Part shown: piece after piece, positions 1-64,000 of the stretch | How the letters are laid out: each line of letters opens with the position of its first letter | How positions within the stretch are numbered: position 1 is the stretch's first letter | Source of the DNA: an uncultured Gemmatimonadales bacterium | Lineage (GTDB): Bacteria > Gemmatimonadota > Gemmatimonadetes > Gemmatimonadales > GWC2-71-9 | Assembly (NCBI GenBank): GCA_963739455.1 | Contig: CAVUAK010000002.1 | Location: 320,001 to 384,000 of the forward strand | Length of the DNA stretch: 64,000 bases | Direction of reading: 5' to 3' | Translations under genes and position numbers: made by a program | Notes under the pieces: model-generated | What the model was told of the DNA's origin: nothing | The model's database searches: none | Seen by the model: the letters and a program-made list of their open reading frames with translations, nothing else

Positions 1-924
1 AAGAGCTGGTCGCGGCGCCGTTCCAGTTCGGCGAGCCGCGCCGGATCATCCTGAACCTCCTGGGCATAGTCCGCCGCAAGCCGAGCCAGTTCGTCGAGGT
101 TGGCGAACGCGGCGTCGAGCAACTCGCGCCACGGTGCCACGGTGGGGTCGGCCCGCTCGAGTGTGGTCAGCGCGCGGTCTGCCTGGGCCAGCGCGGCGAG
201 CGCGCCGTCGTCTCCCGACCCGGCCGCCTCACTGACCCGTGACGCATGGCCACTCAGCGTACCGGCCTGTGAGAGGCGGCGCACCTCCAGCTCGAGCGCC
301 TCCTCCTCATTGGGCTTGAGCTTCGCGCGATCGATCTCGGCGACCACGTGGCGCAGGTAGTCGGCCCGCCGGCGCACCTCGTCCCGCCGCTGGGTGAGCG
401 CTGATTCTTCCGCCCGCACCGACTCGGTGGCGAGGTGCGCCTCGGCCACGGCGCCGCGCTCCCGTTCGGCGCCGGCGAAGGCATCGAGCATGTCGCGCTG
501 GGCCTCGGGGCGCAGGAGCGACTCGGTCTCATGCTGTCCGTGGAGGTCCACCAGGATCGCGCCGAGCTCGCCCAGCACGGTAGCAGTGGTCGGGCTGCCG
601 TTCACCCAGGCACGCGACCGCCCCTCGGTCGACACTTCGCGCCGGACCACGATGCGTCCGTCGTCCAGGTCGAGCCCCAGTGCCTCGACGCGCTTTCGCA
701 AGCCGGCGCCAGGAACATCGAACGCGCCTTCCACCACCGCGCGTGAGCGCACCGGGACGGACGAGGCCGCTATCCGCGCGTCCACCAAGCAAGAGGGCGA
801 GGGCATCGACGAGCATCGACTTCCCCGCCCCGGTCTCGCCGCTCAGGACATTCAGTCCCGGTGCGAGTTGCAGCGTCACGTCCGCGATCGTGGCAAGGTC
901 GCGAACCCTGAGCTCGGCGATCAT
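1..924 (-). CDS. recN: DNA repair protein RecN, 5' part (runs off the window; frameshift near 745)
   Basis: MIAELRVRDLATIADVTLQLAPGLNVLSGETGAGKSMLVDAL (Walker A). ATG at 924 overlaps the nadK stop (ATGA). LVDLHGQHE motif follows in the shifted frame. Confidence 0.93.
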
Positions 925-1790
925 CGCTCGATCTCGCGCTCGGAGAGGTCGCCCCAGTGGAGCTTGTCGCGCAGCAGCGAGAAGTACCCGAGCGGGTCGA
1001 GCCGGACGAGGCAGACCGCCGTGTTGCACCGCTGCACTTCCACCCGGGCGCCCTCGGCCAGGATGATGCCGGTCTGGCCGTCGAACGACACGAGCAGGTC
1101 CTCGGCCCATCCCTCCATCGGTTCCACCGCGATGACGCTGGTGGCCGATGCGACCAGCGGGCGCACCGTCATGGTGTGCGCGCAGATCGGCGTGATGCAG
1201 ATGGCCTCGAGGCCGGGAAGCAGGATCGGCCCGCCGGCACTGAGGGAGTAGGCGGTGGACCCGGTGGGCGTGGCGATGATGATCCCGTCGGCGCTGAACG
1301 GGCCAACGCTCTCGCCGTCCACCGTCACGTTGACCCGCACGACACGCGCGACACCGCCCTTGTGCACCACGACATCATTCAGCGCCCGCTGGCTCTGGAC
1401 CGTCGTGCCGTCACCGAGCGATACCGTTGCGGTGAGCGTGAGGCGCCGCTCGACGTGGTAGTCACGCCGGACCAGCGCCTCGACGGCACGCTTCAGGTCG
1501 GAGCGCTGGACGCCGGTGAGGAACCCGACACGGCCGAGGTTGACGCCGAGTATGGGAACTTCCTGGCCGTTCAGGAGGCGCGCGCCGCGAAGCAGCGTGC
1601 CATCGCCGCCAAAGGTGACGAGTGCATCGAGCGGCGCGGATTCGAGGAATGGGACCGGACGGTCCCAGAATGGTTCGAGGCGGGGTTCACTGAACAGCCT
1701 GACGCCGAGCGTCGGCGCCAGGCTGGCGAGGTCGCGCAGGACCGCCGCCAGGTCCGCGTACCGCGGGTTCCCGACGACGCCGAGATTCAT
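921..1790 (-). CDS. nadK: NAD(+) kinase
   Basis: GGDGT, LND and TPTGSTAYSLSAGGP motifs. Confidence 0.96.
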   Translation of the reverse strand: MNLGVVGNPRYADLAAVLRDLASLAPTLGVRLFSEPRLEPFWDRPVPFLESAPLDALVTFGGDGTLLRGARLLNGQEVPILGVNLGRVGFLTGVQRSDLKRAVEALVRRDYHVERRLTLTATVSLGDGTTVQSQRALNDVVVHKGGVARVVRVNVTVDGESVGPFSADGIIIATPTGSTAYSLSAGGPILLPGLEAICITPICAHTMTVRPLVASATSVIAVEPMEGWAEDLLVSFDGQTGIILAEGARVEVQRCNTAVCLVRLDPLGYFSLLRDKLHWGDLSEREIER

Positions 1791-3688
1791 CGTGCTTCCA
1801 GGCTCTCCTCGCGCACGAGCGCGGAGATGCGGCGGGCGATGCCGTCGGCGGTGAGGCCGAACTCCTCCAGCTGGTCGGGGCGAGGGGCCTGCTCCACCAG
1901 CTTGTCCGGAATGCCGAGAGCCACCACGCGCACCTCGGGCCGGGTGGTCTGCAGCATCTCGGCGAGGTATGCGCCGAAGCCGTTCACCACCGTCCCCTCC
2001 TCGACCGTGACGATGGTGCGATGATCGCGCGCGATGGCCTCGAGCATGGTGGAATCGAGCGGCTTCAGGAAGCGACAGTTGACGACGGCCGCGTCGATGC
2101 CGGTCGCCGCGAGTCGCTCGGCGGCCTGCAGCGCCGGCTGGACCATGGTGCCCACAGCGAGGATGGCGAGGTCACGGCCCTCGCGCAGCGACTCCCACGT
2201 GCCGTACGGCACGGCCGGCATTTCGCTGACGGGGCGCGGCTCGACCGGCACCTTGTCGCGCGGATAGCGGGTGCAGAACGGCCCACCGGTGTGCGCCAGC
2301 GCGGTGCGCAGGAGGCCCACCAGCTCGTCGCCATCCTTCGGGGCGGTGACCGTCATGCCCGGCACCGCCAGCATGTAGGCGATGTCGTAGAGGCCCATGT
2401 GCGTCTGGCCGTCTTCGCCAACCAGCCCCGCGCGGTCCATGCAGAAGATCACGGGCAGGTGCTGCACGGCGATGTCGTGGATGATGTTGTCGTATGCGCG
2501 CTGCAGGAACGTGCTGTAGATGGCGCACGACCGGCTTGATGCCCTGCGTGGCAAGACCGCCGGCGAACGTGACGGCGTGTCCCTCGGCGATGCCCACGTC
2601 GAAGAACCGCTCCGGCCACTTCTTCTGGAAGATGGCGGTGCCCGTGCCCGAGGGCATGGCCGCCGTGATCGCGACCAGGTCCTTGTCTTCCTCGGCCAGC
2701 GCCGTCAGCGCGTCCCCGAAGACCTGCGTCCACGTTGGGTGGGCCGCTCGCCTTCTTCCGCGGCTCGCCGGTGATCGGGTCGTACGCCGCGAGGCCATGC
2801 CACTTCTCACGGTTGGATTCCGCGAAGCCGAAGCCCTTCCCCTTCTCGGTGAGCACGTGCACCACCCGGGGGCCCGTCATCGATCGCACCATCGCGAGCG
2901 TGTCGGTCAGCTTGTCGAGGTCATGGCCGTCGATGGGGCCGAAGTACCGGAAGCCGAGCTCCTCGAAGAGCATGCCCGGCGACCAGAGGTTCTTGACGCT
3001 CTCCTCGACATTCTTGGCGAAATCCACCACGCCCTGCGCCGAAGACGCCACCGAGCGCGAAGGTCATGTGCTTCACCTTCTCGCGGAGCCGGTTGGTGCG
3101 CGGATCGGCGACGATGGCACCGAGTGTCTTGTTGATCGCACCGACGTTGGGCGAGATCGACATGCCGTTGTCGTTGACGATGAGCATGATGTCGCGATCG
3201 GAGTGCCCCGCGTTGTTCATGCCCTCGTACGACAGGCCGCACGTCAGGGCGCCGTCGCCCACCACGGCCACGACCTTGTGCTGCTGGCGCCGGAGGTCGC
3301 GCGCGGTGGCCATGCCCAGCGCCGCCGACATCGCCGTGCCGGCGTGCCCGGCACCGAACTGGTCGTGCTCACTCTCACTGCGCTTGAGGAAGCCGGAAAT
3401 ACCATCGGTCTGGCGCAGCGTGGGGAATCCCTCGTTGCGCCCCGTGAGGAGCTTCCAGGCGTAGGCCTGGTGACCGACGTCCCAGAGAATCTTGTCGGTC
3501 GGGGAGTCGAACTCGTACAGGAGCGCGATGGTGAGCTCCACAACGCCGAGGCTCGCCCCGATGTGGCCCCCGGTCTGCGAGCAGCACTCGATCAGGCGCT
3601 CGCGGATATCCGCGGCCAGCTGCGGCAGCTGGTCGCGCCGCAGGCGCTTGAGGTCGGCGGGGCCGTGGATGGAATCGAGGAGAGACAT
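1787..3688 (-). CDS. dxs: 1-deoxy-D-xylulose-5-phosphate synthase (frameshifts near 3040, 2740 and 2530)
   Basis: [53 protein letters not shown] and [10 protein letters not shown] spread over four frames. Confidence 0.96.
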
Positions 3689-3691
3689 GGG

Positions 3692-4610
3692 TCAGGAGTT
3701 CCTTGTCACAATATAGTGCGCCAATGCCCCGAGGGCGGGCGTGGACAGCCCTGCCCGCTCCAGGTGACTGATCGCCGAGCGTGCCAGCCGCTCCGCCTCC
3801 GCCCGCGCGCCATCGATTCCCAGCAGCTGCGCGTAGGTGGACTTGCTGAGCGCCTCATCCTTGCCTGCGGTCTTGCCCAGCTGATCGCTGGTTCCAGTGA
3901 CGTCGAGCACGTCATCGGCGACCTGGAACGCGAGCCCGATGTCGGCACCGTAGCGCTGCAACGCGAGCAGGCCCTCGTCCGAGGCTCGCGCAGCCAGGCC
4001 GCCGAGCACGCAGGACGCCTGGATCAGCGCGCCCGTCTTTCCCCGATGCACGGTGATGAGCTCGGGCAGGTCGAGGCGCCGGCACTCCGCCTCGAGATCG
4101 AGCCATTGCCCGCCCACCATGCCCTCGATGCCACCCGCCTCGAACAGGGTGCAGGCCATCGTGCCGAGCAGTGACGACTCGAGGCCGAGTTCCTGCGCGG
4201 CCTCGACCAGCACCCTGGCTGCCACTGGCACCAGGAGGAAACCTACCCGCGTGGCGGTCGGTACATCGAACTGCCGGTGCATCGTGGCGCGCCCGCGCCG
4301 CAGGTCGTCGTTGTCCATGCACGGCAGGTCGTCGTGCACCAGTGAGTAGGTGTGGACGATCTCCACCGCCGCAGCCACACCGGCCACCGCCTGCGTTGTG
4401 ACCGCCGGCCGCGCGATACGCACCGAGCACCAATGCCGGGCGGACCCGCTTCCCCGGGCTCTGGAGCGCATACCCGAAGGCGGCGCCGAGCGGGCCAGGC
4501 ACCATCGCGGTCAGTTGATCCGCTACCTGGCGAAGTCGCCGGTCGGTATCCTCGCGTGCCTCGGCAAGCAGTGCCTCCGCCGACGCCGGTGGTGCCTCAG
4601 AGATCGACAC
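3692..4610 (-). CDS. ispA: Polyprenyl/farnesyl diphosphate synthase (frameshift near 4400)
   Basis: GKRVRP, SLVHDDLPCMDNDDLRRG, GGQWLD, KTGALI, FQVADDVLD. Confidence 0.93.
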
Positions 4611-4821
4611 GAGTGCTCCGCAACGTGCCCGACGCATCGGCCAGCACCGACTGCACCGTCTGCTCCGCCCCGGCCAGGGTTTCGCGCGCGCGCCGCAGCC
4701 GGGCGATGCCCTCCTCGAACAGCGTGAGGGCGGCGTCGAGGTCCACATCCTCCTGCTCGAGGCGGCGCACGATCTCCTCGAGGGCCCGCACTTCCTCGGC
4801 GAGTGACGGGGTGTCAGCCAT
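4597..4821 (-). CDS. xseB: Exodeoxyribonuclease VII small subunit
   Basis: LEEIVRRLEQEDVDLDAALTLFEEG; lies between xseA and ispA. Confidence 0.93.
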   Translation of the reverse strand: MADTPSLAEEVRALEEIVRRLEQEDVDLDAALTLFEEGIARLRRARETLAGAEQTVQSVLADASGTLRSTRVDL

Positions 4822-5980
4822 CAGCCCTCCTCCACCCGCGACGGGACGTCGCCGTCGCGCACGCGCAGGCGGTAGCGAAGCCCGGGACTGAATTCGGCCC
4901 GTCGACGCAGCACCCGTCCATCGAGCGACACCGGCACCGCGAAGCCACGGTCGAGCACGCGCAGCGGACTCAGCGCATCCAGCTGCGCGCCGATGCGATC
5001 GAGCCGGTGGCGATGCTGTCGCACCGCACCCTCCATTCCCGACTCCAGCCGGTCGGCGGTGCGCGCCAGCCGTTCGCCCAGGAGGCGCGTGCGCCGCGAG
5101 AGTCCACCTGCGAGGCGCAGCGCGAGTGGCGTCAACGGCACGCGCGCACCTCACGCTGGTCCGCCACCGCCAACTCGGCGGCATTGGACGGCGTCGCCGC
5201 CCGCACATCGGCGACAAGGTCACAGAGGGTGATGTCGCTCTCGTGGCCCACCGCCGAGATGGTCGGGATCTTCACCGCCGCAAGCGCCCGGCACACCTTC
5301 TCCTCGTTGAAGGCGCTCAGGTCCTCACGCGCCCCACCACCGCGGCCCACGATGCACACGTCGGCATCGAGCAGGTTGACCGTGCGGAGCGCGCGCACCA
5401 GTTCCGGCACCGCATCCCCACCCTGCACCCGTGCGCCGACCACCAGGATGCGCACCGCCGGCCAGCGGCTTCGCGCCACCGTGACGATATCGTGCAGTGC
5501 CGCGCCCTCGAGGCTCGTCACCACGGCAAGGGTCGAGGCATACCGCGGCAGCGGCCGCTTGCGTGACGGGTCGAGCAGGCCGTCGCGGGTGAGCGCAGCG
5601 CGCGTCGCCTCGAGCTGCTGCTGCTGCTGGCCAAGCTGGTCGCTGCGAAGCAGCACCGTCGCGGTGAAGCGGAATTCGCCCTTTTCCTCCCACAGGCCTG
5701 GCGTGCCGAAGACGTGCACCTCGGCGCCCTCCTCCGGCTTGCTCTTCGCGCGCTGCACCCAGGTGCGCCACATGACGCAGCGCACCTGCGCGTTGCCGTC
5801 CTGCAGCGTGAAGTACCAGTGCCCGCTCGCATACTTCTTGAAGCTGGTAACCTCACCCCGCACCCACACCGGCGGCATGTTCTGCTCGAGCAGTCCGCGC
5901 GCCGCCTGGTTGAGGTCACTCACCGACCAGACCTCGGCGGGATCGAGCCCCGCCGGCCCGAACGGCAACGGCAAGGTCAC
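4821..5980 (-). CDS. xseA: Exodeoxyribonuclease VII large subunit (frameshift near 5140)
   Basis: [38 protein letters not shown], and C-terminal [11 protein letters not shown]. Confidence 0.95.
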
Positions 5981-6861
5981 CGCGTGGCCTGCCGCATGGC
6001 CTGCAGCGTGTTCTGCATCAGCATGGCAATCGTCATCGGGCCCACGCCGCCGGGAACCGGCGTGATCGCCGAGGCGACCTCGGCACACTCATCGTACGCC
6101 ACGTCGCCGGTGAGCCGGTAGCCGCGCGGCTTCGAGGCGTCGTCCACCCGGTTGATCCCGACGTCGATGATGACGGCACCGGGCTTCACGAAGTCACGGG
6201 TGACGAACTCGGGCTTGCCGATGGCCGCGATGATGATGTCAGCACTGCGGCACACCGCCGGCAGGTCGCGCGTCTTCGAGTGACACACCGTGACGGTGGC
6301 GTCGCCGCCGGCGCCCGTCTGGATGAGCAGGTTCGCCATCGGCTTCCCGACGATGGTGCTGCGGCCGACGACGACGGCGTGCGCGCCCTTCGTCTCGATA
6401 CCCGAGCGGATGAGCATCTGCTGCACGCCGTATGGGGTGCACGGCCGGAGGGCGGTCGGGTCGCCGATGACAAGCTTGCCGACGTTCTGCGGATGGAAGC
6501 CGTCCACGTCCTTCGCCGGGTTGACCCGGTTGAGGACTTTTTCCGTATCGATGTGCTTCGGCAGCGGAAGCTGGACGAGGATGCCGTGCACTGCCGCATC
6601 GGCATTGAGCTGGTCCACGATCTCCAGGACTTCGGCCTCGGACGCCGTCGCCGGGCGCGTGATCTTGACGGAGTACATGCCGGCCTCGATGCAGGCCTTC
6701 TCCTTGCTGCCGACATACGCCTTGCTGGCGGGGTCCTCTCCGATCAGCACCACGGCGAGTCCCGGCTTCATGCCCAGCGCCGCAAACCTGGCCGCCTCCA
6801 CGGCGACCTCGTCGCGGATGGTCCGGGCGAGCGCGACGCCATCGATGATGCGCGCGGTCAC
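5977..6861 (-). CDS. folD: Bifunctional methylenetetrahydrofolate dehydrogenase/cyclohydrolase
   Basis: [34 protein letters not shown]. Confidence 0.97.
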
Positions 6862-8439
6862 CGGGCCACCCCGACGGCCCGCGTCTCCCGGATCACCACC
6901 ACCCGGATCTGCCCGGGGTACTGGAGCTCATCCTCGATGCGCTTGGCGATCTGCTCGCTCAGTGCCGCCGCGCCCGCATCGTCGATCTGGTCTGGAGTAA
7001 CCACCACCCGCACCTCCCTCCCCGCCTGGATGACATTGCACTTCTCGACACCCTTGAAGGCGTTCGCGATCTCCTCGAGACGCGTCAGCCGCTTGACGTA
7101 GCTCTCGAACGCCTCGCGGCGGGCGCCCGGGCGCGCCCCGCTGATGGCATCAGCCGCCTGCACCAGCACGGACTCGGTGGACTCGTGCGGCACGTCGTCG
7201 TGATGCGCGTGCAATGCAGTTGATGACCGCTGCGCTCTCGCCGTACTTGCGGGCCATCTCGACGCCGAGCTCGACGTGGGTGCCCTCGCTCTCGTGCGTC
7301 AGCACCTTGCCGATGTCATGCAGCAGGCCGCCCCGGCGGGCGAGCTCCGGGTCGACGTGAAGCTCGGCCGCCATGTTGCCGGCGATCCAGGCGACTTCCT
7401 TCGAGTGCTCGAGGATGTTCTGCCCATACGAGGTGCGGTACTTCATGCGCCCGATGAGCTTGATGAGCTCCGGGTGAATGCCGTGCACGTTGGCGTCGTA
7501 GGCCGCCTGCTCGCCGGCCTCTACCAGCTGCTGGTCCAGCTCACGACGGATCTTGGCCACCACTTCCTCGATGCGACCGGGATGGATCCGGCCGTCGACG
7601 ATCAGCGCCTCGAGCGACCGGCGCGCCACTTCGCGGCGGATCGGGTCGAAGCAGGAAATGACGACGGTGTCGGGCGTATCGTCGATGATGACGTCCACGC
7701 CGGTCGCGGTCTCGAAGGCCCGGATGTTCCGGCCCTCGCGACCGATGATCCGCCCCTTCATCTCGTCGCTCGGCAGCGTGACGGCGGAGACGGTGGTCTC
7801 GGCGGTATGCTCGGCGGCAATGCGCTGCGCTGCCATGGAGATGATGCGGCGCGCCTCCTTCTCGGCACCCTTCCGCGCCTGGTCCTTGATGTCGCGCGCG
7901 AGGGCCAGCGCCGCACCGCGCGCCTCGTCTTCCACCCGCTGCAATAGTTGCTGCCGGGCATCAGCGGCGGTCAGGCCCGCGATCTGTTCGAGCTTCGCCT
8001 GCTGCTCCGCGGCGAAGCGCGCCGCTTCCTGCTCCCGTCCAGCGATCTGCTTGTCGCGCGAGTCGAGCTGCTGGACGCGCTTGCCCAGTTCCTTCTGCTG
8101 GCCATCCAGCTCCGCCTGCCGCCGCTCGAGCACCTGGTTGCGCTCCTCCGCTCGGCGCTCGACCCGGCCCACCTCCTCGCGCCGGCGAACGAGCTCCTGC
8201 TCCAGCGCCTCGCGCTGCTGCACCGCCTCCATCTTGGCCGCCAGCACCGCTTCCGCCCGGGCGCGATCGACGCCCTGCGTGGCATCGGCGCGGATGCGCG
8301 CGGCCTCTGAACGCGCGTCGGCCAGGACGCCCGTTGCCGCTTTCTTCTGGGATCGGCTGTAGACAAAAAAGAAACCGGCCGCGACAATCAGGCCGGCCGT
8401 GATCCCCTCGAGGAGGGGCAGGAGCAGCGCCTGGCTCAT
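6858..8439 (-). CDS. rny: Ribonuclease Y (frameshift near 7210)
   Basis: N-terminal TM helix and coiled coil, KH motif [16 protein letters not shown] motif [19 protein letters not shown]. Confidence 0.96.
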
Positions 8440-8497
8440 GAACTATTTTATCTCCAGGAGGTCGCCGGGGCGCCTCCGGTCAGTCAGTCGGAGCTGG

Positions 8498-8803
8498 TCA
8501 CCCCGAGGTCGCCCGGCTGCCGCGCTTGGCGGGCGGCAGCAGCGGGGCTATCTCGTCGGCCAGCGCAGTGAGCCGCGCGGCGAACTCCCGGTCGCCACGG
8601 CGGGACTGGAACAATTCATCGGTGATCGCGAGCGCCGCGAGGATCGCGGCCTTGTGCGGTTCCACGGCCGGAAGCGTCGCGCGCACCCGGGACAGTGCAG
8701 CGTCGAGATACGCCGCCACCTCACGGGTGTACTCGGGCGGTAGCTCGGACCGCACCGTGTACACCTCGCCACCGATCGTCACCGGCACCACGTTCTTGCT
8801 CAT
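8498..8803 (-). CDS. zapA: Cell division protein ZapA
   Basis: VTIGGEVYTVRS...AAYLD...AILAALAITDELF; sits between pheT and rny. Confidence 0.88.
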   Translation of the reverse strand: MSKNVVPVTIGGEVYTVRSELPPEYTREVAAYLDAALSRVRATLPAVEPHKAAILAALAITDELFQSRRGDREFAARLTALADEIAPLLPPAKRGSRATSG

Positions 8804-9108
8804 GCCGGCTCCGTCATGCCTCGTTCGAGGAATGCCAGCCGGCTGGCAAGGGACGTGACTTTCTCCCTGACGGCGGCCAGCCGCTGCTGGAGGACCACGT
8901 TCTCCTGCTCGAGCTCAGCCAGCCGGGCGCGCGCCTGAACCGGATCTGGTGCCTTGCCGCCGGGCACCCTGGACCGCAGTTCCTGCAGCTCTCCCTCGGC
9001 GCGGAGACACCGGCGCCGCCACACCGTCAGTTCTTCTGTGGCGTGCCGCACCAGCGTCTCTACTTCGGCCAGCGCGCGGCGCTCGGGCCGCTCGTACGTA
9101 TCGCTCAC
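8800..9108 (-). CDS. Coiled-coil protein upstream of zapA (ZapB-like position)
   Basis: Heptad-rich sequence; stop overlaps the zapA start. Confidence 0.6.
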   Translation of the reverse strand: MSDTYERPERRALAEVETLVRHATEELTVWRRRCLRAEGELQELRSRVPGGKAPDPVQARARLAELEQENVVLQQRLAAVREKVTSLASRLAFLERGMTEPA

Positions 9109-9118
9109 CTTCAGCTCC

Positions 9119-11518
9119 TCACGCGCCACGGCGCGACAGCCCCAACTCGCGCTCGAGCGCTCCAAGGACCCCGGTCTCGATGGTGTCTACGTCGGCGTCG
9201 CGCAGGGTGCGATCGGCCGCGCGGAATGTCAGGCGGAACGTGACGCTCCGGCGCCCCTCACCTACGGCCGCGCCCCGGAACTCTGCGGTGACCCGCACGG
9301 ATTCCAGCAGGCTTCCCGCGGCCTGCCGGATTGCATCCGCCACGACGGACGATGCCACGCCATCGGCCAGGACCAGCGAAAGGTCACGCTCGACGGCCGG
9401 GTTGGTGGGAAGCGGCACCACCCTCACGGGCAGGCGCGCACCGTCGGCCACGTCGATTTCGACACCGAACAGGGCACCGCCCCACGGTGGGCTGTCCGCC
9501 TCGAGGCGGCCCGCCCATCCCACCGTCCTTCCATCCTTCACACGTGCCATGAAGTGATCACCTTCAACGTGCCACGTCGCACCGGGATGCGCCAGAGCAC
9601 CCGCCACGGAAGCGAGCTCCTTCAGGTCCCAGACGTCCACGTCGGGCACGGCGTCCGCGGTCCAATGCCCCGGTTCCCGGGCGCCCGTCACCACGAGTCC
9701 CAGGCGCAGCTGCTCCACGGGTCGGCGGCCCGGCGCTCCCCGCTCAAAGACCGTTCCGACCTCGAAGAGGCGAACGTCGCGGACATGGTTGTTCCAGTTG
9801 CGCTCCGCATGGCGCACCAGGGTGGGCAGCAGCCGGCGGCGCAGGGACGCCCCGGTGTCGGCGAGGGGATTGAGCAGGGGCACGCTGGTTTCCCCGTCGG
9901 CGCCGGTGAAGGGCAGGCTCACAACCTCGGACAGCCCCTCGGCCACGAGGCCCTGGCGGATACGATGCTTCACGGCCACGGCCGGGGCATCGGGCAGCGC
10001 GCCGACACGGAACGGCCGCAGTTCCGTCGGCACCCGGTCGTACCCGTGCATCCGTGCCACCTCCTCGACGAGGTCGATTTCCGTCGTGAGGTCGGGTCGC
10101 CATCCAGGCACGTCGACAGCAATCCGCGCGTCGTCGGGCTTCGCCACAACGGTGGCGCCGATCGCCACGAGGCACCGCTCGACTTCATGCTGCCCCAAGT
10201 CGAGACCGAGCACCTGCCTGACCCGCGCGAGACGGAGGAAGATCCGGGGCGGGTTCGCCACCAGTGGGTGCAGGTCCACCGGCGTGCCTTCGACGGTGCC
10301 GCCGGCGGTCAGCAGGATGATCTCGATGCAGCGCCGCATGGCCTCGGTGGCGTTCCAGCGATCAACACCCCGCTCGAAGCGGTAGCTCGCCTCGGTGCTC
10401 AAGCCGAGCGCACGACGGGCTCGGCGGACGCGGGCGGGCTCGAACCAGGCAGCCTCGAGGGCGAGGTCGGTTGTCGTGTCGCGCACCTCGGTTTCGGCAC
10501 CGCCCATGATCCCGCCGATGCCCACCAGCTTGACGGCGTCGGCGATCACCGTGGTGTCCGCATCGAGCGTGCGCTCCACGCCATCGAGCGTCACGAGTCT
10601 TCTCGCCCTGGACAGCGCGGCGTGCAACCAGCGCCGGGCCCTTGAGCGTGGCAAGGTCGTACGCATGCATCGGCTGGCCGAGTTCGAGCATCACGTAGTT
10701 GGTTGCGTCGACGATGTTGTTGATCGAGCGCACACCCACCGCCTCGAGCGGCTGCCGCAGCCAGGCGGGTGAAGGGCCGACCTTCACGCCGCGCACCACC
10801 GCGGCGTGAAAGCGCGCGCATCCTTCAGGATCATCGATCGCGACGCGCAGCGGGCCCGGTGACGATCTCGCGCACGCCGGTGGCGCGCTGGACCGGCGGG
10901 ACATCGGGGGCCAGTGCGGCATGCGCCAAGTTGCGGCAGGCGATACGGCACATTGAGCGACGCGGCAAGTTCGCGCGCGATGCCCTTGTGACCGAGGAGA
11001 TCGGGACGGTTCGGCGTGACATCCACCACGATCCGGTCGTCGTCCAGCGGCAGCGCCTCGAGCAGGAGCGTGCCCGGCGCGGCGTCAGTGTCGAGTTCCC
11101 AGAGCCCGTCAGCATCGACACCTACCCCAAGTTCACGCGCCGAGCAGAGCATGCCCTCGGACAGTTCGCCGCGGAGCTTCGCCTTCTCGATGCGCATCGG
11201 GGCACCGCCCTTCCCCACCGGCACCGTCGCACCCACCGGCGCAAAGGGATACTTCCGACCTGCAGTGACATTGGGCGCGCCGCACACGACCTGCCGCCGC
11301 TCGGTGCCACCGTCGTTCACGGTACAGACGCGAAGGCGATCGGCATTCGGATGCTGGCGCACCTCTTCCACCAGTGCCACGCGGATGTCACCGAGCCCCG
11401 CGTTGAGCGGCTCGATCACGTCCACGGCGGCGCCCTGTGCCGCAAGACGGACGCTGATGTCCTGGGCGTCGAGCTTCTGGCGCAGGAAACGCTCGAGCCA
11501 GCGGCGGGAGACGTTCAT
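9119..11518 (-). CDS. pheT: Phenylalanine-tRNA ligase beta subunit (frameshifts near 10925, 10850 and 10600)
   Basis: HPNADRL, VVCGAPNV, TPNRPDLL, NNIVDATNYVMLELGQPMHAYD, SYRFERGVD, DLVEEVARMHGY. Confidence 0.96.
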
Positions 11519-12591
11519 GCGGGCGCGGTCCCCGGGGTGAACTGCGACAGGAAGCGCATGTCACCCTCGTACAGCAGGCGGATGTCGGGCACGCCATGAC
11601 GGAGCATGGTGATGCGTGCCGGGCCCATGCCGAAGGCGAAGCCGGTGAATCGCTCCGGATCGATGCCGCCCTGCTCCAGCACGCGCGGGTGCACCATGCC
11701 GCAGCCGAGGATCTCCATCCAGCCCGTGCCCTTGCAGGCGCCGCAGCCCGAGCCGTGACAGAGCTGGCACTCCACGTCCATCTCGGCCGACGGTTCGGTG
11801 AACGGGAAGAACGACGGCCGGAAGCGCACCGCGGTCGACGGCGAGAAGAAGCGCCGCGCGAAGTGCGTGAGCGTCGCCTTGAGGTCGACGAACGACACGC
11901 CCTCATCGATGGCCAGTCCCTCGATCTGCTCGAACGCCGGCGCGTGGGACGGATCGAATGCGTCGCTGCGATAGACCATGCCCGGCATGATCACGCGGAT
12001 CGGCGGCTCGGAGGCGTGCATGACGCGGATCTGCACCGGCGACGTGTGCGTGCGGAGCAGGAGGCGACCGGCGCCCTGTTCGTCGACCGTGGGGGGCACG
12101 TCGAGGTAGAGCGTGTCGTGCAGGTCCATCGCCGGATGATCGGCGGGAAAATTGAGCGCGAGGAAGTTGTACCAGTCGGTCTCGACCTCCGGGCCCAGGG
12201 CGATGGCGAAGCCCAGCCCGCGGAAGATCTCCGAGATCTCGTCGATGACCGCCGAGACAGGGTGCACCGCCCCGACCCACCGACGTCGCGCGGGCATGGT
12301 GAGGTCGATGGCGCGGCGCTCGGCCTCGGCCCTGGCCCGGTCGAGTTCCGCCCGCCGCTCCGCGATTGCCGCCTCGGCGCGCAGCTTGAGCGCGTTGACG
12401 GCGGCACCGAACGCGCGACGATCCTCCGGCGCGCGCGTCGCCAGCGTCTTGAGCGCCGCCGTGATCTCGCCAGCCTTCCGGCCCACGAGCGCGATTTCCT
12501 CTCGCTCGAGGGACGCCTGGTCGAGACTCGCGAGGGCCGCCACGCGTGGCAGCAGGGAGTCGAGTTCCGGATAACCGGTGGTGTCAGCCAT
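11515..12591 (-). CDS. pheS: Phenylalanine-tRNA ligase alpha subunit
   Basis: HPAMDLHDT, LLRTHTSPVQ, FRPSFFPFTEPS, GFAFGMG. Confidence 0.97.
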   Translation of the reverse strand: MADTTGYPELDSLLPRVAALASLDQASLEREEIALVGRKAGEITAALKTLATRAPEDRRAFGAAVNALKLRAEAAIAERRAELDRARAEAERRAIDLTMPARRRWVGAVHPVSAVIDEISEIFRGLGFAIALGPEVETDWYNFLALNFPADHPAMDLHDTLYLDVPPTVDEQGAGRLLLRTHTSPVQIRVMHASEPPIRVIMPGMVYRSDAFDPSHAPAFEQIEGLAIDEGVSFVDLKATLTHFARRFFSPSTAVRFRPSFFPFTEPSAEMDVECQLCHGSGCGACKGTGWMEILGCGMVHPRVLEQGGIDPERFTGFAFGMGPARITMLRHGVPDIRLLYEGDMRFLSQFTPGTAPA

Positions 12592-12615
12592 GGATGCAGG
12601 TCGGGCCGGATGAGT

Positions 12616-12653
12616 AAAGGGCCGCCCGCCGATCCGGCGAACGGCCCGAAAAA
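12616..12653 (-). terminator. GC-rich hairpin after rplT, possible weak terminator
   Basis: Minus-strand GGGCCGTTCGCCG-GAT-CGGCGGGCGGCCC followed by TTTA. Confidence 0.45.
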
Positions 12654-12671
12654 CCTGGAGGACCGTGTGGC

Positions 12672-13031
12672 TTACGCCTTCACGGCCTTCGACGCGAGCT
12701 CGGCAATCTTCGCAAAGGCTTCCGCATCGTGGACGGCGAGGTCGGCGAGCACCTTCCGGTTGATCTCCACGCCCGCATCCTTGAGCCCCGCCATGAACCG
12801 GCTGTAGCTCAGCCCGTTGAGGCGCGCGGCGGCATTGATGCGCGCGATCCAGAGCATGCGGAACTCACCCTTCTTCTTGCGGCGGTCGCGGTAGGCGTAG
12901 CGCATGCCGCGCTCGACCGTCTCCTTCGCCGACTTGTACAGCTTGCTGCGCGAGCCGCGGGCACCCTTCGCGGCTTCCATGATCTTCTTCTTGCGCGCGT
13001 GATGCGCGACCCCGTTCTTGACGCGTGGCAT
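12672..13031 (-). CDS. rplT: 50S ribosomal protein L20
   Basis: MPRVKNG...[26 protein letters not shown]. Confidence 0.98.
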
Positions 13032-13041
13032 GGTAGTCTCC

Positions 13042-13236
13042 TCAGGCCTGCAGCAGGCGGTTCACGCGCCGGAAGTCCGCGGAGCTCACGATGTCGCCCT
13101 TCTTGAGCTTGTTCTTCCGCTTGCGGGTCTTCTTGGTCAGGATGTGGCTGTGATTGGCATGCCAACGCTTGAGCTTCCCCGTACCGGTACGGGTGAAGCG
13201 CTTGGTCGCGGCGCGCCGATTCTTCATCTTGGGCAT
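13042..13236 (-). CDS. rpmI: 50S ribosomal protein L35
   Basis: [24 protein letters not shown]...SHILTKK. Confidence 0.97.
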
Positions 13237-13263
13237 CGTCGTTCTTTCCGTTTACCAGGTTTA

Positions 13264-13295
13264 CTTCACGTCCTCACGTCCTCACGCCCTCACGT
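13264..13295. repeat. Octamer tandem repeat (CYTCACGY)x4
   Basis: cttcacgt cctcacgt cctcacgc cctcacgt in the infC-rpmI spacer. Confidence 0.85.
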
Positions 13296-13817
13296 CTACT
13301 TCGGCGCAAGCACCATCGTCATGTTGCGTCCCTCGAGCTTCGCGTCCGACTCTACCTTGCCGATGTCGGCCACCGCAGCCGCCACGCGATCGAGGACCGC
13401 CTTGCCCAGTTCCAGGTGGGCGATCTGCCGTCCCCGGTACATGAGCGTGCACTTCACCTTGTTGCCCTCCGCCAGGAACTCGCGCGCGTGGCGGGTCTTG
13501 AACTCGAAATCGTGTTCCTCGATGCCCGGGCGGTACTTCACTTCCTTGAGCTGGATGACGTGCTGCTTCTTCTTCGCCGCCCGCGCCGCCTTGGCTTCCT
13601 CGAACTTGAACTTGCCGTAGTCCATGATCTTGACCACGGGGGGGCGCGCCGTCGGCGCCACTTCCACGAGATCGAGACCGCGTTCCGCTGCGATGGCCAG
13701 TGCCTCTTCGATGGCCAGCACACCCAACTGGCCGCCGTCATTGTCGATGACTCGCACGGGGCTGATGCGGATCATCCGGTTTACGCGGACCCGCCGCTCG
13801 CGATCACTGGTGGACAG
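13296..13817 (-). CDS. infC: Translation initiation factor IF-3, probable CTG start
   Basis: RVNRMIRISPVRVID, LDLVEVAP, KIMDYGKFKF. GGAGGT lies 7 nt before the in-frame CTG at 13817. Confidence 0.95.
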   Translation of the reverse strand: MSTSDRERRVRVNRMIRISPVRVIDNDGGQLGVLAIEEALAIAAERGLDLVEVAPTARPPVVKIMDYGKFKFEEAKAARAAKKKQHVIQLKEVKYRPGIEEHDFEFKTRHAREFLAEGNKVKCTLMYRGRQIAHLELGKAVLDRVAAAVADIGKVESDAKLEGRNMTMVLAPK

Positions 13818-13838
13818 TGGCAGTACCTCCCATTCTGG

Positions 13839-13995
13839 AAAACAGAAACACCCGATCGACGATCGGGTGTCTCAATCAGTCGAGTAAACGCCGCTCCGGG
13901 TGGCGTTCCTCGACAGAATCAAGACCCGCTTCGCCTGGGCGCCAAACCACGGTGGCGCGCCCGCTTGGGGTGGGGACCTATCGGCCCCTCTTTGA
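13839..13995 (-). ncRNA. Structured infC-rpmI-rplT leader (L20-leader-like) with intrinsic attenuator
   Basis: AAGAGGGG...TCCCCACCC...GGGTC pattern, a second hairpin at 13879-13914, then stem ACACCCGATC/GATCGGGTGT followed by TTCTGTTTT. Confidence 0.65.
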
Positions 13996-14004
13996 GTTGG
14001 CCAA

Positions 14005-14033
14005 AACGTAATGGTGACCGGTGGTTAGGTCAA
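14005..14033 (-). promoter_or_regulatory. Sigma70-type promoter of the infC operon
   Basis: TTGACC-N17-TACGTT. Confidence 0.65.
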
Positions 14034-14966
14034 CCGGACGGCTGCGCATCCCTCAGCACGAGGCCCTTCCCCTCGGGAGTGAGCCATCCCCAGGCGACGT
14101 TCGCGTCATGCTCGAAGACAACGCGCCAACCCCCTGTCACTGCATCCTTTAGGAACGAACGCTTGCTCTCCAGCGTGCGCAGCGGCTCCAGGTCGTAGCC
14201 CATGATGTACGCGAGGGGGAGGTGCGCGGCCGTGGCGAAGAGGTCGCCCACGAACGCCGCCGTTTCCCCACGATCGGACACGAGAATCACCTGGTGCCAC
14301 GGCACATGCCCCGGCGTCACCCGGACCGAGATGCCGGGCAGTACGGCACTGTCGCCGTCCAGCAGCCGCCACCGGCCAGCCTTTGCGATGGGCTCGAAAT
14401 TGGGTGGCAGGTAGCTCGCCCTGGTTCGCTCGTTGGTGTGGCGGGCGAACTCGAGTTCACCACGCTGCACACAGTAGGTCGCATTGGGAAAGGCCAGCCG
14501 GGGCACCGTCGCCGTGGGCGAGGCGTCCGGGGCGAACCCGTCCGCCTGGTCGGCATGCTCCCCGCCAGGCTCACCCACGAGCGTGTTCCCACCGGCATGA
14601 TCGAAGTGAAGGTGGGTGTTGATGACCAGCTTCACGTCGCCCGGCGCGAAACCCGCCTCCGCGAGTGCATCCTCGCAACTGGGTAGCACCTCGCGTCCCG
14701 ATGTTCTCGATCCCGTAGATGTTCCGGAACTTGGCGTCGTCCTTGTTGCCAGCCCCGGTGTCGACGAGGACCAGGCCGTCGGGGTGCTCCATCAGCAGGC
14801 ACCGCATTGCGAGGGGAATGCGGTTCCGGTCGTCCGGGGCAATCTGTTTTTCCCAAAGGGGCTTGGGGACAACGCCGAACATCGCACCGCCATCGAGACG
14901 CTGCAGACCGGCTTCCAGGGTATGGCACCTGAGGTTCCCAACCGTGAATGAGCGCGTCAGCGCCAT
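14030..14966 (-). CDS. MBL-fold metallo-hydrolase, YtnP-like (frameshift near 14685)
   Basis: LDGGAMFGVVPKPLW, THLHFDHAGG, TPGH, MGYD. Confidence 0.9.
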
Positions 14967-15814
14967 GGCGCACCATTTCCTGTTCCCAGTTCCCCGTTCC
15001 CTGTCTTCCTGCGGCGCCGGCGCAACTGGATCTGTTCCAGGTCGGTGAGGGTCCGTGCGCCTTCCCCCCGCGCATACGACAGCAGCCGTTCGAGCAGCTG
15101 TGCCGTCACCTCGGCGTCGCCTGCCGCACGATGGCGAGCAGCGTTCTCGAAGCCGAAGTGCAGCGTCAGGTTGTCGAGTCCGCAGGATCCGACATCGCGC
15201 AGCAGCCGTCGCGCGAGTCGCACCGTGCAGAGCCGCGGCCCGGTGAGCGCCAGGCCTCGGGTCCGCCGGAACGATGCATCGAGGAAGCCCCAGTCAAAAC
15301 GCGCGTTGTGCGCCACGAAGATGCGCCCGGCGAGGACACCGAGCAGCTCGTCGGCAATCGCCTCGAAGGGAGGCGCGTGCGCCACCATCTCGTTGGTGAT
15401 GCCGGTGACCATGCTGATCATCGACGGAATGTGGCGTCCCGGGTTCACCAGGCTCTGGAACACCACCTCTCGCCGCTCACCGTGCAGCAGCACCACCGCC
15501 ACCTCGGTGATGCGGTCGTCGCCCCGCGCCCGCATGCCGGTCGTCTCGAGGTCGATGACCGCGAAGGCGCATTCCTCGATGTGTGGCGAGCCCTGCGCCT
15601 CCGCGAGCATGGCCCACCGGCCGTCGGGCAGCTGGCGCACCCGCGGATCCGCGCCGAGCACCGCGATCGCCACCCGCTCCGCCACGGCGCGCGGGGCACC
15701 CATGAGGCCGAGCACTTCAGCGCAGAGCTCGGCCGCAGCGGCCGGTCCCCCGCGCAACCGGGCGAGGGCGCGATCGACCAGTGTCAGTTCCGACACCATG
15801 GCGAGACCGGTCAC
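14957..15814 (-). CDS. DEDDh 3'-5' exonuclease (DNA Pol III epsilon-like)
   Basis: VIDLETTG, FVAHNARFD, HRAAGDA. Confidence 0.92.
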   Translation of the reverse strand: MTGLAMVSELTLVDRALARLRGGPAAAAELCAEVLGLMGAPRAVAERVAIAVLGADPRVRQLPDGRWAMLAEAQGSPHIEECAFAVIDLETTGMRARGDDRITEVAVVLLHGERREVVFQSLVNPGRHIPSMISMVTGITNEMVAHAPPFEAIADELLGVLAGRIFVAHNARFDWGFLDASFRRTRGLALTGPRLCTVRLARRLLRDVGSCGLDNLTLHFGFENAARHRAAGDAEVTAQLLERLLSYARGEGARTLTDLEQIQLRRRRRKTGNGELGTGNGAPWR

Positions 15815-17040
15815 GCGGACGCCCTCCGCACCGGCAGCGTCATGCAGCGCGGACCGCCACCGCCACGCGCCAGTTCGGTTCCATCGATGGTGATCACCGT
15901 GCGATGCTTGGCGTCATCCCAGTCATCGAACGCCAGGAAGTTGACCGAAGGGACGGCACGAAAACCGGCGCGCGCGAGTTCGTCGAGCGTCGCCTCGTTC
16001 CTTATGTAGCCGATGACGGTGCCGGGGCGCACCGCGAAGAAGTTGCACGCCGAACTCCACTGCTCCCGGTCCTGGCTGGTCCGCTGGCGACCGCCGCAGA
16101 ATACCGGCTCCAGCGGCAGGCCGACCTCGCGCAGTGCCGTGAAGAAGTCCGGCATTTCGCGCACGCCATCGACGCCCTTGCGCCGGTGCAGCACCGCCAG
16201 GCGCTCCGGCCCAACGAAGTAGGGGGGATAAATGGCGCAGAGCTCACGGTCGAGCTGGGAAAAGAGCATGTCCAGGTGGATCGCCGTCGGCGTGCGCGGC
16301 ATGACCACGACCAGGATGTCGGTGACGGTGCCGCGGGCAAAGAGCGACTCGCACAGCAGGTCGAGCGCCGCGGCGGAGGTGCGCTCGCTGAACCCCACCA
16401 CCAGCAGGTCCTGGCGGAGGACATGAACGTCCCCGCCCTCGAGGGTATAGCGGGCGCGGCGTTCGTCCGCGCCATCGAACAGCAGCCCGTCGTTGGCCAG
16501 CGCCGGGTGAAACTGGAACAGTGCCCGGATCAGCAGTTCCTCGGTCCACCGCACATCGTAGCGCATGGCACCCACGACACCGTGGCGACCGATGACCATC
16601 CCGATGTCGCGGGGAAAAAAGAGGTTGGGGAGCGGCGGCAGGGCGAAGGCGTTGTCGTTGAGCGCCCGGGCCAGCGGACCGGCCTCGCCCTCGGTGCCCT
16701 CGATGATGCGCCGCACCATCTCCACCGCCGGCAGCTCGGCGAGCTCGCGCGCCAGGGCGTCGGACGGCACCACGTCGAGCGCGCGGGTGATGAGGAACTC
16801 GCGCGCCTCGTCATTGCGCAGCATCTCGATCAGGAGGTCGCGGATCTGGTAGACCTGCGCAAAACGCCGGAGCACGCTTACGAACTGGCGGTGCTCCCGC
16901 TGGGCTATGTCGAGGGCGATGATGTCGTCGTACAGGAAGGCGGCGCGGTTTTGCGGTGTCACCGCCTCGAGCTCGGGCCCGGGCGTGTGCACCAGCACCG
17001 CTTCGAGGGCGCCAATTTCGGAGGTGATGGAGACCGACAT
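15811..17040 (-). CDS. arcA: Arginine deiminase
   Basis: SEIGALEAVLVHTPG, PLPNLFFPRD, LEGGD, HLD, ELARGGGGPRCMT. Confidence 0.93.
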   Translation of the reverse strand: MSVSITSEIGALEAVLVHTPGPELEAVTPQNRAAFLYDDIIALDIAQREHRQFVSVLRRFAQVYQIRDLLIEMLRNDEAREFLITRALDVVPSDALARELAELPAVEMVRRIIEGTEGEAGPLARALNDNAFALPPLPNLFFPRDIGMVIGRHGVVGAMRYDVRWTEELLIRALFQFHPALANDGLLFDGADERRARYTLEGGDVHVLRQDLLVVGFSERTSAAALDLLCESLFARGTVTDILVVVMPRTPTAIHLDMLFSQLDRELCAIYPPYFVGPERLAVLHRRKGVDGVREMPDFFTALREVGLPLEPVFCGGRQRTSQDREQWSSACNFFAVRPGTVIGYIRNEATLDELARAGFRAVPSVNFLAFDDWDDAKHRTVITIDGTELARGGGGPRCMTLPVRRASA

Positions 17041-17053
17041 GAGTGAACTTAAC

Positions 17054-17109
17054 GGTGAGGGGTGAGGGGTAAGGAGTGAGGAGTTCCCCCTCACCCCTCA
17101 CTCCTCACC
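17054..17109. repeat. Inverted pair of heptamer arrays forming a hairpin
   Basis: GGTGAGG GGTGAGG GGTAAGG AGTGAGG ... CCTCACC CCTCACT CCTCACC. Confidence 0.8.
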
Positions 17110-17725
17110 GATTCGTCAGTGCGTAACTGAGGGTCTCGAGCTCGAGCGCCAGGTTCACCGTCTTCACCACCACGTCATCCGGCACATTGAGCTGGGCGGG
17201 GGCAAAGTTGAGGATGGCCCTGACTCCCAGTGCCACGAGCCGTTCGGTCACCGACTGGGCCGCTTCCGCTGGGGTCACAAGCACCGCCATATCGACCGGC
17301 TGGGCCCTGAGGTCCCGGTCGAGATCGTCGATCGATCGGACCGTGAGACCGTTCCACTGGGTCCCGATCTTGGCGGGATCCACGTCGAAAATGGAGACGA
17401 TATCGAAGCCGCGCTGCTGGAAGCCGCGGTACTGGACGAGTGCGCTGCCGATCTTCCCCGCGCCGATCATGGCGACGCGATAACGACGTCCGAGACCGAG
17501 GATCTGGCGAAGGCGCTGGGCGAGTTCCGGGACGAAGTAGCCCAGGCCGCGCTTGCCGAATGAGCCGAAGAAGGAGAGATCCTTCCGCACCTGCGCCGAC
17601 GTCGTGCCGCCTCGCTGGGCCAGCGCCTCGGAGCTGACCGTCTCCACACCCTGCCCCTCAAATTCGTCCAGGAAGCGGAGATAGAGCGACAGGCGACGCA
17701 CGGTGCTGTCGGCAACTTTGCGCAT
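17105..17725 (-). CDS. rex: Redox-sensing transcriptional repressor Rex
   Basis: RRLSLYLR, QVRKDLSFFGSFGKRGLGY, GAGKIG, ILNFAP. Confidence 0.97.
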   Translation of the reverse strand: MRKVADSTVRRLSLYLRFLDEFEGQGVETVSSEALAQRGGTTSAQVRKDLSFFGSFGKRGLGYFVPELAQRLRQILGLGRRYRVAMIGAGKIGSALVQYRGFQQRGFDIVSIFDVDPAKIGTQWNGLTVRSIDDLDRDLRAQPVDMAVLVTPAEAAQSVTERLVALGVRAILNFAPAQLNVPDDVVVKTVNLALELETLSYALTNR

Positions 17726-17734
17726 GGGCCGCTT

Positions 17735-17752
17735 ATGTGAAATGATTCACAA
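17735..17752. promoter_or_regulatory. Rex operator
   Basis: TTGTGAA-TCAT-TTCACAT on the minus strand, one mismatch to the established TTGTGAA-N4-TTCACAA consensus, 9 bp upstream of rex. Confidence 0.85.
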
Positions 17753-18550
17753 ATCTGCCCCGGGAGACCATCCGCCGTCAACGAGCACCTTGGTGAGGCG
17801 GTAAAACGAAGCCGGGTCGAGCACCTCGGGTCGAAGGGACGGCCCTACCTCCGCCTGGGCCAACACTGCCTGCGCCCGGTCGGGTGAGTAGCCGGTCAGC
17901 TCCCGCAGGCCCCGCGCAAGCTGCTTTCGCCGAAACCCGAAGAGCCCGACAACCACTCGCCGAAATGTGGGGATGAGGGCGTCCGGCACCAGCGGCGTCG
18001 CCAAGGGCATCAGGCGAAGCACCGCGGAATCCACCTTCGGGCGAGGCATGAACGCGCCGGCGGGAACGATGAAGAGCCTCTCCCCCGTTGCCACTGCCTG
18101 GACACCTACTGACAACGCGCCATACGCTTCGCTGCCCGGTGGGGCGCTGACCCGGTCGGCGACCTCCTTCTGGACGAGGAACACGACACGGCGGGGCCGC
18201 GGGGGCGTGAGCGCCTTGTCGAGAAGTGGCGAGGTGATGTTGTAGGGGATGTTGCCGGCGATGAGCGCATTGGGACCGCCGAGCGCATGCCAGTCTTCGT
18301 CGAGCGCGTCGCCGACCAACAGGTCGAGCGCCGGCAATTGCTGCCGCAGCCTCGCCGCAAGGTCGCGGTCCTTCTCGATGGCAACGACACGCCCGGCGCG
18401 CTCCAGCAGTGCCGCGGTGAGCCCGCCGGGTCCTGGCCCGATCTCGAGCACCGTGTCGTCGCGAGTGGCGCCGACCGCATCGGCGATCCGAGCCAGGATG
18501 CGCGGGTCAGAGAGGAAGTGCTGGCCGAGGCGCTTGCGAGGGACCCCCAC
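17747..18550 (-). CDS. rsmA: 16S rRNA adenine dimethyltransferase
   Basis: KRLGQHFL, EIGPGPG, GNIPYNIT, QKEVADR, PRPKVDS. Confidence 0.97.
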   Translation of the reverse strand: MGVPRKRLGQHFLSDPRILARIADAVGATRDDTVLEIGPGPGGLTAALLERAGRVVAIEKDRDLAARLRQQLPALDLLVGDALDEDWHALGGPNALIAGNIPYNITSPLLDKALTPPRPRRVVFLVQKEVADRVSAPPGSEAYGALSVGVQAVATGERLFIVPAGAFMPRPKVDSAVLRLMPLATPLVPDALIPTFRRVVVGLFGFRRKQLARGLRELTGYSPDRAQAVLAQAEVGPSLRPEVLDPASFYRLTKVLVDGGWSPGADL

Positions 18551-18553
18551 TGC

Positions 18554-20080
18554 TCAGAGACGCATGACGAGCAGCGTACGGTCGTCCGCCGCCTGCGTTG
18601 TCCACGCATCGGCTTCCGCGAGCGTGCCCGCCAGGATCTCATCCACGCTCAGGCTCCGGCGGCTCGCCAGCGCGTCCAGCAGCCGGGCATCACCGTATCG
18701 TTCACCCTCGGCGTTGGTCGCATCCACCAATCCATCGGTCCAGAGACAGAGCAGGTCGCCCGAGGTGTCCCACGGAACCTGCCGCGCCTCGCTCACCCCC
18801 TGCACGGCCAGGCCGACCGGCGGGCTGGTGGCGAGCAACCGTTCCGGTTCGCCCTGCTTTGGAATGCGGAAGGCATGGGGGTGGCCGGCACTGGCGTAGC
18901 GCAGCGTGCCGGCCCGGCGGTCCAGCACGCCGTAGAACACCGTGAAATACATCTCCGCCGACCGGAGTTCATCGCCGACACTGTTGAGGAGTGCGTCGAG
19001 GGTTGCCTCGGGGCTCCCGATGGTCTCCACATGGATGCCCGCAGCCGACAGCACCAGCGCCATCACCAGCGCGGCACCGAACCCGTGCGATGACACGTCA
19101 CCGAGCATGACGGCCACGCGCCCCTGCCCCAGCCTGCTGAAGGTGTAGAAGTCACCACCCACGGAATCGACCGGTGTGCAGCGCGCCGCCACCTGGGCCT
19201 CGCCGTAGAGCACCGACGGTGAGGGCAGCAGTCGCAGCTGGAGGTCGTGTGCCAGTTCGAGTTCGCGACGAACACCCTGCTGCTGCCGGTCGCGCTCAGC
19301 CAGCCGGACGTTCTCGATGGCGGCGCCAACCTGGCTGGCGATCGCCGTCAGCAGCTTGCGGTCGCCTGGGGTGAACCGATCACCACCGGTGCGGTCGGTG
19401 AGGTTGATGACGCCAATGCAGCGGAGTGGTCCGCCCTGCGACGCATAGCAGATGGGGACGCTGAGGTAGGCCTGCCCGCGGTAGGGACGTTCGCTGGCAA
19501 TCGCCGGCGGCGGCGACAGCACCGGATCGTGGACCACGACGCGGCGCTCGCGGAACACGCGGGCCGCGACCGAGTGCGGATCGTCCACCTGCACGAAGAA
19601 CTCGTCATCGGCGGTGAAGCCGCGGGCGGCGACGGTGCGGAGCCGGTCGCGGGTGGCATCGTGCACCATGATCGACGCGCGACGCGCGCCGACCACCGCC
19701 GCCACCTCACGCACGATGACCTGCGCCGCCTCGTCGAGGCGGACGGTGCTGCCGAGTATTTCCGTAATGGTGTAGAGGAGGTCGATCTCTTCGTAGCGGC
19801 TGGCCAGTTCCTCGCCCACCCGGGCGCGGTGCCAGTCGCTTTCGAGCAGGGCTGAAAGCGCGGGCAGCAGCGCCCCCGCCTTGGCCACGAGCACCGCGGG
19901 CTCCGCGCCGCCCAGTTCAACCCACTCGTCCGACACCCAGCGTGCAGGGGCGAGCCACACCGGCCCCTCGGGAGTGGCGCACGCCCCCGCGGATGCCGGC
20001 ACGTCCAGCGTCCATGATGCCACAGGGCCCGCGAGGAATCGCAGGCACTGCCCATCATTCCGCCAGAGACGCACCCGCAA
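18554..20080 (-). CDS. GAF + SpoIIE (RsbU-like PP2C) phosphatase; start uncertain
   Basis: GAF domain, ELELAHDLQ, VGGDFY, GDVSSHG, WTDGLVD, DDRT. Confidence 0.9.
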   Translation of the reverse strand: MRVRLWRNDGQCLRFLAGPVASWTLDVPASAGACATPEGPVWLAPARWVSDEWVELGGAEPAVLVAKAGALLPALSALLESDWHRARVGEELASRYEEIDLLYTITEILGSTVRLDEAAQVIVREVAAVVGARRASIMVHDATRDRLRTVAARGFTADDEFFVQVDDPHSVAARVFRERRVVVHDPVLSPPPAIASERPYRGQAYLSVPICYASQGGPLRCIGVINLTDRTGGDRFTPGDRKLLTAIASQVGAAIENVRLAERDRQQQGVRRELELAHDLQLRLLPSPSVLYGEAQVAARCTPVDSVGGDFYTFSRLGQGRVAVMLGDVSSHGFGAALVMALVLSAAGIHVETIGSPEATLDALLNSVGDELRSAEMYFTVFYGVLDRRAGTLRYASAGHPHAFRIPKQGEPERLLATSPPVGLAVQGVSEARQVPWDTSGDLLCLWTDGLVDATNAEGERYGDARLLDALASRRSLSVDEILAGTLAEADAWTTQAADDRTLLVMRL

Positions 20081-20124
20081 TCCGGAGAGGCGCGAAAGCC
20101 CCTCGAGGACTTCGTCGAGCCGCC

Positions 20125-20601
20125 TTACTGGCGGCGCAGCGTCATGCAGATGGAGTTGCCTTGGGTGTTGAAGTGGACGTCGTCCACCAGGTGCCGGATG
20201 AGGAACAGCCCCCGGCCGCTCGGAAGGTCGGGCGATGCCGGGTCGAGCACTTCGGTCACGCTCGCGTGATCGAAGCCGTCACCCTCATCGGTGACGTGAA
20301 TGTTGACTGCGTCGGGGTGCAGGTCCACCTCGACAAACACCTGCTTGCCGGCGTCCTCGCGATTGCCCCGCACGATGGCATTCGCCAGCGCATCGGACAG
20401 TGCCACCTGCAGGCGGAACTGGACCCGGGGAGATGCTTCGGCTCCCGCGAGGCAGTGACGCGTCAGCAGGGCCACCGCCTCCTCGATGCAGTCGACGTTA
20501 CTCGGTACCCGCAGCGCCACCCGCTCGACTGCGCGCAACTCGCCTGGTACCGGCGTGCGGCGGACACAGAGCCGGAGTGGGTGTGTGTGGGGTGCGGTCA
20601 T
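20125..20601 (-). CDS. Anti-sigma kinase (RsbW-like HATPase)
   Basis: LSDALANAIVRGN, VTDEGDGFD, SGRGLFLI. Confidence 0.88.
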   Translation of the reverse strand: MTAPHTHPLRLCVRRTPVPGELRAVERVALRVPSNVDCIEEAVALLTRHCLAGAEASPRVQFRLQVALSDALANAIVRGNREDAGKQVFVEVDLHPDAVNIHVTDEGDGFDHASVTEVLDPASPDLPSGRGLFLIRHLVDDVHFNTQGNSICMTLRRQ

Positions 20602-20603
20602 GG

Positions 20604-20939
20604 TCAGAAGGTGGCGAGCGCCTGGTCGGGCGTATCGCTGATCGCGAAGAGCGTATCGAGCTTGGTGAGCTCGAAGAGGGAGCGCAGGTCTTCGTTGAGC
20701 CCGGAGAGGCGGAGATCGCCGCCCTCTTCGCGGACCTTCCGGGCCAGCGCCACCAGCGCGCCCAGGCCTGACGAGTCGATGTAGCCGGTCTGGGCGAAAT
20801 CGATGAGGAAGCGACGTTCGCCCTTTTCGAGCAGCCGCTGCAGGTGCTCCTTCAGCTCGTTGCGGTTGCCCACGACGAGCTGTCCGTCCACCCGCACGAT
20901 GATCACGCCGCTGGCACTCTTCGCGTCCGACAGGCCCAT
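20604..20939 (-). CDS. STAS anti-sigma antagonist (RsbV-like)
   Basis: YIDSSGLGALV motif. Confidence 0.92.
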   Translation of the reverse strand: MGLSDAKSASGVIIVRVDGQLVVGNRNELKEHLQRLLEKGERRFLIDFAQTGYIDSSGLGALVALARKVREEGGDLRLSGLNEDLRSLFELTKLDTLFAISDTPDQALATF

Positions 20940-21013
20940 GGCATCTCCGGGGAATCCCGCCACGAAGGTGGCGGAAGGGTCAATATGAACGTGGAACCGG
21001 GACGGCGGGAGGG

Positions 21014-21517
21014 TCAGGCCCCCGGGGGTGCCGTGCGGCTGGCAAACCGGCGCCGCAGCGCGTCAGCCACCGTGGGATGCACCAGCCCCGCAACGTCGCC
21101 GCCGTGACGGGCAACCTCACGCACCAGGCTCGAGCTGAGGTACGTGATGTCGACCGACGGCACCAGGAAAACCGTCTCCAGTTCCGGATACAACTGGCGG
21201 TTCATCAGCGCCATCTGGAACTCGTACTCGAAGTCACTCACGGCTCGCAGGCCCCGTACCACCAGCCGGGCGCCAACTTTCCGCGCGAACTCGGCCAGGA
21301 GGCCATCGAAGCGCTCGAAAGTGACCCGGGGGTCACCACCGACGGCGGCCCGGAGCATTTCCAGCCGGTCCTCGACGCTGAAGAGCGGCTGCTTCTGGGA
21401 GTTGGTCGCGACCGCCACGATCAGGCGGTCGCACAGCGCGAGGCTGCGGCGCGCCAGGTCCTCGTGGCCGCGGGTAGGCGGGTCGAACGAGCCGGGGTAG
21501 ATCGCGAGACGTGTCAT
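21014..21517 (-). CDS. coaD: Phosphopantetheine adenylyltransferase
   Basis: AIYPGSFDPPTRGH, RGLRAVSDFEYE, SSSLVREV. Confidence 0.97.
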   Translation of the reverse strand: MTRLAIYPGSFDPPTRGHEDLARRSLALCDRLIVAVATNSQKQPLFSVEDRLEMLRAAVGGDPRVTFERFDGLLAEFARKVGARLVVRGLRAVSDFEYEFQMALMNRQLYPELETVFLVPSVDITYLSSSLVREVARHGGDVAGLVHPTVADALRRRFASRTAPPGA

Positions 21518-22032
21518 GGGGCGTAGCAGAAGGTAATGGTCGTGTCGCCGTACCGCCGGGACTGGTCCCCTGCAAGGTCGGTGCTCGCCGCATGCTCCAC
21601 CGCGAGGATGCGGGCAAACGGCGTGGCGCGAAACGTCACCACCAGTTCCGTGGCCGCGGTCTCGATGGTGTACGGGGGATCGGCAAAGGCGACATCGTAT
21701 GAGAGCGGCGCGAGCCGGGCGGCGAACCGCAGTGCGTCGGCACGGTGAACGCTCGCCACGTCACCCACCCCGAGCGACTCGATGTTGCTCTTGAGCGCGG
21801 CGATCGAGCGGGGACCGATGTCAACGAAATCAATCGAGGCAGCGCCGCGGGAGAGCGCTTCCAGCCCCAGGGCGCCGCTGCCGGCAAAGAGGTCGAGCAC
21901 CCTCGCCCCAGGCAGCGCATCGGAGAGAATGCTCATCCACGCCTCACGCACCCGGTCGGCGGTGGGGCGCACCCGCGGGTCCGCTGGTGCGGTGAGCCGT
22001 CGGCCGCCGAAGCGGCCGGCGATGATCCTCAG
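21514..22032 (-). CDS. rsmD: 16S rRNA m2G966 methyltransferase
   Basis: RIIAGRFGGRRL, RPTADRVRE, LDLFAGSGALG, DPPY. Confidence 0.93.
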   Translation of the reverse strand: MRIIAGRFGGRRLTAPADPRVRPTADRVREAWMSILSDALPGARVLDLFAGSGALGLEALSRGAASIDFVDIGPRSIAALKSNIESLGVGDVASVHRADALRFAARLAPLSYDVAFADPPYTIETAATELVVTFRATPFARILAVEHAASTDLAGDQSRRYGDTTITFCYAP

Positions 22033-23775
22033 CGGCGTGGCCCCGATGGAGTGACGGCGACCAGCTTGGCCTGTAGCAATGGCGTGCCACTCCAGTCGTC
22101 ACTTTCCAGCCGGAATGCCACATCCACCGGCGCCTCGCCCGAGCCACGGCACCCGATCGGCCCAGCTGAACCCGATGCAAGGCAGTCGCGCGGTCCCGTC
22201 CTCGAGGACCCCCTTCAAGTGGCCATTCCCGACGCGCCGCTTCTGCGCGAAGCGCACGCCGCGCACCCCGAAAACCGGGCCCGGATTGCCTGCCCCCGTG
22301 GGCTCGAGGTGGCGGCCGAGGCGCTCGAGGTCGTCGGTGGCCTCCGCCAGTGGAAGCTCGATGTCGACGCGCTGCTCAGGGCCGAGTTCCTCGGGCGACA
22401 ACTGGCCCGCGACGAGCCCGTTGAAGCGCTCGCGGAACGCCTCCAGCTGATCGCGCCGGATGGTGAGGCCCGCCGCCATGTGGTGCCCACCGAACCGCTC
22501 CAGCAGGTCGCCACACTGCTGTAGTGCGGCGTGCAGGTCGAACCGGGAGATGCTGCGCCCGCTCGCGCGTCCCGTTTCTCCATCGAACGCGACGAGGAAT
22601 GTGGGTCGCCCGAACCGCTCGACCACGCGCGACGCCACGATGCCGACGACTCCGGGATGCCATGCGTCGCCGGAGAGCACCAGGCCGGATGCGTGCGTGC
22701 CACCCTGCTCCTCAACCTGTGTGAGTGCCTCCTCGAGCATCAGCTGGTCGAGGGCCTGGCGCTCGGTGTTGAGCACCTCCAGGCGTGCCGCGATGGCGGC
22801 AGCTTCCTGCGGGTCGTCAGTGAGGAGCAGGCGCAACCCTTCCATCGGCTCTCCGACACGGCCGGCGGCGTTGAGCCTTGGGCCGACGATGAAGCCCATC
22901 TGTCCTGCGCGGAGTTCCTTGCCCAGGAGCTTGGTGGTATTGAGCAGCGCGCGGAGACCTGCCCACCGGGTGTCGGCCATGAGACGGAGGCCATGCCGGA
23001 CGATGATGCGGTTCTCGCCCACGAGCGGCACCACGTCGGCCACGGTGGCGAGTGCCACCAGGTCGAGCAGGTGGAGCGGGAAGTGCTCCGGGAGGCCGAG
23101 TCGCGGCGCCAGCGCGCGGACCATCATCCACGCGATGCCCGCACCGCACAGGACCCCAAGCCCCGATTCATCGTCCGTCCGCTGGGGATTTACCACGGCG
23201 GTGGCGGGAGGAAGCTCCGGGCCGGGAAGGTGGTGGTCGGTGACGACGACCTTGATGCCGCTTGCCTCGGCGAGCTGCACCGTCTCGCGCGCATTGATGC
23301 CGCTATCGCAGGTGATGATCAGCCCCGCGCCGGCCGCCTGCGCCGCGGCAAGCCCGGACGGACCGAAGTCGTAGCCGTCGCGCAGCCGGTGCGGGATGAA
23401 GGGCACCACGGTGGCACCGGCAACCCGGAGCGTGCGTACCAGGATGGCGGTGGAGCACTGGCCGTCCACGTCATAGTCGCCGTTGACTGCGATCACCGTC
23501 CCGGCTTTCACTGCCGCGACGATGGCGTCCACCGCGCGATCCATGTCCTTGAGCCGGAACGGATCGGTGAGCTGGTCGAGCGACGGCCGGAGGAAATTCC
23601 GCGCCGCGTCCACCGTGGTGAAGCCGCGCTGCACCAGGAGTGCGGCAAGCGGCCGCGGCAGGTTGGTCGCGCCCGCCAGCGCGGAGACGAGTTCCGGTGC
23701 CGGTGGCGGCGTCACCACCCATCGCGGCGCGAGCTGCGGTGTCGCCAGTGCAGAACCGGCCCCGACGGCGGTCAC
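22029..23775 (-). CDS. recJ: ssDNA exonuclease RecJ (frameshift near 22140)
   Basis: GDYDVDG, TDHH, LATVADVVPL, PRLNAAGR, GGHHMAAG. Confidence 0.96.
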
Positions 23776-24494
23776 GCTGTTCCTTCGACCGGCGCTGGCA
23801 GGTAGAGGATCGCGCCACACACCTCACAGCCGTCGAGCAGGAGACGGTCGCGGATGTGCGCACGACGGCTGATGGGCACAGCGGTGAAGCAGACACTGCA
23901 GGAAAAGCCGGTGAGCGGCACGAGTGCGTTCGACGACTTCGAGTTGTGCAGGCGATCGTAGCGCGTGCGAAGGGGCCGGTCCAGCCGGGTGGCGCTCTCG
24001 CTCCGGGCGGCGAAGGCCACGCTCCGTTCCGCCTGCAGCTCGGCCCGCCGCGCGCCCAGCGCGGTCCGCTCGGCCTCCTGTGCTGCTCGGGCTTCCGCGA
24101 GTACCTGCTCCGCCGCGGCCTGCCTTGTGTCAAGCCGGCCGAGCTCCTCCGCCACTTGCAGCCAGTCCCCTTCCTCGCGCGCCAGCACCTGGCGCCCCAG
24201 GTCGATCTCGGCCGTCACCGCATTGGCCTCCTTCATGTTCTTCACCTGGTCAAGCCGCTGCTGCCGGCGCTGTTGCTGGAGCTTGGACTCCTCCACTCGC
24301 CGCATCAGCTCGTCTCGCCTGGCCGCTGCCTCGGCGGCCAGCCGTGTGCTCGTCTCCACCTCGAGGCCGGCACGCTTGAGGCGATCATCGAGCGCCGTTT
24401 CCGCCGCGAGAACGTCGGCGAGGGCGGTATCCACCGCCTTGAGGGCGAGATCCTTGGACTGAAGGTCCAGGAGCTTTTCCAGGTCAGGGTGCAT
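23772..24494 (-). CDS. Coiled-coil, C4 zinc-ribbon protein
   Basis: Long coiled coil, then CSVC...CEVCGAILY. Confidence 0.85.
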   Translation of the reverse strand: MHPDLEKLLDLQSKDLALKAVDTALADVLAAETALDDRLKRAGLEVETSTRLAAEAAARRDELMRRVEESKLQQQRRQQRLDQVKNMKEANAVTAEIDLGRQVLAREEGDWLQVAEELGRLDTRQAAAEQVLAEARAAQEAERTALGARRAELQAERSVAFAARSESATRLDRPLRTRYDRLHNSKSSNALVPLTGFSCSVCFTAVPISRRAHIRDRLLLDGCEVCGAILYLPAPVEGTA

Positions 24495-26308
24495 TCGATC
24501 TCCTTGGGGGCCGCGGGCCAATCCTGCCCGTCGTCCTGGTACGCATGATGTACTGCTTCCATTGTTTCGGGTACTTTGCGGCCAGCTCCTTCTTCAGTAC
24601 CAGTCGTTCCGACTCCAATGCCTCGGCGCCTGCCTCGTCGTCGGCACGCGACCCGCGCAGCGCGTGATACGCCATCAGCAGCGGCCGCGCCTCGAGGTCA
24701 AGGAGTGCCTCCGCATAGGTCGCATCAGCGTCGAGGCCGGCGGTATCCTCGGCGTTGAGCAGTTCCTGCGTCAGGCTCGCCGCGTCGGGGCTGATTCGCT
24801 GGAAGAGCTCCGACACAGGCGTGCCGTCGAGCAAGGCACCGAACACCTCGATGACCAGCGGATCGCGCAGCCAGGCAAGCTGTACCTCGGTACGCGCGCG
24901 CATCACGAGGTCCGGGTGCGCGAGCAGGAGACGGAGCATCGTGCGCTCCCCCACGTTGCCGCGCTTGCGGAGTCGCGGTTGCTGCTCGCGCGGTGGCGCC
25001 GCTTCGGGCGACGGATGGGTCACGACGGACGGCCCCGAGAGCAATTCGCGCTCGAGTACCTCCCGGCTCACACCGGAACGCTCGGCAACGAGGCCGAGGT
25101 ACAACTCACGCGTAATGGGATCGGTGGCCGCCCGCACCGTGGGCAGCAGCTTGTCGAGCGCTTCCCGTCGATGCTCCACGTCCCGGAACCAGCCGCGCCG
25201 GTCAAGCTCGAGGATCTTCCGCTCCAGCACGTCGATCGCATCGCGCAGGATCGGAGCGAGGGCCACCGCGCCGCCCTTCTGCACGATGGTGTCGGGATCC
25301 TCACCCGGCGGCAGCGTGGCTACGCGCACACGAGCGCCGTGCCGCAGGAGTTCGTCGCCCGCCCGGAAGGTGGCCCGCAGCCCGGCCGAATCGCTGTCGT
25401 ACAGGAGGATCGCCGCCGGCGCCACCCGCTTAAGGAGCGCCGCCTGCTCCGGCGTCAGTGCCGTCCCGAGCGGGGCCACCACGTGGTCGATGCCCGCCAG
25501 CACCAAGCGCAGCACATCGAAGTATCCCTCGACGACAATGACGACCTGCTCCTGGCGGATGGCCTGCCTGGCATGGTGCAGGTTGTAGAGCTGCCGGCCC
25601 TTGTGGAAGATTGGCGTCTCGGGTGAGTTGAGGTACTTCGGCTCACCAGGTCCAAGCAGCCTGCCACCGAAGTCCTACCGCCCGTCCACGAATGTCATGG
25701 ATCGGGAACAACAGCCGGTCACGGAAGCGCGCGTGCACCCGCCCGTCGTCACGCTGCACGGCCAGGCCCGACTCCACCAGCACCTGGTCCTTGATGCCGA
25801 GGCCGCGCATCGCATCCAAGAATGCTCCGCCACTGGGTGCGTAGCCGAGCCCGTGCGGCGCCGCGACCTCGAGGGCGATATCGCGCTTCTCGAGATACGC
25901 GCGCGCCCCGCCCGCATCGCCCGACTCGAGCAGCCTGTGGGCGAACCACTCCTGCGCGCTCGCCACCGCCCCGTAGAGCGGCTCGTTGGGGTCCGGTCCG
26001 ACCCGCTGCTGCTTCTCCGGCACGACGATCCCGGCCTTCCGCGCCAGTTCGCGCACCGCCGTCGGGTAGTCCATCCCGAAGCGCTTGATCATGTAGGAGA
26101 AGACGTCACCTGCTTCATGACAGACGTAGCAGTAGAAGAGCCCCTTCCGCGGAATGACGGCGAAGTTGCGATGGGTGCCTCCGTGGAACGGACAGCAACC
26201 GCGCCAGTCACTGCCGGTCCGCTTCAGGTCCACCGATTCTCCCACCAGGGCGAGAATATCCGTGGCGTCCTTCACCTGCTCGATGATCTCGTCGGGAATG
26301 AGGCTCAC
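24484..26308 (-). CDS. dnaG: DNA primase (frameshift near 25675)
   Basis: CPFH...CYVC zinc finger, RFRDRLLFPI, KYLNSPETP, VEGYFD, YDSDSAG. Confidence 0.96.
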
Positions 26309-28759
26309 GGCGAGAACTCCGCGATGGTGACGCCGGTGCCGCCCTGCTGCCGCGGGGCAAAGTCGAACTTTGCCACGCGGCGGTCGCGCTGCAGCACGCG
26401 ACGCACCCGCTCCCGTACCACGCCGGTTCCCATGCCATGAATGATGCGCAGGAAGGGCAACTCCGCCAGCACCGCGGAGTCAACCGCGGCGAGCGTGGCG
26501 CCTTCCGCCTCGTCTCCGGTCATTCCCCTCAGGTCCACCTCTACTGCCGCATCATGACTCGGCGCATCGCCCGAGGCCTGCGCGGCGCGGTCGCGACGCT
26601 CTTCGCGCCGACCAAGCAGCTGTACGCCGTCGGGATCGGCCACCATGCGCATGGAGCCCACGGCAACCACCAGCTTGCCGTCCGGCCGGATCTCCAGCAC
26701 ATCACCCACAGGTCCCGTTGCAAGACGCACCCGCTGCCCCGCCGACAGCGCTGAGGGCAATCCACCTCCCGCCGACGCAGGAACCACATCTTCGGTGCGC
26801 TGGAGTGACGCAGCCGCCTCTTCCAGCGCGCGGCGCGCGGCGCGCGCCGATTCGTCATCCGCTGATGCCCTGGCGGCCGCGATCGCCGACTCTACTTCCT
26901 TGCGGGCATCGAGCAGGTAGCGCTTCGCCTCGGCGCGCGCCCGTCTGTCGGCATCCTTCTCTCGAGCTGACAGGTCCTTCTCCCGAACGGCCTGACTCTC
27001 CGCCTGCACACCCAGCTTCGCCTGCAACGCTTCCACCACCGACTCGAGCTCGGCCATGGCCGCGGTGCGCCGCTCCAGTTCTCCTTCGCGTTCCTCGGCG
27101 CGGGCCAGCAGACTGTCCAGCCGGCGGACCTCATCTGACACACGACTCTCTGCGTCCGACAGGACCGTGGCGTCGAGCCCGAGCTTCCGGGCTATGGACA
27201 ACCCATACGACCTGCCGGGAACGCCCTTTCGGAAACGATAGGTCGGGCTCAGCGTCTCGGTGTCGAACTGGAGCGACCCGTTCACGATGCCCGGCACTTC
27301 CGCGGCGAGCGACTTGAGTGCGCCAAGGTGCGTCGTCGCCAGCGTGAGCGCCCCGCGACGGGTGAGCTCGAGCAGGACGGCTGCGGCGAGCGCGGCTCCC
27401 TCGGCGGGATCGGTACCGCTCCCCACCTCATCCAGTAGCACCAGCGTGCCGCGGTCGGCCCGGGCGAGCATGGTGCGAAGCGAGGCCAGGTGGCCACTGA
27501 AAGTCGAGAGACTCTCTGCGAGCGACTGACGGTCGCCGATGTCGGTGAACACCTGCGTGAAGAGCGGAACCGCGGTACCGCGACCGGCAGGCGGTACGAT
27601 GCCGCTCTGTGCCAGCAGTGCCACGAGCGCGGTGGTCTTGAGCATTACCGTCTTGCCACCGGTGTTCGGGCCGCTGATCAGCAGGGTGCGCTCGCCGCCA
27701 TGCATTTCGAGCGAGAATGGGATCACCACAACGCCGCGCGCCAGGAGGAGCGGGATGTCGCGCGTCGAGCAGCTGCAGCGGCTCGCCCGCCGCCACCATT
27801 TCTGGCACCTCGCCCAGCACCGCCACGGCGTACCGGGCGCGCGCAACGAGGTCATCCACCTGGATGCACATCTCCAGCGCATCGGTGAGCACCTCTCGCG
27901 CCGGCCGGAGGATTGCGGTGAGCTCGCGCAATACGCGCAGCACCTCACGCTCTTCCTCCGCCTGCGCCTCCCGATAGGCGTTCCCCAGTTCCACCGCCTC
28001 GGAGGGTTCGACGAAGAGCGTCCCGGCGCTGGCCGACTCATCGTGAACGATGCCACCGGGGCGCGAGCGCGAGTCGCGCCGCACCGGGATCACGTAGCGG
28101 CCACCGCGGACGGTGACGCCGGCATCCTTGATGGTGGCCTGCGCGTCGAGCCCGCGAAGGATTCCCTCCAGCTTCCGCACCAGCCGCTGCCGGGCCGCCT
28201 GGATCTCCCGGCGCGCGGCAGCGAGCGCGGGGCTCGCCGTGTCGAGCAGTTCCCCGTCGTCGCCTACCGAGAGCTCGAGTCGGCGATCGATCGCCTTGTC
28301 GGGTAGTGGCACTGCCAGTGCCGCGGCGCGCGGTGCCTGGTCCGCGACCCGACGGAGCTCCGCATCCACCAGCCGGGATGCACTGAGCACGACTCGCAGG
28401 TCGCGCAGTTCAGCGAGCTCGAGCACTGAACCCTCGATGCGAAGGCGCGCGAGGGCGCGGCCGAGGTCGGGCACCGGCTCAGCGACCAGCTTGTCGCCGC
28501 GACGGAACACCGCCGCCACCTCACCGACCAGCGCCAGCTCTTCCCTGATCCAGTGGAGATCCGCCGTGGGACGCCGGTCGCGTACCCGGGCCGCACCGAG
28601 TGGCCCCGCGGCGTGGCCCGCCACTGCACCGAGGACTTCGTCAAACTCGAGATCGGCCAGCGCCGCGTCGATGGCGGCCCCGGGTAAGCGCGAAGGGGTG
28701 CCCGCCGATGTCCGGCTGGGCACCCCATCGGTAGCCGACTGCACCTGCGAGTGGCTCAC
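26305..28759 (-). CDS. mutS2: MutS2 endonuclease (frameshift near 27755)
   Basis: SGPNTGGKT, DEVGSGTDP, TTH, and C-terminal Smr domain IIHGMGTG. Confidence 0.95.
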
Positions 28760-29196
28760 GCGCGCTGCAGCTCCTCGCGCACAATCTGGTTGATCACCTT
28801 GCCATCGGCCTTTCCACGGAAGGCCGGCATCACCACCGCCATGACCTTGCCGATGTCGGCAGCACCACCCGCAATGGCCGCGCGCACCGCCACCCTGATC
28901 TCTTCAGGGTCAGCCTCGGCGGGAAGGAACTCTTCGATGACCGTGATCTGCCCCTGCTCCACCGCGACGAGGTCGAGACGCCCCGCCTTCTCGTATTGCT
29001 CGATCGACTCGCGACGGGTCTTCACGCCCTTCCGGAGCACATCGACCGCGTCCTCGTCGGTCAGCGCCCGGTTCAGCTCGATCTCGCGATTCTTGAGGTT
29101 GGACAGGATCGTGCCGAGAAGCAGGGTGCGGTCCTTCGACTGCGCCTTGCGCGAGGCGGTCATCGCGGACTGGACCCGCGCGAGGAGATCAGGCAT
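28756..29196 (-). CDS. GatB/YqeY domain protein
   Basis: KTRRESIEQYEKAGR...IGKVM...GKADG. Confidence 0.9.
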   Translation of the reverse strand: MPDLLARVQSAMTASRKAQSKDRTLLLGTILSNLKNREIELNRALTDEDAVDVLRKGVKTRRESIEQYEKAGRLDLVAVEQGQITVIEEFLPAEADPEEIRVAVRAAIAGGAADIGKVMAVVMPAFRGKADGKVINQIVREELQRA

Positions 29197-29250
29197 GGAA
29201 GGAATATCGGAGTTTAGCCGTGGTCGGAACGGGAGACAAGCGAACGCCGG

Positions 29251-29598
29251 TCAGCCCGGCGGCCAGTGCAGCTGGCGCCCGCCGAGCAGGTGCAAGTGCA
29301 GGTGGTGTACGCTCTGGCCGCCATGGTCGCCGGTGTTGGTGACGATCCGGTAGCCGCCGGCATCCAGCCCAAGGTTGCTGGCCACCTTCGCGGTGAACGC
29401 CAGCATGCGGCCGAGCAGCGCCTCACCGTCCGCGCCGGATGCGTCGCGCACCGACTCGAGATGCTTTGCTGGAATCACGAGCACATGGGTCGGTGCCTGG
29501 GGCTGGATGTCCCGGAAAGCGATCATCTCGCTGTTGCGCTCGACGATGCTGGCTGGAATGTCGCCCTGGGCAATACGACAGAAAATGCAGTCGGGCAT
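29251..29598 (-). CDS. HIT family nucleotide-binding protein
   Basis: CIFCRI, GQSVHHLHLHLLGG. Confidence 0.95.
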   Translation of the reverse strand: MPDCIFCRIAQGDIPASIVERNSEMIAFRDIQPQAPTHVLVIPAKHLESVRDASGADGEALLGRMLAFTAKVASNLGLDAGGYRIVTNTGDHGGQSVHHLHLHLLGGRQLHWPPG

Positions 29599-29615
29599 GA
29601 AAGCTCCGGGAAGAT

Positions 29616-30317
29616 TCAGCGGTGGCGTGCGGTCTGGATCAGCACGGCAGCGGCGATCGCCGCGGTCTCAAAGCGCAGTGTCAACGGCCCGGCGGAGACG
29701 GGCACGAAGCGCTGGGACAGCACCGCCGACCGCTCGGCGTCGCTCAGGCCACCTTCTGGTCCTATGAGCGCGCAGGCGGGGGACGTGGCGTCGATCGCCG
29801 GCGCGGATGTCCCGGCGGCATCGAGCACCCAGCGGGCACCGGCACCTGCCCCCCGGAGGAACGCGTCGAGCGATTGCGCCTCGCGCAGCAGCGGCACCCA
29901 GGCACCACCACATTGCTTCAGTACTTCACGAGCACGCCGCCTGAGCTTGTCCAACTGCTCCGGCTTGAGCCCTGTCGCAACGCCGCGCGTACGCTCCGTC
30001 TCCAGCGGAATGATCTCGGTAACGCCGAGCTCAGTGCCCTTCTCCACCAGCCATGCGAACCGGTCGCGATCGCCAGCGCCAACCCCAAGCACGATGGGCA
30101 GCGGCGCCGGTACCCGCTCCAACGCGGAGACGGCAAGGTCGAACCCGCGGCCCCGGGCCTCGAGGTGGCCAGTGCCACGCGTGCCGGCGCCGTCGGTGAA
30201 TGCGACGTCGGCTCCGGCGGCAACCCGCCGCACCTTCAAGTGATGCTGTTCGTCGTCGTCGAGGGCTACCATGTCGCCAACCACCGCGACACCAGGAGGA
30301 ACCAGGACCAGCGTCAC
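29616..30317 (-). CDS. rsmE: 16S rRNA m3U1498 methyltransferase
   Basis: EKGTELGV, IGPEGG, LRFETAA. Confidence 0.93.
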   Translation of the reverse strand: MTLVLVPPGVAVVGDMVALDDDEQHHLKVRRVAAGADVAFTDGAGTRGTGHLEARGRGFDLAVSALERVPAPLPIVLGVGAGDRDRFAWLVEKGTELGVTEIIPLETERTRGVATGLKPEQLDKLRRRAREVLKQCGGAWVPLLREAQSLDAFLRGAGAGARWVLDAAGTSAPAIDATSPACALIGPEGGLSDAERSAVLSQRFVPVSAGPLTLRFETAAIAAAVLIQTARHR

Positions 30318-31145
30318 TCAGCGACGGGCGGCGACCGCCCACCAGCCGGCGTCGCGCGCTTCGTCAACGACGCTGAATCCGGCGGCGGAGAGTTCGGGGA
30401 GAAACAATGGCTCCTCAGGCTCTTCCATGCCGGAGAAGATCGCAATGCCGCCGGGGCGGAGCGACGCGAGGATCTCGGGAAGGAGCGCCACATTGACGAC
30501 GCGCAGGATGTTGGAGAGGACGAGATCCACCGGCGCAAAGAGCGGTGCGACATCGGCGGCATCGCCGTGAATGAACTGCACCTGGTCGGTGACACCGTTG
30601 TGCTCGGCGTTCCGCTCCGCCACGGGGACCGACTCCTCATCCACTTCCACCCCGACGGCCCATGCCGCGCCCAGCTTCACCGCCCCGATGCTGAGGATCC
30701 CGCTCCCGCTGCCAAGATCGAGCACGCGATCCTTGAGCTTCACGTGGCGATCGAGCAGCGTGAGCGCCGCTCTTGTCGAGCCGTGCTCCCCGCTGCCAAA
30801 AGCCGTCTCGGGGTCGAGGATGACGCGGGGCCCGCTGCCGGCCGACTCGGCGAGCCAGGTGGGTGATAGCGTGAGCCGGCCGAATTGCCGCACGATGATG
30901 CCGTCGCGCCACGACGTGCTCCAGTCCACCTCGGGCACGACACGATGGACCACCGTCAACGGTGACTCGGCAAAGCCGCGCAGCGCACGATCGAGCATGC
31001 CGGCCGCTTCGGTGGTACCCGCGTAAGCCACGAGGGTGCCATCGTCACGCTCCTCGATGGCGTGACCAGTCTGCTCGACCAGCCATGCGCCGAGCCGAAC
31101 GCGCGACTCCGGTGCGGTATTCACCTCGATGGCAACCCAGCTCAT
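30318..31145 (-). CDS. prmA: Ribosomal protein L11 methyltransferase
   Basis: [25 protein letters not shown]; lies downstream of dnaJ. Confidence 0.92.
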
Positions 31146-32281
31146 GCCCCCAGTACCTCCTTGATCTTCGACCAGAGCCCGCTCGAACGGCTCGGCGGCT
31201 CCCCTTCATGCGCTGCCAGCTCACGGAACAGGCGGCCCTGCTCATCGGTCAGGCTGTCGGGCGTCCACACATGCACACGCACATGAAGGTCGCCGCTGCC
31301 GCTCTGCCCAAGCCGCGGTAGTCCCTTGCCCTTGAGGCGCACGACGGTGCCCGACTGGGTCCCCGCCGGCACCGCAACGACAGCCTCGTCGGTTGCTGTC
31401 GGCACCCTGAACTCCGCCCCCAGTGCCGCCTGCGAGAACGAAACGGGCAACTCGACCAGCAGGTCGTCGCCCTGTCGCTCGAACCGCTCGTCGTCCTTCA
31501 CCTCGAGCATGACGATGAGGTCGCCGGCCGGACCACCACGCACGCCTGCCGGCCCCTGGCCACGGAGCGTGATGTAGTTGTTTGACGACACGCCGGGCGG
31601 AATTTCGACCGTGACCGATCGATCAGCCCGCACACGACCGTCGCCCCGACACACCTCGCACCCTTCCTTGATGATCTCGCCCTCACCACCGCACGTGGGA
31701 CAGGGGCTCACCGACACGAACTGGCCAAACACACTGCGCGCCTCGCGGCGGACCTCGCCTGCGCCGGAACAGGTGGGGCACCGCTGCGGCTTGCTTCCCT
31801 TCCGCGCGCCCGTGCCGTTGCAGTTACTACACCGATCGAGCGTCTTGAGCTTCACCGCTCGCTTGGCGCCCCGGGCCACTTCCTCGAGCGTGAGCCGCAC
31901 CGTCACGCGCATGTCCTGGCCGCGCCGACCATCGCCGGGTGCGCGACGCTCTCCCCCACCGAACATCGACTCGAAGCCGCCCATGCCCCCGAAGTCGCGC
32001 ATGAAGATGCTGAGCGCCTCGGCGAGGTCGACGTGATGGAAGCCACCCGGAGCACCCCTGCCCCCATTCAAGCCCGCCTTGCCGTAACGATCGTATGCTG
32101 CCCGCTTCTGCGGGTCGCGCAGCACCTCGTACGCCTCGGTGAACTCCTTGAAGTGCGCCTCGGCGTCGGGCGCGCGGTTGCGATCGGGATGGTACTCCAT
32201 CGCCAGCTTGCGATAGGCCTTCTTGATGTCCGCGTCCGAGGCATCACGTGGCACGCCGAGCAGCTCGTAGAACTCGCTCAC
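31142..32281 (-). CDS. dnaJ: Chaperone DnaJ
   Basis: HPD J-domain and four CxxCxGxG repeats. Confidence 0.98.
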
Positions 32282-33324
32282 GCGAGGAGTCCCTCCACCA
32301 GCAGGCTCGTATGGTCTACCAGGCTGACGATCTTGTCGTACGGCATGCGTGTCGGTCCCATGACGCCGATGACCCCGCTGAGGTCCCCGGCACGGTATGA
32401 AGAAGTGACGAGCGTGAATCCGGCCAGCCGCGGATCGGCGTTTTCGCCGCCGATGGTGATGGTGAGGCCGCGGCGCCGATGCGCCTCGAGTGCGGCGCCA
32501 AGCGTGTTCCGCTCCTCGGTGAGCTCGAGAAGGTCCCGCATGCGGGCGTTGTTCCCGGCAAATTCGGGCTGGTCGGCGAGCGGCCGCGCGCTGCCCAGCA
32601 TCAGCGAGCCGGGATCGTCGCGCAGGTCGAACAGCTCCTCGCCCTGTGACACGAAGATGTTGAGCAGGTCGCGCTCACCACCGGCGTCTTCCGCATCCCT
32701 GAGGCGCATGGGCAGCGTTGTCCTGATCTCGCGCAGCGTGAGGCCGCCGAGTCGCTCGTTCAGGATCTGGCCAACCCGCTGCACGGCACTCGGTGCCAGG
32801 CTGCTCGGCACCTGGACGAAGATGGTGCGTACTACGCCGCTTCGAAGATTGAACACGAGCAGCAGGCGATCCGACGCCACGGAGACGAGTTCGAGCCGCT
32901 CCATGACGACGGCATCCAGGGCGGGTGCCACCGCCACGCCGAGCTCCTGGGTGAGGACGCCGAGGACCTGCGCTGCGCGGCGGAGAATGTCACCGACGGC
33001 GTTGGTTGCCGGGGGCGGCTGCAGTTCCTGCCGCAGCACCTCCCGCTCCTGTGCGGTTGGTGGAGCCAGGCGTGCCAGCCCATCGACATAGGTGCGATAC
33101 CCGCGGTCAGTTGGTATGCGCCCCGCCGACGTGTGCGGGTGGTACAGGTAACCCTTGTCCTCCAGCTCGCTCATGGTGCTGCGAATGGTGGCGGACGACA
33201 CCCCGAGTCTCGAACGCCGGGCAACAGCATGGCTGCCGGCAGGTTCGGCGGTATCGATGTACGCCTGAACCACCGCCTCCAACACCCGGCGTTCCCGCTC
33301 GTTCAGTCCCTCAGGTGCAGTCAT
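32278..33324 (-). CDS. hrcA: Heat-inducible repressor HrcA
   Basis: [26 protein letters not shown]. Confidence 0.96.
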
Positions 33325-33443
33325 GACAGCAATTTACGGGGTTGGGTGGGGTCAGGAGAAGCGCTGACAGCCAGCCTGACAGGTCCGGGCCGCCGATCCG
33401 ACAGGCACGGCCACAAGAGAAGCTGATAGGGCAAGGGACGTGC

Positions 33444-34544
33444 TCACGCGACCGATCGAACGAGCGCGTCAAGCCGGAGCCAGCCCTCTGCGGTGAGACG
33501 GAGTGTCCGGGCGGTCTCTTCTGCCCAGCCGTTGGCGACCCAATCGCGGCGCGCGCCCTCGGGGACCAGGTCGGCAGCGAGCCCCTCCGAGGTGCGGAGC
33601 CCGAGGTAGAGTGCCTCGAGTCGCAACTGCGCTTCGTTCAACTCCTCCCCCTCCTCAGCCACGACCACGCCTTGATCAGTCAGGCGCTCATAGTTGGCCC
33701 ACTCCCGCACGTTCCAGGAGCGCCGTCGATCAAGCGCAGAATGTGCCGAGGGTCCGAGCCCGATGAACGGTGCGCGCCTCCAGTAGGCGCTGTTGTGCCG
33801 CGCGCGATAGCCGGGGCGTCCCGCATTCGAGACCTCATAGTGATCGAGGCCTGCCGCGCGTAGCGCCTCATGCGCAACCAGGTACTCCGCCGCGTAGCGC
33901 TCATCTGGCGGTGGCGCGCTCTCTCCTCGGGAGGTCCACTTGCCGAGTGGGGTGCCCTCCTCCACGGTGAGACCATAGAGCGAGAGGTGCTCCGGGTTCA
34001 GCGAGAGGGCCAACTCGAGGTCTCGCGCCCAATTGCGCGCCAGTGATTCCGGGAGGGCGAAGATGAGGTCGACGGAAATGTTCCTGAACCCGGCACCCCG
34101 CAGCGCCGACATGGCGACCGTAACGGCCGCCGCATCGTGCGTACGGTGCATCCAGGTGAGCACGGCATTGTCGAATGACTGGACGCCGAGTGAGACGCGG
34201 TTGATGCCGGCCCTGATCCACGCTGCTGCGTTCGCCGGAGTGACATCCTCCGGGTTGGCCTCGAGCGTGATCTCGACGTCCGGATCTGCCGGGCGATCAC
34301 TGCGGACCCGGTCGAGGAGACGAGCGAGTTCCGCCGCATCGAGATGAGACGGTGTGCCACCGCCAAGGTAGATGGTCGCCAGGGACGGAGAATCGATCCA
34401 CGCTCCGTGCGGCTGCCAAGCTTGCCATTCGGCGAGCACCGCATCGACGAACTTCCGCGACGGCACTTCGCGCCGCACGGCGATGGCGAAATCGCAGTAG
34501 CTGCAGCGACGGGCACAGAAGGGAACGTGAACGTAGAGATGCAC
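33444..34544 (-). CDS. hemW: Radical SAM heme chaperone HemW
   Basis: YVHVPFCARRCSYCDF, GGGTPS, YEVSN, HNSAYW. Confidence 0.92.
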   Translation of the reverse strand: MHLYVHVPFCARRCSYCDFAIAVRREVPSRKFVDAVLAEWQAWQPHGAWIDSPSLATIYLGGGTPSHLDAAELARLLDRVRSDRPADPDVEITLEANPEDVTPANAAAWIRAGINRVSLGVQSFDNAVLTWMHRTHDAAAVTVAMSALRGAGFRNISVDLIFALPESLARNWARDLELALSLNPEHLSLYGLTVEEGTPLGKWTSRGESAPPPDERYAAEYLVAHEALRAAGLDHYEVSNAGRPGYRARHNSAYWRRAPFIGLGPSAHSALDRRRSWNVREWANYERLTDQGVVVAEEGEELNEAQLRLEALYLGLRTSEGLAADLVPEGARRDWVANGWAEETARTLRLTAEGWLRLDALVRSVA

Positions 34545-34594
34545 GGGCGTAAACCTAGCTACTCACCTCCCCGCCCTTCCCCGCCTCCCCGCCC

Positions 34595-35719
34595 TCACCT
34601 GAGCCGATACCTCCTTCCCGGCCGCGACTCCACCACTGAGCGGAGTTCGAGCGAGAGCAGTTCACACAACACCACACCGGCGTCGAGACCGGCATCCCGC
34701 GCGATCAGGTCGACATCGTGTTCGCCCTGCAGGAGCACACCGGCGATGCGCCGTTCCACCTCCGAGAGTCCCTCGGGAATGCGTCGCTTCGGTGCCGCCG
34801 CGGGCGACGGGTGCGTGCCAGCCGCTGGCGCCCCCGGCAACCTGGCCCAGAGATCATCGGCGGTGACGAACGGCGCCGCCCCGTCGCGGATGAGGGTGTT
34901 GGTTCCCTCAGAGGTGGACTCGGTGATCGGGCCTGGCACCGCCAGGACTTCCCGCCCGGCATCGAGCGCCGCGGCTGCAGTAATAAGGGAACCGGAGGTA
35001 TGTGCGGCCTCGACCACCACCGTCACTTGCGCCAGGCCGGCGATCAGCCGGTTCCGGTGCGGAAAGGTGTAGACCTTGGGCCGCTCGCCGGGTGGCATCT
35101 CGGTGAGCAGCAGGCCGTGACGCGCTACTCGTTCGTACAGTGCGCGATTGGCGGCGGGATAGATGACACCGATCCCATTGCCGAGGACGCCGATCGTGTC
35201 GCCACCGTCATCGAGCGCGCGAGTGTGTGCGTGCGCGTCGATTCCCCGTGCCATGCCGCTGACGACCACCGCCGGGACCGCAACGGCGGCATCAACAACG
35301 GCCCGGCAGGCATGGAGTCCGTAGTCGGTGTGGCTCCGGCTGCCAACCACGGCGACCGCCAGCCGGGACGCCAGCGAGACGTTGCCGAGGGCGAAGAGCA
35401 GTTGCGGCGGGTCCGGGATCTGTGCGAGAAGGGGCGGATAGGCATCATCGCCCGGGAAAATGGCAACCACGCCCATCGCCGCGGCGGCGCGCAGCACCCG
35501 TTCGCCAGCCTCGACCGAGGCGCCCTTGATTGCGGTGACGGCGGCCGCCGAGAACCCGGCGGAGCCCAAAAATGCGGACGGCGCCGAAATGGCGCCGAGT
35601 GGGGTGGTGCAGGCTGAGATGATATCGGGAAGTCTCGACCCGATGCCCGGTGTGAGGGCGAGGGCCACGTAGGCCGCTCGCTCTCGCCGGTCGTCAGGTA
35701 TCGTCGCCAGTGTCGTCAT
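34595..35719 (-). CDS. dprA: DNA-processing protein DprA
   Basis: VVGSR, SGMARGID, FPHRNRLIAG, SGSLIT, AVPG. Confidence 0.95.
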   Translation of the reverse strand: MTTLATIPDDRRERAAYVALALTPGIGSRLPDIISACTTPLGAISAPSAFLGSAGFSAAAVTAIKGASVEAGERVLRAAAAMGVVAIFPGDDAYPPLLAQIPDPPQLLFALGNVSLASRLAVAVVGSRSHTDYGLHACRAVVDAAVAVPAVVVSGMARGIDAHAHTRALDDGGDTIGVLGNGIGVIYPAANRALYERVARHGLLLTEMPPGERPKVYTFPHRNRLIAGLAQVTVVVEAAHTSGSLITAAAALDAGREVLAVPGPITESTSEGTNTLIRDGAAPFVTADDLWARLPGAPAAGTHPSPAAAPKRRIPEGLSEVERRIAGVLLQGEHDVDLIARDAGLDAGVVLCELLSLELRSVVESRPGRRYRLR

Positions 35720-36782
35720 CGGCTGGGTCAGGATCGAACAAGGCAGGATCTGCATCGTCGTGGTCTGGCTCGACATACTCGGACTCTGCGGCCGCAGCTT
35801 CACGGCGCGCAGCCTCAACGAAACGCCAGAGAAATTCCTTCAGGTCGTCGAGACCGGTGCCCGCGACACTGGAAATCGTGAAGACCCCTGCGGCGTCGCT
35901 GGCGTCCAGCGTCGGCGCAGGAGCACTGTCGTCAAGGAGATCGGCTTTCGTAAGCACGACCACATGCGGCTTCTGCGCGAGCTCCTCGCTGTAGGTCGCC
36001 ACCTCGCGACGCAGCTGCTCGTACACGGCCTGCGGATCCTCGGCATCGAGCGGCAGCAGGTACGCGAGCACCCGCGTACGCTCGACATGCCGGAGGAAGC
36101 GGAGACCAAGGCCCTTCCCCGCATGCGCGCCCTCGATGATGCCAGGGATGTCAGCCACGACATACGTACGACTGCCGGACAGCCCGACCACGCCGAGGTT
36201 CGGCTCAAGTGTGGTAAAGGGATAGTCTGCGATCTTGGGACGGGCCGCTGAAATGACCGACAGCAGCGTGCTCTTCCCGGCATTCGGCTCGCCCACCAGG
36301 CCGACATCGGCGATGAGCTTGAGCACCAGTTCGATTTCGCGTTCCTGACCCTCGGCGCCCGGCTCCCATTCGCGTGGCGCCCGGTGGGTGGAGGTCGCGA
36401 AGCGGGAATTGCCCCGGCCACCCCGTCCTCCACGCGCCACCAGCAGGCGATCGCCCGCCATGACCTCCCCCAGGACCTCGCCGGTGGAGGTGTCCTTCAC
36501 GACGGTGCCCGGTGGCACCGGCAACTCGATGTCATCGGTGGACGCGCCGGTCTTGTTCTTCCCCATGCCGTGCTGGGCCCGCTCGGCCTTCCATACGTTG
36601 TGATAGCGATAGTCGAGCAGCGTGCTGAGGTTGGAGTCGCCCACGACAAACACGCTGCCGCCCCGCCCGCCGTCACCACCATCGGGCCCGGCCTTGGGCA
36701 TGTACTTGAAGCGCGCGAATGACGAGGCACCCGAACCGCCGGTGCCCGCCACAACCTTGACGGTGGCCTGATCAACAAACAT
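35694..36782 (-). CDS. obgE: GTPase ObgE
   Basis: GPDGGDGGRGG, VGEPNAGKST, YPFTTL, DIPG. Confidence 0.97.
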   Translation of the reverse strand: MFVDQATVKVVAGTGGSGASSFARFKYMPKAGPDGGDGGRGGSVFVVGDSNLSTLLDYRYHNVWKAERAQHGMGKNKTGASTDDIELPVPPGTVVKDTSTGEVLGEVMAGDRLLVARGGRGGRGNSRFATSTHRAPREWEPGAEGQEREIELVLKLIADVGLVGEPNAGKSTLLSVISAARPKIADYPFTTLEPNLGVVGLSGSRTYVVADIPGIIEGAHAGKGLGLRFLRHVERTRVLAYLLPLDAEDPQAVYEQLRREVATYSEELAQKPHVVVLTKADLLDDSAPAPTLDASDAAGVFTISSVAGTGLDDLKEFLWRFVEAARREAAAAESEYVEPDHDDADPALFDPDPADDDTGDDT

Positions 36783-36787
36783 CGATG

Positions 36788-37429
36788 CTAGTTCTCCGGG
36801 GTCCAGCCATCACGCACGCTCCGCCACAGCTCTTTCACCTTGCGCCACGCGTCGAACGAAATCATCGGGTTCACCACCGACAGCACCGCGTCCACCTGCA
36901 TCGGGTCGGCACCGGCATTAAGCGCACCGCGCAGGTGCGAGTGAAGCTGGCGCTCCGTCTCCAGGATCGCGGTCTGTGCCACGGTGCACAGTTCGCGACG
37001 CATGAGATCGAGTCCCGGCCGGGACAGGGTGCGACCATAGCCCTCGGCGATCATCCACTCGTCGACGGCCGGATGCAGGGCTCGCACGTTGTCGCGCAAC
37101 TTCCGGTAGTTGTCGCCATACACGATGGCACAGGTGATTTCTCCCCGCTTCGTCCACTCTGTGTGCGCATCGTATGACGCCTCGGCGTCCAGCGGCGGCG
37201 CTTTTACCCCGCTGAACTTGCGCCACACCGCCATGGCCACGAGGGCTCGCGGATAGCCGCACATGAGGATCGACTGCAGCAGCAGCTCCTCGACCCACAC
37301 CACCGGCACCTGCGCCAGGCGCACGGCACGCACGCGCTCGCGGAGATCGGGCTCATCACCCTGGGCGATTGCTGCCGCGAAGCGCACCAGCTCGCGGGTC
37401 GGGAGGTCGAGACTGTCCTGTTTCGCCAT
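36788..37429 (-). CDS. Carboxymuconolactone decarboxylase-family protein
   Basis: EGYGRTLSRPGLD..RRELCTVA...HLRGALNAG. Confidence 0.8.
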   Translation of the reverse strand: MAKQDSLDLPTRELVRFAAAIAQGDEPDLRERVRAVRLAQVPVVWVEELLLQSILMCGYPRALVAMAVWRKFSGVKAPPLDAEASYDAHTEWTKRGEITCAIVYGDNYRKLRDNVRALHPAVDEWMIAEGYGRTLSRPGLDLMRRELCTVAQTAILETERQLHSHLRGALNAGADPMQVDAVLSVVNPMISFDAWRKVKELWRSVRDGWTPEN

Positions 37430-37440
37430 ACGCTACCTCA

Positions 37441-38487
37441 TCACCGGGCTTCCGCCATCACCGTTCGCACGCCGACCGGTGTCTCGTACTGCAATCCACC
37501 GACTACCTGCAGATACCCCGTTACCTGGCCTCGCGTACTGTGAATCGCGAGCCGGGCATGCCGCTCGACGCCGGGTGTCTCCAGCGCGCCGACCAGGTCG
37601 GGCTCATAGCGCCGAGCCAGGTCACGAAGGATGGCAACCAGCGCCGCCGGCGACGCGCGCATGTCGCCGTCCTCCACCTTGAGCGCCACACCGATACCCG
37701 AGCGCAACAGCACCGCGCTGTAGATGCCATCGGCGCCGAGCTTGACGGCGAGCCGTCCCGGAAGCGCCTCCATCAGGTCGGTGCAGGACCGGCCGGTGCC
37801 GGCCACGAGCCAGGGATGCGCCATCATGGCGCTCCTGATGCGCACCATCGCGGGCTCATCGGTCGTGCCGAACCGCGCGTAGGCCCGTGCCATCGCCACC
37901 AGAGGGAGCGCAAAGCTTACGGCGGTGCATCCGTCCACCCCCAGGCCGATCGACTCGACCGGCTCGCCGCTCCAGCGCGACACTTCCGACAGGATTCGCT
38001 GTTGCAGCGGGTGCTCCAGCCGCTCGTAACCCTGTGTACGCCAGCCGCGATGCAGCGAGATGGCCAGCATCGCGGCGTGCTTGCCGGAGCAGTTGCTCCA
38101 GGCCGGGCTCATGTGGATGCCCTCGCGTGCCACTGTAGCCGCCATCACCGGCGAAAGCGGCACATGCGGGCCGCACGCCAGGTCGGCCTCCGTCCGGCCC
38201 ACCTTGCGCAGCATCCCCTCTGCGAGGGTTACGTGTGCGGGCTCGCTCGAGTGCGAGGCGCAGGCGAGCGCCACCTCAGCATCGGTCAGTGCAAACCGGT
38301 CCGCGGCGCCATCGGCCACAACCGGTAGCGCCTGAAATGGCTTTGCGGCGGACCGCCAGAAGGTGCGCAGCCCGGGATCGCCGGACCGGGCCAGGAGCTG
38401 CCCGGCGGAGTCGACCACGGCCACCGAGATCCGGTGCAGCGATTCCGGCAACCCGCCCCGGGTGGCTTCCGCCCGAAGTTCAAGCAT
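37441..38487 (-). CDS. Asparaginase (Rhizobium AnsA / asparaginase II type)
   Basis: RSAAKPFQ, CASH, NCSGKH, DGC, KLGADG. Confidence 0.9.
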   Translation of the reverse strand: MLELRAEATRGGLPESLHRISVAVVDSAGQLLARSGDPGLRTFWRSAAKPFQALPVVADGAADRFALTDAEVALACASHSSEPAHVTLAEGMLRKVGRTEADLACGPHVPLSPVMAATVAREGIHMSPAWSNCSGKHAAMLAISLHRGWRTQGYERLEHPLQQRILSEVSRWSGEPVESIGLGVDGCTAVSFALPLVAMARAYARFGTTDEPAMVRIRSAMMAHPWLVAGTGRSCTDLMEALPGRLAVKLGADGIYSAVLLRSGIGVALKVEDGDMRASPAALVAILRDLARRYEPDLVGALETPGVERHARLAIHSTRGQVTGYLQVVGGLQYETPVGVRTVMAEAR

Positions 38488-38519
38488 CGGCACAAGATAG
38501 CATGTTAGACTTCCCGTCC

Positions 38520-40035
38520 ATGATTGCCGCCCGATCCCGCCTGATACCGGTACTGTTGGCCGTCCTCGCGGGACCGCTCAGCGCGCAGGGGTCGCCCAAT
38601 GTTCCGCTGGATGACCCGCGTCTCCCCCTGATCGAGTTCCTCATCATGCGGGGGTCCATCCAGGACCCGTCACCGATGCACCGCCCCTTCCGGCGGGCCG
38701 ATGTGGTCGCGTCGATGGAGCGTGCCGACTCGACGCCCGGTGCCGACAGCACCCTGATCCGCACGTTGATCTCACAGTACAAGGAATTGGACGCGCCGAA
38801 TCGATACGCCGTGGGGGTGCGCGGCGGCTTCCAGGCCACGACCACTGATCGCTACCGGGACCTCATGCATCCCGAGGGCAACGGTGGCATCTATCCCTAC
38901 CTCGATGTGCTGCTCGAGGGAGTGTTCGGCCCGGTCGTGGCGGTGAGCCGGCCGGCCATTGAGCCTCGAATTACCGACGATCCCGACTGGCCCGGCAGGA
39001 CCGACCTTACCGTCGCTGGCCGAATGGTCGAGGCCTATATCGGTTTCCAGTTCAAGAACTGGGGCCGGTTCTGGTTCGGCCAGTTCGACCAGAACTGGGG
39101 TCCTATCAACTTCTTCGCCGTACCCCTCAGCAACTTCAGCTACCCGCGCAACTACTTCGGCCTCGACGTCGGCTCGAAGAACGTGCGGCTGGTTGCCCAG
39201 CTGGCCAAGCTGCGCGATGAGACCGATTCGCTGGGCCAGGTCGTTTCGCGCTACCACTTCATGAATCGCCTGGGCGTCCAGTTCTCACCGAAGTGGTATG
39301 TGGCGTTGTGGGGAACAGCGGTTTGGTCGGGCGTCGGGCGCGGGCTGGACGGTACCTTCATGAACCCGGTGAGCATCCTGTTGCTCGCCAACCAGTACGG
39401 CGAGGGTGACAACGGGAATGTCATTGTAGGCGCCGACGTGAGCTGGCGCGTGGCCAAGCGCGCCACCATTCAGGCACAGCTCGCCCTCGACGATCTCCAG
39501 ATCCAGAGCATCGATGATTCCACGTCCTATCCCAATCGCTGGGCCTTCACCATTACCGGCTTCGGCGCACTGGGCAAGAACATGTCGTGGCAGGCGCTCT
39601 ACTCACAGGCATCGAACCTCGCGTTCCGGACCAGCAATGCCCACGACAACTTCGAAGATGGCGGAGTCGGGCTGGGGCGCGGCTTCCCCGACATGGACTA
39701 CCTCAGCCTCAGCGTGTCCATTCCGGTGATGAATCACTGGATGATCACGCCGGACGCCGTATTCCAGCGTCAGGGGCCGTCGCGCATCACCGATCCGACG
39801 CCGACAGACCCGGATATCATTCGAGATACGCCAGCATTCCTGAGCAAGCCGATCGAGTATGGCTACCGCCTCGGCGTCACGTTCAGCGGACGTCAGGGTC
39901 CGTTCGATATCCAGGGTTCGGGAGGGCTGTACCACGTGGACAACGAGCACAACGTCGTGGGCGTGAGTGACACGCGATTCGAGGGCAAGATCCAGGCGCT
40001 GCTTGCGCATCGGCAAGCGGGGAGCGCTCAAGTGA
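38520..40035 (+). CDS. Secreted outer-membrane beta-barrel protein, Wzi-like (frameshift near 40005)
   Basis: Signal peptide ending PLSAQ, amphipathic beta strands, and a MNPVSI...N..VGAD...QLALDD pattern. Confidence 0.6.
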
Positions 40036-41025
40036 TGCGGGAGGCACGTCCGTTGGCGCGCGCGCGCGCCGCCGAGATTGTCGCGCGGTTCTCGACCGCT
40101 CAAGGTTGCCGTTGTCGGCGACCTCATGCTCGACCGGTACCTGCTGGGCGACATCGAGCGGATCTCCCCGGAGGCACCGGTGCCTGTGGTACTGGTGTCC
40201 GACCGGCGTGACGCGCCGGGCGGCGCGGCCAACGTCGCAGCCAACGTCGTCGCGACCGGTGCTCGCTGCCATCTCGCAGGCATCGTCGGCACGGACGCGG
40301 CCGGTGCCGCGCTGCGCGATGCGCTCGCCGGCGCGGGCATTGATACCTCCCGCGTGCTTCCCGTCCAGGATCGGCCGACGACAACAAAGACGAGAGTCGT
40401 GGCCAGGGGACAGCAGGTGTGCCGGGTTGATGAGGAGGTCGCGCACGATATCACCGGTGGGGCCCTGGCCCAGGTCACGGCGCTCGCCCTCGAGGCAGTC
40501 GAGGCGAGCGACATCCTCCTGCTGGAAGACTACGACAAGGGTACGCTCGCGCCGACGCTCATTCCGGTACTCGTCGACCGGGCGAGGAGCCGGCGGATAC
40601 CGATCGTTGTCGACCCGAAATATCGCCACTTCTACAGCTTTGCTGGTGCCACCGTGTTCAAGCCGAATCGACGCGAGCTCGAGTCGGCCCTTGGGGCGCC
40701 GATCGACCATGCATCGCCGGATCCCTACCGATCGGCCTGGAGGCGGGCCAACGCGGAGCACCTGCTGGTTACGCTGGGGTCAGATGGGATGGCGCTGGTG
40801 AGCGCGAAGGAAACGGTGCACGTCCCGGGCATTCGCCGCGACGTCTATGACGTTTCCGGCGCCGGCGACACCGTAACGGCGTGGGTGGGCCTGGCCCTGG
40901 CGGCCGGGGCTGCTATCGAGGAAGCTGCAGTGCTGGCCAACGTGGCTGCCGGCATTGAGGTTGGAAAGCCGGGCGTGGCCACGATTTCGGTTGAGGAGTT
41001 GCTCGCGACCTACGACGCCGGTTAG
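40035..41025 (+). CDS. Heptose-7-phosphate kinase, HldE/RfaE domain I (frameshift near 40095)
   Basis: VVGDLMLDRY, RISPEAPVPV, GGAANVA, DYDKG, DVSGAGDT. Confidence 0.92.
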
Positions 41026-41041
41026 ACTTTCCGCCCCTGAA

Positions 41042-41115
41042 GGGCGATTAGCTCAGCTGGTTAGAGCGCTGGTCTCACATACCAGAGGTCGGGGGTTCGA
41101 TCCCCTCATCGCCCA
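41042..41115 (+). tRNA. tRNA-Val (CAC)
   Basis: Cloverleaf GGGCGAT...ATCGCCC-A; anticodon arm CTGGT-CTCACAT-ACCAG; T loop GTTCGAT. Confidence 0.96.
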
Positions 41116-41117
41116 TC

Positions 41118-41235
41118 GAAGACGTGCGGGCTTGAAGACGTGAGGGCGTGAGGTGGCTCCGAGCCGCTTCACGCCCTTGTCCATTCCCACTCTCCTACCA
41201 CTTCACGTCTTCACGTCCTCACGTCCTCACGTCCT
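41118..41235. repeat. Inverted octamer arrays (CYTCACGT) around a terminator-like hairpin
   Basis: Reverse-complement units at 41118-41153, four direct units at 41201-41232, hairpin at 41142-41178. Confidence 0.75.
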
Positions 41236-41248
41236 GAAGTGCACCCTC

Positions 41249-41345
41249 TTGCGCGATGTCCCGGCAGGGGTACTCTATGGTCGGGAGACCCGATCCGGCG
41301 ATCCCGCATGACCGGCCCTCCCGACGCGTACCACGCCGCACCGGG
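41249..41345 (+). promoter_or_regulatory. Promoter and conserved leader, copy 1
   Basis: TTGCGC-N16-TACTCT; core 41298-41328 is 29/31 identical to 43837-43867. Confidence 0.7.
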
Positions 41346-41355
41346 GGCCCGTTCT

Positions 41356-43659
41356 ATGACTTTGATCAGGGAGTTTCGCCGCCGTACCCTCCTGCTTCTC
41401 TCCCTCGCTGCCATCGCGGGGGTTGCCACAATCTCCGCCTGCAGCAGCGACTCCAACCCGCCAGACGCCGGAAGCCTGGCACTCGCCCTGACTCCGACGA
41501 ACATCAATGTCGCTCAGGGTGGCACGGGCTCATCGGCCGCGTCCATTACGCGCGGCGGTGCGTTTACTGGACCGGTGACCCTGTCAGCAAGTGGTGCCCC
41601 GGCCGGTGTCACGGTGACCTTCAGTCCTGGGCTCATCGCGACCGGCGCCACGTCGGCTGGCATCGGTGTGGCCGTCGATGCGGCGGTGACCGCTGGAGCC
41701 AAGACGATTACCATCAGCGCCGCTGGCACGGGGGTGACCACGGCAACCGCGACACTCACCGTCACGGTGACAACCGCCGCCGCGGGGTCCGTCGTCCTGG
41801 CGCCGAGCCCGGCCACGCTGTCGGCGACGGCCGGCGGAGCCGCGGTGACGTCGGCAATCGGGGTGACACGCACGGCGCCCTTTGCCGGCGCGGTTGACCT
41901 GACCGTGAGCGGAGCTCCCGCCAATGTGACGGCAAGCCTCACTCCCAGCAGCGTGCCGGGTGGGTCCAATTCCTCGACGCTGAGTGTTACTGCTGCTGCT
42001 GGCGCCGTGAACGGCACCTACCCGCTTGTCGTGCGCGGTACAGGCGCCGGCATCGCGGACGCCACCGCCACCATTCCTGTTACCGTGACGGGCGGAGCGG
42101 CCGCCGGTGCGTCCTTCACCTTTGGCACGACCCCGCTGCCGGTAACAGCGGGCGGCGCGAGCAACACCTCGACGGTGACGATCGCGCGCACTGGCACCTT
42201 CGCTCCTAGCGGGGCGCTCAATCTTGCCCTGACCGGAGCACCGGCCGGCCTCACGGCCAGTATTGCCCCGAGCAGCAACGTCACGGCGGCAACTGCGACG
42301 GTGACCGCACAGGCGAGCGCGGCGGTTGCTGCGGGCACCTACAACCTCACCCTCACTGGAACCGGGACCGGAATTCCGAACGCCACAGCGGTTCTGCCTG
42401 TGCAGGTCGCGGGTGGCGGCGGCGGCGGGAACGCGACGTTTACGTGGTGCACCGAAGAAGCTCCCATCTGGGTTGCGTCACAGGACGGCCCCGGCGCCTG
42501 GGGGCAGAGAACGCCAACGAGTGGTTCGACGTACTCGTTCTCGTTCGCGACGGGCAAGGGTGGAGTAGCCTTCGTGCAGGGAAATGCCGTCGACGGCTTC
42601 AGCCTGACCGTCATCTATGCCACACTGGCCGAGTTCTCAGGGGCAGCAGGTGGCGTGGGCGCCGATGGATGCGGAACCAAGACGGTGAATGGAGCAGTGG
42701 CGAGCGTCGGGGCCACCGAGACGGCGGCCATCTACCTCGGATCCGCCAACTCCAACGCGTCCCAGGCAACTCCAAACTTCGTGCTTAGCGATGTACCGGA
42801 TGGGAACCTGAACCTGATGGCGACGCGGACGGCGCTCGGGCAGCTAGCGGCCAATCAGATCATTCTGCGGGCACCCGCGGACCTGGCGAACAACAGCACG
42901 ATTTCGCCTGGGCTCGATTTTGGCACACAGGGGTTCCCGCCGAGCACCGCCTACACCGTCACGGCGAGTAACCTTGGGGCTGACAACGGCATCATCACGA
43001 GTTCCTACCTTGGAAATGGCTCCATCGATGGCGGGATTGGGACGATTGTCGGGTACACCTCCGCATCTGGCGCCGTTACTTACAGCTCGATACCGGCCCC
43101 CCAGACCACTGCGGGTGACCTGCAGGAGTTGCTGGTGTTTGCCGGTGATGCGGGCAACAGCAACGCGGCCAGGTTCGCCGGCCTCTTCTTTCACACGCCC
43201 AGCAACAAGACAATCGCGATGGGCCCTGACCTCGCCACACCCACCGTGAGCAAGGCCGCGACCACCCCTTACCTGCAGCCACGAGCACAACTCGCGCTTC
43301 AGACGGAGTACAACAAGCTGCTGATCGCGGACTATAGTCAGGGCGATCCGGTCGACGTGTCGGCCAGCGTGGCCGCCACAGCAGCCTATTACGGAGCCCC
43401 AGCCGCATGGGACCTGTCGTTGCCCAACCTGTCGACGGTAACGGGCTGGAGCAACACGTGGGGTCTGGTGAACGGCACTCCAACTGACTGGAGCTTGGTG
43501 GCACAGGGCGGAAGCATCTTGCAGATCGGCCCACCGACCGATGGCGGCACCATTCAGTTTGCCGCAGTCTCGAGCGGCTCGACACCACTCACCGTGCGTA
43601 CCAATCAGGCTATGCAGCGCCGGCTGGTCGATCTCTTCAGGCCGCGAGGAAGCCGGTGA
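41356..43659 (+). CDS. Large lipoprotein with three Ig-like repeats, paralogue 1
   Basis: Lipobox ISA-C; repeated ITR..F.G.V.L..SGAP..VT units; C-terminal domain WVASQDG.GAW. Confidence 0.8.
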   Translation: MTLIREFRRRTLLLLSLAAIAGVATISACSSDSNPPDAGSLALALTPTNINVAQGGTGSSAASITRGGAFTGPVTLSASGAPAGVTVTFSPGLIATGATSAGIGVAVDAAVTAGAKTITISAAGTGVTTATATLTVTVTTAAAGSVVLAPSPATLSATAGGAAVTSAIGVTRTAPFAGAVDLTVSGAPANVTASLTPSSVPGGSNSSTLSVTAAAGAVNGTYPLVVRGTGAGIADATATIPVTVTGGAAAGASFTFGTTPLPVTAGGASNTSTVTIARTGTFAPSGALNLALTGAPAGLTASIAPSSNVTAATATVTAQASAAVAAGTYNLTLTGTGTGIPNATAVLPVQVAGGGGGGNATFTWCTEEAPIWVASQDGPGAWGQRTPTSGSTYSFSFATGKGGVAFVQGNAVDGFSLTVIYATLAEFSGAAGGVGADGCGTKTVNGAVASVGATETAAIYLGSANSNASQATPNFVLSDVPDGNLNLMATRTALGQLAANQIILRAPADLANNSTISPGLDFGTQGFPPSTAYTVTASNLGADNGIITSSYLGNGSIDGGIGTIVGYTSASGAVTYSSIPAPQTTAGDLQELLVFAGDAGNSNAARFAGLFFHTPSNKTIAMGPDLATPTVSKAATTPYLQPRAQLALQTEYNKLLIADYSQGDPVDVSASVAATAAYYGAPAAWDLSLPNLSTVTGWSNTWGLVNGTPTDWSLVAQGGSILQIGPPTDGGTIQFAAVSSGSTPLTVRTNQAMQRRLVDLFRPRGSR

Positions 43660-43710
43660 ACCAGGCGTGGCAGGGCAGTACTTGAGTACAGATTGAACGA
43701 GGTTGACGGA

Positions 43711-43754
43711 GAGGGCGTGAGGTGGCTTCGGCCACTTCACGCCCTCGTCGTTTT
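43711..43754 (+). terminator. Intrinsic terminator after lipoprotein 1
   Basis: GAGGGCGTGAGGTGGC-TTCG-GCCACTTCACGCCCTC then GTCGTTTT; near copy of 41142-41178. Confidence 0.75.
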
Positions 43755-43789
43755 CGAAGCGCAAGGTCGCATCGTTCGTCCTCCGCCTC

Positions 43790-43881
43790 TTGCGCGCTCC
43801 CCGCTCCCGGGTAGTCTAGGATCGGGGGCCCGATCTGCGATCCCGCACGACCGGCACTCCCGACGCGCATCATCGCACCGA
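43790..43881 (+). promoter_or_regulatory. Promoter and conserved leader, copy 2
   Basis: TTGCGC-N16-TAGTCT followed by the same leader core as copy 1. Confidence 0.7.
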
Positions 43882-43890
43882 GGGAGTCTC

Positions 43891-46212
43891 ATGCCTGAAG
43901 TCCGGTCTTCAGTCGTCATCCGCTCACGCAGCTCGCTCGTTGTTGCAACCTTCGCGGTGGTGGGAGGCATCTACCTCTCCGCATGTGCTGGCGAACCACT
44001 GCCCGATACCGGCACCGTATCGGTGGCCCTCGCACCGGCGAGCGTCAACGTGCCACAGGACGGCTCCGGCAACAGTGCCCTGACGGTTCAGCGGGGCGGT
44101 GCGTTCACCGGGCCAGTGACGCTGACGCAAACCGGCGCCCCAGCCGGTGTCACCGTGGCATTCACGCCTTCTGTTGTTCCAGCTGGCGCAACCGCGAGCA
44201 CCGTGACCATCACAGTCGGCGCCACCGTCGCGGCCGGCACTTATCCGGTCAGCATCAGGGCCACGGGCGACAACGTCCCCGCGGCCCTCGCAAACCTTGC
44301 CGTCGTTGTCACTGGTGGTGCGGCCGGCTCGATCACCCTGACGGCTGCACCCACCACGCTCACGGTTCCGGTTGGCGCAGCCGCCGTGACCTCCGTGATC
44401 ACGATCGCGCGAACCGCGCCCTTCGCCGGGGCCGTCGCCCTGACGGTGACAGGTCAGCCGGCAGGCGTGACCGCAACCCTGACTCCCACGAGCGTCACGG
44501 GAACCACCTCGACGCTGAGTGTTCAGTCGGCAACCGGTGCCGTGAACGGCGCGTATCCGCTCGTGATCCACGGAGCAGGTACCGGCATTGCCCCGGCCTC
44601 GGTGACAGTCACCGTGACAGTCACTGGGGGAGCGACAAGTGGCGTCTGGTTCACGTTCACTCCATCCTCTATTCCGGTGACGGTTGGCGGCGGAAGCGCC
44701 ACGTCCGCAGTTCTCATCACGCGCACCAGCTTCCTCGGAGGCATAAACCTCACGATCAGCGGTGCCCCGACAGGCATGAGCGCGAGCGTCAACCCCAACA
44801 ACAACGTCGCCGGGACCGCCGCCACCGTGAGTGTGCAGGCGGGCGCCGCCGTCGCACCAGGCACGTACAACCTGACACTCACTGGAACGGGCGCCGGTAT
44901 ACCGGACGCTACCGGTATCCTGCCGGTCGTGGTGTCACCGGCCAGCGGCGGGGGGAGTGCCACGGTCACCTTCTGCACTGAGGATGCGCCGCTCTGGGTG
45001 GCGTCGCAGGATGGCAACGGTGCCTGGACCCGAGTCGATCCCACGACCGCGGGTGGCACCACGTACCAGTTCACGTTCGCCACGGGCAAGGGCGGGATTG
45101 CGACGGTGCAGTCCGATGCCTCCGGCACAGACCTTAGCGTCCTCTATGCCACACTGGCCGATTTCACCGCCTTCGCCAGTACCGTGAACAACAACGCTTG
45201 CGAATCAAACAAGGCGGTGAACGGATCGGTTTCCGGCGTCGGGGCAACCGAGGCCGCAATTGTCGACCTCGGCGGCAGCTCGGTACGCGTCGATCCCCCC
45301 GCCACTGGTTTCGCGCTTTCAAACGTACCTGGTGGAGTGCGGAACCTGGTGGCGACGCGGATCGACGGCAGCACGGATGCCGTCAACTGGATCATCATAC
45401 GCAGGGGCCTCAACCCCGCCGATCGCGATATACTTCCAACACTGACCTTCGGCACCGAGGGATCCCCGACCGTCTCCGCCAACGTCAGCGTGACCAATCT
45501 CGGCGCTGACGCCGCGACCGTGGGCTCGGTCTTTACCGGTGTGCGGGGCTCATCGTTCGTATTCCTCAGCACCATCGAGAACATTGTGGCAGCCTCGCCA
45601 GCGCAGCTGTACACCGCGATCCCGACGGCCCAGCTCAATGCCGGTGAATTGCAGGAAGTGGTGGCCCTGTCCTCAGCTGCGGGCAACCCGAATAGTGATC
45701 GTTCGGCGGGAGTGTACTTCACGAACGTTGTGGACCGGACCATTGCCCTCGGGCCGAACCTCAGCATTCCCACCGTGACGAAGACGGTGACGGGTGGCAT
45801 TGCTCGGCCGAACGTACAACTGCCAAGCCAGGCAGAGTACGATCGCTATCTCAGCGCTACCTACACGCAGGGCGCCAGCCAATCAGCGAATGTCTTCGCG
45901 ACCGCGTCGTACTACGGCGCCCTCCCCACGACCTGGGATGTGAGCCTGCCAGACCTCTCGACTGTGCCGGGATGGACCGCTTCGTGGGGGCTGCAGGACG
46001 GTACGCCGATCGACTGGGATGTCTCGGCACAGGGTGGTGCGATCACCTTCCTCGACCCGACCATCAGCGACGGAAGCCCCACACGGGGCGCGACGGTCCG
46101 CAGTTCCGCATCATTAGCGCTGCGGGGCGTTCCCGGAGGCACGGACCTGCTGATGCTGCGGCGCCGCCTGATGGAAGTTTTCACGGACAGGCACAGCGAC
46201 CCACTGCACTAG
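43891..46212 (+). CDS. Large lipoprotein with three Ig-like repeats, paralogue 2
   Basis: Lipobox LSA-C; colinear with paralogue 1. Confidence 0.8.
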   Translation: MPEVRSSVVIRSRSSLVVATFAVVGGIYLSACAGEPLPDTGTVSVALAPASVNVPQDGSGNSALTVQRGGAFTGPVTLTQTGAPAGVTVAFTPSVVPAGATASTVTITVGATVAAGTYPVSIRATGDNVPAALANLAVVVTGGAAGSITLTAAPTTLTVPVGAAAVTSVITIARTAPFAGAVALTVTGQPAGVTATLTPTSVTGTTSTLSVQSATGAVNGAYPLVIHGAGTGIAPASVTVTVTVTGGATSGVWFTFTPSSIPVTVGGGSATSAVLITRTSFLGGINLTISGAPTGMSASVNPNNNVAGTAATVSVQAGAAVAPGTYNLTLTGTGAGIPDATGILPVVVSPASGGGSATVTFCTEDAPLWVASQDGNGAWTRVDPTTAGGTTYQFTFATGKGGIATVQSDASGTDLSVLYATLADFTAFASTVNNNACESNKAVNGSVSGVGATEAAIVDLGGSSVRVDPPATGFALSNVPGGVRNLVATRIDGSTDAVNWIIIRRGLNPADRDILPTLTFGTEGSPTVSANVSVTNLGADAATVGSVFTGVRGSSFVFLSTIENIVAASPAQLYTAIPTAQLNAGELQEVVALSSAAGNPNSDRSAGVYFTNVVDRTIALGPNLSIPTVTKTVTGGIARPNVQLPSQAEYDRYLSATYTQGASQSANVFATASYYGALPTTWDVSLPDLSTVPGWTASWGLQDGTPIDWDVSAQGGAITFLDPTISDGSPTRGATVRSSASLALRGVPGGTDLLMLRRRLMEVFTDRHSDPLH

Positions 46213-46249
46213 GTCCGGTGGACGTGCAGGTGAGGGAGCGTGCGCAGCG

Positions 46250-47077
46250 TCAGGCTGGCGCCGCCTCAAACACGTAGCTCACATAGCCGAACTCTCGCTC
46301 GCCGTTGGCGGCCCAGCGCCGGACGTGCGCTGGCGCCACCACCCGTCGCGTCCCGTCGTCGAGCAGGGATGTCGCCTCATAACCGTGGCGCCAGAACACC
46401 TCGAACGTTGGTTCGAAATCAGGGTTGAGTCCTGCGGGATGATGCTCGGTGAGGCAGATCTCCAGCAACCACACCGGCCTCGGCTTCCGCTGCAGCACCT
46501 CGGTCGCACCTCGCAGGACCCCGAGCTCGGCGCCTTCAACATCGACCTTGATGAGCAGGGGCTGACCGCTGAAGCGATGGCCCATGACGGCATCAAGCGT
46601 CGTCAGGGGAATCGACCGCCCACTGGCCGCCGCTGCACCGGCCCATTCGGGCAGCAGGGACGCTCCGGTTCCACCACCATGCAGCGTGGCGATCCCGTAT
46701 CGATCCGCCAGTCCCGCTGGCACCACCTCGACATCGCTCCAGCCATTTGCCATCAAGTTGAAGAGGAGGCACTCCACATTGTCGCGCGATGCCTCGACGG
46801 CGATGACGCGCGCGCCTGCCTTCCGTGCCAGGCATGTGTAGAAACCGATATTGGCTCCGATATCGACGAAAACGGCAGCGCGTGCAAGCTGCGCCTCGAT
46901 GAACCGGGTCTCCGCTGGCTCGAATCCCGCGGAGCTCATCACCTTGTTGCCCGCCAGGCGGAAACCGTGAGGGGTGTCGCGAAGGGCTGCCGGGCCGCAA
47001 CGCCGCTGGGCGCGGACGGTGGACCGGGCCAGGGCGTAGCTGGAGAGCCAACTGGAGAGGAAGTTCGCGATGCCCAC
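46250..47077 (-). CDS. FkbM family methyltransferase
   Basis: FVDIGANIGFY, IKVDVEGAE. Confidence 0.92.
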   Translation of the reverse strand: MGIANFLSSWLSSYALARSTVRAQRRCGPAALRDTPHGFRLAGNKVMSSAGFEPAETRFIEAQLARAAVFVDIGANIGFYTCLARKAGARVIAVEASRDNVECLLFNLMANGWSDVEVVPAGLADRYGIATLHGGGTGASLLPEWAGAAAASGRSIPLTTLDAVMGHRFSGQPLLIKVDVEGAELGVLRGATEVLQRKPRPVWLLEICLTEHHPAGLNPDFEPTFEVFWRHGYEATSLLDDGTRRVVAPAHVRRWAANGEREFGYVSYVFEAAPA

Positions 47078-47125
47078 GAGGCTGCCGGCCTCCGGTGCCT
47101 GCGATATGATTCAACTTGCCGCCAA

Positions 47126-47199
47126 TGGGCCCTGTTGGATTCGAACCAACGACCTACGGATTATGAGTCCGCTGCTCTAACCGACTGAGCTAAGGGCCC
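47126..47199 (-). tRNA. tRNA with CAT anticodon, most likely tRNA-Ile2 (lysidine)
   Basis: GGGCCCTTAGCTCAGTCGGTTAGAGCAGCGGA-CTCATAA-TCCGTAGGTCGTTGGTTCGAATCCAACAGGGCCCA. G1-C72 is paired and there is no GGG/CCC anticodon stem, so not initiator; resembles the E. coli ileX pattern. Confidence 0.9.
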
Positions 47200-47200
47200 G
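47161..47200. repeat. att site within the intact tRNA (5' half)
   Basis: TTATGAGTCCGCTGCTCTAACCGACTGAGCTAAGGGCCCG, identical to 58044-58083. Confidence 0.96.
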
Positions 47201-47211
47201 AACGTTCTGCC

Positions 47212-47240
47212 ACAATAACTTAGCGTTCACCCGGCTTCAA
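47212..47240 (-). promoter_or_regulatory. Element-borne promoter for the tRNA
   Basis: TTGAAG-N17-TATTGT ending 12 nt before tRNA G1 and overlapping the integrase stop. Confidence 0.65.
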
Positions 47241-48495
47241 CGTCGGCCCCTTCCCGGTGGCTCCCGGTGGCATCGGGACGGAGGAACGCCCGCAGGGTGT
47301 CGTCCCCTTCCTCAGTCGCGTGCGTGTAGACCTCAAGCGTAATCTTCGTATTGCTGTGCCCGGCTGCGCGGCTCACCGCCGAGATCGGCATGCCCGCCGT
47401 CACCCAGTCGGAGATCACCCGGTGCCGCAGATCGTACATGCGGACTTCCTTCCGTACGCCCGTCGCCTTCTTCGCCCGCTCGAAACGCTTCACCAGCGCG
47501 TCGTACGTCATCAGCCTGCCGTCCTCCCCGGGGAACAGCAGCCCCGGCGTCCAGCCTGCGCGCTCCTCGGGCGTGGCCGTCAACTCCATGCGCTCGCGCC
47601 GTCCTGCCGCTCGCTGCAGCGCCTCGGCCACCGCCGCCGGGATCGGCAGCGTGCGTCGGCCTGCCCGCGTCTTGGGCGTCTTGAGCACCGCCGCCTGTCC
47701 GCGCACCCACTGCGCCGCGTGCGTCACCTGCAGCGTGTCCGCACTGAGCAGATTCTCCCGGCGCAGCGCCGCCGCCTCACCCGGGCGCATCGGCAGGTAG
47801 CACTGCAGCGTGATGATCGGGCCGATCACATCGTCCGTCTCCGCCCACGCCTTCAGCTTGGTCAACTCCTCCGTCGTCGGGATCGTGAGCGTGTGCTCGC
47901 GCCGCTCCACCTGCGGGAGCGTAACCTTCCCGCCCTTTCGCCCGCTGAGGAACGGGTGCAGCAGCGTGAGGTCCATGCGAATGAAGTACGTGAACGCCTG
48001 CCGGATCGTCGTGTGGAGCTTGAGCGCCTGTTTCCCCGTGCTCGCCCGTTCGACGCGGCTCAAGAGATCCTGCGCGTCCGCCGGGCGAATCTCGCGGACC
48101 TCGCGGCGCGCCAGTCGGTCGCAGTCGCCGTAGGTGAACGCGGGGAGCGGCGTCGTCCCGTCGCGGAGCGCGGTGGCGATGTCCTTCGGGATCAGTTTCC
48201 ACTGCGCGAGCCGCGTGACGTCGTCGTAGAACGTGCGGGCGCTCGCGGTGCTCTGGTGCATCTGCAGCCACTGCACCAGCGACGGCCCGAGCCGCCCCTT
48301 CTTCACGCGGGTCAGTGTGCCGTGTTCCTGCGCGATGGAGCCTTGCACCCGATCGCGTTCCGCCTGTGCCTTCGTGTCACGCACCGGCCCGAGCTTGATG
48401 ATGCTCCCGGCGATCTGGATGCGCGCCTGCCAGCGCATGCCGTCCTTGGACGGACGCGGCTCGACCCAGCCTTCCCCCCGCTTCGCTTTTGCCAT
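47227..48495 (-). CDS. int: Tyrosine integrase with N-terminal arm-binding domain
   Basis: MRPGEAAAL (R), PKTRAGRR (K), YDLRH, AGHSN...EVYTH (H, Y); N-terminal RGEGWV...RWQARI. Confidence 0.95.
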   Translation of the reverse strand: MAKAKRGEGWVEPRPSKDGMRWQARIQIAGSIIKLGPVRDTKAQAERDRVQGSIAQEHGTLTRVKKGRLGPSLVQWLQMHQSTASARTFYDDVTRLAQWKLIPKDIATALRDGTTPLPAFTYGDCDRLARREVREIRPADAQDLLSRVERASTGKQALKLHTTIRQAFTYFIRMDLTLLHPFLSGRKGGKVTLPQVERREHTLTIPTTEELTKLKAWAETDDVIGPIITLQCYLPMRPGEAAALRRENLLSADTLQVTHAAQWVRGQAAVLKTPKTRAGRRTLPIPAAVAEALQRAAGRRERMELTATPEERAGWTPGLLFPGEDGRLMTYDALVKRFERAKKATGVRKEVRMYDLRHRVISDWVTAGMPISAVSRAAGHSNTKITLEVYTHATEEGDDTLRAFLRPDATGSHREGADVEAG

Positions 48496-48531
48496 CGTGA
48501 TTCTCCGTGTGGTGGTTGGTCCTCGCCGGGG

Positions 48532-48708
48532 TCAGAACCCGGCGTCCTGCATGTCCTGCCGTACGTCCTCCGGTAACTCGTCTCGCGTGCGCGCCTGCTG
48601 CAGCGCCCGGCGGATCGCTTGCTGCTCCGCGATCGGTCGCCAGCTGAACGGCTCGCTGTTCACGTACCGGGCGGCTGCCCGGCTGAACGCGGCGTGGTCC
48701 TCCTCCAT
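48532..48708 (-). CDS. 58-aa hypothetical protein upstream of int
   Basis: GAGGAGG SD then MEEDHAAFSRAAARYVN. Confidence 0.6.
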   Translation of the reverse strand: MEEDHAAFSRAAARYVNSEPFSWRPIAEQQAIRRALQQARTRDELPEDVRQDMQDAGF

Positions 48709-48881
48709 CTCGCCTCCTCGTGTGGGGGCGCTTGAAGGAATCGACCGAGGGGACTGCACAGCAAAGGGCCGAGCCTCCGTAGCCCTCCGCCCGCCGCCCG
48801 GCTCCCCTATGGCAGCGCGGTCCTTCGGTGGCCCCCGTCTCCGCTGCTCTCCCGAGGGACCACTGCGCACCGCTCGGCCTC

Positions 48882-48997
48882 TTGATCGAACGCAGCGGTG
48901 CCGGTATGATTGCGTTGAGTCTCGCCTCCAAGCGGCTCATGTGAAGAAAAGGTTTTGCCAGCCCTCGGCGCGTCCACGCCGAGGGTTTGGCGTTTCT
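48882..48997 (+). ncRNA. Candidate ~80-nt small RNA with its own promoter and terminator
   Basis: TTGATC-N17-TATGAT (48882-48910), small hairpin, linker, then 14-bp hairpin 48957-48991 followed by GTTTCT. Confidence 0.55.
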
Positions 48998-49056
48998 GGC
49001 TCTGGCTTTTCTCACCGCCGTGCCCGCTTCACGGCTGGACGCGAACACCCGTGTCA

Positions 49057-49078
49057 AGGTCCGCCAATTGGCGGACCT
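49057..49078. promoter_or_regulatory. Perfect 22-bp palindrome
   Basis: AGGTCCGCCAATTGGCGGACCT. Confidence 0.6.
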
Positions 49079-49219
49079 CACTTCCGCAGCGGCTGGTACT
49101 TCCCGCTGCTCGCCGCCTCGGCACTCCGCATAGGGCGATCGTCCTACCCGTTTGCAAATCCTGGGACGGCGGTTATACGTCCGGGCCTCGCTGCGATTCC
49201 TTCTCGACACGAGGTGCCT

Positions 49220-50014
49220 GTGATCCGGCTGTCCCTGCCGCGCACCAAAGCGGCAACGTTCTGCATCAACTTCCTGCCCGATGATGAGAGCCTGCCGTGG
49301 CCCGCTGGCACCGGCTTCTTCGTGTCGCCCGACGGCGTCTTCATCACAGCGGCCCACGTCGTCACCGAGGACGGCACCCCGACCGGCAAGGTGCGCGACA
49401 ACCTCGGGACCGCTCATTTCAATCGCGAGGCCGCTCACGAGCCCGGCGGTGCCTCCGTGCATTCGCCCTCGCTGATCGAACTGATGCCGTCGCATGACAT
49501 CGCGATCCTGCGCGTCCCGTTTGAGAAACACACGCCTGCGTTTCCCGGTCCCGGCTTTCAGCACCTCCATGTGTCGCGCCGTCAGCTGGAGGACGCCGAA
49601 CCCGTCTACGCGTACGGCTATCCGCTCAGCGAAACCGTCCTCCTGCACCAAGACGAGCACCAGCAGATCGCCGCCCAGAAACTCTCGCCGCGCACGACGT
49701 CGATGATCGTGGCCTCGCAGTGGTACTACGTGCCGAACACCGTGCAGAGCACCGAGCCGGAGCGATACGCGCTCGACAAGGCACTGAACTACGGTAACAG
49801 TGGCGGACCGATCCTCGCCCAGAGCACGGGTCACGTGCACGGATGGTGCTCGCGGTTCCAGCCTGTCGAGATTCCGCAAACGCACCTCGCTGGTCCCGCC
49901 GGAGAGCCGATCCGCATCTTTATGCCGAGCCTCTACGGGATCGTCGGCAGCTTTCACAGCCCCGAAGTGATCGAGGCGCTTGAGCGCCTGAACGTCCCGC
50001 TCGTGGACGCCTAG
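49220..50014 (+). CDS. Trypsin-like serine protease without signal peptide
   Basis: GTGFFV, ITAAHVV (His), DIAIL (Asp), GNSGGP (Ser); GAGG SD before GTG 49220. Confidence 0.88.
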   Translation: MIRLSLPRTKAATFCINFLPDDESLPWPAGTGFFVSPDGVFITAAHVVTEDGTPTGKVRDNLGTAHFNREAAHEPGGASVHSPSLIELMPSHDIAILRVPFEKHTPAFPGPGFQHLHVSRRQLEDAEPVYAYGYPLSETVLLHQDEHQQIAAQKLSPRTTSMIVASQWYYVPNTVQSTEPERYALDKALNYGNSGGPILAQSTGHVHGWCSRFQPVEIPQTHLAGPAGEPIRIFMPSLYGIVGSFHSPEVIEALERLNVPLVDA

Positions 50015-50256
50015 CCCTCCCGTCGCGCTCGTCTCCGCATGCGCTGCCGGTCGATCTTCCGCCGGTGCTGCGCCTGCGGCGTTCGGCATCGCGTGCACAT
50101 GATGCGCGGTCTACCCCGCACACGCCGTCGCGCTGGTACCGTCACCAAGCGCGGGCAGCACAGGCACTCGACCCAGCGCCTCCCCGTGCGGGAGCACGTG
50201 TCGTGGCAGCGCACGCCCGCACACGCCACCCGCAGCAGGATGGACTCGCGCCTCAC
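50011..50256 (-). CDS. Small basic Cys-rich protein, possible zinc finger
   Basis: CLCC...CTRC; start overlaps the upstream stop (GTGA). Confidence 0.45.
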   Translation of the reverse strand: MRRESILLRVACAGVRCHDTCSRTGRRWVECLCCPRLVTVPARRRVRGRPRIMCTRCRTPQAQHRRKIDRQRMRRRARREG

Positions 50257-50705
50257 TGATCGAGCAGCACCGGTCGTGAGTCGCCATCTGCCTGCGGCAA
50301 GCGGCGTCCGCGCAAGCTCGTCACGCCCGGCAGGTAGTCCGCGCTCGCGCTGGTCGGGTATGTCTCGGCCACCACGTCAGCGACGAGCCTCGCGGCCAGC
50401 GGATTGACCACCACCTCGCGCTGCTCCCGGTAGCTCTTGCTCTCGCCCTCGCGCTGGCCGCTCTCGGCGCTCGCGTACAGCGGCGCGAGGCCCCGGGCGA
50501 GGCTGAACCCCACCTGCAGCACCAGCGCCCGGTGGAGACTCGGCGTGTCCTCGGCCTCCTCGTACACCTCCTGCGAGATCGGCAACAGGTCCGCCGCGAG
50601 CGCCACCTCCTCGCCGAATCGTGTCGGGCTCTCCATCGCCATCTGCTTCGCCTGCGGCGTGAGGAGCGGGTGCGCCGTCAGGTCCGGCAACGGGTTGAGC
50701 TTCAC
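50253..50705 (-). CDS. Hypothetical protein, possible phage head-tail adaptor
   Basis: 150 aa; RALVLQVGF...ESKSY...VNPLAARLV resembles adaptor C-termini, by eye only. Confidence 0.4.
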   Translation of the reverse strand: MKLNPLPDLTAHPLLTPQAKQMAMESPTRFGEEVALAADLLPISQEVYEEAEDTPSLHRALVLQVGFSLARGLAPLYASAESGQREGESKSYREQREVVVNPLAARLVADVVAETYPTSASADYLPGVTSLRGRRLPQADGDSRPVLLDQ

Positions 50706-50806
50706 GCGATGATCCGCGCCAGCGCCGCCGTGACCGGGTCGCGGACCGGGTCACCGGTCGTGCTCTTGAGCAACTGCGCAATCGTCGGAAACGGGTACCC
50801 TCGCAT
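50702..50806 (-). CDS. 34-aa small protein missing from the ORF track
   Basis: AAGGAGG SD; MRGYPFPTIAQLLKSTTGDPVRDPVTAALARIIA; stop overlaps the next GTG. Confidence 0.6.
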   Translation of the reverse strand: MRGYPFPTIAQLLKSTTGDPVRDPVTAALARIIA

Positions 50807-50899
50807 GTCGTGCCTCCTTGTCTCGTGAATGACCCCTGCTCGACCCCTGTCATGTGCTCGCTCACCCGGGCAGCATCGCGGTTGCTCTGACCGCCTGCC

Positions 50900-51214
50900 T
50901 TACATCGCCCGCTGCCGGGCCAGCACGTCCGCTGCTGCCGTGGCTCGGTCCTGCGCCTGCTGCAGCTTGGCGCGATTCTCGAGCGCGATCTTGCCCCGGA
51001 AGCACATCCAGTATTCCGCCTCGGTGAACGTCCATCCGTTCGCGGCGTCCTCCGCCTCGCGAGCCGCGACGATCTCCTGCATGCTCTTGCCCGCGAGCCG
51101 CATCGCTTTGCCGCGCTCGGCGCGGATCGCGTTCCGCCGCTCCTCCTCCTCGTGGCGCGCTATCTCCTCGTCCTCCTCCGCGAGCAGTCGCTCGCGCTCG
51201 ACGTACTCGCTCAC
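50900..51214 (-). CDS. Helical hypothetical protein
   Basis: GTG overlaps the upstream stop; charged helical sequence. Confidence 0.6.
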   Translation of the reverse strand: MSEYVERERLLAEEDEEIARHEEEERRNAIRAERGKAMRLAGKSMQEIVAAREAEDAANGWTFTEAEYWMCFRGKIALENRAKLQQAQDRATAAADVLARQRAM

Positions 51215-51492
51215 TGGCCGTGGTAGAGCGAGTCGAGCGGCTTGTGCATCGCCTGATACGCGGCGAGGTCCGCCTCCTGCTTCACCTTCACGTCCGCCGC
51301 CTCGGCGGCGAGAAACTGATCCATCGACTCCCACTGCAGGTTCGCCTTCGCGTACGCAGCTTCGAGGACTTGCGTCTGCTGCTCCATCGTCAGGCCCTCG
51401 AAGGCGTTCTCCCGGCGCAGCTTGTCGCGCAGCCGGTCGCGCTGCTGGCCCATGTCGCGTGCGATCTTTTCCTCTTGCGTCAGTCCTGACAT
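51211..51492 (-). CDS. Helical hypothetical protein
   Basis: GAGGAG SD; MSGLTQEEKIARDMG. Confidence 0.65.
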   Translation of the reverse strand: MSGLTQEEKIARDMGQQRDRLRDKLRRENAFEGLTMEQQTQVLEAAYAKANLQWESMDQFLAAEAADVKVKQEADLAAYQAMHKPLDSLYHGQ

Positions 51493-51536
51493 GCTCGTCT
51501 CCTCAGTGGTGCTGATAACTGCGCTGATTTGCGCAC

Positions 51537-51716
51537 TTACTTCCGCAGCGGGGCGAGCGCCCCGTATCTGGCGCGGTACCACTCGCCCCGGCACTGCGCT
51601 GTCGCGAACTCCACGCGGACGCGGCGCTGCAGCGTGCACGTCATGCGGGGCACGCGCTCGCGCATCTCGCGCTCGTCGTGCGCCTCGGGCACCGGCCACG
51701 CCAGTGTGATGCTCAC
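51537..51716 (-). CDS. 59-aa hypothetical protein
   Basis: GTG overlaps the upstream stop (GTGA). Confidence 0.35.
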   Translation of the reverse strand: MSITLAWPVPEAHDEREMRERVPRMTCTLQRRVRVEFATAQCRGEWYRARYGALAPLRK

Positions 51717-52363
51717 TCGCTGGCGCTCGGCTGTGCCATGAGCAGGGGCGAGGGCAGGCGCAGTCCGGTCGCCATCGCGATCAGCGGCGCGATCAGCGTT
51801 GTGTAGGCTGGGGCGATGCGATGCCGCCCGAGCGTCCGCAGCGCCACCTTCCCGTCGCCCGTCACGTCCTTGAGCGCCTGCTCGTGCGCGAGCAACGCGA
51901 GACACCACTCCCGCGTCGGCAGGAACCCTGCGTCGATCCGATCCGCGCCGATCGTGAGGTGCGCGTCGTAGGCCTCCACCTTCGGGTCGAGCAGTGCCTT
52001 CTCGGCGGCACGCTGCTCCGCCTGCACCCGGGCACGCTCCGCCTGCTCCTCGCGTTCACGGGCGATGCGGGCGAGCGTGGCGTTCGCCTCCTGCTCCTCA
52101 CGGTCGAGCGCGTCGAGGCGCGGGGGTTCGTCCGGCCCCTTGAACGCGGGGTGGAAGTACCCGCGCCCGTGCTCGTCCTTCGCGCCGAGCGGGAACGGCG
52201 ACGCCACGGGCTCCGCGTCCGCCGTCTCTGCCGCACTCTCGTCCAGCAACTCGACACGCTCCAGCCCGGTCCCGTCCGGCAGCGGCTGCGGCTGACTGCG
52301 GCGACGCCCGGCCATCACCGGATGCGGAACCTTGTCCACCTCGATCTTCGTTCCAGTGCTCAT
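51713..52363 (-). CDS. Hypothetical protein with central coiled coil
   Basis: ATGA overlap with the upstream gene; MSTGTKIEVDK. Confidence 0.65.
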   Translation of the reverse strand: MSTGTKIEVDKVPHPVMAGRRRSQPQPLPDGTGLERVELLDESAAETADAEPVASPFPLGAKDEHGRGYFHPAFKGPDEPPRLDALDREEQEANATLARIAREREEQAERARVQAEQRAAEKALLDPKVEAYDAHLTIGADRIDAGFLPTREWCLALLAHEQALKDVTGDGKVALRTLGRHRIAPAYTTLIAPLIAMATGLRLPSPLLMAQPSASE

Positions 52364-52662
52364 GACTGTCCTCGGTGCCCGCGTGGGCGTTGCTGTGGTC
52401 GTGCCTTCGGCGTGATGGCAACGGCGTGGTGCCGCCTGCGCTGCCCGTGATTCCCCTTGCCGTCCGGCGCGGCTTCGGCGTCGAGGATGCCGTGCTGCAG
52501 CGCCCACGCGCAGATGAGGTCGATGCGCGCTGGGACCTCGGCCAGCGTGAGCCCGAGCACCGTCGCGATGCGCTCGGGCGACTTCTTCTCGCGCAGGGCA
52601 CGCAGGAGCCACATCGCCTCCCGCAGTTCCCGGCCCGGCGTGCCCACGCTTGGCGGAATCAC
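52360..52662 (-). CDS. Possible helix-turn-helix protein
   Basis: KSPERIATVLGLTLAEV pattern; coupled to neighbours on both sides. Confidence 0.5.
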   Translation of the reverse strand: MIPPSVGTPGRELREAMWLLRALREKKSPERIATVLGLTLAEVPARIDLICAWALQHGILDAEAAPDGKGNHGQRRRHHAVAITPKARPQQRPRGHRGQS

Positions 52663-53087
52663 GCGGCGCGAGCCTCACGAGGGAGCAGGTCGCCTCTCGC
52701 CGGGATGCCCTGCGCCCGCAGGTACGCGTCCATCGTCGGGGCCACCACGAGCGCCGCTCGCCCACTCATCCGGCAGAGCCCGCTGCTGTCGAGGTAGTGC
52801 CCCCTCGGGACGTTGTCGTACGGCGCGATGACGTCGAGGAGCGGCCAGTAGTGCCGGGCGATCCATCGGGCCTCCTGCCACGAGATCGGCATCCAGCGCC
52901 GCCCCTCCGGCGTCACGAGGATCGTCTCCGGTAGCTCGCCGCGACTGAACCGCAGCGGAATGCTGAGCACGGCAGTGAAGTAGTTCGCTGGGAGCTTGCC
53001 CCCACGCGGGAACGGGATAGAATCGCGGCACGTCATACGGCACCCCTGATCGGTGTTGTATCGCGAGCCGGAGGGGCGGCGCGTCAA
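52659..53087 (-). CDS. Hypothetical protein; start uncertain
   Basis: Stop overlaps the next GTG; globular-like composition. Confidence 0.5.
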   Translation of the reverse strand: MTRRPSGSRYNTDQGCRMTCRDSIPFPRGGKLPANYFTAVLSIPLRFSRGELPETILVTPEGRRWMPISWQEARWIARHYWPLLDVIAPYDNVPRGHYLDSSGLCRMSGRAALVVAPTMDAYLRAQGIPARGDLLPREARAA

Positions 53088-53109
53088 CGCTGCCTCCCGG
53101 CGTGTTGTT

Positions 53110-53469
53110 TTACAGCATGTCCGGCGACCACACGTCGGACGCCAACTCCGCCTCCCGCGCCTGTGTCAGCCGCAGGACCATGTCGTTCAACTCGGCAACG
53201 ACCTCGGCCAGCACCTCGCTCGCCTCGCCCATCGGCGCCGGGTCGTCCCGCCCTTCGATCGCCGCGAGATAGCCCTCGAACTCCTGCCGGTGCATGTCGA
53301 GGCTGCGCTTCACCCGCTCCATCTGCTCGCGGTCGTTCACCAGCTTGTTGATGCACGAGCGCAGGACGCGAGGCGCACCGCGCCGGAGCCGGGGCTGTCC
53401 GGTCAGGTTCCCGCCCTGTCGCGCCACCGCTGCCAACTGCGCAGTGATCGGGTCGTGCGTGGTGCTCAC
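53110..53469 (-). CDS. Coiled-coil hypothetical protein
   Basis: AGGAGG SD before GTG. Confidence 0.65.
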   Translation of the reverse strand: MSTTHDPITAQLAAVARQGGNLTGQPRLRRGAPRVLRSCINKLVNDREQMERVKRSLDMHRQEFEGYLAAIEGRDDPAPMGEASEVLAEVVAELNDMVLRLTQAREAELASDVWSPDML

Positions 53470-53644
53470 GGTGATGCCTCCTGTTGCGTCCTCAGCGCCT
53501 CGCTGGCGCGTCGTCGCGATCTACTCCGGTATCCTCCGGCCCTCGCGTCGTTCCCTCGGCAGCGGGGCGATGGCGTCGGCGTGTGCATCCGCCGCCTCGT
53601 GCGCCCGCGTAGTCAAGTGGATCAACGCACAAGGCACGTCGCAC

Positions 53645-53674
53645 ACTCTACGTGTGGCGCCACCCGCTGTGCAA
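53645..53674 (-). promoter_or_regulatory. Promoter of the element's small-gene operon
   Basis: TTGCAC-N18-TAGAGT. Confidence 0.5.
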
Positions 53675-53684
53675 CGCACCGAAA

Positions 53685-53923
53685 GTTGACAGTCCGGTCG
53701 CTGCGTTTCCCTCTCCGGGCGCGTTGGCGCGTTAGCGCACTTTTAGGGGAACTTTCTCTATAGAAATCTCTTATAGGGGTTACCTCAAAACTGTGCCGAC
53801 GTGTCAACCTGTCCGGCGTTTTCCGACGCTTCCCCCCACGTAGAACGCGTTAACGCGATTTCCCGGGAATCTCCCCGCTACCGCACAATCCCTGGAGGTT
53901 TCGGAAAAGCGTGTCAACGTGTC
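53685..53923. other. Candidate replication origin
   Basis: AT-richer core 53739-53792; CGTGTCAAC(C/G)TGTC at 53800 and 53910; inverted GTTGACA at 53685; directly downstream of the helicase. Confidence 0.5.
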
Positions 53924-55414
53924 TCACCACCCATCTGTCGGGTCGCGGGGCAGTTGCACGCGCACGCCGAGCCAGCCGCGCACGCCGTTCAGCTTGTGGG
54001 GTCGGAGGCCGAAATTCGGCAGGTGCCGCCCGAGCTTCGTCGAGGTCATCGGCTCCTCGCCGTCGCCCATCGCGAACGCCTGATAGGCCGTCAGCAAGTC
54101 TTTCGACGTCGTGAACGCCGCCGGGTCCATCTCGCACTGCTCGTCGAGGAACCCGCCGATCCGGTCGTTGTTCGTCCGGTGCTGCTTCGTCGCGGCGTCC
54201 ACGATCGCACACGGCGGCAGTCGTCCCGGCGCGGTCGGCTGTTTCGGCCCGTCGTCACCGCCCTCGCCCCGGCGCCATGCCAGCGCGCCCCGGACGATCC
54301 ACGCGAGGATGCCCTCGGCCTCCGCCTGCAGCTTCTCCTCCAGCTGGAGATCGCGTTCCTCCTCCGGCACCGTGACGCTGAACGGCACCAGCCGCAGCCG
54401 CCGCCAGATGCCGTCGTCCGTCCCTCGCACCTTCGGCACGCTGTTCGTCGCCAGCATCGGCAGGTGCCTCGGCACGAAGTCGAAGAACTCGTGATAGAGC
54501 CGCCGGGCGCTGACCATGCTGCCGCCCGTCTGCACCTTGATCTTCGCCTCGGCCAACTCCACTTCCTCCGGCGTCTCCTCACACGAGACGAGGCGGCGAC
54601 CCACCGTCTTGGCGAGGTCGTTCGGCACGTCGCTGCCCTTGCCGACGAACAGCGTTAGCGGCCCCGCGATCGCGTACTCCCCGAACGCATGCGTGATCGC
54701 TCGGAGCAACTTCGTCTTGCCGTTCTGTCCCTTGCCGAAGAAGATCGCCATGATTTCCTCGCTGCCGCCGCCCGCCGCTGCGTACCCCGCGACACACTGC
54801 AGCCAGTGCCGCACCTCCTGATCGGGTTGCGCGTACCGCAGCACCCGCAGGAACAGGGCGCACTCTGCGTCCGGGTCGTACGCGTGCCCCGTCGTGAACG
54901 TGCTGTAGTCCTCGCGGTTATGCGGGCGCAATTCCCCCGTGCGCAGGTCCACCGTCCCGTTGCTGCAGGTGAGCAGGTGGTGCTGCCGGTTGAACAGGTC
55001 GGTCCTCGCCATCAGCAGCGGGTGCGACTTCGCCTGCTGCAGCACGGCGTTGAGCCGCTGCGCGTTGTGGAACTGCGTACTCGCCTTGAGCGCCTTCTGC
55101 CGATCGTCCGCGTTCTCGATCGCGTTTGCCTCCGCCGTCCGCCGCCGTGCTGTTTCCCACGCCCGCCGCGTCGCCGCCTCCTGCGCATCCGGCACCCACC
55201 GCGTCCCGTCCCACGCCATCCACCCCTCGGCCCGGGTATGGCGGAGTGTCGCGTGATGCTGCTCCGCGAAGCGCCTCGCGTACTCCAGATCGGTGAACGG
55301 GCGCTCCCCGTCGATGTCAGCGGCAGACGGCATGCGGCTGATGACTTCCGCTGCCGTGGGCTCTGGGGCGGCGTCAAGCGCGTGCCCGACCTCGGGCTCA
55401 TTGGGCGGCGTCAT
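53924..55414 (-). CDS. D5/P4-family primase C-terminal SF3 helicase
   Basis: WMAWDGTRW, NGTVDLRTGELRPH, Walker A GKGQNGKT, TDDGIWRRL, EAEGILAW. Confidence 0.93.
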   Translation of the reverse strand: MTPPNEPEVGHALDAAPEPTAAEVISRMPSAADIDGERPFTDLEYARRFAEQHHATLRHTRAEGWMAWDGTRWVPDAQEAATRRAWETARRRTAEANAIENADDRQKALKASTQFHNAQRLNAVLQQAKSHPLLMARTDLFNRQHHLLTCSNGTVDLRTGELRPHNREDYSTFTTGHAYDPDAECALFLRVLRYAQPDQEVRHWLQCVAGYAAAGGGSEEIMAIFFGKGQNGKTKLLRAITHAFGEYAIAGPLTLFVGKGSDVPNDLAKTVGRRLVSCEETPEEVELAEAKIKVQTGGSMVSARRLYHEFFDFVPRHLPMLATNSVPKVRGTDDGIWRRLRLVPFSVTVPEEERDLQLEEKLQAEAEGILAWIVRGALAWRRGEGGDDGPKQPTAPGRLPPCAIVDAATKQHRTNNDRIGGFLDEQCEMDPAAFTTSKDLLTAYQAFAMGDGEEPMTSTKLGRHLPNFGLRPHKLNGVRGWLGVRVQLPRDPTDGW

Positions 55415-56427
55415 CGTGTGCGCTCCCGAAGCAGTTGCTCGTTGCGTTCGTCCATGAGCCGCTGGTATGCCTGCTCGTATCGCTCTCGCCACGCCGCCCA
55501 CGACACGCCGAACAGCCGCTGCGTCGCCAGATCGTACGCCCGGCGGCGATCACCAGCGGCGTCCAGCGCGACGAGGAGGTCGAAGGCGTTCTTCGCATGC
55601 GTCCGCCCATCGTCACCCGGCTGGGAGAGCGGATCATCGGCGTGATGGACGTAGACCTTGCCCGTGTTCTCGAAGAACTTCACGCCCGGTGCTGACCCAC
55701 GTGCCGCGTGCGGACTGCGCCAGCGATCGCGCCGCCGCTGGTAGCCGTGCTGCGCCAACAACTCCGCCACCGTGATGCTCGCGTTGAACGTCGCGATCAA
55801 CACCTTCACCGGATGCGTGTCGCTCATCGGCGGGCGTTCGCGGCGGCCCGTGTCGATCGGAGCCGGGTCAAACGGCCACTGCTCGTACAACTGCCGCAGC
55901 GCGTCCGGCCACTGCGCCAATCCCTCGACGCGGGGATCGACGCGCCACGTGTAGCGCCCGCCGGTCGCACGCGGGCTCGGCGGCAGGATGTCGTAGCCAC
56001 TCAGCCGCACTTCGAACAGCGTCCGCTCGGGCTCGGGCTCGACCAACTTCTTCACTGTGCGCACCGTCGCGCTGTCGGCCGCGAACATCACCTTTGCCCG
56101 CTCGTGGCCCCGCTCGTCGGTGCGGCCCTCCATCCTCGCGCCCATGTCGAGCCACCCGTCCACGTCCTCGCCCGCCGCGTGCAGCACGGCGCGGGTGCGC
56201 CTGAGATTGTCCACGTCGAGCATCATGGTCTGGCTCGGCGCGTTCACCCCGGCGAAGCCGCAGCCGGGAATCCGCTCGCGCACCTGTTCCAGATGCTCGC
56301 GAGTGCGGAGCACCGCGTCTGGTCGCGCCCACGGGTAGAAGCGCGGCGGCACTTTCGTCCCGGGCACAATGGGGATCAGTCCAATGCCGAGCAGGAAGTA
56401 TTCGGCGTACTCGTCGAGGTCACCCAT
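55411..56427 (-). CDS. Bifunctional DNA primase/polymerase (Prim-Pol) protein
   Basis: LIPIVPGTKVP, MLDVD, YDILPPS...GGRYTW; GGAGG SD. Confidence 0.8.
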   Translation of the reverse strand: MGDLDEYAEYFLLGIGLIPIVPGTKVPPRFYPWARPDAVLRTREHLEQVRERIPGCGFAGVNAPSQTMMLDVDNLRRTRAVLHAAGEDVDGWLDMGARMEGRTDERGHERAKVMFAADSATVRTVKKLVEPEPERTLFEVRLSGYDILPPSPRATGGRYTWRVDPRVEGLAQWPDALRQLYEQWPFDPAPIDTGRRERPPMSDTHPVKVLIATFNASITVAELLAQHGYQRRRDRWRSPHAARGSAPGVKFFENTGKVYVHHADDPLSQPGDDGRTHAKNAFDLLVALDAAGDRRRAYDLATQRLFGVSWAAWRERYEQAYQRLMDERNEQLLRERTR

Positions 56428-56596
56428 CGAATCCTCCGCAGGCATCCGCAGTGCGTGCGGCTCCCTCGGCAGTTGCCGCGTTCGCTGGCGGACGCATCCG
56501 CTGCCCGTGCTGCTCCTCGCGTCGGGCCTCGTACTCCGCGTCACGCCGCAGCCGTCGCAGCAGGCTCTCCAACCGAACCGATTCCCTGCGCTTCAT
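56420..56596 (-). CDS. 58-aa basic protein missing from the ORF track
   Basis: GGAGG SD; MKRRESVRLESLLRRLRRDAEY; overlaps the Prim-Pol start. Confidence 0.5.
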   Translation of the reverse strand: MKRRESVRLESLLRRLRRDAEYEARREEQHGQRMRPPANAATAEGAARTADACGGFDG

Positions 56597-56665
56597 CCCC
56601 GCCTCCCCCGAACACGTTGAGCCCGCACGCCCGATCGTCGGGCGCGCAGGCAGGATTGCTGGTGA

Positions 56666-57169
56666 CTACTTCGGAGCCCGCCCTGCGAGCGTGTCATCCA
56701 CGCAGAGCGCCCGGCCATCGAGCACCGACGCGGCCTGCACCTCCACCCACGCACCCGGCGCGAACGCCGCCATCACCTGCACGCTGCCGTCGCGCTGGAC
56801 CGCACCACAGAGCAGCGAGCCGACCGCGTCCACCGTGACGGTGTCCGCGTACAGCCACATCCAGCAGTCCTCCTCGCCGGTCGGCTCGCGCACCGCCCAG
56901 AAGCGTGACCCGTACCGCGCCGGGGGGAGGGGGAGCCCACGCAGCTTCCGCTGCCGGTCGCGGCGCATCTCCGCCCGCCACGCCTGCGCTTCCTTCGCGG
57001 TGGCGAAACTCCGCTTCTCGCGATGCATCTGCCCGCCCGGCAGCTTCAGGTTCACGGCGGCTTGGTAGGGGAGGTCCGCGTCAGGGCGATGAATCACGCC
57101 CTTGACGTTCCGGGCCTCCGGTCGGCGTGACGCCTTGACCTGCGTCTCCTGCATTCGCATTCTTCCCAT
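56666..57169 (-). CDS. Protein with integrase arm-type (AP2-like) N-terminal domain and unknown C-terminal domain
   Basis: YQAAVNLKLPGGQMHREKRSFATAKEAQAWRAEM pattern; no recombinase catalytic motifs. Confidence 0.6.
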   Translation of the reverse strand: MGRMRMQETQVKASRRPEARNVKGVIHRPDADLPYQAAVNLKLPGGQMHREKRSFATAKEAQAWRAEMRRDRQRKLRGLPLPPARYGSRFWAVREPTGEEDCWMWLYADTVTVDAVGSLLCGAVQRDGSVQVMAAFAPGAWVEVQAASVLDGRALCVDDTLAGRAPK

Positions 57170-57299
57170 CGTCTTTCACTCCCTCGCTGGTGGTGGAACG
57201 ACTCGTCGGCTTGCTCCGTGTGTGGGGCCGACACGCGACACGTGTCAGAAGCGTGTCGCACCCCCGAGCGCCGCCTCCCAAGGGCGGCGTTCGGCTTTC

Positions 57300-57527
57300 T
57301 CAGGCGGCACTGGGTTCCTCACGGCGACGCGGGCCGGGCTGCGGTGCCCTCGCGGCAGCCTCCGCCTTCTGCCGGGCCAGATAGGCCTCGGCGCTCGCCC
57401 GCGTGATCTTCAGCCGCTTTTGCATCACGAACGCTTCCAGCTGGCCCTCCGCGATGAGCCGCTTCAGCGACCGCTTGCTGAAGTCCCATTCCACGCACAG
57501 CGTGTCCGCGTTGATGAGGCCCGTCAC
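57300..57527 (-). CDS. Excisionase-like HTH protein
   Basis: SKRSLKRLIAEGQLEAF...RLKITRASAEAYL; first gene of the replication operon. Confidence 0.75.
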   Translation of the reverse strand: MTGLINADTLCVEWDFSKRSLKRLIAEGQLEAFVMQKRLKITRASAEAYLARQKAEAAARAPQPGPRRREEPSAA

Positions 57528-57582
57528 TCCCGTCTCCCGCCGTTCTCGTGGCACCCTGCCCTCCTGCGTTGCTTCGGTTGGT

Positions 57583-57641
57583 AGAACGCAAAGAGCCCCG
57601 GGTCGCGACGACAGGATCTCTCCTGTCGTGCAACCCGGGGC
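57583..57641 (-). terminator. Attenuator-like hairpin upstream of the excisionase
   Basis: GCCCCGGGTTGCACGACAGGA-GAGA-TCCTGTCGTCGCGACCCGGGGC then TCTTTGCGTTCT. Confidence 0.65.
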
Positions 57642-57870
57642 GATGTGAAATGCGTAGCTCCGGTCCTACTGGATTACGGCGCCGTCTCCTGCGCCGACTC
57701 GGCGTCCATCTCTCGCCGCCCGCCTACCGGCGGGGCTGATCCATGTCGGCTCGGGCGGGTGGTTTCACACCTCCGCATTCGAGCCCTCCTGCGTTGTCGC
57801 GAGTCAATCTGCGCGTTGGTGATCCAAAAGTCAAACGTCCGCTGCGCTCTGCTTCGCTCCGATTTCGTCG

Positions 57871-57899
57871 CGTATAACTGCCGCGAAAAGGATTCACAA
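57871..57899 (-). promoter_or_regulatory. Candidate promoter of the xis-replication operon
   Basis: TTGTGA-N17-TATACG. Confidence 0.4.
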
Positions 57900-58043
57900 A
57901 TTCCGGTGGCATCCGGTGGTGCCTGTGCCTTTCTCCGCCGTTTTCTGCCCTCCGGGACGGGGAGCGACGCGCGACGTTTTCACCAAGCAAATGCGCGTGC
58001 AACATGGGGTTATCCCTGTCGCACGCGCATGTGAAAAGTCTGC

Positions 58044-58083
58044 TTATGAGTCCGCTGCTCTAACCGACTGAGCTAAGGGCCCG
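58044..58083. repeat. att site: orphan 5' half of the tRNA
   Basis: Identical to 47161-47200; identity ends exactly at the end of the anticodon loop. Confidence 0.96.
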
Positions 58084-58094
58084 CGTCCCTTCAA

Positions 58095-58442
58095 CTATCG
58101 CTCGTACTCCTGCTCCAGCGGCTCGACGACCACCGCCGTGCCATAGCACAACACTTCCGTGACGCCCTTCCCGATCTCGGTGGCATCGTAGCGCACGCCA
58201 ACAACAGCGTTCGCCCCTCGTCGATCCGCGTGTGCCATCATGATCTCATACGCCTCATCCCGCGCCTTCTCGCACAGGTCGGTGTAGAGCGAGATGTTGC
58301 CCCCGACAATCGTCTGCAGGCTCGCCCCGATCTGGCCGAATACCGAGCGCGACCGAACCACGATGCCCCGCACGATACCCAGGCTCTGGATGACGCGGTG
58401 GTTCTCGAGCGTGAAGGTCGTCGTCGTCATGTCCGTGTGCAT
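58095..58442 (-). CDS. YbjQ/UPF0145 family protein
   Basis: [22 protein letters not shown]. Confidence 0.93.
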
Positions 58443-59524
58443 CAGCTGCTCCCCTGGGCCCGCACTCGCTCATACAGCGCGATGTAGCGCTCCGCCATGA
58501 TAGCCCGCGTGAACTGTTCCTTCACCCGCTGGCGGCCGGCAGCTCCCATCCGTTCCCGCAGTTGCGGATCCCGTCCGAGCGTCTCGAGCGCGCGCGACAT
58601 CGCCTCCACATCGCGGATCGGCACCTCGAGCCCCGTGACGCCAGGGAGGCTCAGCTCACGCACGCCGGTCGGCAACGCCGTGGTGATGACCGCCCGCCCT
58701 GCCGCCATCGCCTCGAGCACTGAGATCCCGAACATCTCGTCGGAGGTTACCGACGGAAGCACCAGGAAGTCAGCATCGGCCATGCGGCGCGGCAGGTCCT
58801 CGTCGGGGTACTCGCCGAACCAGCGCACGCGATCGGCAATGGCGAGTGCCCGGGCCATTGTCTTGAGGCGCGGGGCATCCGGCCCATTGCCGATGACGTC
58901 GAGTCGCACGTCCGACGTCTGCTCCAGCGCCCGCAGCAGGATGTCGAGGCCCTTCCAGCTCGCCAGCCGGCCGATGAAGATGGCCCGGGGCGGCGCTCCT
59001 GGCGGTGGCGGCGGCACGACGTCCCAGCGCGACTCGTCGATGCCGAACGGGATCACCTCGGTCTTCGCCTCGTAGCCGCGCAGGTCAGCCGACAATGCCA
59101 GGTGCGCCCGGCTCGGAACAACGATCGCCTTGGCCTTGCGGAGCACGAGGCGAACCGCCGGGCGGTAGATGCCATGACGGGCGTCGCCGTGGTGCGTTAC
59201 CACCACCGGGGCGCTCCCCGCGCGGAGAAGCACGGCGACATCGGCCAGCACATGGGGATGGTGCACGTGGATGATGTCCGCCCGCTTCCACGCCGCCGCC
59301 AGGTAGCCCGGCGCGATCTCCTGCGACCCGAGGGCGCCCAGCGAATAGGTGCGCGTGACGGTGCTGCGCGAGCGACCGGACTGGCCGGTGCCGAACACGG
59401 ACTCGACCGCGACCACCTGCACGTCGTGTCCGAGCGCCGCGGCACCTTCCGCGAGGCCCTGCACGACCCGCTCCATGCCGCCGGAACGTGGCCAGTAATA
59501 CTTGGCGAGGTGCAGGATCCGCAT
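58442..59524 (-). CDS. Glycosyltransferase family 4
   Basis: [30 protein letters not shown]. Confidence 0.92.
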
Positions 59525-59708
59525 GCATACCCGTATACGAAGGAAGCAACGCCGTGTCCCATGAATGGGCCGTGCCGCGGCGGCGGGAAGTTGGCCACGT
59601 TGCCGGGCCCGGTCAACCGCGCACTTGGTACCGTGCGACGCGCCAGTAGATTACCCGGACCGTGCAGGCACGGCACCTCACCATTCCCGGCTCCAGCAAC
59701 AGGAATTC

Positions 59709-60844
59709 GTGCGCGCTCTCGTCATCTCAACGGACGCGATTGATCCGTCCCAGCGGGGCAAGCTCCGCGCGCTCGAGGGCATGGGCTGTTCCGTCGCCCT
59801 GGCGGTGCCGGCCGACTGGCCCGAGGGTGGACATCGGGTCGAGTGGGGTTCGGACGGCGGCATCAAGGTCGCGCCCATTCAGGTGCGAGGCGGCGACGAA
59901 CCCGCGTACCCTCCGCTGGCGCGGCGGCGGACTGACCCGGCTCCTCACCGAGTTCCGGCCCGACATCATCCAGGTCGAAGGTGAGCCATGGTGGCCCATC
60001 GCCGCGCGCGCACTGCGGCTCGCCGAGAAGCTCAAGATCCCGGCGGTCCTGGTCGCGAAGCACGAGCGTCCCTGCGCCCCTCAGCTTCGCCGAGCGACTG
60101 CGCCGCGGACGATCGCTCCGTGCCGCCCGCGGGTTCATCGGCATCAATCGTCTCGCGCGCGACCTGCTCCTCCGCGACCGGCCCAACATTCCCCACACCG
60201 TCATTCCGCTTCATGGCGTCAGCGTGCCGGTCCAGGGACGGCCTCGCTCACCCCGCCCCGGCTTCGACATCGGGTTCATCGGACGCCTGGTGCCCGAGCG
60301 CGGCGCCGACCTGCTGATCCGGGCCTGCGCTCGTCTCCGAGGCGACTGGAGCCTGACGCTGGTCGGCACCGGCCCGGAACAGCAGGAACTCGAGGCGCTC
60401 GCGGAGAAGGTGGGCATCGGCTCCCGGGTGCGCTGGCTCGGCGGCATGCCGCGGCACTGGCTCGACTCGGTCTGGCCAACCCTCGACTGCGTTGTGCTCC
60501 CGGCTCGCACGACCCAGCGCTGGGTCGAGCCGGTCGGCCAGGCACTGCTCGACGCGATGGCGCAGGGACTGCCGGTCATCGGAACCGAGTCCGGTGTGCT
60601 GCCTGAGATCATCGGCGACGCGGGCATCGTGGTTGGAGAGGACGACCCGGACGTGCTCGGACTCGCCCTCGAACGCCTGCAGACGATGCCGGACGAACAG
60701 GCGCGTCTCGGCGCTGCCGGGCGTCGGCGGGTCATGGCGGAGTACGTGGACGACGCCATCGCCCGCAAGATGCTGGCCTTCTGGCGCGAGGTCATCGGTG
60801 CCGCGTCCCCGGAAGTGCCGCGCCACGACTCCCCAACACCTTGA
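59709..60844 (+). CDS. Glycosyltransferase family 4 (frameshifts near 59910 and 60070)
   Basis: PDIIQVEGEPW, GFIGRLVPERG, DAMAQGLPVIG. Confidence 0.82.
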
Positions 60845-60876
60845 CTTAGCTCTACTTGCGACGAAACTTCGGCCCC

Positions 60877-63430
60877 ATGATGCCATCCGGCCTGTAACCC
60901 GCGCGGCGCTCCGGTTGCTGCCCGCGGTCCTCCTTGCCCTGCTCCTCTCGGTCGGCCGGCACGCGCCCGGCTCTTTGCCCAGGATCCGATACCGGGATTT
61001 CCCGAGGCGGCACTTCCGAATGCGGCCACGCTACCGCCGGAGCAGGCCCGCGCACTGCTCGCGTCGCGTCCTGACCTGGCGCAGCAGGTGCGCGAGCGTA
61101 TCGCTGCATCCGGGATGACGCCGCAGCAGATCCACGAACGCCTCACCGCCGCCGGCTACCCCGAGGACCTGCTCGATCCGTACATGGCCGGAGCGGGTAC
61201 AGACGCAGCCACGTCAACGACGGCGCCAACAGCCACCACCGTTGACGCCTTGCGCTCGCTCGGAGTCGTGAGCGCCAAGGGCGCAGACAGCCTGCTGGCG
61301 AAGGACTCGACGGCCGCCATCAACAGGGAAATCCTGCAGGACTCACTCGGACGATCCAGGGACCTGGAGGTGTTCGGTCTCGAGGTGTTCCGGCGCCGCA
61401 CGCGCGAGTTCGCCCCGGCGCTCGCCGGGCCTATCGACCCGAACTACGTGCTTGGCCCGGGCGACCTGCTCGTCCTGGTGCTGACGGGAGACGTGGAGAA
61501 GTCCTCGTCCCTCGAGGTGAATCGCGAGGGCTACGTCCTGATCCCGCAGGTGGGCCAGGTGCAGGTGGCCAACCTGACGCTGGGACAGGCAACCGACCTG
61601 CTGTACACCAAGCTGGGCCGTGTCTATTCCGGCATCGGCCGCGGTCCCGACGCCCGCACCAGGTTCCAGCTGTCGGTCGGCAAGATCCGCGCGGTGCAGA
61701 TCTACGTATCTGGTGACGTGGCGCGGCCGGGACTCTATCAGGTGGCGGGAGCGGGCTCGGTGCTGAGCGCCCTGTATTCTGCCGGCGGTCCGACGGCGCG
61801 GGGCACCTTCCGGAAAATCGAGGTGCGCCGCGGCAGTGAGCTGCTCGGCACGGTCGACCTCTACGACTACCTGCTGAGGGGCATCAACAGCACCAATCTC
61901 CGGCTCACCTCGGGCGACGTCGTGTTCGTGCCGCCGCATGGACCCCAGGTAAAGGTGACGGGAGAAATCCTCCGCCCTGCCATCTATGAGCTCGTCCCCA
62001 ACGAGACCCTGCGCGACCTCATCGCGTCGGCTGGTGGCTTCACGGATCAGGCACTGACCACCCGCGTACAGATCAGCCGTATCCTGCCGCCAGCGGCCCG
62101 TGGCACCGGCGGACGCGACCGGGTCGTCATCGACGTGTCGGGCGAGCAGCTCGCCCAGGGTACGGTGCCTCCCTACCCGATGGAAGCAGGCGACTCGGTC
62201 ATCGTCTTCCCGGTCACGCGCCGGCAGCGCGCGGTCGTCACGGTCCAAGGCAATGTCTGGCTTCCGGGGCCGGTGGGATTCACGCCGGGCATGAACCTCG
62301 GCGACGCGATCCGGCTTGCCGGCGGGCCCAAGGCGGATGTCTTCCTTGGCGACGTGCTGGTGATGCGCCTGCAGCCCGACTCGACCCGCATCCAGCTCCG
62401 GAGTGCCCTGGCCGATTCGACCGGGCTGCCGGTTAACAACTTCGCGCTCGCCGAGGATGATCAGATCAGGGTGTTCTCCAGGAGCGACTTTCGGAGCGAC
62501 CGCTATATCGTAATAACCGGTGCCGTGCGGAAGCCGGGCCGGCAGCCTTACAGCGAGGGGATGACACTGCGCGATGCCGCGTTGCTCGCCGACGGACTAC
62601 GCGAAGACGCCTTCCTTGACTACGCGGATGTGGCACGGCTGCCGGCGAGCCGTGCTGATGGACAAGTCGCAACGTCGATCAGGGTCCCGCTCGATTCGAC
62701 TTATGTGTTCGATCGCGGAGCCAATGGGAAGTACCTCGGTCCGCCGGGCCTTCCAGCGCCGGCGTCTGGTGCAAAGTCGTTCGTGCTGGAGCCGTTCGAC
62801 AACATCCTGATCTTCGAGCAGCCTGGCTGGGAATTGCAGCGTGTCGTTGCGCTCACCGGCCAGGTGCAGTTCCCCGGGCGCTATGCCCTTCGCAACCGGA
62901 ACGAGCGCCTGAGCGACCTGATCGCCCAGGCCGGCGGACTGACCAAGGAAGCCTATCCCGAGGGGATCCAGTTCTTCCGGCACAAGGACCAAGCAGGTCG
63001 CATCGGCATCGACCTGCCACTGGCTCTGCAGGATAGCGCGTACCACGACAATCTCGTGCTGGCAGGCGGGGATTCGATCCACATCCCGGAGTACAACCCG
63101 GTCGTGCGCGTGTCCGGCGCAGTCAACGCGCCGTTGGCGGTGACGTGGGCCGAGGGGAAGAACATGGACTTCTACATTGCGTCTTCAGGTGGGTACAGCC
63201 GGGACGCCGACAAGGGTCGGACCTTCGTGACGCAGCCCAGCGGAAAGGTGGAGAGCGTGCACCGCCGTTTCCTGATCCCGGACGGCAAGCCGGTGCCGGC
63301 GGCGGGAGCCACGATTTTCGTTCCGGAGAAGGACAAGACGAAGTCGGGAACCAACACGCTGCAGGTACTTGCGACCGCGGCCACCATTCTGGCCAGCCTC
63401 GCGACGATCATCATCGTCGCGAAGCAGTAG
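60877..63430 (+). CDS. Polysaccharide export protein with SLBB repeats (N-terminus frameshifted, start approximate)
   Basis: YVLGPGD, and repeated V.G.V..PG.Y / L.DLI..AGG units. Confidence 0.88.
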
Positions 63431-63432
63431 CG

Positions 63433-64000
63433 TCAGGCTGAGCGCTTCTTGAGCAGGGCCGTCAGGCCGCGGGCTGGGGTTGCCCGCGGGCCGGCCGCAC
63501 TCGCGGGGGTGTAGTCGGGTACCAGCCGCAAGCAGCAGCATCCGCAATTCGTCGCCGCCCACGCCATTCTGGCACTCGCCCAGCAGCCGGTCCACCGCCG
63601 CCTCGATCCCGACCGGCAACGCGCTGTTCTTGGCGCGCAGTACCTTGGGATGGCTGGTGGGAGCCGCGTTCTCGGAATTGAAGAACAGTTCCTCATAGAG
63701 CTTCTCGCCCGGCCGGGTACCGCTGAACCGGATCTCGATGTCGCCCACCTCGAGGCCCGACAGGCGGATGAGGTCGTTGGCCAGGTCCACGATCTTGAGC
63801 GGCTCGCCCATGTCCAGCACGAATACCTCGCCGCCCTGGCCGATGGCCCCGGCCTGCAGCACCAGCTGCACCGCCTCCGGGATGGTCATGAAATAGCGGC
63901 GCATCTCCGGGTGGGTAATCGTGAGCGGACCGCCCTCGCGGATCTGCCGGAGGAAGGTCGGCACCACGCTCCCACGGCTGCCCAGCACGTTGCCGAACCG
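63433..64000 (-). CDS. CapD/PglF-like nucleotide-sugar dehydratase, 3' part (frameshift near 63530)
   Basis: [37 protein letters not shown]. Confidence 0.93.

Follow-up and report, generated by a model that had tools for sequence, protein, structure and literature searches.

What transcribes a tRNA whose gene has been split by a mobile element and rebuilt with the element's own copy of its 5′ half? The question is raised by the window, a 64,000-nucleotide stretch of DNA from an uncultured Gemmatimonadales bacterium, in which an 11-kb element lies between an orphan 5′ half of tRNA-Ile2 and the intact gene.

An element bounded by the 5′ half of a tRNA gene

The two copies of a 40-bp direct repeat (47161-47200 = 58044-58083), which are exact and 100% identical on sequence comparison, enclose 10,883 bp. 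On the minus strand the repeat consists of one flanking C followed by the tRNA from its first base, G1, through the whole anticodon loop, CTCATAA, and identity is lost immediately outside it on both sides. A genome-wide search of the assembly found no third copy, and by calculation such a repeat would arise by chance about 4e-18 times per genome. Along the tRNA strand the order is glycosyltransferase, ybjQ, orphan half, element, integrase, intact tRNA and FkbM methyltransferase.

47126..47199, minus strand: intact tRNA-Ile2 (CAU), anticodon CAT (ARAGORN; Rfam, 77.9 bits; cloverleaf fold)
47161..47200, minus strand: att core copy 1, 40 bp, within the intact tRNA (repeat comparison)
47161..47167, minus strand: anticodon loop CTCATAA, where identity stops; probable strand-exchange region of 7 bp
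58044..58083, minus strand: att core copy 2, the orphan host 5′ half of tRNA-Ile2 (repeat comparison)
58095..58442, minus strand: host ybjQ, whose stop lies 12 nt ahead of the orphan half (PF01906)
58442..59524, minus strand: host GT4 glycosyltransferase, overlapping the ybjQ start (Pfam search)
59616-59588, minus strand: candidate promoter TTGACC-17-CAACTT of the GT4 glycosyltransferase (promoter scoring)

A sequence-only reading of this DNA had described the repeat, the gene order and, from them, a reversed (5′-fragment) integration; repeat comparison and annotation bear out all three. The arrangement follows the Islander configuration rule for a tDNA and its end fragment (PMC4383910): the intact tDNA and its cognate fragment share one orientation with the 5′ fragment upstream, a PF00589 tyrosine integrase lies inside, and the length falls in the range of 2-200 kb. 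The intact gene thus takes its 5′ half from the element-side repeat and its 3′ half from the host; CCA is not encoded. A 10.3-kb contig (C4) considered as an excised form of the element was ruled out, having no similarity to it.

The target reads AUA and is found once

The intact tRNA has G3-C70, C4-G69, C5-G68 and A73. The pairs C4-G69 and C5-G68 are among the Ile2 discriminators, and G3/C70 is negative for Met and fMet (PMC1635315); the other two CAT tRNAs of the genome have C3. The host encodes TilS, with one match to TIGR02432 above the cut-off. On these determinants the gene is a tRNA-Ile2 of the lysidine type, the identity already proposed for it, which would carry lysidine at C34, be charged with Ile and read AUA. 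It is also the only tRNA-Ile2(CAU) gene found, in an assembly that is 83.7% complete, so that a second copy could lie in the missing part. AUA occurs 1044 times, spread over 716 of 2138 crudely called ORFs. ARAGORN and Rfam detected no additional tRNA inside the element.

Empty sites and similar loci

The sequence-only reading had suggested a comparison with empty-site relatives, in which ybjQ should adjoin the tRNA. This is what we found in 4 of 11 same-genus genomes (G003, G004, G006 and G008), where ybjQ lies directly upstream, 10-19 nt before a tRNA that is 100% identical to the present one in three cases and 99% identical in G008; in G008 the tRNA is followed by FkbM. Orphan halves in four related genomes stop at the same anticodon-loop base, and in G333 a 3′ fragment starts there. 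Reversed geometry combined with promoter-like sites (9.6-12.6 bits) was seen at Ile2 in G333 and G397, at Cys in G038 and G092 and at Lys in G359, and reversed integration recurs in this bacterial order with an unrelated integrase clade.

Among the 120 matches to Ile2/Met 5′ halves listed from genome contigs, which were mostly intact elongator tRNA-Met and give no frequency, five were orphan-like; four contig ends, three probable intron-containing archaeal tRNAs and one internal duplicate were set aside. A preference of tRNA-Ile2 for reversed integration is unsupported, 3′ duplications being at least as frequent.

Gene content points to a satellite-like element

From its integrase, xis-like gene and primase/helicase module we propose that the element is integrative and satellite-like. 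The serine protease is its sole identified gene on the opposite strand; all the other identified ones point toward the tRNA.

47227..48495, minus strand: tyrosine integrase, 422 aa (PF00589, E 8e-15; phrog_1, E 2e-42)
49127..50014, plus strand: trypsin-like serine protease, cargo, start approximate (PF13365, E 3e-15; partial PADLOC protease-domain matches)
50253..53469, minus strand: run of short ORFs of no named family
53924..55501, minus strand: P4/D5-type primase C-terminal (helicase) protein (D5_N; TIGR01613 above cut-off; PHROG primase)
55411..56544, minus strand: Prim-Pol (bifunctional primase/polymerase) protein (PF09250, E 9e-10)
56666..57169, minus strand: ORF weakly resembling an Arm-DNA-binding domain (PF14657, E 7e-4, short of the cut-off)
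57300..57554, minus strand: excisionase-like small protein (phrog_66, E 8e-4, weak)
57594..57641, minus strand, coordinates approximate: long hairpin within the xis-like gene's leader (region 57560-57700, z -5.4)
57806..57834, minus strand: candidate promoter TTGACT-17-CAGATT of the xis/primase operon (13.3 bits)

The integrase has the residues R237-K275-Y354-R357-H380-Y390, in which Tyr replaces the first His, and scores far below the cut-off against Xer and integron models. It has just two close homologues of full or nearly full length (~85%), and a search of 400 other genomes of the phylum (E 1e-20) and of metagenome and viral contigs gave no DNA context for them. Phage records match it at about 23-27% identity among the ten matches listed, and viral contigs contained no relatives of the primase/helicase. 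The short ORFs had no match in Pfam, PHROG, NCBIfam or PADLOC, and the two tried against Atlas gave no usable one. Pfam, PHROGs and NCBIfam each revealed no capsid, terminase, terS or major capsid gene among 13-16 element ORFs, several of which match no family and could include a divergent terS or capsid gene; nor did Pfam, PHROG and NCBIfam reveal the relaxase/T4SS or virion genes of an ICE or prophage.

Putative arm sites and a hairpin in the proposed attP

The ends of the element carry the following further features.

47254..47270, plus strand: arm-type tandem repeat CCGGTGG-N3-CCGGTGG within the 3′ end of the integrase gene; distance to the core 54 bp (motif search)
57903..57919, plus strand: second arm-type tandem repeat, same orientation, ~125 bp inside the far core (motif search)
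57977..58037, minus strand: strong hairpin beginning 6 nt beyond the orphan half, a candidate terminator/insulator with a weak U-tract (folding)

The tandem CCGGTGG repeat occurs three times genome-wide, twice at the element ends, and RPDATG, encoded across the integrase-end copy, is kept at the protein level in both close integrase homologues. We infer that these repeats are putative arm-type integrase sites. By eye, the reconstructed attP has no clear inverted core-type symmetry around the loop. The hairpin behind the orphan half folds at -34.7 kcal/mol (z -6.07, matched by 0 of 200 shuffles) and is absent from the terminator-scan list; the hairpin in the xis-like leader is as strong. Conservation of a terminator behind all orphan halves is unsupported, as only one of seven others folded similarly (L180, z -2.8). 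The arm-type repeats, the hairpin and the lack of a detected dedicated promoter at the native site had all been overlooked in the sequence-only reading.

A candidate promoter at the integrase end

47212..47240, minus strand: candidate promoter TTGAAG-17-TATTGT, predicted start ~47205 (14.0 bits, genome-trained model)

The -35 hexamer TTGAAG (47240-47235) lies inside the last integrase codons, V-E-A, and the integrase TGA stop falls within the 17-nt spacer. A gap of 12 nt separates TATTGT (47217-47212) from tRNA G1. We scored the site with a motif-only model that started from the sigma-70 consensus and was trained on 37 tRNA upstream regions of this genome. Its 14.0 bits are reached by about 0.1% of 3000 random windows and exceeded by 11 of the 37 host tRNA upstream regions, and both its spacer and its distance to the tRNA agree with host tRNA promoters. 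Under the same model the native-side upstream DNA scores 1.7 bits and the four empty sites -0.6 to 5.8 bits, low values that do not amount to absence of a promoter, as the score is close to zero for several genuine host tRNAs. The terminal VEA is kept in both close integrase homologues, at the protein level, although the residues just before it differ.

That the element supplies the tRNA's promoter, as the sequence-only reading had claimed, is credible in a host-trained model, but a generic sigma-70 scan misses the site, which matches at 8 of 12 positions where 9 are required; a high score is obtained only with the genome-trained model. No promoter-like site of this kind was found upstream of the native gene, so integration looks like the gain of a promoter, rather than a swap, for an operon-tail tRNA.

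Considering these data together, we think it probable that a satellite-like element, its attP reversed, recombined with the host tRNA-Ile2 gene in the anticodon loop. The attP would comprise the integrase end with its arm sites, the promoter, the 5′ half-tRNA, the hairpin and the second arm. Integration left the host 5′ half behind ybjQ and joined the element's 5′ half to the host 3′ half; TTGAAG/TATTGT would then transcribe a tRNA that presumably used to be the final cistron transcribed with the glycosyltransferase and ybjQ, and the hairpin would block the host transcript from entering the element. Excision would bring back the original arrangement.

How far the host depends on the element

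The sequence-only reading had gone further, arguing that the element drives an essential tRNA and is therefore hard to lose, with selection holding its integrase end. The single Ile2 gene, single tilS and AUA usage speak for such dependence, as do the missing native promoter-like site, the hairpin behind the orphan half and the essentiality of tilS in B. subtilis without a suppressor, as the available part of one source describes it (PMC3919564). Precise excision, however, returns the native state, and about 40 bp suffice in cis (47200-47240, overlapping the last five integrase codons). In two related genomes a promoter-like site persists ahead of the intact tRNA while the integrase is frameshifted in one (L177, possibly a sequencing error) and undetected in the other (L178), and the incomplete assembly could hide a second Ile2 gene. 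Counter-selection against losing the whole integrase end was thus overstated, since only these 40 bp would be protected, and we regard this strong form as unlikely, if still worth considering.

A little more doubtful is that attP is a purpose-built promoter/half-tRNA/terminator cassette, which would move the single AUA-decoding tRNA from the glycosyltransferase operon to a constitutive-type element promoter overlapping the arm sites and so regulate its expression by reversible integration. Were this true, the host would rely on 40 bp of element DNA, its tRNA-Ile2 level and AUA decoding would shift with integration state, and an essential tRNA could be tuned by integrase or Xis bound at the arm beside the -35 hexamer.

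It is improbable that, after a genuine reversed integration, the tRNA is made mainly by read-through from int, other element promoters or a host operon across the element, with the TTGAAG/TATTGT match incidental. The element genes run in the same direction as the tRNA, int stops 27 bp before G1, the generic scan did not list the site and the native tRNA itself seems dependent on read-through; against this stand the rarity of the score in random windows, the host-like spacing, the VEA kept in both homologues and the promoter-like sites at the equivalent position in independent reversed elements.

Replacement of a destroyed host gene by a wholly element-encoded tRNA, with the boundary beyond the tRNA 3′ end, is a published mechanism, to go by the accessible text (PMC10865867), and a locus in a Hydrogenophaga MAG (L184) resembles it; here it is largely refuted and scarcely credible, as empty-site relatives carry the very same tRNA, the host genes after it are those of G008, G003 and G006, and an orphan 3′ half is absent from the entire assembly. 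An assembly artefact or chance repeat, conceivable in an incomplete genome, is just as remote given the coherent att anatomy of core, two arm repeats and adjoining integrase, the matching empty sites and the breakpoint that recurs in four other genomes.

Relation to known integration systems

Reversed integration into tRNA genes has reportedly been described by Zhao and Williams in 2002, and because the mode is already described, the 11-kb element is a clean new example of it rather than a new mechanism. Rarity, presented earlier as novelty, was overstated: the geometry is published, and 5′-fragment (reversed) islands make up 159 of 3919 Islander islands (PMC4383910). The element shares with known cases a tyrosine integrase, a tRNA target, a displaced 5′ fragment upstream and an anticodon-loop site, but differs in its tRNA-Ile2 target, in a native gene that is apparently an operon tail without its own promoter and in an integrase with so few close homologues.

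According to the available text (bioRxiv 10.1101/410191), the pelagiphages HTVC021P, HTVC022P, HTVC109P, HTVC120P and others also use reversed tRNA integration, with the disrupted host tRNA complemented by an element-borne 5′ part and the integrase upstream of the intact tRNA (in their case from metagenome junctions); unlike our element, these phages are complete podoviruses, and their targets are tRNA-Cys, Leu and Arg. That portion of text nowhere uses the word promoter. The dusA-associated integrase islands, in the accessible part of their description, likewise replace the 5′ end of their target and carry a putative -35/-10, in a protein-coding gene described as dispensable (PMC4482086).

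In actinobacteriophage tRNA-dependent lysogeny, as the available text presents it (PMC10865867), the host similarly relies on element DNA for a non-redundant tRNA, and tRNA-Ile2-CAT is among the targets; there the core is ~10 bp and the phage, instead of rebuilding the tRNA, carries a whole tRNA gene, whereas here a 40-bp core rebuilds the gene, which places the element outside that type. With PICIs and tycheposons, on the accessible part of their description (bioRxiv 10.1101/2020.12.28.424599), it shares a size of 10-20 kb, a site-specific, tRNA-targeting tyrosine integrase, an excisionase-like gene and primase/helicase replication genes; it differs in having no detected terS or major capsid gene and no known helper, and in an int that is co-directional with xis at the opposite end.

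A limited literature search, from which absence from print does not follow, found no report of an element-provided tRNA promoter; in the work cited here, reversed integration is catalogued and its transcriptional consequence asserted or left aside, not measured. The locus overturns no established view. New here are the arm-type repeats at both ends, the apparent promoter gain for an operon-tail tRNA and the hairpin after the orphan half. With a compact attP fully resolved into core, two arm repeats, promoter and hairpin, and with close empty-site relatives, the locus is therefore a good test case for the rewiring of a probably essential tRNA. Island finders limited to 3′ fragments would overlook this class, which recurs in the order.

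A reversed integration at tRNA-Ile2

A 40-bp sequence stands twice in the window without a single difference, at 47161-47200 and at 58044-58083, with 10,883 bp from one copy to the other. On the minus strand each consists of one C and the tRNA from G1 through the last anticodon-loop base, and identity between the copies breaks off immediately at either repeat edge. The alignment thus reproduces exactly the direct repeat described in the sequence-only reading (one flanking base plus the tRNA 5′ half to the end of the anticodon loop), and gene calls with Pfam bear out its order on the tRNA strand: ybjQ, orphan 5′ half, element, integrase, intact tRNA. Neither the tRNA nor the element as a whole had a further copy when searched by BLAST in the source genome (four contigs), and the GC content of the element is near that of the host (67% GC). 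Because the orphan copy shows no mutation though unselected, its sequence suggests that the insertion is recent or still active. The locus is real and well delimited, and the initial mechanistic description probably fits it.

The intact gene is as follows:

47126-47199, minus strand, intact tRNA(CAT) (ARAGORN and Rfam)

ARAGORN lists three CAT tRNAs in the assembly. That in the window has G3-C70, C4-G69 and C5-G68, given as marks of tRNA-Ile(CAT) in PMC1635315, and the other two have C3, one of them showing the C1:A72 initiator pattern; the proposed Ile2 isotype therefore holds. With one Ile2 among the three CAT tRNAs, a single tilS match above cut-off, no tRNA-Ile(TAT) in the ARAGORN list of the assembly and AUA in use (1044 codons over 716 of 2138 ORFs from a crude gene caller), tRNA-Ile2(CAU) is the sole AUA reader found in this 83.7% complete assembly. 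PMC3919564 describes tilS as essential without a suppressor in B. subtilis, and the same may apply to this host.

Attachment site and element genes

CCGGTGG-N3-CCGGTGG occurs three times in the 3.6-Mb genome. Two of these repeats sit near the element ends, 54 and ~125 bp in from the respective core and in equal orientation, placed as arm-type sites would be, and may function as such. One copy falls inside the integrase 3′ end, and TTGAAG, the −35-like hexamer of the candidate promoter, is encoded within the terminal VEA codons of the integrase; that the integrase end coincides with both an arm site and the candidate promoter is worth keeping in view. Two close integrase homologues (P0002 and P0003, ~85% identity) keep RPDATG and the terminal VEA, with differing residues directly before VEA, as compared at the protein level only; their DNA was not found among 400 phylum genomes, metagenome contigs and viral contigs. 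Crossover probably occurs within the 7-nt anticodon loop, because orphan 5′ halves in four related genomes stop at the identical loop base and a 3′ fragment in G333, another genome of the order, begins there.

The tyrosine integrase (422 aa; R237, K275, R357, H380, Y390) has Tyr at the position of the first His in the H-x-x-R motif. The element also encodes a weakly matching xis-like protein (E 8e-4), a Prim-Pol and a P4/D5-type primase-helicase, together with several unassigned ORFs. Its cargo includes a trypsin-like protease, encoded on the strand opposite to the other named genes. No terminase, capsid, relaxase or secretion genes were found among its ORFs. Its core module is similar to that of satellites and tycheposons, as described in bioRxiv 10.1101/2020.12.28.424599, but we do not class it as a PICI, because the test for packaging genes was negative.

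The protease gene (49127-50014) stands alone, and its product partly matches protease domains known from defence systems. Upstream of the xis-like gene, the non-coding leader (57560-57800) contains a long, nearly perfect hairpin (z −5.4) along with other stems, matches no Rfam family, and could be an attenuator, a small RNA or a replication origin.

A candidate promoter probably gained on integration

Empty-site relatives had been expected to carry ybjQ directly upstream of the tRNA, and 4 of 11 same-genus genomes do (G003, G004, G006 and G008): glycosyltransferase-ybjQ immediately precedes the intact tRNA, with 10-19 nt from the ybjQ stop to G1, and in G008 the FkbM gene lies downstream too. 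Within the 1.5 kb examined upstream, three of the others have the glycosyltransferase but not ybjQ, and the remaining four have neither gene. Since the tRNA in the four empty-site genomes is 100% (G003, G004, G006) or 99% (G008) identical to that of the window, both the 3′ half of the gene and the DNA downstream of it are, on sequence grounds, host-derived.

In many genomes of the family (loci L002-L030), tRNA-Ile2 adjoins a GT4 glycosyltransferase gene, often near tRNA-Val(CAC). Tandem genes at 41239-43659 and 43693-46212 encode look-alike ~800-aa proteins with abundant Thr/Gly/Ala repeats and lipoprotein-like starts, without a Pfam match for the single protein scanned; homologues lie near tRNA-Ile2 in several same-genus genomes.

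A generic promoter scan did not list TTGAAG-17-TATTGT (47240-47212, minus strand). We trained a two-hexamer model, seeded with the sigma-70 consensus, on 37 other tRNA/tmRNA upstream regions of the source genome, omitting operon-internal and dubious tRNA calls; it yielded TTG-m-c-n, 17 nt, TA-n-n-TT. For the element site the model gives 14.0 bits, a value reached by ~0.1% of 3000 random windows and exceeded by 11 of 37 held-out host regions, whereas it gives 1.7 bits for the DNA upstream of the orphan half and between −0.6 and 5.8 bits for the four empty sites. A candidate promoter of 11.8 bits lies 64 nt upstream of the glycosyltransferase gene, and the stop of that gene overlaps the start of ybjQ. 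Given these scores, the simplest reading is that the tRNA would natively be the last cistron of a glycosyltransferase-ybjQ transcript and that integration would place it under a dedicated, element-borne candidate promoter, although several genuine host tRNAs likewise score near zero in the model. That a single-copy tRNA-Ile2 at an operon tail apparently gains a promoter is, besides the overlap noted above, what is worth keeping from this locus.

Six nucleotides after the orphan half, a hairpin (57977-58037; −34.7 kcal/mol, z −6.07) could halt host read-through. Against a terminator role, its U-tract is weak, it is absent from the terminator scan list and a second strong hairpin lies close by; a comparable hairpin follows 1 of 7 other orphan halves.

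The sequence-only reading had also proposed that the host depends on the element, so that loss of the integrase end would be counter-selected. The tRNA is indeed the only Ile2 found, but protection of the whole integrase end appears overstated. Precise excision would rebuild the native arrangement, so the element is no addiction module of the toxin-antitoxin type. Transcription of the tRNA would run short only if a deletion took out ~47200-47240 and left the hairpin in place.

Reversed integrations elsewhere in the order

A search of 400 other genomes in the order for Ile2 5′ halves that stop at the loop, by exact pattern, matched four: three of the 186 from the family (a single genus) and one of the 214 from elsewhere. 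The reversed island of G333 spans 8.2 kb, and its integrase has no significant similarity to that of the window; G397 has a 5.6-kb island with no integrase detected, and the G411 and G527 loci are interrupted by contig ends. The G333 integrase is spread across two frames (possibly sequencing error). Both islands keep a promoter-like site despite a split or undetected integrase, which fits selection on the promoter and not on the integrase.

The G333-type integrases form a second clade of 11 loci (L189-L199; G333, G092, G173, G038, G359, G442 and others). The tRNA lies head-to-tail behind the integrase in seven (Ile2, three Cys, Lys and two Ser), is convergent in one and was not seen in three. 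Among the Ile2, Cys and Lys cases, we confirmed orphan 5′ halves in four genomes of the clade, including G038 (same contig, 13.4 kb), G092 and G359 (both on other contigs); none was found in G173. All seven head-to-tail loci have a promoter-like site of 9.6-15 bits, 9-11 nt before the intact tRNA. Because such a site also stands at the orphan half in G333, G397, G038, G092 and G359, integration there appears to swap one promoter for another.

Ordinary 3′ duplications of the Ile2 end, as read from the match list of another sample (190 genomes of the family), apparently make up four same-contig pairs (one in G100) and three identical cross-contig pairs. As 5′ halves and 3′ duplications both matched, both orientations occur at tRNA-Ile2, and both patterns undercount.

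The window locus belongs to a known, uncommon kind, reversed (5′-fragment) tRNA integration, since there are precedents in the literature: 159 of 3919 islands in Islander have a 5′ tDNA fragment (PMC4383910); 5′-region recombination is called considerably less frequent, citing Zhao and Williams 2002 (PMC6563490); pelagiphages complement the host tRNA with its 5′ part (bioRxiv 10.1101/410191); and dusA islands replace the 5′ end of their target and bring putative promoter boxes with it (PMC4482086). The nearest dependence mechanism is tRNA-dependent lysogeny (PMC10865867).

Several loci had further features. In G333 (L177, G333:C183:7363-19190), islands flank one tRNA-Ile2 on both sides: upstream, at 8.2 kb, lies a 5′ fragment, and downstream, at 3.6 kb, a 3′ fragment, each broken at the anticodon loop. 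Among the cargo are ORFs that by eye look KaiC-like and PAS/histidine-kinase-like. Bases past the orphan loop complement the tRNA 5′ acceptor strand at L177:14140-14190, at ~8700 in L178 (the G397 locus) and at ~1505 in a third locus, L179, so that the orphan half could close into a stem (L177 z −2.0), by chance or as half-tRNA neutralisation. The DNA before the intact tRNA (3137) and the orphan half (8743) is alike in L178 (83% over 54 bp), and visibly so in loci L206 and L207, which suggests promoter capture from the host or tandem elements. In a Hydrogenophaga MAG (L184:3160-4909), an orphan tRNA(CAT) 5′ half is followed by 212 bp, a complete, different tRNA(CAT) and an integrase, similar to tRNA-dependent lysogeny but outside Actinobacteria. 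At a tRNA(CAT) of an Actinomycetota MAG (L183:3495-6467), a reversed element of 2.9 kb has its integrase beside the orphan half, not the intact gene.
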